From Longivirga aurantiaca (GTDB lineage: Bacteria; Actinomycetota; Actinomycetes; S36-B12; CAIYMF01), in the NCBI RefSeq assembly GCF_042660085.1, contig NZ_JBHSTI010000001.1, forward strand, positions 2,591-34,590: a stretch of DNA of 32,000 bases. Direction: 5' to 3'. The translations under genes were made by a program, and so were the position numbers. Under the pieces are notes generated by a model. That model did not search any database. It was given only the letters and a program-made list of their open reading frames with translations, and had not been told where the DNA came from. This document shows positions 1 through 32,000 of this stretch, piece after piece (position 1 is the stretch's first letter; the number at the start of each line of letters is the position of its first letter).

Positions 1-19
1 AAGCGCTGACCGCCGTACG

Positions 20-1027
20 GTGGCGGGCGTGACCGAGCGCGAGATCACCGGGCCCGTCGACCTCTGCACGCCGAAGGGCCGCGTCAACCGCGACGCCGTG
101 GGGTGGACGCGGCAGCCGCTGCACCGCACCGCGGTGCCGGGCTGGGGACGCACGAAGCGCTGGGAGTACTGGGGCGTCATGACGCCGTCGGTGTTCGTCG
201 GGCTCACGGTGTCCTCGCTCGACTACGCCGGCGTCGAGGCGGTGTACGTGCTCGACCGCGCGACCGGCCGCGAGCACGTGCACGAGGCGGTCGTGCCGCT
301 CGCCCGCGGCGTGGTGCTACCCGATCGTTGCGGCACGGGCCGTGCGTCGGCGTCCGCGAAGGACCTGCGGATCGAGCTCGTCGAGGTAGCGGGCGGCACG
401 CACATCAGCGCCACCGCCCCGGGGATCGAGGTCGACGTCGTCGCCGCGCTGCCCGAGGGGCACGAGCGCATGGGTGTGGTCGTTCCGTGGTCCGACACCC
501 GCTTCCAGTACACGGTGAAGGACGTCGGGCGGCCGGTCTCCGGCACGGTCGTCGTCGACGGCGCTCAGCACGAGGTGGGTGGCGCCGGCTCGTTCGGGGT
601 GCTCGACCACGGCCGGGGGCGGTGGCCGTACTCGCTCACGTGGAACTGGGGCGCGGGCCACGGCACAGTCGACGGACGCGGCATCGGCGTCCAGGTGGGC
701 GGCCTCTGGACCGACGGCACCGGCTCGACCGAGAACGCCCTCGTGGTCGACGGCGTCGTGCACAAGGAGTCGGGCACCTTGCGGTGGGAGTACGACCGCG
801 CGGACTGGCTGCGGCCCTGGCGGATCCGGACCATCGACTCCGACCGTGTCGATCTGGCCTTCACCCCGCGGCACGAGCGGGTGGCGCGCACCAACCTGCT
901 CGTGGTCGCGAACGAGACGCACCAGTGCTTCGGCACCTGGTCGGGGTGGATGAGCACCGACGACGGCGAGCACGTCCGCGTGGACGGCGCCGAGGGTTGG
1001 GCCGAGGAGGCCCGCAACCGCTGGTGA
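20..1027 (+). CDS. DUF2804 domain-containing protein
   Basis: The frame has high GC3 and a balanced amino-acid composition. Motifs REITGPVDLC, WEYWGV, FQYTVKD and WNWG, and the ~335 aa length, fit my recollection of DUF2804 proteins. The start is ambiguous. GTG 20 is one option. GTG 29 lies 7 nt after a TACGGT -10-like hexamer at 16-21, which would make the gene leaderless. The frame is open to the window edge. Confidence 0.8.
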   Translation: MAGVTEREITGPVDLCTPKGRVNRDAVGWTRQPLHRTAVPGWGRTKRWEYWGVMTPSVFVGLTVSSLDYAGVEAVYVLDRATGREHVHEAVVPLARGVVLPDRCGTGRASASAKDLRIELVEVAGGTHISATAPGIEVDVVAALPEGHERMGVVVPWSDTRFQYTVKDVGRPVSGTVVVDGAQHEVGGAGSFGVLDHGRGRWPYSLTWNWGAGHGTVDGRGIGVQVGGLWTDGTGSTENALVVDGVVHKESGTLRWEYDRADWLRPWRIRTIDSDRVDLAFTPRHERVARTNLLVVANETHQCFGTWSGWMSTDDGEHVRVDGAEGWAEEARNRW

Positions 1028-1113
1028 GGCAAGCCTCACCTGATCGCCTGTGCTGCAACGGGAATCACGTGCCCGAATGCCCGATCGCGCAGCCGTGGAA
1101 GGCCAGCCGCACC

Positions 1114-1119
1114 TACTCT
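1114..1119 (+). promoter_or_regulatory. -10-like hexamer TACTCT, 6 nt upstream of the yjjI ATG (putative leaderless promoter)
   Basis: A TANNNT hexamer ends at 1119, the ATG is at 1126, and there is no Shine-Dalgarno sequence in between. The same geometry recurs at several other operon-leading genes in this window. Confidence 0.3.
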
Positions 1120-1125
1120 GGACTC

Positions 1126-2679
1126 ATGGACATGTCCGAGGTACGCACGCGCGCCCGCACGCTCGTCGACAGCCCGGCGCTCACGTACAAGCAGCGCGTC
1201 CAGGCGCTCGCCGGCCTCGCCGAGGAGACGCTCGACCCGCCGCCCACCTCCACCGCTGTGACCGACGCGCTCGCGACCGGGCTCGTGTGCGACATCGGCG
1301 AGGGCCATGCGCCGTACCGGCCCCGCTACCTGCTGCCCGACTACCCCAAGGCGCTGCGCCAGGGCTCGGAGTTCCTCGGCCTGAAGCCGCCGACCGACCT
1401 CTACGAGGCCGTCGCGTTCCTGCTGTCGATGTACTCCCAGGTTCCGTCGATCACCGGCTACCCGGTCTACCTCGGCGACGTCGACTCGCTGCTCGAGCCG
1501 TACGCCGAGGGCGTCGACGACGAGACGCTCACGAAGATCCTGCGGCTGATGTGGGTCACGATCGACCGGTCGCTGCCCGACGCGTTCACCCACGCGAACC
1601 TCGGGCCGGACGACTCGCGCGTCGGCCGCACGATCCTGGCGCTCGAGCGCGAGCTGCTGCAGACCGTGCCGAACCTGACGCTGAAGGTGGACGCCGAGCG
1701 CACGCCCGACAGCCTCGTGCTCGACGCCGTCCGCACGGTGTTCGCGTGCGGCAAGCCGCACTTCGTCAACCACGCGATGATGACTGCCGACCTCGGGCCC
1801 GACTACGGCGTCGTCTCCTGCTACAACTCGCTGCGCGTCGGCGGGGGCTCGCACACGCTGGTGCGGCTCAACCTCGCCGAGTCCGCGCGCCGGAACGTCG
1901 GCGGCGTCGACGACTACCTCGCCGCCACGCTGCCCGAGCACGTCGCCGTCACGGCCGAGCTCATGGCCGCGCGCATCACGTCGCTGGTGGAGCAGGCGCA
2001 GTTCTTCGACCACAGCTGGCTCGCCGACGAGGGCCTCGTGCACCTCGACCGGATGTCGGCGATGTTCGGCGTCTACGGCCTCGCCGAGTGCGTCGACTCG
2101 CTCGTCGCCGCCGGTGGCGGCACCGGCCGCTACGGGCACGACGCCGATGCCACCGCGCTCGGGTGGCGCATCGTCGAGCGGGTCGCCGAGCTCGTCGCCG
2201 CGACCCCGCTCCCCTACTGCGAGGGCAACGGCGGCCGCGCGTTCCTACACTCGCAGTCCGGCATCGACTCCGACCTCGGCGTCACCGCCGGCACGCGCAT
2301 CCCCATCGGCGACGAGCCCCCGCTGTACGAGCACCTCGCGGCCGTCACGCCGAACCACAAGTGGTTCGCCTCGGGCGTGAGCGACATCCTGTCGTTCGAC
2401 GACACTGCCGTGCGCAACCCGCAGGCATGCGTCGACGTCGTACGCGGCGCTCTGGCCACCGGAATGCGCGACGTGACGTTCAACCTCGACAGCAACGACT
2501 TCATCCGCATCACCGGCTACCTCGTGCGCAAGAGCGACCTCGCCAAGCTCGAGGCGACCGGCGTCGCCCGTCATGGCAGCGACGTCCTCGCGGCCGGGTC
2601 GGTGGCGAACTCGCACTCGGACAAGCGTGCGCCGAAGCGGGTGATCAGCCATGAGTCAGCCCCTCGGGCTGCTGGCTGA
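1126..2679 (+). CDS. yjjI: YjjI-family glycine (glycyl) radical enzyme, function unknown
   Basis: This is the 517-aa portion of the 103..2679 ORF, starting at ATG 1126 (MDMSEVRTR...). A C-terminal IRITGYLVRK sequence resembles the glycyl-radical motif R-[VI]-x-G-[YF], with the Gly codon at 2515-2517. The size matches E. coli YjjI (~516 aa). A GRE activase gene lies immediately downstream and overlaps it. The upstream part of the ORF (103-1125) is Arg/Gly-rich and overlaps the DUF2804 gene, so I trimmed it. Confidence 0.8.
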   Translation: MDMSEVRTRARTLVDSPALTYKQRVQALAGLAEETLDPPPTSTAVTDALATGLVCDIGEGHAPYRPRYLLPDYPKALRQGSEFLGLKPPTDLYEAVAFLLSMYSQVPSITGYPVYLGDVDSLLEPYAEGVDDETLTKILRLMWVTIDRSLPDAFTHANLGPDDSRVGRTILALERELLQTVPNLTLKVDAERTPDSLVLDAVRTVFACGKPHFVNHAMMTADLGPDYGVVSCYNSLRVGGGSHTLVRLNLAESARRNVGGVDDYLAATLPEHVAVTAELMAARITSLVEQAQFFDHSWLADEGLVHLDRMSAMFGVYGLAECVDSLVAAGGGTGRYGHDADATALGWRIVERVAELVAATPLPYCEGNGGRAFLHSQSGIDSDLGVTAGTRIPIGDEPPLYEHLAAVTPNHKWFASGVSDILSFDDTAVRNPQACVDVVRGALATGMRDVTFNLDSNDFIRITGYLVRKSDLAKLEATGVARHGSDVLAAGSVANSHSDKRAPKRVISHESAPRAAG

Positions 2680-3379
2680 CGTCGTCCCGTTCTCCTGGGT
2701 CGACGGGCCGGGCAACCGGTTCGCCGTGTTCCTCCAGGGGTGCAACCTCGACTGCCTGGTGTGCCACAACCCGCACACGATGCCGCTGCAGACGCCGCTC
2801 GCCCGGTCGGTGACTGTGGCCGAGCTCGTCGACGAGGTGCGTCCCCAGGCGCCGTACCTCTCGGGCGTGACCGTCTCCGGCGGCGAGGCGACGCTGCAGG
2901 CACCGTTCGTGGCCGCCTGGTTCGACGCGCTGCGCGAGGACCCGGCCACCGCCCACCTGACCCGCTTCGTCGACAGCAACGGCTGCGCCGACGACGAGGT
3001 GTGGGACCTCCTGCTCCCGCGCACCGAGGGCGTGATGCTCGACCTCAAGGCGCTCGACCTCGGCACCCACCTCGAGCTCACCGGGTCGTCGAACTTCCCG
3101 GTGCTGCGCAGCCTCGACCGGCTCGCGCTCGCGCACAAGCTCGCAGAGGTCCGGCTGCTCATCGTGCCGGGCCGCAACGACTCCGAGGAGACGCTCCGCC
3201 GCACCGGCGCGTACGTCGCTGCCCGGGCACCCGGTGTGCCCGTGCGCGTCATCGGCTTCCGGCCGCACGGCGTACGGGCCGCAGCGCGGTCCATCCCCGA
3301 GCCGACGCCCGAGGAGCGCGCCCACTACGGCGCCTGGGTCGCCGAGTCCGTCGGCGCCGACCTCGTCACCGTCGTCTGA
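2651..3379 (+). CDS. yjjW: Glycyl-radical enzyme activating protein (radical SAM, YjjW/PflA-like)
   Basis: The N-terminus reads VDGPGNRFAVFLQGCNLDCLVCHNP. That is the GRE-activase signature, GPGxR followed by the CX3CX2C radical-SAM cluster (Cys codons 2741-2764). A GGEATL SAM-binding-like motif is also present. The ATG at 2651 overlaps the yjjI 3' end by 29 nt. Confidence 0.9.
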   Translation: MSQPLGLLADVVPFSWVDGPGNRFAVFLQGCNLDCLVCHNPHTMPLQTPLARSVTVAELVDEVRPQAPYLSGVTVSGGEATLQAPFVAAWFDALREDPATAHLTRFVDSNGCADDEVWDLLLPRTEGVMLDLKALDLGTHLELTGSSNFPVLRSLDRLALAHKLAEVRLLIVPGRNDSEETLRRTGAYVAARAPGVPVRVIGFRPHGVRAAARSIPEPTPEERAHYGAWVAESVGADLVTVV

Positions 3380-3387
3380 CGCGATTT

Positions 3388-3427
3388 GGTAGTGGTTTCT
3401 CGCAGCAGAGCGCGAGATTCCACTACC
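3388..3427. promoter_or_regulatory. 40-nt imperfect palindrome / hairpin between yjjW and the FAH-like gene
   Basis: The sequence is GGTAGTGG-TT-TCTCGC-(agcagagc)-GCGAGA-TT-CCACTACC. It has 8-bp and 6-bp arms with a symmetric T/T mismatch and is locally AT-richer than its surroundings. It lies 9 nt after the yjjW stop and 41 nt before ATG 3468, with no U-tract. It could be a terminator-like stem or an operator. Confidence 0.4.
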
Positions 3428-3467
3428 GAATCGGGCGTTGGTACGAGCGGCGATTACGCTCTCGACC

Positions 3468-4328
3468 ATGCTGATCGTCGACGCGCACGAGGCGCACACC
3501 TGGTTCGGGTTCGGCGTCGCCGGCAACTTCGCCGGCCACCTCGAGCAGGCGGGCGAGGCGGGCGACTTCGTGTCGGTCACGGCGCCCGAGAACGCGCCGA
3601 AGGGCATCTTCCCCTTCTACGTGCCGGGCAAGGACTCGTACCTCGGCACCTTCCCGATCTCGTCCGACGCCGTGCAGCTGCCGGAGTCCGACACCCCGCT
3701 CAACCTGCAGATCGAACCGGAGGCCGGCCTGCTCTGCCACGTCCACTACGGCGAGGACGGCAGCGTCGAGCGGCTCGCACCGTATGCGATCGGGGCGTTC
3801 AACGACTGCTCGATCCGCCGCCCTGACGCCAAGAAGCTGAGCGAGAAGAAGAACTGGGGCCCGGCGTCCAAGGGCCTCGCCGCGCGCCTGCTCACGGTCG
3901 ACGACCTCGGCCCCGCCGGAGGCACCGCCGAGCTGCGCATCGCGAGCTTCCTGCGCCGCGCCGGCGAGGCGCACGCCTACGGTCTCGACTCCCCCGTCGT
4001 CGGCTACTCGTACTACGGCGACGTCCTGCTCGACTGGATGGTCGAGCGCCTGCACCACCAGAAGGGCGCGCCCGAGACGCCGCTCGAGGACGTCGGGCAG
4101 TACCTCCTCGACGCCGGCCGCCCCGCCACGGCCGTGATCGGCATCGGCGCCACGCGTTACACCGAGGTCGGCGAGAGCACCTACCTCGAGGACGGCGACC
4201 AGGCGATCGTGATCGTGTACGACGCCGACGCGAGCACGCCCGAGCAGGTCGCGGCCGCGGTCGCCGCAGGCACCGAGGACGACCTCGAGCATGCCTCGGT
4301 GCTGCGCCAGACCGTCCGCACCGCCTGA
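3468..4328 (+). CDS. Conserved hypothetical protein, fumarylacetoacetate-hydrolase (FAH)-like fold suspected (possibly DUF5718)
   Basis: The frame has high GC3. I prefer the ATG at 3468 (MLIVDAHEAHTWFGFGVAGNFAGHLEQAGE...) over the upstream track start at 3438. The pattern GNFxxH..E......PKGxFPFYxP....lg...i.lP......IEPE loosely resembles FAH-family cores. The product call is tentative. Confidence 0.7.
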   Translation: MLIVDAHEAHTWFGFGVAGNFAGHLEQAGEAGDFVSVTAPENAPKGIFPFYVPGKDSYLGTFPISSDAVQLPESDTPLNLQIEPEAGLLCHVHYGEDGSVERLAPYAIGAFNDCSIRRPDAKKLSEKKNWGPASKGLAARLLTVDDLGPAGGTAELRIASFLRRAGEAHAYGLDSPVVGYSYYGDVLLDWMVERLHHQKGAPETPLEDVGQYLLDAGRPATAVIGIGATRYTEVGESTYLEDGDQAIVIVYDADASTPEQVAAAVAAGTEDDLEHASVLRQTVRTA

Positions 4329-4344
4329 GCAGCACCTGACGCAC

Positions 4345-4375
4345 GAGAGCCCCGGCCGCATCGGCCGGGGCTCTC
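4345..4375. terminator. Bidirectional stem-loop terminator between convergent genes
   Basis: The arms are perfect inverted repeats, GAGAGCCCCGGCCG and CGGCCGGGGCTCTC, around the loop cat (13-14 bp GC-rich stem). It sits 17 nt after the + strand stop (4328) and 14 nt after the sdhB stop (4389). There is no U-tract, so it is the I-shaped type common in actinobacteria. Confidence 0.65.
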
Positions 4376-4388
4376 GAACGTCCAGGGA

Positions 4389-5183
4389 CTAGCGCGGGGT
4401 GCTGCCGCCCGGCGTCGCGCCCGGCTTCTCGCGCTTCTCGTTCTTCCGGAAGAGCGACGCCACCGAGAAGATCGGGTCGTACTTGCGGTCGGCGACGCGC
4501 TCCTTGAGCGGGATGAGCGCGTTGTCGGTGATGTGGATGTGCTCGGGGCAGACCTCGGTGCAGCACTTGGTGATGTTGCAGTAGCCGAGACCGTGGTCCT
4601 CCACGGCGACCTCGCGACGGTCGGCCGTGTCGAGCGGGTGCATGTCGAGCTCGGCGATGCGCATGAGGAAGCGCGGGCCGGAGAACGTGGTCTTGTTCTC
4701 CTCGTGGTCGCGCACCGCGTGGCACACGTTGTTGCAGAGGAAGCACTCGATGCACTTGCGGAACTCCTGGCTCCGCTCGACGTCGACCTGCTGCATCCGG
4801 TAGTCGCCCGGCTCGAGGTCCGCGGGCGGCGCGAACGACGGCACCATGCGGGCCTTCTCGTAGTTGTACGAGACGTCCGTGACGAGGTCGCGGATCACCG
4901 GGAACGTCCGCAGGGGCGTGATCGCGATCGTCTCGTCCTCGGTGAACGTGTTCATGCGCGTCATGCACATGAGCCGCGGCTTGCCGTTGATCTCCGCGCT
5001 GCACGAGCCGCACTTGCCGGCCTTGCAGTTCCAGCGGACGGCGAGGTCAGGAGCCTCGGTCGCCTGCAGACGGTGGACGATGTCGAGGACGACCTCGCCC
5101 TCGTTGACCTCGACGGCGAAGTCCTGCAGCGCGCCGCCCTCGTCGTCGCCGCGCCATACCTTGAACTTGGCGGTGTACGTCAT
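4389..5183 (-). CDS. sdhB: Succinate dehydrogenase / fumarate reductase iron-sulfur subunit
   Basis: The protein starts MTYTAKFKVWRGDD. The Cys clusters are CKAGKCGSCSAEING (2Fe-2S), CIECFLCNNVC and CNITKCCTEVCP (4Fe-4S and 3Fe-4S). The ATG at 5183 overlaps the sdhA stop in an ATGA junction. Confidence 0.95.
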   Translation of the reverse strand: MTYTAKFKVWRGDDEGGALQDFAVEVNEGEVVLDIVHRLQATEAPDLAVRWNCKAGKCGSCSAEINGKPRLMCMTRMNTFTEDETIAITPLRTFPVIRDLVTDVSYNYEKARMVPSFAPPADLEPGDYRMQQVDVERSQEFRKCIECFLCNNVCHAVRDHEENKTTFSGPRFLMRIAELDMHPLDTADRREVAVEDHGLGYCNITKCCTEVCPEHIHITDNALIPLKERVADRKYDPIFSVASLFRKNEKREKPGATPGGSTPR

Positions 5184-7066
5184 CAGTGGGCACCCTTCGG
5201 GAGCTCGGCCTCGGTGAGGTACTTCTTCAGCTCGCTGACCTCGAAGAGCTCGATGAGGTCCTCGCGCATCGGCGGGATCGGCTGGCGCTCGATGGCGACG
5301 CCGTCGCCCTCCGCGCGGCAGACGATGTTGACCTGGCGCCACTCAGGGTTCATGCCCGGGAAGTCGTCGCGGGTGTGGCCGCCACGGCTCTCGGTCCGCT
5401 CGAGCGCGGCCTTGGCGACCGACTCGCCGACCAGCAGCATGTTGCGCAGGTCGATCGCGAGGTGCCAGCCCGGGTTGAACGCCCGGCCGCCCTCGACCTT
5501 GGCGTTCTGCACGCGCACCTTGAAGTCGTCGAGCCGCTCGAGCGCCTCGACGAGCTCGGCCTCGGTGCGGATGATGCCGACGAGGTCGTTCATCGTCTGC
5601 TGCAGCTCGGCGTGGATGACGAACGGGTTCTCGCCGCTCTCGATGTTGAACGGGAGCAGCGCCTCGGCCTCGGCCTCGGCCAGCATCTCGTCGGTGACCG
5701 CGGGCCGCGAGCCGCCGAGCCGGTCGATGTACTCGGCAGCACCGAGCCCGGCGCGACGGCCGAAGACCAGCAGGTCCGAGAGCGAGTTGCCGCCGAGACG
5801 GTTCGAGCCGTGCATCCCGCCGGAGACCTCGCCTGCGGCGAACAGGCCGGGGAGCTTGGTCATCTCGGAGTCGGGGTCGACCTCCACGCCACCCATGACG
5901 TAGTGGCAGGTCGGACCGACCTCCATCGGCTCCTTGGTGATGTCGACGTCGGCCAGCTCCTTGAACTGGTGCCACATCGACGGGAGCTTCTTGCGGATGA
6001 CGTCGGCGGGCAGCCGGCTCGACACGTCGAGGTAGACGCCGCCGCGGGGGGATCCACGGCCCGCCTTGACCTCGGAGTTGATCGCGCGGGCGACCTCGTC
6101 GCGGGGCAGCAGCTCCGGAGGCCGGCGGTTGTTGTCGGGGTCGGTGTACCAGCGGTCACCCTCCTCGGGCGTCGTCGCGTACATCGCCTTGAAGACGTCG
6201 GGGATGTAGTCGAACATGAAGCGCTTGCCCTCGGAGTTCGTGAGGACGCCGCCATCCCCTCGCACCGACTCGGTGACGAGGATGCCCTTCACCGAGGGCG
6301 GCCAGACCATGCCCGTCGGGTGGAACTGGATGAACTCCATGTTGAGCGTGGTCGCGCCGGCCTTCATCGCGAGGGCGTGACCGTCGCCGGTGTACTCCCA
6401 CGAGCCGCTCGTGACCTTGAACGTCTTGCCGATGCCACCGGTCGCGAGCACGACGGCAGGTGCCTCGAAAAGGACGAAGTCGCCGGTCTCGCGGTAGTAG
6501 CCGTAGGCGCCGGCGGCGCGGCCGTCGGCGGTGAGCAGGCGGGTGATGGTGACCTCGGCGAAGATCTTGATGCCCGCCTCGTAGTCACCCGTCGCGCGGA
6601 AGTCGTCCTGCTGCAGCGAGACGATCTTCTGCTGCAGCGTGCGGATCAGCTCGAGGCCCGAGCGGTCGCCGACGTGGGCGAGGCGCGGGTACTCGTGGCC
6701 GCCGAAGTTGCGCTGGCTGATCTTGCCGTCGGGCGTGCGGTCGAAGAGCGCACCGTAGGTCTCCAGCTCCCAGACTCGCTGCGGCGCCTCCTTGGCGTGC
6801 AGCTCGGCCATCCGCCACGAGTTGAGGAACTTGCCGCCGCGCATGGTGTCGCGGAAGTGGACCTGCCAGTTGTCGTTCGAGTTCACGTTGCCCATGGCCG
6901 CGGCGATGCCGCCCTCGGCCATGACGGTGTGGGCCTTGCCGAACAGCGACTTGCAGACGATGGCGACGCGCTTGCCCAGGAGTCGCGCCTCGATCGCGGC
7001 GCGCAGACCGGCGCCACCGGCACCGATGACGACGACGTCGAAGGAATGGCGCTCGAGCTCGGTCAT
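5183..7066 (-). CDS. sdhA: Succinate dehydrogenase / fumarate reductase flavoprotein subunit
   Basis: A 627-aa protein with the N-terminal FAD fold DVVVIGAGGAGLRAA. It carries SLFGKAHTVMAEGG, which includes the covalent-FAD His context, and the motifs HPTG and SRGGHTR. An AAGGA SD lies 8 nt before the ATG at 7066. Confidence 0.97.
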   Translation of the reverse strand: MTELERHSFDVVVIGAGGAGLRAAIEARLLGKRVAIVCKSLFGKAHTVMAEGGIAAAMGNVNSNDNWQVHFRDTMRGGKFLNSWRMAELHAKEAPQRVWELETYGALFDRTPDGKISQRNFGGHEYPRLAHVGDRSGLELIRTLQQKIVSLQQDDFRATGDYEAGIKIFAEVTITRLLTADGRAAGAYGYYRETGDFVLFEAPAVVLATGGIGKTFKVTSGSWEYTGDGHALAMKAGATTLNMEFIQFHPTGMVWPPSVKGILVTESVRGDGGVLTNSEGKRFMFDYIPDVFKAMYATTPEEGDRWYTDPDNNRRPPELLPRDEVARAINSEVKAGRGSPRGGVYLDVSSRLPADVIRKKLPSMWHQFKELADVDITKEPMEVGPTCHYVMGGVEVDPDSEMTKLPGLFAAGEVSGGMHGSNRLGGNSLSDLLVFGRRAGLGAAEYIDRLGGSRPAVTDEMLAEAEAEALLPFNIESGENPFVIHAELQQTMNDLVGIIRTEAELVEALERLDDFKVRVQNAKVEGGRAFNPGWHLAIDLRNMLLVGESVAKAALERTESRGGHTRDDFPGMNPEWRQVNIVCRAEGDGVAIERQPIPPMREDLIELFEVSELKKYLTEAELPKGAH

Positions 7067-7089
7067 GAAGGGGTTCCTTTACGCGGCCG

Positions 7090-7884
7090 TCAGAAGGAGA
7101 TGTGCAGGTCGGTGCTGAGGATGCCGGACGCCAGCAGGTAGACGTAGAAGTCGGCGAGCACGACGGTGCACAGCGAGATCCACGCCCACTTCATGTGGTG
7201 GGCGTTGATGCGCGACACGAACGTCCACATCTTGTAGCGGACGGGGTGCTTGGAGAAGTGCGTGATCCGGCCGCCGACGGCGTTGCGGCAGGAGTGGCAC
7301 GACAGCGTGTACATCCACAGGGCAGCGGCGTTGACGCACAGGATGATCGTGCCGAGGCCGATGTAGCCCCAGCCGCCCTCGGGCTTCCGGAACGCCGCCA
7401 CGGCGTCGATCGTCAGCATGATGTTGAGGAGCAGCGCCAGGTAGAACGTGTAGCGGTGCATGTTGTTGAGGATCAGCGGGAGGCGGCGCTCACCGGTGTA
7501 CTTGCCGTGGGGCTCGGCGACGGCGCAGGCCGGCGGCGACATCCAGAACGACCGGAAGTAGGCCTTCCGGTAGTAGTAGCAGGTGAACCGGAACGTCAGC
7601 GGGATCCACGCGATCAGCAGCGCCGGGGAGAGCGTCCACCACGAGATCGGGCCGGCGGGGATGGCGCCCGGGTCGCAGGTGGTGACCAGGCACGGCGAGT
7701 AGTACAGCGAGACGTACGGCTCGAACACGTAGTACTGACCGCTGAACACGCGCCAGGCGGAGTACACGACGAACGCCGTGAGCGCGAGGAACGTGACGAG
7801 CGGCTGGATCCACCAGCGGTCCGTCCTCAGCGTCCTGACGTCGATCTTCGCGCGTCCTGGTGCGTCGACACCGGTGCTGGCCAT
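7090..7884 (-). CDS. sdhC: Succinate dehydrogenase membrane anchor subunit (mycobacterial Sdh1 SdhC-like)
   Basis: A 264-aa polytopic hydrophobic protein encoded directly upstream of sdhA/sdhB. The gene order C-A-B and the subunit sizes match the Rv0249c-Rv0247c type operon. A GGGAG SD lies 5 nt before the ATG at 7884. It has a Cys/His-rich segment, LSCHSCRNAVGGRITHFSKH. Confidence 0.85.
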   Translation of the reverse strand: MASTGVDAPGRAKIDVRTLRTDRWWIQPLVTFLALTAFVVYSAWRVFSGQYYVFEPYVSLYYSPCLVTTCDPGAIPAGPISWWTLSPALLIAWIPLTFRFTCYYYRKAYFRSFWMSPPACAVAEPHGKYTGERRLPLILNNMHRYTFYLALLLNIMLTIDAVAAFRKPEGGWGYIGLGTIILCVNAAALWMYTLSCHSCRNAVGGRITHFSKHPVRYKMWTFVSRINAHHMKWAWISLCTVVLADFYVYLLASGILSTDLHISF

Positions 7885-8142
7885 GCGGCTCCCTGCCCGT
7901 TCTGCGTGAGTCGAGTTCGCGGGTCAATCCGTGGGCGAGTGTGCCAGGACCATGCCCCCCATGGGCCCCATACCCCGGCAAGCCGGAGGGGTCCGTGACA
8001 CACGCCACAAGGCTCCGCGGAGCGGCGCCTCGGACGAGGCGGCGGGGCGTGGAGCCGGCGACGGGTCGAGCGGGGCGGAGCAGGCCCCGAGAACCCGCCG
8101 GTCCGGGAGCACCCGGTCCACCGGGTCACAGGTTCCTCCTGG

Positions 8143-8173
8143 CACGGCGTCCCTGCCAGCCAGGGACGCCGTG
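8143..8173. repeat. 31-nt perfect palindrome (13-bp arms) in the sdhC/M20 divergent intergenic region
   Basis: The sequence is CACGGCGTCCCTG-ccagc-CAGGGACGCCGTG. It shares the GGGACGCCGT core with the neighbouring palindrome at 8189-8205. Confidence 0.6.
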
Positions 8174-8188
8174 AGGTCCGTCACCGTC

Positions 8189-8205
8189 GCGGGACGCCGT
8201 CCCGC
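8189..8205. repeat. 17-nt palindrome GCGGGAC-gcc-GTCCCGC sharing the GGGACGCCGT core
   Basis: This was read directly from the sequence. It lies 16 nt downstream of the first palindrome and about 45 nt upstream of the putative M20 -10 hexamer. Confidence 0.5.
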
Positions 8206-8248
8206 CCTGCGGCACGGGCCCCCGGTGGGTTCCCCCGCCCGCGGCCCC

Positions 8249-8254
8249 TAGCGT
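8249..8254 (+). promoter_or_regulatory. -10-like hexamer TAGCGT, 6 nt upstream of the M20 peptidase ATG (putative leaderless promoter)
   Basis: A TANNNT hexamer ends at 8254, the ATG is at 8261, and there is no SD. Confidence 0.3.
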
Positions 8255-8260
8255 GCTCCC

Positions 8261-9586
8261 ATGGCCCCCACCACCAGCCCGGACGCGCTCGGCGCCGACG
8301 CGGTCGACCTCGCCGTCCGTCTCATCCGCGTCGACTCGACGAACGGGAACGAGACCGCCGCGGCCGAGCTCCTGGCCGAGCACCTCGAGGGGTGCGGCGC
8401 CGAGGTCGAGCTCGTCGCCCGCGACCCGCGCAGGGCCAACCTGGTCGCCCGGCTGCGCGGCACGGGCGCCGGCCCGTCGCTGGCGTTCGTGGGCCACCTC
8501 GACGTGGTCCCGGCCGACGCGCGCGACTGGACCCACCCACCGTTCGCCGGCGTGGTCGACGACGCCGGCGTGCTCTGGGGTCGCGGCGCGGTCGACATGA
8601 AGAACGAGGTGGCCTCCCGCACCGCGGCGTTCGCCTCGCTCGCCCGCTCGGGCTGGCACGGCACGGGCGACCTGCTGCTCGTCATGGTGGCCGACGAGGA
8701 GGACGGCTCGGCCGAGGTCGGCATGAACTGGCTGGTGAAGGAGCGCCCCGACATCGCGACGACGTACGCGCTCAACGAGGGCGGCGGCCTCGCCTTCGAC
8801 CTCGCGGACGGCCGCCGGATCGTCGAGGTCGCCATCGGCGAGAAGGGCACCTGCCCGGTGCTGGTCGAGGCCGTCGGCGAGGCCGGCCACGCCTCGATGC
8901 CCGGCATCGGCGACAACGCCGTCGTGATCCTCGGCGAGATCCTGCGCCGGGTCGGCAGTGGCGTCGGCGAGCCGGTGGAGCACCCCGCCGTACGCCGGAT
9001 GCTCGAGGCCCTGCTCGGCGCCGACGAGGTGGCCCGGCTCGGGCTGGTCGGCTCGGTCGAGGCCGCAGCAGCCCTGCACGAGACGTGGGAGCACGCCATG
9101 CCCGCCCTCGCCGGCACCACGATGGCGCCGACGATGCTGCACGGCTCGGCCGCGCGGAACGTCATGCCGGGCCGCGCCGGGGTGGAGCTCGACTGCCGGA
9201 CCCTGCCAGGCACGACCGACGAGCAGGTGCTCGCCGCAGTCCGCGCCCGCCTCGGCGACGGGGTCGCCTACGAGCTCTCCTTCGCCGAGCCCGCCGTCCA
9301 CGGGAACTCCTCCGCGGCCGAGGGCAGGCTCTGGGACGTCGTCAGCGCCTACGTGAGCGAGCACCTCGGCGGCGTGCCGCTGCCCGTGCTGTGCACGGGC
9401 TTCACCGACTCCGTCTACCTCCGCCGCGAGTTCGGCACCGAGGCGTTCGGGTTCAACACCTACGTCTCGACGCCGACCGTGGTCGTCGAGGAGGGGTTCC
9501 ACAACCGCGACGAGCGGATCCACGTGGACGACATCGCGCTCTCGGCGGCCTTCCACCTCGACGCCGCACGCGCGCTGCTCGGCTGA
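8261..9586 (+). CDS. M20/M25/M40 family metallo-hydrolase (peptidase)
   Basis: A 441-aa protein. The motifs FVGHLDVVPA, GRGAVDMKN and ADEEDGS are the classic M20 metal-binding and catalytic motifs (H-x-D, D-M-K, E-E). Confidence 0.9.
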   Translation: MAPTTSPDALGADAVDLAVRLIRVDSTNGNETAAAELLAEHLEGCGAEVELVARDPRRANLVARLRGTGAGPSLAFVGHLDVVPADARDWTHPPFAGVVDDAGVLWGRGAVDMKNEVASRTAAFASLARSGWHGTGDLLLVMVADEEDGSAEVGMNWLVKERPDIATTYALNEGGGLAFDLADGRRIVEVAIGEKGTCPVLVEAVGEAGHASMPGIGDNAVVILGEILRRVGSGVGEPVEHPAVRRMLEALLGADEVARLGLVGSVEAAAALHETWEHAMPALAGTTMAPTMLHGSAARNVMPGRAGVELDCRTLPGTTDEQVLAAVRARLGDGVAYELSFAEPAVHGNSSAAEGRLWDVVSAYVSEHLGGVPLPVLCTGFTDSVYLRREFGTEAFGFNTYVSTPTVVVEEGFHNRDERIHVDDIALSAAFHLDAARALLG

Positions 9587-9593
9587 GCGGGCG

Positions 9594-10817
9594 TCAGACC
9601 AGCGGGTGCAGGAACAGCCCGCTCGCCAGCTTCGGCTCGAACCACGTCGACTTGGGCGGCATGACCTCGCCCCGGTCGGCGACGGCGAGCAGCTCGTCGG
9701 TCGAGGTCGGGAAGAGCGTGAACCCCACGGCGAACGAGCCCCCTGCCACGAGCCGGTCGATCTCGCCCGCACCCCTGATGCCCCCGACGAACGCGATCCG
9801 CGCATCGGTGCGCGGGTCCGCGATACCGAGGAGCGGTCGCAGCACGAGCTCCTGGAGGACGGAGACGTCGAGGCGCGCGAGGGCGTCGGTCTCGTCCACC
9901 GCACCGGGGCGCGCGATCGCGGTGCGCCACCCGTCCGAGAGCCGGATGCCGAACGAGTGCCGCCCCGACGGGGTGACCGGACCGTCCGCGGGCACGAGGT
10001 CGAAGTGCTCGCCCACAGCCTCGAGGAGAGCGTCCTCGGTGAGGCCGGCGAGGTCGCGCACCACCCGGTTGTAGGCCATCACGTGGACGTCGTCGAGCGG
10101 GAAGACCACGGCAAGGAACGCGTCGTGGGTGCCGGGCTGCCCCACCCGCTGGGCGTGCACCCGCGAGGCGGCGGCGCTGCGGTGGTGCCCGTCGGCGACG
10201 TACAGGTCGCCGGCACCGGCGAAGGCCGAGCGCAGCGCGTCGACCTGCGCGGCGTCCGTGACGACCCACAGCGTGTGGCCGACGCCGTCCCGCGCGACGA
10301 GGTCGACCTGCGGCTCGCGCGCGGTGACCTCGGCGACCACCGCGTCGACGGCGGCCGAGCGCCGCGACAGCAGGAACACCGGCTCGTCCTGGGCGTCGAG
10401 GGCGGCGACGTGCCGCACCCGGTCGTCCTCCTTGTCGGGCCGCGTGTGCTCGTGGGTGCGCACCCGCTGCTCGTCGTAGTCGGCCACGGCGACCGTGGCG
10501 ACCACGCCCGTCTGCACGACATCGCCCATCACCTGCCGGTAGACCGAGTACGTCGGCACCTCGTCGCGGACGAGCACACCGTCGGCCACGAACGCGTCGA
10601 GCGTGCGGCGGCCGAGCGCGTACACCTCGTCGCTGTGCGGGTCGGCGTCGTCCGCGAGGTCGATCTCCGGCCGCGAGACGCGCAGGAACGACATCGGGTC
10701 CCCGGCTGCGTACGCGCGCGCCTCGGCGGTGTCGACCACGTCGTACGGCGGGGAGACCACGCGGGCCTCGAGCCCGGCAGCGGGGCGCAGCGCGCGGAAC
10801 GGGCGGACGTCGACCAT
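9594..10817 (-). CDS. DUF1015 domain-containing protein
   Basis: A 407-aa protein. The N-terminus MVDVRPFRALRP...VVSPPYDVV is the typical DUF1015 signature. Its stop is only 7 nt from the convergent M20 stop. Confidence 0.9.
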   Translation of the reverse strand: MVDVRPFRALRPAAGLEARVVSPPYDVVDTAEARAYAAGDPMSFLRVSRPEIDLADDADPHSDEVYALGRRTLDAFVADGVLVRDEVPTYSVYRQVMGDVVQTGVVATVAVADYDEQRVRTHEHTRPDKEDDRVRHVAALDAQDEPVFLLSRRSAAVDAVVAEVTAREPQVDLVARDGVGHTLWVVTDAAQVDALRSAFAGAGDLYVADGHHRSAAASRVHAQRVGQPGTHDAFLAVVFPLDDVHVMAYNRVVRDLAGLTEDALLEAVGEHFDLVPADGPVTPSGRHSFGIRLSDGWRTAIARPGAVDETDALARLDVSVLQELVLRPLLGIADPRTDARIAFVGGIRGAGEIDRLVAGGSFAVGFTLFPTSTDELLAVADRGEVMPPKSTWFEPKLASGLFLHPLV

Positions 10818-10826
10818 GTGCCGAAC

Positions 10827-11501
10827 CTAGCCGGTGACGACGGCCGGCTGCGCGCCCTGCCGCGACCGCGCGAGCGCCACCCAGCCGACGGTGATGAGCA
10901 CCTGAGCCGCGGCGTAGGTGGCCATGACCAGCACGCCCGATGCGGGGATCGACACGTCCGCCGCGCGGAGGCCGATGAGCAGGTCGGACACGAGGAACAG
11001 CACGCCGCCGACCCCGACGAGGCGGCTTCCTGTCGCCAGCGCGCACGCCGCCATCGCGACGAGGGCCAGCGAGTAGACCGTGATGGGCCAGCGCAGCTCG
11101 CCGAGCAGCGGCCCGAGCGCCACGTTGAGCGCCACCCAGAGCAGGGCCCAGCCGACCACGACCACGGGGCGGTCGCGGAGCCACGCGCCCGCTCCGAGCC
11201 GGAGGAACCCGCGGATGTAGCAGACCTGCATCACGAGGAAGGCGACTATCCCGGCGAGGAACGCGAGGGTGCCGGGCAGCTCGAAGAGGACGTCGCCGAG
11301 CAGGGCGAAGGCGAGCCCGGCCATGAGCAGCCGCGGCGGCCGACGGTCGGTCGCGAGCCACGCCCACACCAGCAGCAGGCCGACGATGAACGGCTTGGTC
11401 GCGGTGGCGACCGGCTCGAGCCCGACGCCGACCGCGACGACGTTGACGGCGCAGACAGCGACGAACGCGGCGAAGACGCCACGGGGCGAAGGCATGCGCA
11501 T
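10827..11501 (-). CDS. Lysoplasmalogenase family (YhhN/TMEM86) membrane protein
   Basis: A ~224-aa polytopic membrane protein (MRMPSPRGVFAAF...LGDVLF...FLVSDLLI...). An alternative ATG at 11495 has a GAGG SD 6 nt upstream. The long upstream extension of the track ORF (to 11849) is Arg-rich and overlaps the DUF1801 gene, so I rejected it. Confidence 0.8.
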   Translation of the reverse strand: MRMPSPRGVFAAFVAVCAVNVVAVGVGLEPVATATKPFIVGLLLVWAWLATDRRPPRLLMAGLAFALLGDVLFELPGTLAFLAGIVAFLVMQVCYIRGFLRLGAGAWLRDRPVVVVGWALLWVALNVALGPLLGELRWPITVYSLALVAMAACALATGSRLVGVGGVLFLVSDLLIGLRAADVSIPASGVLVMATYAAAQVLITVGWVALARSRQGAQPAVVTG

Positions 11502-11542
11502 CCTCGGGTGGGGGTGGGCGGGACGCGCACACCCTACGTCGG

Positions 11543-11995
11543 TCAGACCCTGCGTCGCGCGGCCTTGGCCGCCGCGACGAACGCGTCCGGCGGCGTCCCC
11601 GCGATGACCTCGGCGACGAGGTCGAGGTCGAGGTCCGCAGCCTTCGTGAACCGCACGCAGGACTTGCCCATGTCGAGCCGCTTGGGGCCGTCCCACCGTT
11701 CGCGGAAGACCTCTTCGGAGATGCGTCCGGCCGCGGAGTAGACGGTCATCAGGTAGAGCGAGCAGTAGTTCTTCTGCGCGGCGAGGGCGACGTACGCGAG
11801 GGCATGGCCGTTGTACGTGTCGGGGTACACCTCGAGCGGGACGGCCCACGTGATCATCCCGTAGTCCATGGTCTCGACGTAGCCGTCGGGGAGGTTCGCG
11901 TTGACGAGCTCCCGAACCGCCTCGATCTCGGCGGCGCGGTCGGGAGCGAGCTCCGCGACGTACTGGTCCGGGGTGAGCGCTCCGGACGACACCAT
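11543..11995 (-). CDS. DUF1801 (YdhG-like) domain-containing protein
   Basis: A 150-aa product starting MVSSGALTPDQYV, with a strong GGGAGGGAG SD upstream of the ATG at 11995. The composition and length fit DUF1801. It is the terminal part of track ORF 11543..13033. Confidence 0.75.
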   Translation of the reverse strand: MVSSGALTPDQYVAELAPDRAAEIEAVRELVNANLPDGYVETMDYGMITWAVPLEVYPDTYNGHALAYVALAAQKNYCSLYLMTVYSAAGRISEEVFRERWDGPKRLDMGKSCVRFTKAADLDLDLVAEVIAGTPPDAFVAAAKAARRRV

Positions 11996-12015
11996 GGCGG
12001 TCTCCCTCCCTGCGG

Positions 12016-13446
12016 TCAGATCCCCGACTGCGCGGTGATGCGGCCGTCGGCGATCGCCTGCACGAGCGCAGCGTGGTCCTGACGGTTCTGGTCGGCGTAG
12101 TGGTGGCCGAACTCCACGAGCGCGTCGTCGAGCTTGCGGCTGCTGCCGACGTACGACGCGATCGCGACCCGGTCGCCCGAGCGGGCGTGGGCGCGGGCGA
12201 GCGTCCAGGCGCAGACCTCGCCGTACACCCGCATGCCGATCGGGAGCAGGGTCGAGACGTCGACGCTGCCCTTGCCGTCGCGCAGCTGGCGCACGTAGAA
12301 GTCGCGCGGCTGGCCGTCGATGCCGTGCCCGTGGTACCAGCCGAGGAAGATGTCGGTCGAGGCCTGCATCAGCTGCTGGCCGGCTACCACGCGTCGGCCG
12401 TGCGACTCGAACGTCGAGTGCCCGAGGTACGGCTCGAGCACCGACGCCTGCGCCTCCTTCCACTGCAGGATCAGCGGGTCGGTGCCATCCCTGCCGAGGA
12501 GCAGCACGATCCAGGCCCGGGTGCCGACGCTGCCGACGCCGACGACCTTCCGCGCGAGGTCGACGAAGCGGTACTGCTGCACGAGGTCGCGCCGGTCGTC
12601 GGGCAGCGAGCGGAGGTAGTGGCTGAGGAACCGGTCGGCGACCGACGCGACCCACTCCCAGTCGGTCTCCAGGAGCTCGTCGACGGGGACGATCAGAGGC
12701 GGCTCCGACCGGAAGCGCGGCCCGTCGTCGGTCTGCCTGGTCAGCTTGGCGAAGGCCTGCATGCTGTCGCGCGAGGCGAACTTCGCCGACTGCCGGTTGA
12801 ACGCCTTGACGCGCGCCGGGGCGATCTGGGTCCGCACCGTGTCCAGCAGGGCCTCCACCTCGAGGCGGGAGTACCAGACCGCGAGGTTGCCCTGGGTGGC
12901 GAACGTCGCCATCGCGGTGCGGTACGTGCGGACCGAGTCGCGCACGACCTCCTCGATCTCGTCCTGCGTGTAGCCGTTGTCCTGCCCGGCGATGACGAGC
13001 GAGGCCATCAGCCGCTTGAGGTCCCACTCCCACGGGCCCGGCAGCGTCTCGTCGAAGTCGTTGAGGTCGAACACCAGCCGACGGTCGGGCGAGTTGTAGA
13101 CCCCGAAGTTGAGCAGGTGCGCGTCGCCGCAGAGCTGGGCGTTGATGCCGGACGACGGCGTGCCCGCGAGATCAGCCGCCATGACCGCCGCCGCTCCGCG
13201 GTAGAACGCGAACGGCGAGGACGCCATCCGGCCGTACCGGATCGGCACGAGCTCGGGCACACGCGTCGCCGCCTGCTCCTCGAGGATGCTGAGGGGGTCG
13301 CGGCGGTCGGGTGGCAGCACCAGTGCCGCGTGCGACGAGCGCGGCAGCCGCTTGCGCGCCTCCTTGCCGCGCGCGACCTGCTGCTCGACCGTGCCCCGTC
13401 GACCCGACAGCACGTGGTGCGACTCGTGGTCCTCGACAGCGTTCAT
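12016..13446 (-). CDS. DUF2252 domain-containing protein
   Basis: About 476 aa. PIRYGRMASSPFAFYRGAA and QLCGDAHLLNFG...DLNDFDET are typical DUF2252 motifs. The ATG at 13446 overlaps the stop of the upstream ROK gene in an ATGA junction. An alternative in-frame ATG is at 13461. Confidence 0.85.
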   Translation of the reverse strand: MNAVEDHESHHVLSGRRGTVEQQVARGKEARKRLPRSSHAALVLPPDRRDPLSILEEQAATRVPELVPIRYGRMASSPFAFYRGAAAVMAADLAGTPSSGINAQLCGDAHLLNFGVYNSPDRRLVFDLNDFDETLPGPWEWDLKRLMASLVIAGQDNGYTQDEIEEVVRDSVRTYRTAMATFATQGNLAVWYSRLEVEALLDTVRTQIAPARVKAFNRQSAKFASRDSMQAFAKLTRQTDDGPRFRSEPPLIVPVDELLETDWEWVASVADRFLSHYLRSLPDDRRDLVQQYRFVDLARKVVGVGSVGTRAWIVLLLGRDGTDPLILQWKEAQASVLEPYLGHSTFESHGRRVVAGQQLMQASTDIFLGWYHGHGIDGQPRDFYVRQLRDGKGSVDVSTLLPIGMRVYGEVCAWTLARAHARSGDRVAIASYVGSSRKLDDALVEFGHHYADQNRQDHAALVQAIADGRITAQSGI

Positions 13447-14192
13447 CTCTGCAGCTCCCATGCCCGCACTCCACCGACGATCCCTGCCGTGTTCGGGACG
13501 ATGACGACGTCGTCCCCGAGGACGGCGATGACCTCGGGCGACAGCACGCGCGCATTGCCGCCGCCGACGTACAGCCTGTCCCACACGAAGACCGGACGCA
13601 GCGCATCGACCACACGGCGCACCCGCCGTGACCAGAACGCCGGGCCGAGCCGCTTGCGCTCCTTGTCGCCGATGTAGGTGTCGTACGACTGGCCCCAGCG
13701 GACCGGCGCCTGGGAGAGCTCGAGGTGGGGCGCGAGCCGACCGCCGTCGAAGAGCGCGCAGCCGAGCCCGGTGCCGAGGGTGAGCACCAGCTCGAGGCCC
13801 ACCCCGGTGACGACGCCGGCGCCGTGCACCTCGGCGTCGTTGAGCACGAGAGCGGGCATCCCGAGGCGGGCCGCGAGCGCGGCCTGGGCGTCGAAGCCGT
13901 GCCACTGCTCGACGAGGTCCGGCAGCACCCTGCTGCGCGGACCGCTCTCGGTGACGTAGTGCGGGGTCACGATGACGACGCCGTGGCGGATCATCCCGGG
14001 CAGGCCCACCGTGGCGCGGTCGGCCTTCGGCAGCTCGGTCGCGAGGCCCGCGACGGTGTCCAGGAACCGGTCGATCGACAGCGGGTACGGCGTCGGCACG
14101 CGGACCGGCTTGGCGTGCAGCGTGCCCGCGGGGTCGAGCACGGACGCCTTGATGCCCGTGCCCCCGCAGTCGACGGCGAGCGTCATGGTCAT
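13443..14192 (-). CDS. ROK family protein (polyphosphate glucokinase-like)
   Basis: The protein begins MTMTLAVDCGGTGIK, the ROK/ASKHA phosphate-1 motif. It also has LNDAEVHG and LTLGTGLG motifs. I chose the start at 14192. The track ORF extends to a GTG at 14255. Confidence 0.85.
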   Translation of the reverse strand: MTMTLAVDCGGTGIKASVLDPAGTLHAKPVRVPTPYPLSIDRFLDTVAGLATELPKADRATVGLPGMIRHGVVIVTPHYVTESGPRSRVLPDLVEQWHGFDAQAALAARLGMPALVLNDAEVHGAGVVTGVGLELVLTLGTGLGCALFDGGRLAPHLELSQAPVRWGQSYDTYIGDKERKRLGPAFWSRRVRRVVDALRPVFVWDRLYVGGGNARVLSPEVIAVLGDDVVIVPNTAGIVGGVRAWELQR

Positions 14193-14269
14193 GGGCGGAT
14201 CACGCGGGGCATTCTGCTCCCCCCGGCCGCCTACGGCGGCCAGACCCGACGACACGCCGTACTCGCACT

Positions 14270-14298
14270 AGGACACGTGTTCGATACCTTGCTAGGGT
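14270..14298 (+). promoter_or_regulatory. Putative sigma-70-type promoter for leaderless alkB (-35 AGGACA, 17-nt spacer, -10 TAGGGT)
   Basis: AGGACA lies at 14270-14275 and TAGGGT at 14293-14298. The GTG start at 14305 lies 6 nt after the -10 hexamer. An ACACGTGT palindrome (14273-14280) overlaps the -35. Confidence 0.35.
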
Positions 14299-14304
14299 GC
14301 CGCC

Positions 14305-14934
14305 GTGGCACTCGCGGTCCAGGCCTCCCTGCTCGACCTCGCCGACGACGTGCGCCTCGGGGCGCTCGGCGGCCGGGTCCGCCGCACCCTGCTCGCGCAC
14401 GGCGCCTGGGTCGACCACCGCCCGGGCTGGGTGGAGGGCTCCGACTCCGTGCTCGACACCCTCGTGCGCGACATCCCCTGGCGCAGCGAGCGGCGCCGGA
14501 TGTACGACCGCGTCGTCGACGTCCCGCGCCTCATCAGCTGGTACGACGACGCCCGCGACCTGCCGGTGCCGGTCCTCGTCGACGCACGGGCGGCGCTGTC
14601 GGCGTACTACGCCCCCGAGCTCGGCGAGCCGTTCGTCAGCGCGGGCTGCTGCTTCTACCGCGACGGCCGGGACTCCGTGGCCTGGCACGGCGACACCATC
14701 GGCCGCGGAGCCACCGACGACACCATGGTGGCGATCGTGTCGTTCGGCTCGCCGCGCACGCTGGCGCTGCGTCCGCGCGGCGGCGGGCCGAGCCTCACCT
14801 TCCCGCTCGGCCACGGCGACCTGCTCGTGATGGGCGGGTCGTGCCAGCGCACCTGGGAGCACGCGGTCCCGAAGACCTCGCGCGCGGTCGGGCCGCGCGT
14901 GAGCATCCAGCTCCGACCCGCCGGGGTCGCCTGA
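14305..14934 (+). CDS. alkB: Alpha-ketoglutarate-dependent dioxygenase AlkB
   Basis: A 209-aa protein with a GTG start. It has the Fe(II)/2OG motif WHGD (H-x-D), a distal WEHAVP His, and the terminal RVSIQLR (RxS). The size fits the AlkB/2OG-Fe(II) oxygenase family. Confidence 0.85.
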   Translation: MALAVQASLLDLADDVRLGALGGRVRRTLLAHGAWVDHRPGWVEGSDSVLDTLVRDIPWRSERRRMYDRVVDVPRLISWYDDARDLPVPVLVDARAALSAYYAPELGEPFVSAGCCFYRDGRDSVAWHGDTIGRGATDDTMVAIVSFGSPRTLALRPRGGGPSLTFPLGHGDLLVMGGSCQRTWEHAVPKTSRAVGPRVSIQLRPAGVA

Positions 14935-14954
14935 TCCCCTGTTCGGGCCTCTGG

Positions 14955-14997
14955 CACGGGTCGCGGGCCCGGCCTCCTCGCGGAGACCGGACCCGTG
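14955..14997. terminator. Bidirectional stem-loop between convergent alkB and the MFS gene
   Basis: The outer 8-bp stem is CACGGGTC...GACCCGTG. It encloses an inner CCGGcCTCC/GGAGaCCGG stem. It lies in the 78-nt gap between the stops at 14934 and 15013. Confidence 0.5.
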
Positions 14998-15012
14998 ACC
15001 CGGTGCGGACCG

Positions 15013-16554
15013 TCAGCCCATGTGCACGACGGCGGAGTCGTCGGCGGCCTCCACCGCGTCCTTGCCGATCTTCAGGAACACCGCGGTGATCACCGCAGCC
15101 GCGACCAGGAAGAACCCGCCCCAGAGGAACGCCTGGGTGTAGCCCTCGGTGAGCGCGATCTTGGTCGTGGCGTCGGTCGGCTCGCCGGGGTTGGCCACGA
15201 ACCACGCCGTGGTGGCGGCCACGGCGATCGTGTTCAGCAGGGCCGTGCCGACCGAGCCGCCCACCTGCTGGGTGGTGTTGAGCACCGCCGACGCGACGCC
15301 GGCGTCCTCGCGACCGATGCCGTGCAGCGACGTCGTGGAGATCGGGATGAACACGTGGGCCATGCTCACGCTCATCACGACCATCGCCGGGAACACGTGG
15401 GTCCAGTAGTTGGAGTCGGCCTCGAGGGTCGAGAGCCAGAACAGTCCGATCGAGGCCCCGATGAGGCCGGGGATGATGAGCGGCTTGGGCCCCACGCGCG
15501 GCAGGAGCTGGCTCGCCACGCCCGCGCCCAGGATGATGCCGATGCTGAACGGCAGGAACGCGAAGCCCGCCACCACCGGGGTCATCTCGAGGACGACCTG
15601 CAGGTAGAGGCCGAGGAACAGGAACATCGCGAACATGCCGATGCCGACGACGAGGTTGACGGCGTAGCTGGTGCCGCGGTTGCGGTCGCGCAGGATGCGC
15701 AGCGGCAGCAGCGGGCTCACGGCGCGGCTCTCGATGACGAAGAACGCGACGAGCAGCACGATCGCGGCGCCGAACCAGACGAGGGTCGCGGTGTCGGTCC
15801 AGTGCGCGGTGTCCTGGAAGCCCTGCGGCGCGGCCTTGGTGAAGGCGTACACGAGGGCGACGAGGCCGAGGGTGGCGGTGATGGCGCCGGCGACGTCGTA
15901 GCGCGCGGCACCGGTGGCCTTGCTCTCCTTGACGAAGCGCGAGGCGAGCACGGCCGCCACGATCGCGATCGGCACGTTGACGAACAGGCACCAGCGCCAC
16001 GAGAAGTACTGCGTCAGGACGCCGCCGAGCAGCAGGCCGACCGCGGCGCCACCGCCGGAGATGGCGCCGTAGACGCCGAACGCGCGTGCGCGCTCCTTGG
16101 GCTCGTGGAAGGTGACCGTGAGCAGCGACAGCGCCGCGGGCGCGAGCAGGGCGGCGAACGCGCCCTGGAGGGCGCGGGCGGCGAAGAGCATCTCGGGGCT
16201 GGCCGCGAGGCCACCGAGCGCGGAGGCGAAGGCGAAGCCGATGAGGCCGACGATGAAGATCTTCTTGCGGCCGACGTAGTCGGCGATGCGCCCGCCGAGC
16301 AGCAGCAGACCGCCGAAAGCGAGGGTGTACGCGGTGATGACCCACTGCTGGTCGGCGTCGGCGATGCCGAGGTCGGCCTTCGCTGCCGGCAGCGCGAGAT
16401 TCACGATCGAGGCGTCGAGCACGACCATCAGCGCGCTGATGCCGATGACGAACAGGGCCCGCCAGCGGTTGGGGTCGGGCACGACGTCGTAACCGTGCTC
16501 GTTCACCTCGCCAGAGGTTGCGGTCGAGGCCGCGAGGTCGGGGGTGTTGGACAC
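15013..16554 (-). CDS. MFS transporter, DHA2 (EmrB/QacA, 14-TMS) drug:H+ antiporter family
   Basis: A ~513-aa hydrophobic protein. LMVVLDASIVNLALP and GGRIADYVGRKK are the DHA2 signature motifs. The GTG at 16554 is preceded by a GGAAGG SD with a 7-nt spacer. The upstream part of track ORF 15013..16761 lacks transporter character. Confidence 0.9.
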   Translation of the reverse strand: MSNTPDLAASTATSGEVNEHGYDVVPDPNRWRALFVIGISALMVVLDASIVNLALPAAKADLGIADADQQWVITAYTLAFGGLLLLGGRIADYVGRKKIFIVGLIGFAFASALGGLAASPEMLFAARALQGAFAALLAPAALSLLTVTFHEPKERARAFGVYGAISGGGAAVGLLLGGVLTQYFSWRWCLFVNVPIAIVAAVLASRFVKESKATGAARYDVAGAITATLGLVALVYAFTKAAPQGFQDTAHWTDTATLVWFGAAIVLLVAFFVIESRAVSPLLPLRILRDRNRGTSYAVNLVVGIGMFAMFLFLGLYLQVVLEMTPVVAGFAFLPFSIGIILGAGVASQLLPRVGPKPLIIPGLIGASIGLFWLSTLEADSNYWTHVFPAMVVMSVSMAHVFIPISTTSLHGIGREDAGVASAVLNTTQQVGGSVGTALLNTIAVAATTAWFVANPGEPTDATTKIALTEGYTQAFLWGGFFLVAAAVITAVFLKIGKDAVEAADDSAVVHMG

Positions 16555-16557
16555 GGT

Positions 16558-16595
16558 GGTGCCTTCCGCTTCGGGTGCGGGCGCCGGGAGGCACC
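16558..16595 (-). promoter_or_regulatory. Hairpin in the MFS 5' leader that pairs the Shine-Dalgarno sequence with an upstream CCUCCC anti-SD
   Basis: The minus-strand RNA reads GGUGCCUCCC-(18 nt loop)-GGAAGGCACC-ACC-GUG. Nine of 10 positions pair, with one C/A mismatch. The 3' arm contains the SD, GGAAGG. Confidence 0.4.
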
Positions 16596-16780
16596 TGTTC
16601 GTGGTGGCACCCGGCTGGGTCGCAGGGGGTGCTCTCGGGCTGGTGTGCCGCGGTGGACCCGCGGCTCGAGGCGCAACCATCGCCGCCCCGGTGTTGTTCC
16701 CACTCTGCCTGAGCGGTCCGACACCGGCTTCTTCGTTTCTGCTGCGCTGGTTCGGGCTCAACCCGCAGCCAGCCGACGGC

Positions 16781-16786
16781 TACGGT
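16781..16786 (+). promoter_or_regulatory. -10-like hexamer TACGGT, 6 nt upstream of the HipA-like kinase ATG (putative leaderless promoter)
   Basis: A TANNNT hexamer ends at 16786, the ATG is at 16793, and there is no SD. Confidence 0.3.
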
Positions 16787-16792
16787 GACCGC

Positions 16793-17572
16793 ATGACCTC
16801 GGCGTTGCGTACCGTGCGCGCGACCCGCTACGTGCTCGCCCTGCGCGAGGGCGGCTCGTTGCCGGGCATCGTCGAGGCCGACGACCTGGGCACCTACGTG
16901 CTCAAGTTCCGCGGCGCGGGCCAGGGCCTGCTCGCCCTCGTGGCCGAGGTGGTGACGGGCGAGCTCGCCCGCCGCCTCGGCCTGCCGGTGCCCGAGCTGG
17001 TGCTGGCCGAGCTCGACGGCGGCCTCGCCAACGCCGAGCCCGACGAGGAGGTGCAGGACCTCCTGCGCGCGAGCCACGGCCTCAACCTCGGGATGGACTT
17101 CCTGCCCGGCGCCCTCGGCCTGGAGCGGCCCGACGGCGTCGACCCGCGCCTCGCAGCGCAGGTCGTCTGGTTCGACGCGCTCGTGCTCAACGTCGACCGC
17201 TCGTGGCGCAACCCCAACCTGCTGCGCTGGCACGGCGACCCGTACCTCATCGACCACGGCGCGGCCCTCTACTTCCACCACGACTGGTCGAGCGCGGCGA
17301 CCGTGCCGGGGCGGGCCTACCCCTCGCCGCGCGACCACGTGCTCATGCCCGTGGCCGGCCCCCTCGACGCCGCCCACGCCGCGCTCGCACCCCGCGTCAC
17401 CGCCGAGCTGCTCGACGAGGTGCTCGGGCTCGTGCCCGACCAGTGGCTGACCGCGGACGACGCTCACGCCGACGAGCGGCGTACGGCGTACCGCGACCTC
17501 CTGCTCGCCCGCGCGACGAACGCCGACGCGTGGCTCCCCGCCCTGGAGGTGGCCCGTGCCTCATACCTATGA
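16793..17572 (+). CDS. HipA-family (HipA-like C-terminal / PI3-4-kinase-like fold) kinase, function unknown
   Basis: A 259-aa protein starting MTSALRTVRATRYV. YVLKFRGAGQG is Gly-rich-loop-like and includes a Lys. NVDRSWRNPNLL is catalytic-loop-like (D-x-x-x-x-N), and LIDHG is DFG-like. From memory, this protein type is typically paired with DUF3037. The part of the track ORF upstream of 16793 is non-coding-like. Confidence 0.75.
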   Translation: MTSALRTVRATRYVLALREGGSLPGIVEADDLGTYVLKFRGAGQGLLALVAEVVTGELARRLGLPVPELVLAELDGGLANAEPDEEVQDLLRASHGLNLGMDFLPGALGLERPDGVDPRLAAQVVWFDALVLNVDRSWRNPNLLRWHGDPYLIDHGAALYFHHDWSSAATVPGRAYPSPRDHVLMPVAGPLDAAHAALAPRVTAELLDEVLGLVPDQWLTADDAHADERRTAYRDLLLARATNADAWLPALEVARASYL

Positions 17573-17942
17573 GTGGGCGGTGCTGCGGGTCGTCCCGCGC
17601 GTGGAGCGCTGCGAGTTCGTGAACGTCGGCGTGGTCGTCTACTGCCAGGCGCTCGACTACCTGGCCTGCTCCGTCGCCGACGACCTCGGCCGGGCCCTGT
17701 CTCTCGACCCGACGCTCGACGTCGAGGGCGTGCGCGCCCACCTCGACGCCGTCCGCGCGGTCTGCGAGGGATCGCCCGAGGCGGGCGCGAACGGTGCCCG
17801 CAAGCAGGGCGAGCGCTTCCGATGGCTCGTCGCCCCCCGCAGCACCGTGGTGCAGCCCTCCCCCGTGCACACGGGCATCACCGAGTCCCCGGAGGCCGAG
17901 CTGGCCGACCTTGCGGCGCGGATGGTCGCGCCGCCCTCGTAG
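17556..17942 (+). CDS. DUF3037 domain-containing protein
   Basis: A 128-aa protein with a GTG start that overlaps the kinase 3' end by 17 nt. The N-terminus YEWAVLRVVPRVERCEFVNVGVVVY is the characteristic DUF3037 signature. Confidence 0.8.
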   Translation: MPHTYEWAVLRVVPRVERCEFVNVGVVVYCQALDYLACSVADDLGRALSLDPTLDVEGVRAHLDAVRAVCEGSPEAGANGARKQGERFRWLVAPRSTVVQPSPVHTGITESPEAELADLAARMVAPPS

Positions 17943-17951
17943 GCCCCCTCC

Positions 17952-17982
17952 TGGACACGCGCCGGGCGGGATTGGCTACCCT
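17952..17982 (+). promoter_or_regulatory. Putative promoter (-35 TGGACA, 19-nt spacer, -10 TACCCT) for a leaderless small membrane protein gene
   Basis: TGGACA lies at 17952-17957 and TACCCT at 17977-17982. The ATG at 17990 follows after 7 nt. Confidence 0.3.
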
Positions 17983-17989
17983 CCATGCC

Positions 17990-18199
17990 ATGAGCGGCGC
18001 AGAGAGCACCCACGACGAGCACCACGCCCACAAGGACAGCCCGGTCGCGGCGTCCATCGTCGGGCTGGTCATCGTGATGATCTTCGGCCAGGCCTTCGCC
18101 GTGCTCAACAGCGGCACCTGGGAGACCGGGGTGATCATCGCCGCCGTCGTCCTGGCCGCCTGGACCCTCGTGACGATCTGGGTCCTCGACCGCGACTGA
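17990..18199 (+). CDS. Small (69 aa) two-TM membrane protein with His-rich N-terminus
   Basis: The protein reads MSGAESTHDEHHAHKD followed by two hydrophobic helices. GC3 is very high in this frame. It is the terminal part of track ORF 17573..18199, whose upstream section is Arg/Pro-rich junk. No family was recognised. Confidence 0.55.
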   Translation: MSGAESTHDEHHAHKDSPVAASIVGLVIVMIFGQAFAVLNSGTWETGVIIAAVVLAAWTLVTIWVLDRD

Positions 18200-18220
18200 C
18201 CCCGGCCGACGCCTCGTGCG

Positions 18221-20287
18221 TCAGTCCGACCCCTCGCCGCGACGCTTCTCGCTGTCGGCGAGCCGCGCGAGGTACGCGTTGTAGTCCGCGTGCACGTCGC
18301 GCCCCCTGCCCGTCGACGCCGCGCGCTCCTGGGCCCGGTCGCCGCGCCTCGCCTCGCGCTCGTCGCTCTTCACCCACTGCAGGAACAGCGCGATCATCAC
18401 GATCACGATGGGCACCTCGCCCAGCGCCCAGCCGATGCTCCCGCCGAGGTGCTGGTCGGCCAGCAGGTCGGTGAGGTACGGCCGCTCCAGCCCGCCGAAC
18501 CAGTCCTCGGCGAGGACCTGCGTGGTGGCCATGATCGCCAGCGAGAAGAACGAGTGCAGCGGTATCACGACCAGCAGGATGATGATGCGCACGAGGTACG
18601 GCGGACGCGTGGGCCCCGGGTCGACGCCGATGAGGCTCCAGAAGAAGAGCGAGCCGGCGAGCAGGAAGTGCACGCCCATGAAGATGTGGCCCCAGTGGCT
18701 CGTCATGAGCGTCGGGAACAGCGCCGTCAGGTAGAGGACGTAGAAGCTCGCCACGAAGATGACGGCCGCCACGATCGGGTTGGAGATCACCGTCACGTAC
18801 CGCGAGTGGATGACCATCGTGAGCCACTCGCGGGGGCCCACCTGGTCGCCACCCCGCGGGAGCGTGCGCAGCGCGAGGGTCACGGGCGCCCCGAGCACGA
18901 GGAAGATCGGCGCCACCATGCTCAGCACCATGTGCTGAACCATGTGCACGCTGAACAGCACCGACGCGTACGTCGCCAGCCCGGTGTTGGTCGCGACCAG
19001 GATCAGCGCGCAGCCGACGTACCAGAGCAGGCTGCGGCTGACCGGCCACCGGTCGCCCTCGCGCCGCAGGACGTGGGTGCCCGTCGCGTAGAGCGCGATC
19101 ATCAGGCAGCCGACCGCCAGCCAGAAGCCGTCGAGCCGCGCCTCGCCCCAGAGCAGCCCCGTGAGCGAGGGAACCGGCGGCAGGTCGAAGCCGAGCAGCA
19201 GCCTCGCCGGGCTGAGCGCGTCGACGGGCAGCTCGCCCGAGACGGGCGGCGGCGTGCGCGACAGCGCGACCGCGACACCGACGGTCGCTGCCATCACGAG
19301 CACCTCGACCGCCGCGATGCGCAGGAACCCGCGCCGCGCGGTGTCGCCCGAGAGCGCGGGCAGCACGTGCCGCCGGTGCCAGACGCCGAACCACGCGAGC
19401 GCGCCGATCAGCACCACCTTGAGCAGCACGAGCCGGCCGTACGACGTGCTCAGCAGATCCGACGGGGAGGCGAGCCGCACCGCGGCGCTCGCGACGCCCG
19501 ACAGGGCGAGGGCCACCGCGCACCACAGTGCGAGCCGGCTGAACCGCGGCACCGCCACCGGCAGCGGGCGCCGGTCGCTCGAGCCGAGGAGGACGAGCGC
19601 GACGAGCCCGCCGACCCACACCGAAGCGGCGAGCACGTGGAGCATGAGGCTCGAGACGGCGAGGGTGTGCTGGTCGGAGGTGCCCGCGTGCGACACGAGC
19701 GTGGTGGGCAGCGTCGCTCCGAGCGCGACCAGGCAGAGCAGGCCCGCACCGGTCGTGGTGCGGATCCACCGGGCGCACACCGCGACGCTCAGGGCGAGCA
19801 GCAGCTGCACGAGCAGGGCGCGTCCGAGCTCGACGTCGGAGACGAAGCTCCGGAGCAGGGTCGGGTCGAGCACCTCGCCGATCGGCAGCGCGATGATGTC
19901 CGACAGCGACGTCACCATCTGGCCCAGGACGATGGCGCACCAGACGAGCGCCGACCAACGCGCTGCCCGGGTCCAGGTGAGGCGTGCACCGCGCAGGAGC
20001 CCGTCGCGCGCAGGCACGAGCACCGCACCGAGCAGCAGCAGCCCTACCGTGAGCACCGCCGCCAGGTCGCCGAGCACCCGCAGCACCGGCACCGCCCACT
20101 GCGTGCCGAGGCCGGGGTCGGGCAGCCCGTCGGGGGCGGTGACCGGTCGACCGTCGCCGACCCAGAGCAGCAGGGCCATCACCGTCACGGCGACGACGAC
20201 GGCGGCGCCGAGCAGCACGGCGGGGCGCGGGGCGGCAGCGCCGTCCGCCTCCCGTCTCTGCGGCTGGGCCGCCGTCGTGGTGGTCAT
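18221..20287 (-). CDS. copD: Bifunctional copper resistance protein CopD / cytochrome c oxidase assembly (CtaG-like) membrane protein
   Basis: A ~688-aa protein with many TM helices. The N-terminal half is CopD-like and the C-terminal half is caa3 CtaG-like (HMVQHMVLSMVAP, HSFFSLAIM motifs). The ATG at 20287 overlaps the copC stop in an ATGA junction. Confidence 0.85.
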   Translation of the reverse strand: MTTTTAAQPQRREADGAAAPRPAVLLGAAVVVAVTVMALLLWVGDGRPVTAPDGLPDPGLGTQWAVPVLRVLGDLAAVLTVGLLLLGAVLVPARDGLLRGARLTWTRAARWSALVWCAIVLGQMVTSLSDIIALPIGEVLDPTLLRSFVSDVELGRALLVQLLLALSVAVCARWIRTTTGAGLLCLVALGATLPTTLVSHAGTSDQHTLAVSSLMLHVLAASVWVGGLVALVLLGSSDRRPLPVAVPRFSRLALWCAVALALSGVASAAVRLASPSDLLSTSYGRLVLLKVVLIGALAWFGVWHRRHVLPALSGDTARRGFLRIAAVEVLVMAATVGVAVALSRTPPPVSGELPVDALSPARLLLGFDLPPVPSLTGLLWGEARLDGFWLAVGCLMIALYATGTHVLRREGDRWPVSRSLLWYVGCALILVATNTGLATYASVLFSVHMVQHMVLSMVAPIFLVLGAPVTLALRTLPRGGDQVGPREWLTMVIHSRYVTVISNPIVAAVIFVASFYVLYLTALFPTLMTSHWGHIFMGVHFLLAGSLFFWSLIGVDPGPTRPPYLVRIIILLVVIPLHSFFSLAIMATTQVLAEDWFGGLERPYLTDLLADQHLGGSIGWALGEVPIVIVMIALFLQWVKSDEREARRGDRAQERAASTGRGRDVHADYNAYLARLADSEKRRGEGSD

Positions 20288-20952
20288 GACGAGGAGCCTG
20301 CCTTGCCACGGCGTGAGGCCGCCACCGCAGCGGTCGCCAGGACGAGCACGGCGAGGCCGCCGAGCACCCACGGCAGGGCCGATCCTCCGGTGGCCTCGGA
20401 CGAGACCGGCGACGTGCTGGGCTCGGGCTCGACCGATGCGCTGCCGGTCGGTGCTGCCGCCGACGACCCGGACGGCTCCGCGGTCCCGGGCTCCGAGGCC
20501 GACTCGCTCGGCTCGTCCGTGGCCGTCGGGCTCGGCGACGGCACCGAGGCGACGGTGAACATGAGGCTGCCGGTGACGGGATGCCCGTCCGAGGAGACGA
20601 CGCGGTACGACACCCGCACCTCGCCGGCGACGGTGGGCGGCGTGATGGCCCGGGTGATGACTGCGCCGTCGACGACGAGCGGGCCGTCGGCGAGCCGCAC
20701 GCCGGCGGAGTCGGTGACGACGACGGCCGTGCCGAGCTCCAGCACCTCCTCGCCGAAGGTGAGGGTGACGGCCGCGGGTGCCTCCTCGAGCGAGGCGCCG
20801 TCAGCCGGGTCGGTCGAGACGAGCTCGTCGTGCGCCGAGGCCGGGGACGCGAGCGCCACCGGGGCGAGGACCAGTGCGGCGGCCGCGACCGCGGCGCCGA
20901 CAAGCGATCGGATCCGGCGCCGCGAGGCGCGAGCAGGACGGGACGTGGACAT
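20284..20952 (-). CDS. copC: Copper resistance protein CopC (periplasmic copper chaperone, membrane-anchored)
   Basis: It has a signal peptide, then the mature N-terminus AHDELVSTDPADGASL, which is the CopC H-x...-D-P motif. Next come a CopC beta-sandwich-like region with VVSSDGHPVTG, a Ser/Pro/Thr/Glu linker and a C-terminal TM anchor. I chose the start at ATG 20952. Confidence 0.85.
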   Translation of the reverse strand: MSTSRPARASRRRIRSLVGAAVAAAALVLAPVALASPASAHDELVSTDPADGASLEEAPAAVTLTFGEEVLELGTAVVVTDSAGVRLADGPLVVDGAVITRAITPPTVAGEVRVSYRVVSSDGHPVTGSLMFTVASVPSPSPTATDEPSESASEPGTAEPSGSSAAAPTGSASVEPEPSTSPVSSEATGGSALPWVLGGLAVLVLATAAVAASRRGKAGSSS

Positions 20953-21006
20953 GCAGGACCTTCTGTCGGTGGTGGGGTGGCGGCAGCGCACGCCCCACCT
21001 TCCAGG

Positions 21007-21591
21007 TCAGCAGGGCGCGAGGAGCCTCGGCGGCCCGCGCCGCGGGCGTCGGCCGACCACGACCAGGCCGGTGCCGGACACAGCCGCCGAGCAGCCCGTG
21101 ACCGCGAGCGTCACCATCGCCGGGACGGTGGCGCGCGCGGTGACCAGCCGGACAGCGTGCACCAGCGACCAGAGCGAGAGGGCGCACGCCTCGAGTGCCG
21201 CGAGGAGGAGGGCCGCGACCACCACGGCCGCCGCGTGCGCGAGCAGCATCCGGCCGTCGGGCCCGACGTGCGCGTGGGCCGGGTGCGACGCCGGGCCCAC
21301 CGCGGACAGGCGCGGGTCGACGGCACCCGTCGGCGACGTGAGCCACAGGACGCCGTGCACCGCGGGCTGCGCGGCGACGAGGGCCACCAGCAGGCGCGGC
21401 GCCGTCCACCGCTGCGCCGAGGCGACGACGGTGCCGGCCACGACCAGGGCCAGCGCCGCGACGACCGCCGGCGTGACGGCGTCGCCGCCGCCGAGCACGT
21501 GGCCGCCGACGGCGACGAGCGCCCCGACCAGCCCCACCACGAGGCCGCGGACGCGCCGCAGCGGCGTCACAGGTCGTCGGCTGCCGGTCAC
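21007..21591 (-). CDS. Hypothetical integral membrane protein (about 4 TM) leading the copC-copD operon
   Basis: A 194-aa Ala/Val/Leu-rich hydrophobic protein with a His-rich loop (ASHPAHAHVGPDG). GC3 is high. It has a GTG start at 21591. No family was recognised. Confidence 0.6.
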   Translation of the reverse strand: MTGSRRPVTPLRRVRGLVVGLVGALVAVGGHVLGGGDAVTPAVVAALALVVAGTVVASAQRWTAPRLLVALVAAQPAVHGVLWLTSPTGAVDPRLSAVGPASHPAHAHVGPDGRMLLAHAAAVVVAALLLAALEACALSLWSLVHAVRLVTARATVPAMVTLAVTGCSAAVSGTGLVVVGRRPRRGPPRLLAPC

Positions 21592-21597
21592 CCGGCC

Positions 21598-21603
21598 ATC
21601 GTA
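21598..21603 (-). promoter_or_regulatory. -10-like hexamer TACGAT (minus strand), 6 nt upstream of GTG 21591 (putative leaderless promoter of the copper operon)
   Basis: The minus strand reads ctcaccTACGATggccggGTG. Confidence 0.3.
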
Positions 21604-21815
21604 GGTGAGGGCCGGGGGCCCGCCCGCTGGGGCTGCGGTGAACGGCGGGAGAGCGAGCCGGGGCTTCGTCCGTCCCCGAGCCTCGCCCGCGCGTGCGGGG
21701 AACCTCTCAGTTGCCTCTCCCCGGTGGGATCGGAGCCCTCACCGCGCCAGAATGCACGTGCGCGCGCCGTGAGCGAGCACGCCATCCGGCGCCAGGCACC
21801 GACGGAGAGAGAGTC

Positions 21816-22187
21816 ATGAGCGACATCACCGCGGAGACCGTGAACCGCGCTCGCCTCGACTCCCTCGTCGACGAGATCGGCGACCAGGACATCGTCCGCC
21901 AGGCCGTGCAGAGCTTCCTCGACGAGCTGGTCGAGCGCCTCCAGGCGATCCGGACCACGATCTCGGGCGGCGACGCCGCGGAGATCAAGAAGGCCGCGCA
22001 CGCCCTCGGCTCGCCGGCGGCCATGCTCGGCGCGATCGAGGTCAACCGCATCTGCCGCGCCATGCAGGACCAGTGCGACGCCGGCGGGGACGTGCTCGCG
22101 CCTGTGATGGCCGACCTCGACGCCAGCTCCGCGCGCACAGTGTCCGGGCTGCGGGCGTACCTCGCCGAGTCGGCGGCCACCGCCTGA
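21816..22187 (+). CDS. Hpt (histidine phosphotransfer) domain-containing protein
   Basis: A 123-aa protein. A GGAGAGAGAG SD precedes the ATG at 21816. The motif AAHALGSPAAMLGA matches the Hpt phospho-His motif (H-x-L-[KG]-[GS]-S/P-x-x-x-x-G-A). The composition predicts an all-helical protein. Confidence 0.8.
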   Translation: MSDITAETVNRARLDSLVDEIGDQDIVRQAVQSFLDELVERLQAIRTTISGGDAAEIKKAAHALGSPAAMLGAIEVNRICRAMQDQCDAGGDVLAPVMADLDASSARTVSGLRAYLAESAATA

Positions 22188-22221
22188 GCCGTGCGCCCCG
22201 CGCGCGGTCTGCGTCGGCGGC

Positions 22222-23955
22222 CTACGTGCTGCTCGCGCCGTCCAGCCAGCGCTGCACCATGCCGGAGAGCGCGTCGATGCCGAACGGCTTGCTGAGGTAG
22301 TCGACCATCCCTGCGTCGCGGCACAGGTCGCGCTCGGTCTGCCCGACGTGCGCCGTGAGCGCGACGATCGGCACGTCGGCGGGGGTCGCACCGCCACCGT
22401 GGATGCGCCACCAGCGCGTCGCCTCGCGCCCGTCCATGCCGGGCATCTGCACGTCCATGAGGACGAGCCCGTACGCCGTGACCCGCAGCGCCTCGATCGC
22501 GGCCTCGCCGCTCTCGACCACGTCGGTGGTGACGCCGAGCTTCCCCAGCATCGCGGCGGCGAGCCTGCGGTTGACGTCGTTGTCGTCGACCAGGAGCACC
22601 CGCGTGCTGTGGTCGGACCGGACCGTGGGCACGTGCACCGGTGCGTGCACGCGCAGCCGGGCCGCCGTACCGCCCTCGGCGCGGCGCCTGACCTCGACCG
22701 TCCCCCCGAGGGCCGCAGCGAGGCGTGCGGTCTGGGCCAGTCCGGAGCCTCCGGTGGGCCGGCTCGGCGTCTCCCAGGAGCAGCCGATGCCGTCGTCGAC
22801 GACGTCGAAGACCACGGCGTCGTCCTCGAGCGAGACGCTCAGCTGCACGGCCTCGGCGTGTGCGTGACGCACGGCGTTGTCGACGAGCTCGTCGAGGACC
22901 TGGGTGACGAGGGGCAGGGCGAGCTCGACCGGGTGGTCGCCCGGAGGGACCGACGCGACGGTCACCGGCACCGCGGTGCTCGAGTGGCGCTCGGCGACCT
23001 CGGTCACCAGGTCGCGCAGCACCGTCGGGGTACGCGGCCCGGCGACGCGACGCTCGGTGCCGTCGGCGATGGCGACGAGGGCGTCGGCCAGGCGGTCCAG
23101 CCGGTCGAGGTCGGCCGTGCCCTGCGAGTCCTCGGCGTCCACGCGGCCGCGCAGGTCGACCGAGACGTCGTGCAGCTCGTGCACGACCCACGCCGCGTAC
23201 GCCGTGCGCGCGTCGTCGGTGCTCCTGCCGTGCCGGGTGAGCGCGGCCACGTCCTGGGTGCGCTGCGCCAGCAGCTCCTCGAGCCGGCGGCGGTCGTCGG
23301 CCTGGCGCTGCTGGGCCCGCTCCCACTCGACCGCGCGCCCCAGCTGGGCGGCGAGGGACGGTGCCAGCTGCAGCAGCCGCTCGTCGGCCGGCATCGGCTC
23401 GGGGTGCAGGAACTCCACGACTGCGACGACCTCGATGCCGGTGATGATCGGGAACGCCCAGGTGGATCCGGCCGCCTCGCCCTCGCGCCCGCGCCCCGGC
23501 GCCACCGACGTGTCGGGCACCCACGCCGCGAGGTGCGAGGCACCCACCTCGCCCGGGAGCCCCACCGCCGGGGTGAAGCGCCGGTCGACGGTCGCACCCA
23601 TCACCGCATCGAGGAAGTCGAGCTCGACGGGGTCGGCGTCCCAGATGTCGGAGGTGACGAACGCGCCGTCGGGCTCGCGCAGCAGCACGTGCGAGACCGC
23701 GAACCTGCAGTGCCGGCGTACGACCTTCGCCGCTGCGCTCATCGCGGACAGGGCGTCGTCGGTCTCGTTGACGATGACCGCGATGGAGGCCAGCAGCTCC
23801 ACCTCGCGGGCGCGCTCGAAGGCCCGCCTCAGCTGCATCTCGGCCGTGCGCTCGGCCTCGAGACGCGCGGCCCGCTCCTGCGCGGCGCGGTGCTCGAGGC
23901 GTGCGATCCCGTCCGGACCGACGTCGTCCGGGACCGAGCGCGGGTCGATGCTCAC
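22222..23955 (-). CDS. Hybrid sensor histidine kinase: coiled coil - GAF - DHp - HATPase_c - receiver
   Basis: A 577-aa protein. Its GTG at 23955 overlaps the upstream kinase stop in a GTGA junction. The rest of the 1170-aa track ORF runs out of frame through the upstream kinase. It has a GAF-like N-terminal region and an atypical H-box, WVVHELHD. The kinase boxes are N box LVDNAVRHA, G1 DDGIG and G2 GGSGLA. The receiver is canonical (LLVDDND, LVLMDVQMPGMDG, ALTAH, SKPF). Confidence 0.85.
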   Translation of the reverse strand: MSIDPRSVPDDVGPDGIARLEHRAAQERAARLEAERTAEMQLRRAFERAREVELLASIAVIVNETDDALSAMSAAAKVVRRHCRFAVSHVLLREPDGAFVTSDIWDADPVELDFLDAVMGATVDRRFTPAVGLPGEVGASHLAAWVPDTSVAPGRGREGEAAGSTWAFPIITGIEVVAVVEFLHPEPMPADERLLQLAPSLAAQLGRAVEWERAQQRQADDRRRLEELLAQRTQDVAALTRHGRSTDDARTAYAAWVVHELHDVSVDLRGRVDAEDSQGTADLDRLDRLADALVAIADGTERRVAGPRTPTVLRDLVTEVAERHSSTAVPVTVASVPPGDHPVELALPLVTQVLDELVDNAVRHAHAEAVQLSVSLEDDAVVFDVVDDGIGCSWETPSRPTGGSGLAQTARLAAALGGTVEVRRRAEGGTAARLRVHAPVHVPTVRSDHSTRVLLVDDNDVNRRLAAAMLGKLGVTTDVVESGEAAIEALRVTAYGLVLMDVQMPGMDGREATRWWRIHGGGATPADVPIVALTAHVGQTERDLCRDAGMVDYLSKPFGIDALSGMVQRWLDGASST

Positions 23956-26360
23956 TGGGCCTGCCCGAGCACGACGTCGAGCAGCCGACGGAGCTCGCCG
24001 ATGTCGACCGGCTTGCCGATGTGGCCGTCCATGCCGCTGGTGCGGCACCGGTCGAGCACGGCGTCGTCCGAGCCGCCGAACATCGCGTACACCGGCACCT
24101 TGGCCACGGCTGGGTTGCGCGACCTGCGGATGCGCTCGGTCATGTCCGGACCGTCCAGTCCCGTCATGCGTGCAGACACGAGGACGAGCCTCGTGCCCGG
24201 GGCGGACTCGAGGAGCTCGAGAGCCTCCTCGCACGAGGCGACGGCGACGCCCGAGGTGCCCAGGCGCTGCAGCAGGCGCATGACGTGGCCGCGGCGCGGC
24301 TCGCTCGACTCGACGACGAGCACCGAGGGGGCGACCCGCACCGGGGTCTCGCGCACGTCCTCGTCCGAGGTGTCGGCGGCGACCTCCTCGAGGCGCAGGA
24401 CGAAGCGGAACGCCGATCCCACGCCGACGGCGGAGTCGACCACGATCTGCCCACCCATGAGCCCGACGAGCCGGTCGGCGATCGCGAGCCCCAGCCCGGT
24501 GCCCTCCTGGCTGCTGCGGGCCTGGACGAAGGGGTCGAAGATCGACGCGGCCTGCTCGGGCACGATGCCGGGGCCGGTGTCGCGCACCTCGACCTCGACG
24601 ACGGACTCCGGGCCGCGCTGGGACACCAGGCGCAGCGCGAGCGAGACCGAGCCGGACTCGGTGAACTTCACCGCGTTGCCGACGAGGTTGACGAGCACCT
24701 GCCGGAACCGCACCGGGTCGCCGAGCACGCGCGACGGCGTCCCGGGGTCGATCGACAGCGCCAGCTCGATTCCCTTCGCCCGCGCCTGCGGCCCGAGGAG
24801 GTCGACGACGGCCTTCGCGCTGTCGGCGACCGAGAAGGGCTCGGTCACGAGGTCGATGCGGCCGGCCTCGACCTTCTGCAGGTCGAGGATGTCGTTGATG
24901 ATCGACACGAGGTTGGTGGCCGACATGTCGATGACGCCGACGAGCTCGCGCTGCTCGCCGTCGAGGTCGGTCGTGCGCAGCAGGTCGACGGTGGCGAGCA
25001 CGCCGTGCATCGGCGTGCGGATCTCGTGGCTCATCGAGGCGAGGAACTGCGACTTCGCGTCCGAGGCTGCGATCGCCTCGTCGCGGGCGCGGGCGAGCGC
25101 CCCCTGGTAGAGCACGCGGTCGGTCGCGTCCCGGAACATCCAGAGCGCCCCGAGGTCCTGCCCCTCGGACACGATGGGCTGGAAGTCGAACTCGAGCACG
25201 CGCGATCCCGAAAGGGTCAGCGACTGGTTGGATGTGGGCCACCGACGCGCGGTGAGGGTCTCGGTACGCCGCAGGAACGCTGCCGGGTCGTCCTCGGGGC
25301 GCACGACCTGCGCGATGGCCGCGCTGATCGGAAGCCCGGTGAGCTCGTCGGGGTCGGCCTCGGAGCGGAACATCTGGCAGAGCATGGCGTTGGCCATCAC
25401 GATGCGTCGCTGCCGGTCCTCGACGAGCACGCCCGACTGCATGTGGTCGAGGAGCGTGGTGAGGCGCGACATCGTGTCGTGCAGCTCGATCTCCGCGGTC
25501 TTGGTCTTGGTGATGTCGAGCATGAAGCCGAAGCGGCGTCGTCGCCCGTCCTCGTCCTCGACGACGGTGTCGACCGCCCGGGTCCAGACAACCTGACCGT
25601 CGGCGCACAGCAGCCGAACCTCCTCGTCGTACGGGCTGTCGTCCGCCTCGGCGGCGCGGTTGGCCGCCCAGGCCCGCTCGCGGTCCTCGGGGTGCACGAC
25701 CACCCGGAAGAAGAAGGCCTGCTCGGTGAGCCACCGGCGTACGGGGTAGCCCAGCCAGTCGACCACCTGGGGGCTGATGAACTCGGCCACCGACTCGTCG
25801 CCGAGGGTGTCGATGTACATCACGAGCGGCTGCAGCTCGACGATGCGGCGGTACTGCGCCTCGGCCCGGGTGAGCATCCGGTTGGCATCACGGAGCTCGG
25901 TGGCCGACCGCTGCAGCTCGGCGTTCAGCGTGCGCAGGTCGTCGAGGCTGCGCTCCTGGCCGCGGCGCAGGAACAGCAGGTCGGGGGTCTGGTCGACCGG
26001 GGAGAAGTCCGCCGCGGACAGCCCGAGACGATCGAGCTCCTGGGACGAGGAGACGATCGGGTTGCCGATGAGCAGGACTCCGGGCGGGTCCGAGACGTCG
26101 ACCGCCTGGAAGCGCAGCCGGGGACCCTCGGGCAGCAACCGCATGAGCAGCATGGAGTCGCGGTGGTCGCGGATCTGCTCGATCGTGGACACGCCGAGGG
26201 GGCGGACCACCTCGAGCACCTCGAGGAGCGGGCGACCGACCAGGTCGACCCCGAGGCGCGCCCACGACGGGCCCTGCCGGACGACGACGAGGTCCTCGTC
26301 GCACAGCACCCCGAACGGTGCCGCGCGGTCGAGGTCGTCGTCGCGGAGCTGGATGCTCAC
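23952..26360 (-). CDS. Sensor histidine kinase: HNOBA - coiled coil - PAS - PAS - HisKA - HATPase_c - degenerate receiver
   Basis: An 802-aa protein. Its GTG at 26360 overlaps the H-NOX stop in a GTGA junction. The N-terminus, APFGVLCDEDLVVVRQGPSWARL...LLEVLEVVRP, closely resembles the sGC HNOBA domain (FPFH.IFDRDL.V.Q.G..L.R....F.LVRP). The kinase core is canonical: H-box SHEIRTPMHG, N box LVGNAVKFT, G1 DTGPGI, F box FDPF and G2 GTGLGLAI. The C-terminal receiver-like domain has Ser in place of the phospho-accepting Asp (LVLVSARMTGLDG). Confidence 0.9.
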   Translation of the reverse strand: MSIQLRDDDLDRAAPFGVLCDEDLVVVRQGPSWARLGVDLVGRPLLEVLEVVRPLGVSTIEQIRDHRDSMLLMRLLPEGPRLRFQAVDVSDPPGVLLIGNPIVSSSQELDRLGLSAADFSPVDQTPDLLFLRRGQERSLDDLRTLNAELQRSATELRDANRMLTRAEAQYRRIVELQPLVMYIDTLGDESVAEFISPQVVDWLGYPVRRWLTEQAFFFRVVVHPEDRERAWAANRAAEADDSPYDEEVRLLCADGQVVWTRAVDTVVEDEDGRRRRFGFMLDITKTKTAEIELHDTMSRLTTLLDHMQSGVLVEDRQRRIVMANAMLCQMFRSEADPDELTGLPISAAIAQVVRPEDDPAAFLRRTETLTARRWPTSNQSLTLSGSRVLEFDFQPIVSEGQDLGALWMFRDATDRVLYQGALARARDEAIAASDAKSQFLASMSHEIRTPMHGVLATVDLLRTTDLDGEQRELVGVIDMSATNLVSIINDILDLQKVEAGRIDLVTEPFSVADSAKAVVDLLGPQARAKGIELALSIDPGTPSRVLGDPVRFRQVLVNLVGNAVKFTESGSVSLALRLVSQRGPESVVEVEVRDTGPGIVPEQAASIFDPFVQARSSQEGTGLGLAIADRLVGLMGGQIVVDSAVGVGSAFRFVLRLEEVAADTSDEDVRETPVRVAPSVLVVESSEPRRGHVMRLLQRLGTSGVAVASCEEALELLESAPGTRLVLVSARMTGLDGPDMTERIRRSRNPAVAKVPVYAMFGGSDDAVLDRCRTSGMDGHIGKPVDIGELRRLLDVVLGQAQ

Positions 26361-26914
26361 GGTGCCCCGGACGCCGTCAGCCGTACGTGGAAGACCTCGT
26401 GGTCGGTGCCGTCGGACGCGACGGCGTCGTGGGTGACCGCTGCGGGCGTGCCGTAGAGGTCGCCGAGCCCTTCGAGCAGGCCCACGACGAACGGCACGAG
26501 CCCGGCCCGCTCGGACCGGTAGTGGACGTCGAGGCCGTCCTCACCCGTCTCGACGACGTCGAACGACGGCGGTCGCAGCTCCGGGTAGAGCGACTGCAGC
26601 CGCGCGTGCATCTCGTCGAGGTTGCGCAGCACGGACGCCACGTCGGTGCCCGTCGCGCCCAGGATGTCGCCGTAGCTCTCGGGCCCGACGCGGGTGGACC
26701 AGTAGTGGCCGAACCCGCGCAGCAGGTCCTCGGCCGGTGCGTCGAGCACCTCGCTCGCGGCCCCGACGAGGGCGTAGGTCACCGAGTCGTCGTAGTAGTG
26801 CAGGGCGGCGAACGTCTGGCTGGTCTCGGCCCGGAGGGCGATGCTGCTCCAGGCGGCGGGGCCGGCGTTCTCCACGACGTGGCGGCGCATCGCCTCGTTG
26901 ATGAGCCCGTACAT
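26357..26914 (-). CDS. hnoX: H-NOX (heme nitric oxide/oxygen binding, HNOB) domain protein
   Basis: A 185-aa protein starting MYGLINEAM. The proximal-His motif is RNLDEMHARL. It has PPSF and the heme-propionate motif Y-x-S-x-R (HYRSER) followed by GL..FVVGLLEG. A GGAGAGGG SD lies 9 nt upstream of the ATG at 26914. The track start at GTG 26923 has no spacing to the SD. Confidence 0.9.
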   Translation of the reverse strand: MYGLINEAMRRHVVENAGPAAWSSIALRAETSQTFAALHYYDDSVTYALVGAASEVLDAPAEDLLRGFGHYWSTRVGPESYGDILGATGTDVASVLRNLDEMHARLQSLYPELRPPSFDVVETGEDGLDVHYRSERAGLVPFVVGLLEGLGDLYGTPAAVTHDAVASDGTDHEVFHVRLTASGAP

Positions 26915-26980
26915 CGACGGCACCCCTCTCCGACTCGACGGCGTGGCCGTGCGCCCGCGGCGGGCGGGCGGACGGTCGGA

Positions 26981-27667
26981 TCAGACCGGCTCGAACCGGT
27001 ACCCGACCCCACGCAGCGTACGGATGTGCCGCGGCGATGCGGCGGACTCGCCGAGCTTCTTGCGCAGCTTGCCGACGTGGACCTCGATGACGTGGTCGTC
27101 GCCGAACCACTCGCCCCAGATCTGCTCGAGCAGCTGCTCGCGGGTGAAGATGCGGCGCGGGTTGCCCGAGAGCAGGTCCAGGATGTCGAACTCGATCTTG
27201 GTGAGCTCGACCTCCTCGCCGTCGACCTTCACCTCGCGGGCCAGCGGATCGACGATCAGGTGGCCGAAGTCGCGGACCTCCTGCTGCGCGCGCTGACGGG
27301 GGCGGCGGCGCATCGCGCGGATGCGGGCGGCGAGCTCGCGCGGGGAGAAGGGCTTCGTGACGTAGTCGTCGGCGCCGACCGTGAGGCCCACGATCTTGTC
27401 GACCTCGTCGTCGCGCGAGGTGACCATCACGACGTACGCGTCGCTGAAGACGCGGAGCTGGCGGCACACCTCGACGCCGTCGCAGTCCGGGAGCGAGAGG
27501 TCGAGGATGACGAGCTCGGGCTTGCCGGCCCGGGCGAACTCCAGCCCCTTCTTCCCGAGCGGGGTCGCGACGACGTCGTACCCCTCCTTCTCGAGGAGAC
27601 CGCGAACGAGCAGGGTGATCTCTGGCGAGTCCTCGATGATGAGGGCTTGACCTCGCTGGGTGGCCAC
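26981..27667 (-). CDS. OmpR/PhoB-family response regulator (receiver + winged-helix DNA-binding domain)
   Basis: The receiver has ALIIEDS, LVILDLSLPDCDG, MVTSRD and YVTKPF. The C-terminal trans_reg_C region has LTKIEFDILDLL, REQLLEQIWG and IRTLRGVGYRF. I prefer the GTG at 27667 because a GAAAGGA SD lies 8 nt upstream. An alternative ATG is at 27718. Confidence 0.92.
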   Translation of the reverse strand: MATQRGQALIIEDSPEITLLVRGLLEKEGYDVVATPLGKKGLEFARAGKPELVILDLSLPDCDGVEVCRQLRVFSDAYVVMVTSRDDEVDKIVGLTVGADDYVTKPFSPRELAARIRAMRRRPRQRAQQEVRDFGHLIVDPLAREVKVDGEEVELTKIEFDILDLLSGNPRRIFTREQLLEQIWGEWFGDDHVIEVHVGKLRKKLGESAASPRHIRTLRGVGYRFEPV

Positions 27668-27864
27668 GATGCCTGTCCTTTCGCCTTGTCCGGTGACGGG
27701 GCGGACTGACTGAGACATCGGCGCGGATTGCGCGCGTCCTGAGTTACTCCGTCCGTGTTCCACCGGAAGTACCTCTCCGGTCAACTCCGTCGCTCACTTC
27801 ATCACATCCGCCTCTCGGGATGCTCAACGAGCGATCAGCGGACGAGAGCGATCGGAGAGGAACC

Positions 27865-27895
27865 GGTGACCGCGGCGTACGCCGACCCGGTCACC
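27865..27895 (-). terminator. Stem-loop overlapping the AI-2E transporter stop codon (possible terminator insulating the downstream RR operon)
   Basis: The 8-bp stem is GGTGACCG...CGGTCACC. It encloses the 10-bp palindrome GGCGTACGCC. There is no U-tract. Confidence 0.25.
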
Positions 27896-29072
27896 CCGAG
27901 GACGCGGGGTCCTCGACGACGTCGTACGTCGGCGCGTAGGTCTCGAGGAACGACATCACGATCGCGGCGACGGGAACGGCGAGGAGGGCACCCGCAGCGC
28001 CGAACAGCGAGGCACCGAACATGACCGCCCCGAACGACACCGCTGGATGCAGGTCGACCGCCTTGGCGCTGATCCTGGGCTCGATGGTGAGGTTCTCGAC
28101 CTGCTGGTAGAGCAGCGCCCACACCAGTGCGATGAGGCCGTCCTTCGGGTCGTCGGACAGCACGCCGATGAGCACCGGCAGCGCGATCGCGATGTAGGTA
28201 CCGATGGTGGGCACGAACTGCGCCACGATGCCGGTCCAGATGCCGAGCGGCAGCCAGTAGGGCATCCCGATGAGGTACAGCACCAGGGCCGTCGTGCTGC
28301 CGTTGATGAAGGCGAGCACGAGGCGCGCCGCGACGTAGCCGCCGGCCTTCTGGATCGCGGTGTCCCAGAGCTCGCTGTTGACCTTCTGCGCGCTGCGCGG
28401 CAGGAACTTCGCGATCCACCGGCGCAGGCGTGGGGCGTCGGCCGACAGGTAGAACGTGAACAGCAGCAGCGTGAACACGTTGAAGACCGAGCCGAGGAAC
28501 GTGAAGATCGCCCCGAAGATGCCGCCTGCCGCCCCGGCCGCCCACGACGCGATGGCGCCCGGGGTCAGCCCGATGCTGTCGAGGATCTTCTCCACGCTGA
28601 GGTCCGTCGAGAACTGCCTGTTGATCCAGTCGATGACGTTCGTGACGACGTCCGGCAGCGAGGTGATGAGCTGCAGCAGCTGCTCGACCAGCAGGTTCCC
28701 GAAGATCAGGAAGAAGACCACGGTGCCCAGGAGCGCGAGGATCATGATCAGGCCGGTCGCGAGGCCGCGCCTCATGCCCCGGCGCGCGAAGAAGCCGACC
28801 GCCGGCTCCATGGCCACCGACAGGGCGAACGCCATGATGATCGTGAAGAGCACGCCGCCGGCATCCTCGAGCACGAACATGAAGAACCAGACCACGGCTG
28901 CGATGACGAGCACCATCGCCGCCACGCGACGCAGGTTGCCCAGGTCGAAGACGACCGTGGCCTCGCGCTCGGGCGCCTTCACGCGGTCGGCAGCGCGCAC
29001 CCCGGGCGCCGTGCCGGGCGTGGTCTCCGCAGCAGCGATCTGATCGCCTGCAGTCTCGTCGTCGTTCGCCAT
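27891..29072 (-). CDS. AI-2E family transporter (PerM/YhhT, UPF0118)
   Basis: A 393-aa protein with about 8 TM helices. The charged N-terminal tail, and the FVPTIG and LLYQQVENLTIEPRI segments, are typical of AI-2E/UPF0118 proteins. A GGGAGGGG SD lies 6 nt before the ATG at 29072. Confidence 0.9.
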   Translation of the reverse strand: MANDDETAGDQIAAAETTPGTAPGVRAADRVKAPEREATVVFDLGNLRRVAAMVLVIAAVVWFFMFVLEDAGGVLFTIIMAFALSVAMEPAVGFFARRGMRRGLATGLIMILALLGTVVFFLIFGNLLVEQLLQLITSLPDVVTNVIDWINRQFSTDLSVEKILDSIGLTPGAIASWAAGAAGGIFGAIFTFLGSVFNVFTLLLFTFYLSADAPRLRRWIAKFLPRSAQKVNSELWDTAIQKAGGYVAARLVLAFINGSTTALVLYLIGMPYWLPLGIWTGIVAQFVPTIGTYIAIALPVLIGVLSDDPKDGLIALVWALLYQQVENLTIEPRISAKAVDLHPAVSFGAVMFGASLFGAAGALLAVPVAAIVMSFLETYAPTYDVVEDPASSG

Positions 29073-29267
29073 GTGCGTCCCCTCCCGGCGCTGGTCCCCC
29101 GGGCGATCGTAGAGGTGGGGCCGGGGGCAGGCGGGTGGTCGTGGCGCTACGGCTGGTTACGCGGGCGAGCGATCTCACAGCGGAGATCTCCCGACGGCCC
29201 GGCGACGGCGCCCGCGGGTCGCTAGCGTCGAACCCGTCAGCACGTCACGCCGCAGGACGGGAAGACC

Positions 29268-30494
29268 ATGCGCACGATCGCCCTCGAGGAGCTCGCCGGC
29301 ATCCTCGCCCCCCTCCCGACCCACCCCCGCGTCGTCGTGTCGGGCAACTTCGCCACGCCGCACGTGGTGCTCGCAGCCGTCGACGCCGCGCTGCCGACGT
29401 ACCGCCTGCACGCGCTGAACGCCCAGCCGGGGCTCCCCGACCGCGAGGGCGTGGAGATGGAGACGGCGTTCGTCGGGCCGGGCATGCGCAAGAGCCCCAG
29501 CCTGCGCTACATCCCGTCACGCCTCTCGCTGGTGCCACGGCTGTTCTCCACGACGTGCCCGCCCGACCTCGTCGTGCTGCACACCTCGGTGCCCGTCGAC
29601 GGCAAGGTGTCGCTCGGCATCGAGGTCAACATCCTCCCGGCCGCGATCGAGGCGGCCCGGGCACGCAACGCCCTCGTGGTCGCGCAGGTCAACCCGCAGA
29701 TGCCGTACACGTTCGGCGACGCCGAGATCCCTGTGGACCTCATCGACTACGCCGTCGAGGTGGACGCCGTGCTCACCTCCCCCGGCCTGATGGAGATCGA
29801 CGACGTGTCGGCCGCCATCGGAGAGCGGGTGGCCGCGCGCGTCCACGACGGCTCGACGATGCAGCTCGGAATCGGCGCCGTGCCCGACGCCGTGCTGTCG
29901 GGCCTCACCGGCCGACGCGGCCTGCGGGTGTGGTCGGAGATGTTCAGCGACGGCGTGCTCGAGCTCGACCGTGCCGGAGCACTCGACGCCGACGCGAAGC
30001 TGGTGTCGTCGTTCCTCTTCGGCTCCCCCGAGCTCTACCGCTGGGTCGACCGCAACCCCCGGGTCTCGATGCTGCGCACCGAGACCACGAACGAGCCGTC
30101 GCTCATCGCCCAGCGCCCCCTCATGACGTCGGTGAACACCGCGCTGCAGGTCGACCTCTACGCCCAGGCGAACGCGTCGCGCGTGAAGGGGAAGATCTAC
30201 TCCGGCTTCGGCGGCCAGACCGACTTCATCGTCGGTGCCCTGCACTCGCACGGCGGCCAGGCGATCCTCGCGCTGCGCTCGTGGCACCCGCGGGCCAACG
30301 TGTCGACGATCGTTCCCATGATCGAGGAGCCGGTGACCTCGTTCCAGGCCTCGGCCATCGTCACCGAGAACGGTGCCGCGTGGATCTGGGGCTACGACCA
30401 GAAGTCGCAGGCACGCCACCTCATCCGCGACGCCGCGCACCCAAACGTCCGCGACGAGCTCTGGGAGGAGGCCGCGGCCCTCGGCCTCGCCTGA
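29268..30494 (+). CDS. Acetyl-CoA hydrolase/transferase family protein (4-hydroxybutyrate CoA-transferase-like)
   Basis: A 408-aa protein. MQLGIGAVPDAV, SEMFSDG and GFGGQTDF are characteristic motifs of the AcetylCoA_hyd_C / CoA-transferase family. A GGGAAG SD precedes the ATG at 29268. Confidence 0.9.
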   Translation: MRTIALEELAGILAPLPTHPRVVVSGNFATPHVVLAAVDAALPTYRLHALNAQPGLPDREGVEMETAFVGPGMRKSPSLRYIPSRLSLVPRLFSTTCPPDLVVLHTSVPVDGKVSLGIEVNILPAAIEAARARNALVVAQVNPQMPYTFGDAEIPVDLIDYAVEVDAVLTSPGLMEIDDVSAAIGERVAARVHDGSTMQLGIGAVPDAVLSGLTGRRGLRVWSEMFSDGVLELDRAGALDADAKLVSSFLFGSPELYRWVDRNPRVSMLRTETTNEPSLIAQRPLMTSVNTALQVDLYAQANASRVKGKIYSGFGGQTDFIVGALHSHGGQAILALRSWHPRANVSTIVPMIEEPVTSFQASAIVTENGAAWIWGYDQKSQARHLIRDAAHPNVRDELWEEAAALGLA

Positions 30495-30612
30495 CCCGAT
30501 GTGGTCGACGCCGGTGGACGTCGTCCCCGGCTCCCCCTGCGCGTTCGTTCGTCCGCCTCGATGCGGTGCCTCGTGATGGATCGCGCTCTCTACGACGCGT
30601 TCCGTCCTTAGG

Positions 30613-30691
30613 GTCGGTGGTCGGCCGCAATCGGTTGTGGTTGCTGTGGATATCGCCTGTCGGTGGTCGGTGCATTGTCGGAGGTGGTCGG
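30613..30691 (+). repeat. Direct repeats GTCGGTGGTCGG (x2 exact, plus one GTCGGAGGTGGTCGG variant) immediately upstream of the DUF222/HNH gene
   Basis: Exact 12-mers lie at 30613-30624 and 30659-30670. The variant lies at 30677-30691. A degenerate TCGGTTGTGGTTG lies between them. The region has locally lower GC. Confidence 0.6.
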
Positions 30692-30703
30692 CATGATGGG
30701 GTC

Positions 30704-32000
30704 ATGTCGCAGGCCACCTTCGTCGATCCGGCGGTGGAGTTCGCGCGCCTGGTCGCAGGTGCTCGGGGCCTCCTTGCGGAGGCGTCGGTGCTGGCCGGTT
30801 CGGGTGCGGTTGCGGGTGTCGGTCTGGCTGGTTTGCCGGAGCTGACGGCGGAGCTGTTCGCGGCCCGGGACGCCGCCCACGCCCTGGGCGTGGTTGCGGT
30901 CGATCGCCTGGACGCGTCGGGGGTGCTGGCGTCGGCGGGGTTCGGGTCGACGACGGCGTTCCTGACCCAGCGCACCGGCATGGCCCCCGGCAGGGCCAGC
31001 AGCGTCGTCTCCGGCGCCCGCACGCTGCGGTCCTATGCCGCGACCCGGGTCGCGCTGGTCGCCGGCCGGGTCACCCCCGACCTGGCCGCTGCCCTGGTGC
31101 GCGGGTCGGAGGCTGCGATCGCGGACAGGACCGCCGACGACCGGGTGCAGTGGCGGGCGTTCTGCGAGGACTACCTCCTCCCCATCGCCGAGCAGGGCTC
31201 GGTCGAGGAGGTCGTCGGCGCTGCCGCCGTGCTCAAGGAGATCCTCGATCCCGAGGCCGCCGCCCGCCGCAAGGAAGAAGCCATGGCCGGCCAGTTCCTG
31301 ACCGTGACCCAGGTGGGGGACCAGTTCGTGATCAAGGGTGCGTTGACCCTGGAGGACGGCGCGGCGCTCAAGGTGCTGCTGGACCGGATGCGCGACGCGA
31401 AGTTCCGGTCGGGATCCCTGACCCCGGACGAGCAGCCCACCGGCGATGCCGCGGTCGACGAGCGCCGGCGCCGGATCGCGGCCGCGCACCAGGACGCCCT
31501 GTCGTTGAACCACCTCGTGCAGCTGTGGCTGACCAACGGCATGGTCGGCCGCGCCCACGGGGTCCGACCGCACGTCACCATCACCACGTCGGTCGACGAC
31601 CTCGACGCCGGGTTCCCGGGCGAGATGACCGTCCCCGGGATGTCGTCCCCGGTGCTGGTCAACGCCCACACCGTGGAGCGGATGCTCTGCGACGCCTCAG
31701 TCACCGAGATCTCAACAGCCGGATCCGTCGCCGATCGGCACGCGCACCACCACGACGGCGTCCCCTGCCACGGCGCTGCCCACCGGGGGCGACACGGGCA
31801 CGTCCACGGCGTCGCCGGCTGCGAGCTGCACCCCGGCTCGGCGCGGTTGCTGCGCCGTCGCCACCACGTCTGGGACGAGGGACGCCGCTACCGCACCGTC
31901 CCACCCCGCCTGCGCCGGGCGCTGGACCTCCGCGACCGGCACTGCGCCTTCCCCGGCTGCCGGATCGCGGTCGGGTGGTGCGAGGCCCACCACATCACCG
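30704..32000 (+). CDS. DUF222 domain / HNH endonuclease protein (REP13E12-like), 3' end beyond the window
   Basis: The frame is open from ATG 30704 to the window end. It is absent from the track because no stop codon falls in the window. The DUF222-like N-terminal region has AFLTQRTGMAPGRASS. The C-terminal part, RMLCDASVTE...GRRYRTVPPRLRRALDLRDRHCAFPGCRIAVGWCEAHHI, is the classic entry into the HNH motif. Confidence 0.85.
   Translation, partial: MSQATFVDPAVEFARLVAGARGLLAEASVLAGSGAVAGVGLAGLPELTAELFAARDAAHALGVVAVDRLDASGVLASAGFGSTTAFLTQRTGMAPGRASSVVSGARTLRSYAATRVALVAGRVTPDLAAALVRGSEAAIADRTADDRVQWRAFCEDYLLPIAEQGSVEEVVGAAAVLKEILDPEAAARRKEEAMAGQFLTVTQVGDQFVIKGALTLEDGAALKVLLDRMRDAKFRSGSLTPDEQPTGDAAVDERRRRIAAAHQDALSLNHLVQLWLTNGMVGRAHGVRPHVTITTSVDDLDAGFPGEMTVPGMSSPVLVNAHTVERMLCDASVTEISTAGSVADRHAHHHDGVPCHGAAHRGRHGHVHGVAGCELHPGSARLLRRRHHVWDEGRRYRTVPPRLRRALDLRDRHCAFPGCRIAVGWCEAHHIT

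Follow-up and report, generated by a model that had tools for sequence, protein, structure and literature searches.

A conserved H-NOX, HNOBA kinase and Hpt gene cluster in Longivirga aurantiaca, a candidate variant of bacterial nitric oxide signalling

Relays that run from an H-NOX protein through a hybrid kinase and an Hpt protein to a response regulator (RR) have been characterised in Vibrio and Silicibacter, where the hybrid kinase, whose signal runs through Hpt, is inhibited by NO-bound H-NOX (PMC6759604; PMC4436077). In Nostoc, the H-NOX protein derives from 'a histidine kinase operon', and a crystallised H-NOXA domain is carried by a kinase of Nostoc punctiforme (PMC2576301). Actinobacterial H-NOX systems were described as not characterised in a 2022 review (PMC8738867).

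The DNA analysed here, referred to below as the window, is a 32,000-nucleotide stretch of the Longivirga aurantiaca genome with 72% G+C across its whole length, which together with the labels of the closest loci (given below) supports an actinobacterial origin. The split H-NOX and HNOBA-kinase to which a preliminary description of it drew attention is not a new arrangement, since the same pair as the window H-NOX and kinase 1 occurs in Nostoc (PMC2576301). Proteins with an N-terminal HNOBA domain form approximately 946 clusters when grouped at 50% identity; among 72 of these clusters that were sampled, a histidine kinase was found in 60, a receiver in 34 and an Hpt domain in 12. The novelty suggested for the relay was also overstated, given the Vibrio and Silicibacter systems, in which H-NOX already acts through a hybrid kinase and Hpt. 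For actinobacteria the view taken there does stand: that their H-NOX systems are still uncharacterised is said explicitly in the 2022 review (PMC8738867).

Five adjoining genes at 21816-27667 make up the cluster. Those for the RR, H-NOX, kinase 1 and kinase 2 are all on the minus strand, the RR gene standing immediately upstream of the other two, H-NOX and kinase 1, within a single co-directional block, and the Hpt gene is on the plus strand. The features are as follows:

26981..27667, minus: OmpR/PhoB-family RR, 228 aa, receiver and winged-helix DNA-binding domain (Pfam Response_reg 93 bits, Trans_reg_C 94 bits)
26357..26914, minus: stand-alone H-NOX, predicted haem sensor of the sGC/Nostoc type, 185 aa (Pfam HNOB, PDB matches, alignment)
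23952..26360, minus: kinase 1, 802 aa, with HNOBA, signalling helix, PAS, PAS, HisKA (His445), HATPase_c and pseudo-receiver (Pfam, alignment)
26007..26360, minus: HNOBA/H-NOXA (PAS-like) domain, kinase 1 aa 1-118 (Pfam HNOBA 41.6 bits, cut-off 23.4)
25821..26006, minus: signalling helix/coiled coil, kinase 1 aa 119-180 (corresponds in alignment to the first part of the sGC coiled coil)
25113..25781, minus: two PAS domains, kinase 1 aa 194-277 and 300-416 (Pfam PAS_3 54 bits, at aa 194-277; PAS_9, PAS_4 and PAS 27-37 bits)
24387..25058, minus: kinase 1 core, HisKA aa 435-500 (His445) and HATPase_c aa 547-658 (Pfam 68 and 92 bits)
23982..24323, minus: pseudo-receiver, kinase 1 aa 680-793 (Pfam Response_reg 41 bits)
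22222..23955, minus: kinase 2, 577 aa, with N-terminal helix, GAF, divergent DHp (His259), HATPase_c and canonical receiver (Pfam, alignments, AF2 model)
23386..23757, minus: GAF domain, kinase 2 aa 67-190 (orthologue GAF_2 matches and AF2 fold)
23056..23238, minus: divergent DHp-like helical hairpin, kinase 2 about aa 240-300, conserved His259 (motif and predicted helices)
22645..22908, minus: HATPase_c, kinase 2 aa 350-437 (Pfam HATPase_c 47 bits, above cut-off)
22255..22599, minus: canonical receiver, kinase 2 aa 453-567 (Pfam Response_reg 81 bits)
21816..22187, plus: single-domain Hpt, 123 aa, His62, convergent with the operon (Pfam Hpt 46 bits)

All five genes were found where the preliminary description had placed them, and nearly all of its domain assignments were borne out by Pfam HMMs, PDB profile matches and predicted structure; these include the OmpR-type RR and the single-domain Hpt converging on the operon end. 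The Pfam search that it had proposed gave scores above cut-off everywhere except in kinase 2, in which GAF fell below cut-off and HisKA had no match. The two GTGA start/stop overlaps that it had reported were both read directly in the sequence, one between the H-NOX stop and the GTG start of kinase 1 and the other between the kinase 1 stop and the GTG start of kinase 2, and such 4-base overlaps are also present in two loci, L001 and L007. The sequence GGAGAGGGG comes before the H-NOX start codon, the ATG at 26914. The cluster is kept in at least 13 loci, all of them in metagenome-assembled genomes of uncultured organisms (Ca. Nanopelagicales, Actinomycetes or Solirubrobacteraceae), and the nearest are in those labelled Ca. 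Nanopelagicales, Actinomycetes or Actinomycetota.

The H-NOX protein matched Pfam HNOB with 136 bits (cut-off 25.5). Its PDB matches were Nostoc Alr2278 (1e-45), sGC beta1 (1e-27) and, at only 3e-7, Shewanella H-NOX, which supports its predicted assignment to the sGC/Nostoc type. The proximal histidine in NLDEMH (His103) and the YxSxR motif (Y132, S134 and R136), both noted in the preliminary description, are invariant in the alignment, as is Pro116. Phe142 aligns with Nostoc Met144, at the position of the distal-pocket tyrosine in O2-binding H-NOX proteins, which we take to be that of sGC Ile145 and Thermoanaerobacter Tyr140. With phenylalanine at this position, the distal pocket should lack a hydrogen-bond donor for O2. 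We infer that the protein binds haem and that NO is most likely its gas.

Kinase 1 does begin with a genuine HNOBA/H-NOXA domain, as had been claimed. In addition to the Pfam match, its family profile retrieved from the PDB only sGC beta1 (3e-14), sGC alpha1 (2e-9) and the H-NOXA domain of the N. punctiforme STHK, 2p04 (4.5e-12), and the match of this region to sGC beta1 extends to residue 378-388. All 62 residues of the signalling helix are identical in five of five close orthologues, although dS is 0.36-0.67. The two PAS domains and the canonical HisKA/HATPase core were also borne out; the core has kept its N (N562), G1 (D594), F and G2 (G620) boxes intact and is constrained (DHp dN/dS 0.07-0.26; dN/dS figures throughout are rough, as a GC3 above 90% compresses dS). 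The receiver does lack its phospho-Asp. Ser729 occupies that position, E684/S685 form the acidic pair and Phe761 replaces the conserved threonine, while Lys783 is retained. In an alignment of 18 loci, aspartate was present at the Ser729 position in all 12 loci of the two other architectures described below (types A and B), and serine or alanine in all six loci of the window type (type C).

The receiver of kinase 2 is the only intact one among the two kinases and is fully canonical (D457, D501, T534 and K556), in agreement with the preliminary description. It is also the best-conserved kinase domain (82-92% identity in close loci, dN/dS 0.11-0.31). The proposed GAF domain was weak from the window sequence alone (GAF_2 19.5 bits), and is upheld as a prediction by GAF_2 matches in each of the 11 orthologues (E-values down to 1e-7) and by the AF2 model (pLDDT 86). 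Target-normalised TM-scores of this model against solved GAF domains were about 0.73-0.82, with 0.73-0.79 for 1f5m, 3ci6 and 3mmh. Pfam HisKA gave no match on kinase 2. A motif [FY]-x-A-x-x-x-H-[DE] containing His259 is kept in all orthologues whose sequence covers the site, and helices are predicted at aa 192-271 and 277-297 in the AF2 model.

The related loci form an evolutionary series. In type A loci, the deepest relatives of the window cluster, H-NOX is accompanied by one HNOBA-PAS-PAS-HisKA-HATPase-REC(Asp)-Hpt polypeptide and by an orthologous OmpR regulator, which adjoins the H-NOX/kinase pair and is 49-53% identical to that of the window. Type B loci have Hpt as a separate gene and gain two others, one for a second H-NOX, of the Shewanella type, and one for the GAF kinase. 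In type C, to which the window belongs, this added H-NOX has been lost and the kinase 1 receiver is dead. Sequence alignment pairs the window Hpt with the kinase-fused Hpt domain of type A. The histidine of the window protein is conserved, and every type B and C locus has the gene at this same place, converging on the operon. Since type A carries kinase, REC and Hpt in a single polypeptide beside the OmpR regulator, the route from kinase to REC, Hpt and RR is ancestral. Kinase 2 was ancestrally preceded, immediately upstream, by a Shewanella-type H-NOX gene of its own, which the window lineage has lost. This history differs from the picture in the preliminary description, where an AND gate and the sensing of a GAF ligand by kinase 2 were suggested. 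The RR itself has D13, D56, T83 and K105 in its receiver, shares 96-99% identity with its counterparts in the closest loci (dN/dS 0.01-0.09) and is presumed to be the final output.

The reading preferred here, to which a probability of roughly 55% is given, is that the genes encode a cytoplasmic phosphorelay that senses a gas, most likely nitric oxide, through haem and has transcription as its output. Gas would be bound by the stand-alone H-NOX at ferrous haem. H-NOX would dock on the HNOBA domain and the invariant signalling helix of kinase 1, as within sGC, and thereby alter autophosphorylation at His445. NO-bound H-NOX inhibits the kinase in characterised bacterial systems, whereas the sign of regulation here, like every phosphotransfer step, is one that we infer. 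Because of Ser729, the receiver of kinase 1 cannot itself take the phosphate, and transfer in trans from His445 to Asp501 of the kinase 2 receiver is proposed by elimination. From Asp501 the phosphoryl group would pass to His62 of the separate Hpt and then to Asp56 of the OmpR-type regulator, changing transcription of target genes. Kinase 2, with its GAF domain, divergent DHp and ATP-binding domain, could feed or drain the same receiver and so provide a second input.

Whether kinase 2 is still a kinase bears on that second input. Nowhere in the cluster is evolution faster than in the DHp and CA domains of this protein (dN/dS up to 0.68; HATPase_c up to 0.66, with 56-81% identity among close loci). 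For several of the more distant orthologues no HATPase_c match is on record, and one orthologue bears the NCBI name 'response regulator', so the activity of kinase 2 may be weak or lost. Together with the missing HisKA match, this favours a GAF-regulated relay protein carrying Asp501, possibly under phosphatase control, in a cluster with a single kinase input. Such a protein seems somewhat unlikely, as His259 and the N (N360), G1 (D388) and G2 (G403) boxes are kept in the window and its near relatives, HATPase_c scores above cut-off and dN/dS is below 1. Two separate branches have also been considered, in which kinase 1 phosphorylates the adjacent OmpR regulator directly, its pseudo-receiver serves docking or autoinhibition, and kinase 2, its receiver and Hpt act as a second input or a phosphate sink on the same regulator. 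Loss of the receiver in hybrid kinases can mean reversion to one-step signalling; here the aspartate that would force an intramolecular relay is gone and the RR gene adjoins H-NOX and kinase 1. The pseudo-receiver remains under purifying selection (dN/dS 0.25-0.54), which points to some function beyond what the proposed relay explains. However, the ancestral architecture runs kinase 1 via REC and Hpt to the same regulator family, the DHp would have to switch specificity from an intramolecular receiver to that of OmpR, and none of the six loci without the kinase 1 aspartate has lost Hpt or the kinase 2 receiver, both of which are conserved there. The branched scheme is considered unlikely.

That H-NOX senses CO, O2 or the redox state of its haem or cysteines, with the cluster reporting hypoxia or redox stress, is improbable, though CO has some likelihood as the ligand. 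Its nearest structural relative, Nostoc H-NOX, was crystallised with NO and CO (PMC2576301), haem-free thiol-based signalling is described for Vibrio cholerae H-NOX (PMC8738867), and no NO-producing or NO-detoxifying genes were found within the window. Yet Phe142 argues against stable O2 binding, and all characterised kinase-paired stand-alone H-NOX proteins of facultative aerobes respond to NO (PMC4436077; PMC6759604). Decay of the cluster, with the dead receiver and lost second H-NOX of the window clade as steps to loss of function, would accord with relaxed constraint on the kinase 2 DHp and CA domains, but it is very improbable given five intact ORFs in six independent genomes of this clade, dN/dS below 1 in every domain, the regulator above all, and preserved start/stop overlaps.

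The domains, key residues and conservation support the earlier proposal that the components needed for a multistep phosphorelay under H-NOX control, ending in transcription, are all present in the window, and these components are conserved. Judged from its sequence, the cluster is a real and conserved variant of a bacterial nitric oxide signalling circuit already known in outline.

Five adjacent genes of the window encode what, from their sequences, are all four modules of a multistep His-Asp-His-Asp phosphorelay, in which the order of transfer is putative. Lists of open reading frames made mechanically are crowded here because the G+C content of the window is 67-77%. The five frames that the preliminary description had placed in this region nevertheless translate cleanly, and Pfam matches support each of them:

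26981-27667, minus strand: OmpR-type response regulator (RR); Response_reg 93 bits, Trans_reg_C 94 bits
26357-26914, minus strand: H-NOX; HNOB (PF07700) 136.3 bits against a cut-off of 25.5, matched over the full length (1-163 of 163)
23952-26360, minus strand: kinase 1, 802 aa; HNOBA, PAS_3, a second PAS, HisKA, HATPase_c and receiver
22222-23955, minus strand: kinase 2, 577 aa; HATPase_c and a strong receiver
21816-22187, plus strand: Hpt, 123 aa; Hpt (PF01627) 46.2 bits against a cut-off of 24.6

Searches with the Pfam models named in that description placed HNOB, HNOBA, HisKA and HATPase_c (kinase 1), Response_reg, Hpt and Trans_reg_C above their cut-offs, and no NCBIfam equivalog was reached by any of the five proteins. 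The start/stop overlaps claimed to join the H-NOX, kinase 1 and kinase 2 genes were read directly: a GTG start overlaps a TGA stop (...GTGA...) at both the H-NOX/kinase 1 and the kinase 1/kinase 2 junctions. A Shine-Dalgarno-like GGAGAGGGG lies upstream of the H-NOX ATG at 26914. Gene adjacency, the 4-base overlaps and conservation in at least 13 loci support a predicted partnership of H-NOX with kinase 1. The residues of a phosphorelay are all intact, namely His445 (kinase 1) or His259 (kinase 2), Asp501 (kinase-2 receiver), His62 (Hpt) and Asp56 (RR).

The sensor half resembles soluble guanylate cyclase (sGC). His103 (in NLDEMH), Tyr132-x-Ser134-x-Arg136 and Pro116 of the H-NOX protein do not vary among 16 aligned sequences, one of them the crystallised Nostoc protein, in agreement with the proximal His and YxSxR propionate motif reported before. 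Against the PDB, the protein matched Nostoc Alr2278 at E 1e-45 (42% identity in the alignment), sGC beta1 at about 1e-27 to 1e-26 and Shewanella H-NOX only at 3e-7; Thermoanaerobacter H-NOX gave no match at E<=0.01. On these comparisons it is assigned to the sGC/Nostoc-type subgroup, and not to the Shewanella/Vibrio or Thermoanaerobacter types. We infer both haem binding and the ligand. Phe142 is aligned with Nostoc Met144, at what we take to be the position of sGC beta1 Ile145 and of the O2-stabilising Tyr140 of Thermoanaerobacter H-NOX. Because this residue is non-polar, the protein is predicted to bind NO and CO without stable binding of O2.

The HNOBA (H-NOXA) domain claimed for the N-terminus of kinase 1 is likewise present (PF07701, 41.6 bits against a cut-off of 23.4). 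When a profile of 14 kinase-1 N-termini was compared with the whole PDB, the only matches at E<1e-5 were sGC beta1/alpha1 and the H-NOXA domain of the Nostoc punctiforme STHK kinase (2p04/2p08). The match to sGC beta1 (E 3e-14) covers residues 211-388, which are the H-NOXA domain and the start of the coiled coil; that to 2p04 had an E-value of 4.5e-12. The 62 residues that follow HNOBA (aa 119-180; window 25821-26006) are identical in five of five close orthologues (dN = 0), at a synonymous divergence of 0.36-0.67. By analogy with the sGC coiled coil, such constraint is the signature expected of a conformation-transmitting signalling helix. No other segment of the two kinases comes near it in constraint.

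The splitting of an sGC-like sensor between two genes is not new, because a Nostoc H-NOX 'from a histidine kinase operon' and a Nostoc punctiforme kinase H-NOXA domain are already known as textbook structural models for sGC (PMC2576301). The Nostoc system (Alr2278, PDB 2o09; H-NOXA 2p04/2p08) shares with the window a stand-alone sGC-type H-NOX in a histidine-kinase operon, that is, a 'split sGC sensor half' (PMC2576301). It differs in its host, which is cyanobacterial, whereas that of the window belongs to the Actinomycetota. Further elements of the window are a pseudo-receiver, a second kinase with a GAF domain, an Hpt encoded on its own and, beside these genes, an OmpR regulator; the comparison with Nostoc covers the H-NOX and H-NOXA domains only. 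We know of no characterisation of signalling by the Nostoc H-NOX/H-NOXA-kinase pair. With sGC beta1 (H-NOX, H-NOXA/PAS, coiled coil, cyclase) the window shares homologous H-NOX, HNOBA and the start of the coiled coil, as well as the constrained helix after HNOBA. The system of the window differs from sGC in that its sensor is encoded as a polypeptide of its own, its output comes from a histidine kinase and not from a nucleotide cyclase, and no alpha/beta heterodimer is involved.

Beyond HNOBA, kinase 1 carries the two PAS domains (PAS_3 and a second PAS) and the canonical kinase core that had been described. HisKA scored 68 bits and HATPase_c 92 bits; the H-box His445 is canonical, and the N (N562), G1 (D594), F and G2 (G620) boxes are intact. 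The nearest NCBIfam models to this core are TorS (E 7e-93) and BarA (E 1e-77), both far below their equivalog cut-offs. The receiver fold is present (Response_reg, 41 bits), and the phospho-Asp is missing as originally noticed: Ser729 stands in its place, Glu684-Ser685 in that of the acidic pair and Phe761 in that of the Thr, with Lys783 retained. A hybrid kinase has a receiver with a phospho-accepting Asp. Kinase 1 has none, and is therefore a kinase with a pseudo-receiver rather than a functional hybrid kinase.

Kinase 2 has the intact receiver expected of it, with a fully canonical set of residues (D457, D501, T534 and K556; Response_reg, 81 bits). Its HATPase_c domain scored 47 bits, with N360, D388 and G403 of the ATP-binding boxes present. 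HisKA-family models of Pfam gave no match. His259 lies within a conserved [FY]-x-A-x-x-x-H-[DE] motif, in a helical hairpin (aa 192-297) predicted by AF2, and this hairpin is predicted to be a divergent DHp that the HisKA model misses. The GAF domain claimed for this kinase holds up, although GAF_2 scored only 19.5-21.9 bits in the window protein, below the cut-off. All 11 orthologous N-termini matched GAF_2 (best E-value 1e-7). The AF2 model (27 homologues, pLDDT 86) has a long N-terminal helix, an alpha/beta domain (aa 68-184) and the hairpin, and Foldseek matched the alpha/beta domain to solved GAF domains such as 1f5m, 3ci6 and 3mmh (target-normalised TM-scores about 0.73-0.82). A haem-binding GAF like that of DosS/DosT was considered and rejected, the fold search having returned generic GAF domains, none of them DosS-specific. 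Within the GAF (23386-23757), His82-Cys83, His89 and His141 are invariant in 11 orthologues, and in the wider alignment of 27 sequences His89 shows hardly any variation; a metal, haem or redox site could be built from these residues.

The single-domain Hpt that converges on the operon, as previously noted, conserves His62, which aligns with the Hpt His fused to the kinases of certain relatives (type A, below), and the free protein aligns with that fused domain along its length. The OmpR-type assignment of the regulator holds, with both HMMs above 90 bits and D13, D56, T83 and K105 present. The nearest NCBIfam models to the regulator are MtrA, CreB and PhoB, but the scores fall far short of the cut-offs (best MtrA, 210 against 300), so the protein is not assigned to any named orthologue group. 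The non-coding region upstream of its gene has conserved blocks in type B and C relatives. One of them, TGTCACAGTGAGTGA, is nearly palindromic and lies some 40-55 nt ahead of the start codon (seen in loci L008, L009, L012, L011 and L020). The window counterpart (27703-27717, minus strand) is degenerate: TGTCTCAGTCAGTCC. The near-palindrome could be an operator or a 5'-UTR element; Rfam gave no match for the conserved blocks. Scans of 21500-28100 for sigma-70 promoters and intrinsic terminators found none, as expected at 72% G+C, and short repeats in the intergenic regions look like chance.

Homologues of the H-NOX protein are metagenomic, and the named ones come from Ca. Nanopelagicales or Actinomycetes MAGs. 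The survey of their taxonomy and gene neighbourhood that had been suggested was carried out on one genome per GTDB species, with an alignment of actinobacterial H-NOX sequences only as query. It found 19 loci, all in MAGs, the best match being 93% identical. Their labels are Ca. Nanopelagicales, Actinomycetes, Actinomycetota and Solirubrobacteraceae, with one Planctomycetota and one 'Akkermansia'. Gene calls, a tblastn survey and the receiver alignment sorted the loci into three architectures.

Architectures of the cluster (L numbers are handles for related genomic loci)
Type A (L005/L023, L006/L022, L021, L026): H-NOX; one 941-950-aa kinase, HNOBA-PAS-PAS-HisKA-HATPase-REC (Asp intact)-Hpt; OmpR regulator within a few kb
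Type B (L003/L016, L011, L013, L014, L018, L019, L020): RR, H-NOX1, kinase 1 (Asp intact), H-NOX2, kinase 2, convergent Hpt
Type C (window, L001/L002, L007/L012, L008, L009, L010): layout of type B without H-NOX2; kinase-1 Asp replaced by Ser or Ala

The type A kinase (L005:10549-13401, L006:10548-13373) adjoins H-NOX in distant actinobacterial relatives, MAGs of Solirubrobacteraceae and Actinomycetes, and looks like the ancestral fused form of the split relay in the window. Its full HK-REC-Hpt layout is that of the unorthodox tripartite kinases TorS, ArcB and BarA; in the window, by contrast, the three modules are spread over three genes and the receiver of the first kinase is dead. Type B loci of Ca. 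Nanopelagicales MAGs (e.g. GCA_046330715.1, L003/L016) agree with the window in gene order, flanks and the five proteins (46-85% identity). They differ in keeping the kinase-1 phospho-Asp and in having an extra H-NOX gene between kinase 1 and kinase 2 (L003:12959-13495; also L011, L013, L014, L016, L018, L019 and L020). This H-NOX2 is of the Shewanella type (PDB 2kii and 4u99 at 1e-22, Nostoc only at 4e-7). The loci that bear it thus combine two H-NOX lineages in one operon. A further type B locus, L017, ends after kinase 1. In L011 (MAG CAWGZO010000001.1), the kinase-1 gene lies in two tblastn frames that meet at 10256-10257, which indicates a frameshift from assembly error or a pseudogene.

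In a neighbour-joining tree of kinase 1, type C forms one clade within a paraphyletic type B, and type A lies outside; the window architecture is therefore derived. No remnant of H-NOX2 was found in the window by tblastn, and the window clade has lost this gene. Absence of H-NOX2 coincides with absence of the kinase-1 Asp in six of six type C loci, which probably reflects a single ancestor and not six independent events. The flanks are syntenic in types B and C, with an acetyl-CoA hydrolase-like gene and an ABM gene on one side and a membrane protein, CopC, CopD/CtaG, DUF3037 and HipA_2 on the other. On the former side, type C loci also have an AI-2E family transporter gene (window 27891-29072). 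Like the RR gene it is on the minus strand, and it is the next gene upstream of it, at a gap of about 220 bp; in the type B locus L003 it is absent at that position.

Selection was estimated by the Nei-Gojobori method between the window and five type C orthologues. Absolute dN/dS is unreliable at GC3 >90% and the ranking is informative: regulator 0.01-0.09, kinase-1 DHp 0.07-0.26, kinase-2 receiver 0.11-0.31, H-NOX 0.13-0.39, kinase-1 pseudo-receiver 0.25-0.54 and kinase-2 DHp/CA 0.11-0.68. The pseudo-receiver is relaxed, yet not free of constraint, and the kinase-2 receiver is the best-kept kinase-borne module. A decaying cluster is ruled out by dN/dS <1 in every domain and by the integrity of the reading frames.

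In type A, phosphate would pass from the kinase His to the Asp of its own receiver, then to the His of its own Hpt and on to the Asp of the OmpR regulator. In the window, the catalytic core of kinase 1 is intact and constrained despite a receiver that cannot be phosphorylated. The simplest continuation of the ancestral route is one in trans. If H-NOX behaves as it does in sGC and in the kinase pairs characterised so far, it would modulate kinase 1 after docking on HNOBA and the helix. Phosphate from kinase 1 would then pass to Asp501 of kinase 2, the only live kinase-borne receiver, and from there to Hpt His62 and regulator Asp56. The sign of regulation and every phosphotransfer step are inferred in this scheme.

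The main rival is that kinase 1 phosphorylates the regulator directly; kinase 2 and Hpt would then make up a second branch or serve as a sink. Kinase 2, through its GAF domain, His259 and ATP-binding boxes, could also load or unload the receiver used by the trans route. In a sub-variant, kinase 2 is now only the carrier of that receiver. Its family is tiny, with 36 proteins found among 5.8 billion clusters; for several of these no HATPase_c match is on record, and NCBI calls one a 'response regulator'. Returning to the trans route, we regard as tentative, at a probability of about 0.3, the idea that two H-NOX/kinase channels once ran in parallel and were forced into series when kinase 1 lost its Asp. 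Kinase 1, under NO control, would then signal only via the receiver of the other kinase, and the GAF-controlled kinase/phosphatase balance of kinase 2 would decide how much flows on to Hpt and the regulator. Such a hand-off from the His of one kinase to the Asp of another would be a natural coincidence gate, built by domain inactivation. If so, types A and B are surviving intermediates of its evolution, and Gram-positive phyla would have in it their first gas-sensing H-NOX pathway.

To our knowledge, H-NOX signalling has been worked out almost solely in Proteobacteria. In Vibrio and Silicibacter, NO-bound H-NOX inhibits autophosphorylation and the signal passes via Hpt (PMC6759604, PMC4436077). 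Vibrio H-NOX/HqsK/LuxU/LuxO and Silicibacter H-NOX/HK/Hpt/DGC resemble the window in having a stand-alone H-NOX beside a hybrid kinase, a separate Hpt and a response regulator. The proteobacterial stand-alone H-NOX type is distant from the window protein, judged by solved Shewanella representatives (E about 3e-7). Both systems also have one kinase with a live receiver, and their outputs are LuxO or a diguanylate cyclase, not an OmpR-type regulator. No HNOBA domain is known to us in the Vibrio and Silicibacter kinases. HNOBA itself is widespread. A word-indexed homologue search with the domain returned 4 fragments only, while an exhaustive HMMER search (E<=0.001, cluster representatives at 50% identity) found an N-terminal HNOBA-type domain in 946 representatives. 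Among 72 of these that were sampled, HNOBA was present in 72, HATPase_c in 60, HisKA in 59, a receiver in 34, Hpt in 12, GAF in 13 and GGDEF in 5. HNOBA kinases, including hybrid and Hpt-bearing ones, are therefore a common, though unstudied, prokaryotic architecture.

In a network grown from Vibrio H-NOX, a 2022 review noted H-NOX sequences of actinobacteria; it stated that no NO-sensing H-NOX had been reported from any Gram-positive organism (PMC8738867). Full-text literature searches for H-NOX with Actinobacteria or Actinomycetota found nothing further of relevance; together with the review (PMC8738867), they bear out the earlier statement that no such actinobacterial system has been characterised. 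The general circuit type is already known, and HNOBA kinases are common in metagenomes. New features are an sGC-type H-NOX/HNOBA system in actinobacteria, the OmpR-type output of this system, an arrangement of two kinases in which a pseudo-receiver is conserved, and the series from type A through B to C. The preliminary description was correct in what it observed and is supported in part in its interpretation. The circuit is not categorically new.

The window is otherwise ordinary chromosome (DUF2804, radical SAM, DUF5718, SdhA/B-like, M20 peptidase, DUF1015, YhhN, DUF2252, ROK, 2OG oxygenase, MFS, HipA_2/DUF3037 and CopC/CopD). No NO-metabolism genes were found in it, and Rfam and tRNA scans of it were empty. 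Four of its regions are described here:

2-4328: successive genes for DUF2804, a small radical-SAM protein and DUF5718
4389-7078: succinate dehydrogenase/fumarate reductase-like flavoprotein and iron-sulfur subunit, then an unassigned 277-aa ORF (7090-7923)
16493-17942, plus strand: HipA_2-like kinase gene overlapping a DUF3037 gene
18221-21591, minus strand: genes for a multi-pass membrane protein rich in His (no Pfam match), for CopC and for a fused CopD/Caa3_CtaG, arranged like an operon directly after the convergent Hpt

The HipA_2/DUF3037 pair, kept beside the cluster in L001, L003 and L007, may be a toxin-antitoxin-like module. Synteny between the copper set and the relay holds in every type B and C locus examined. 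The 194-aa protein at 21007-21591 was considered as a sixth relay component and rejected, being the His-rich membrane protein sited with CopC and CopD/CtaG; it is probably part of the copper operon.

The cluster is a concrete, complete and conserved H-NOX candidate in the Actinomycetota, with a predicted transcriptional output and hosts that are uncultured. Among bacterial systems, its sensor half comes closest to the animal NO receptor. H-NOX on the one hand and HNOBA with its helix on the other are separate polypeptides, and the pair is therefore a tractable model of how H-NOX talks to an H-NOXA/coiled-coil module. The three living architectures, fused, duplicated and degenerate, amount to a natural experiment on the rewiring of phosphorelays through pseudo-receivers.
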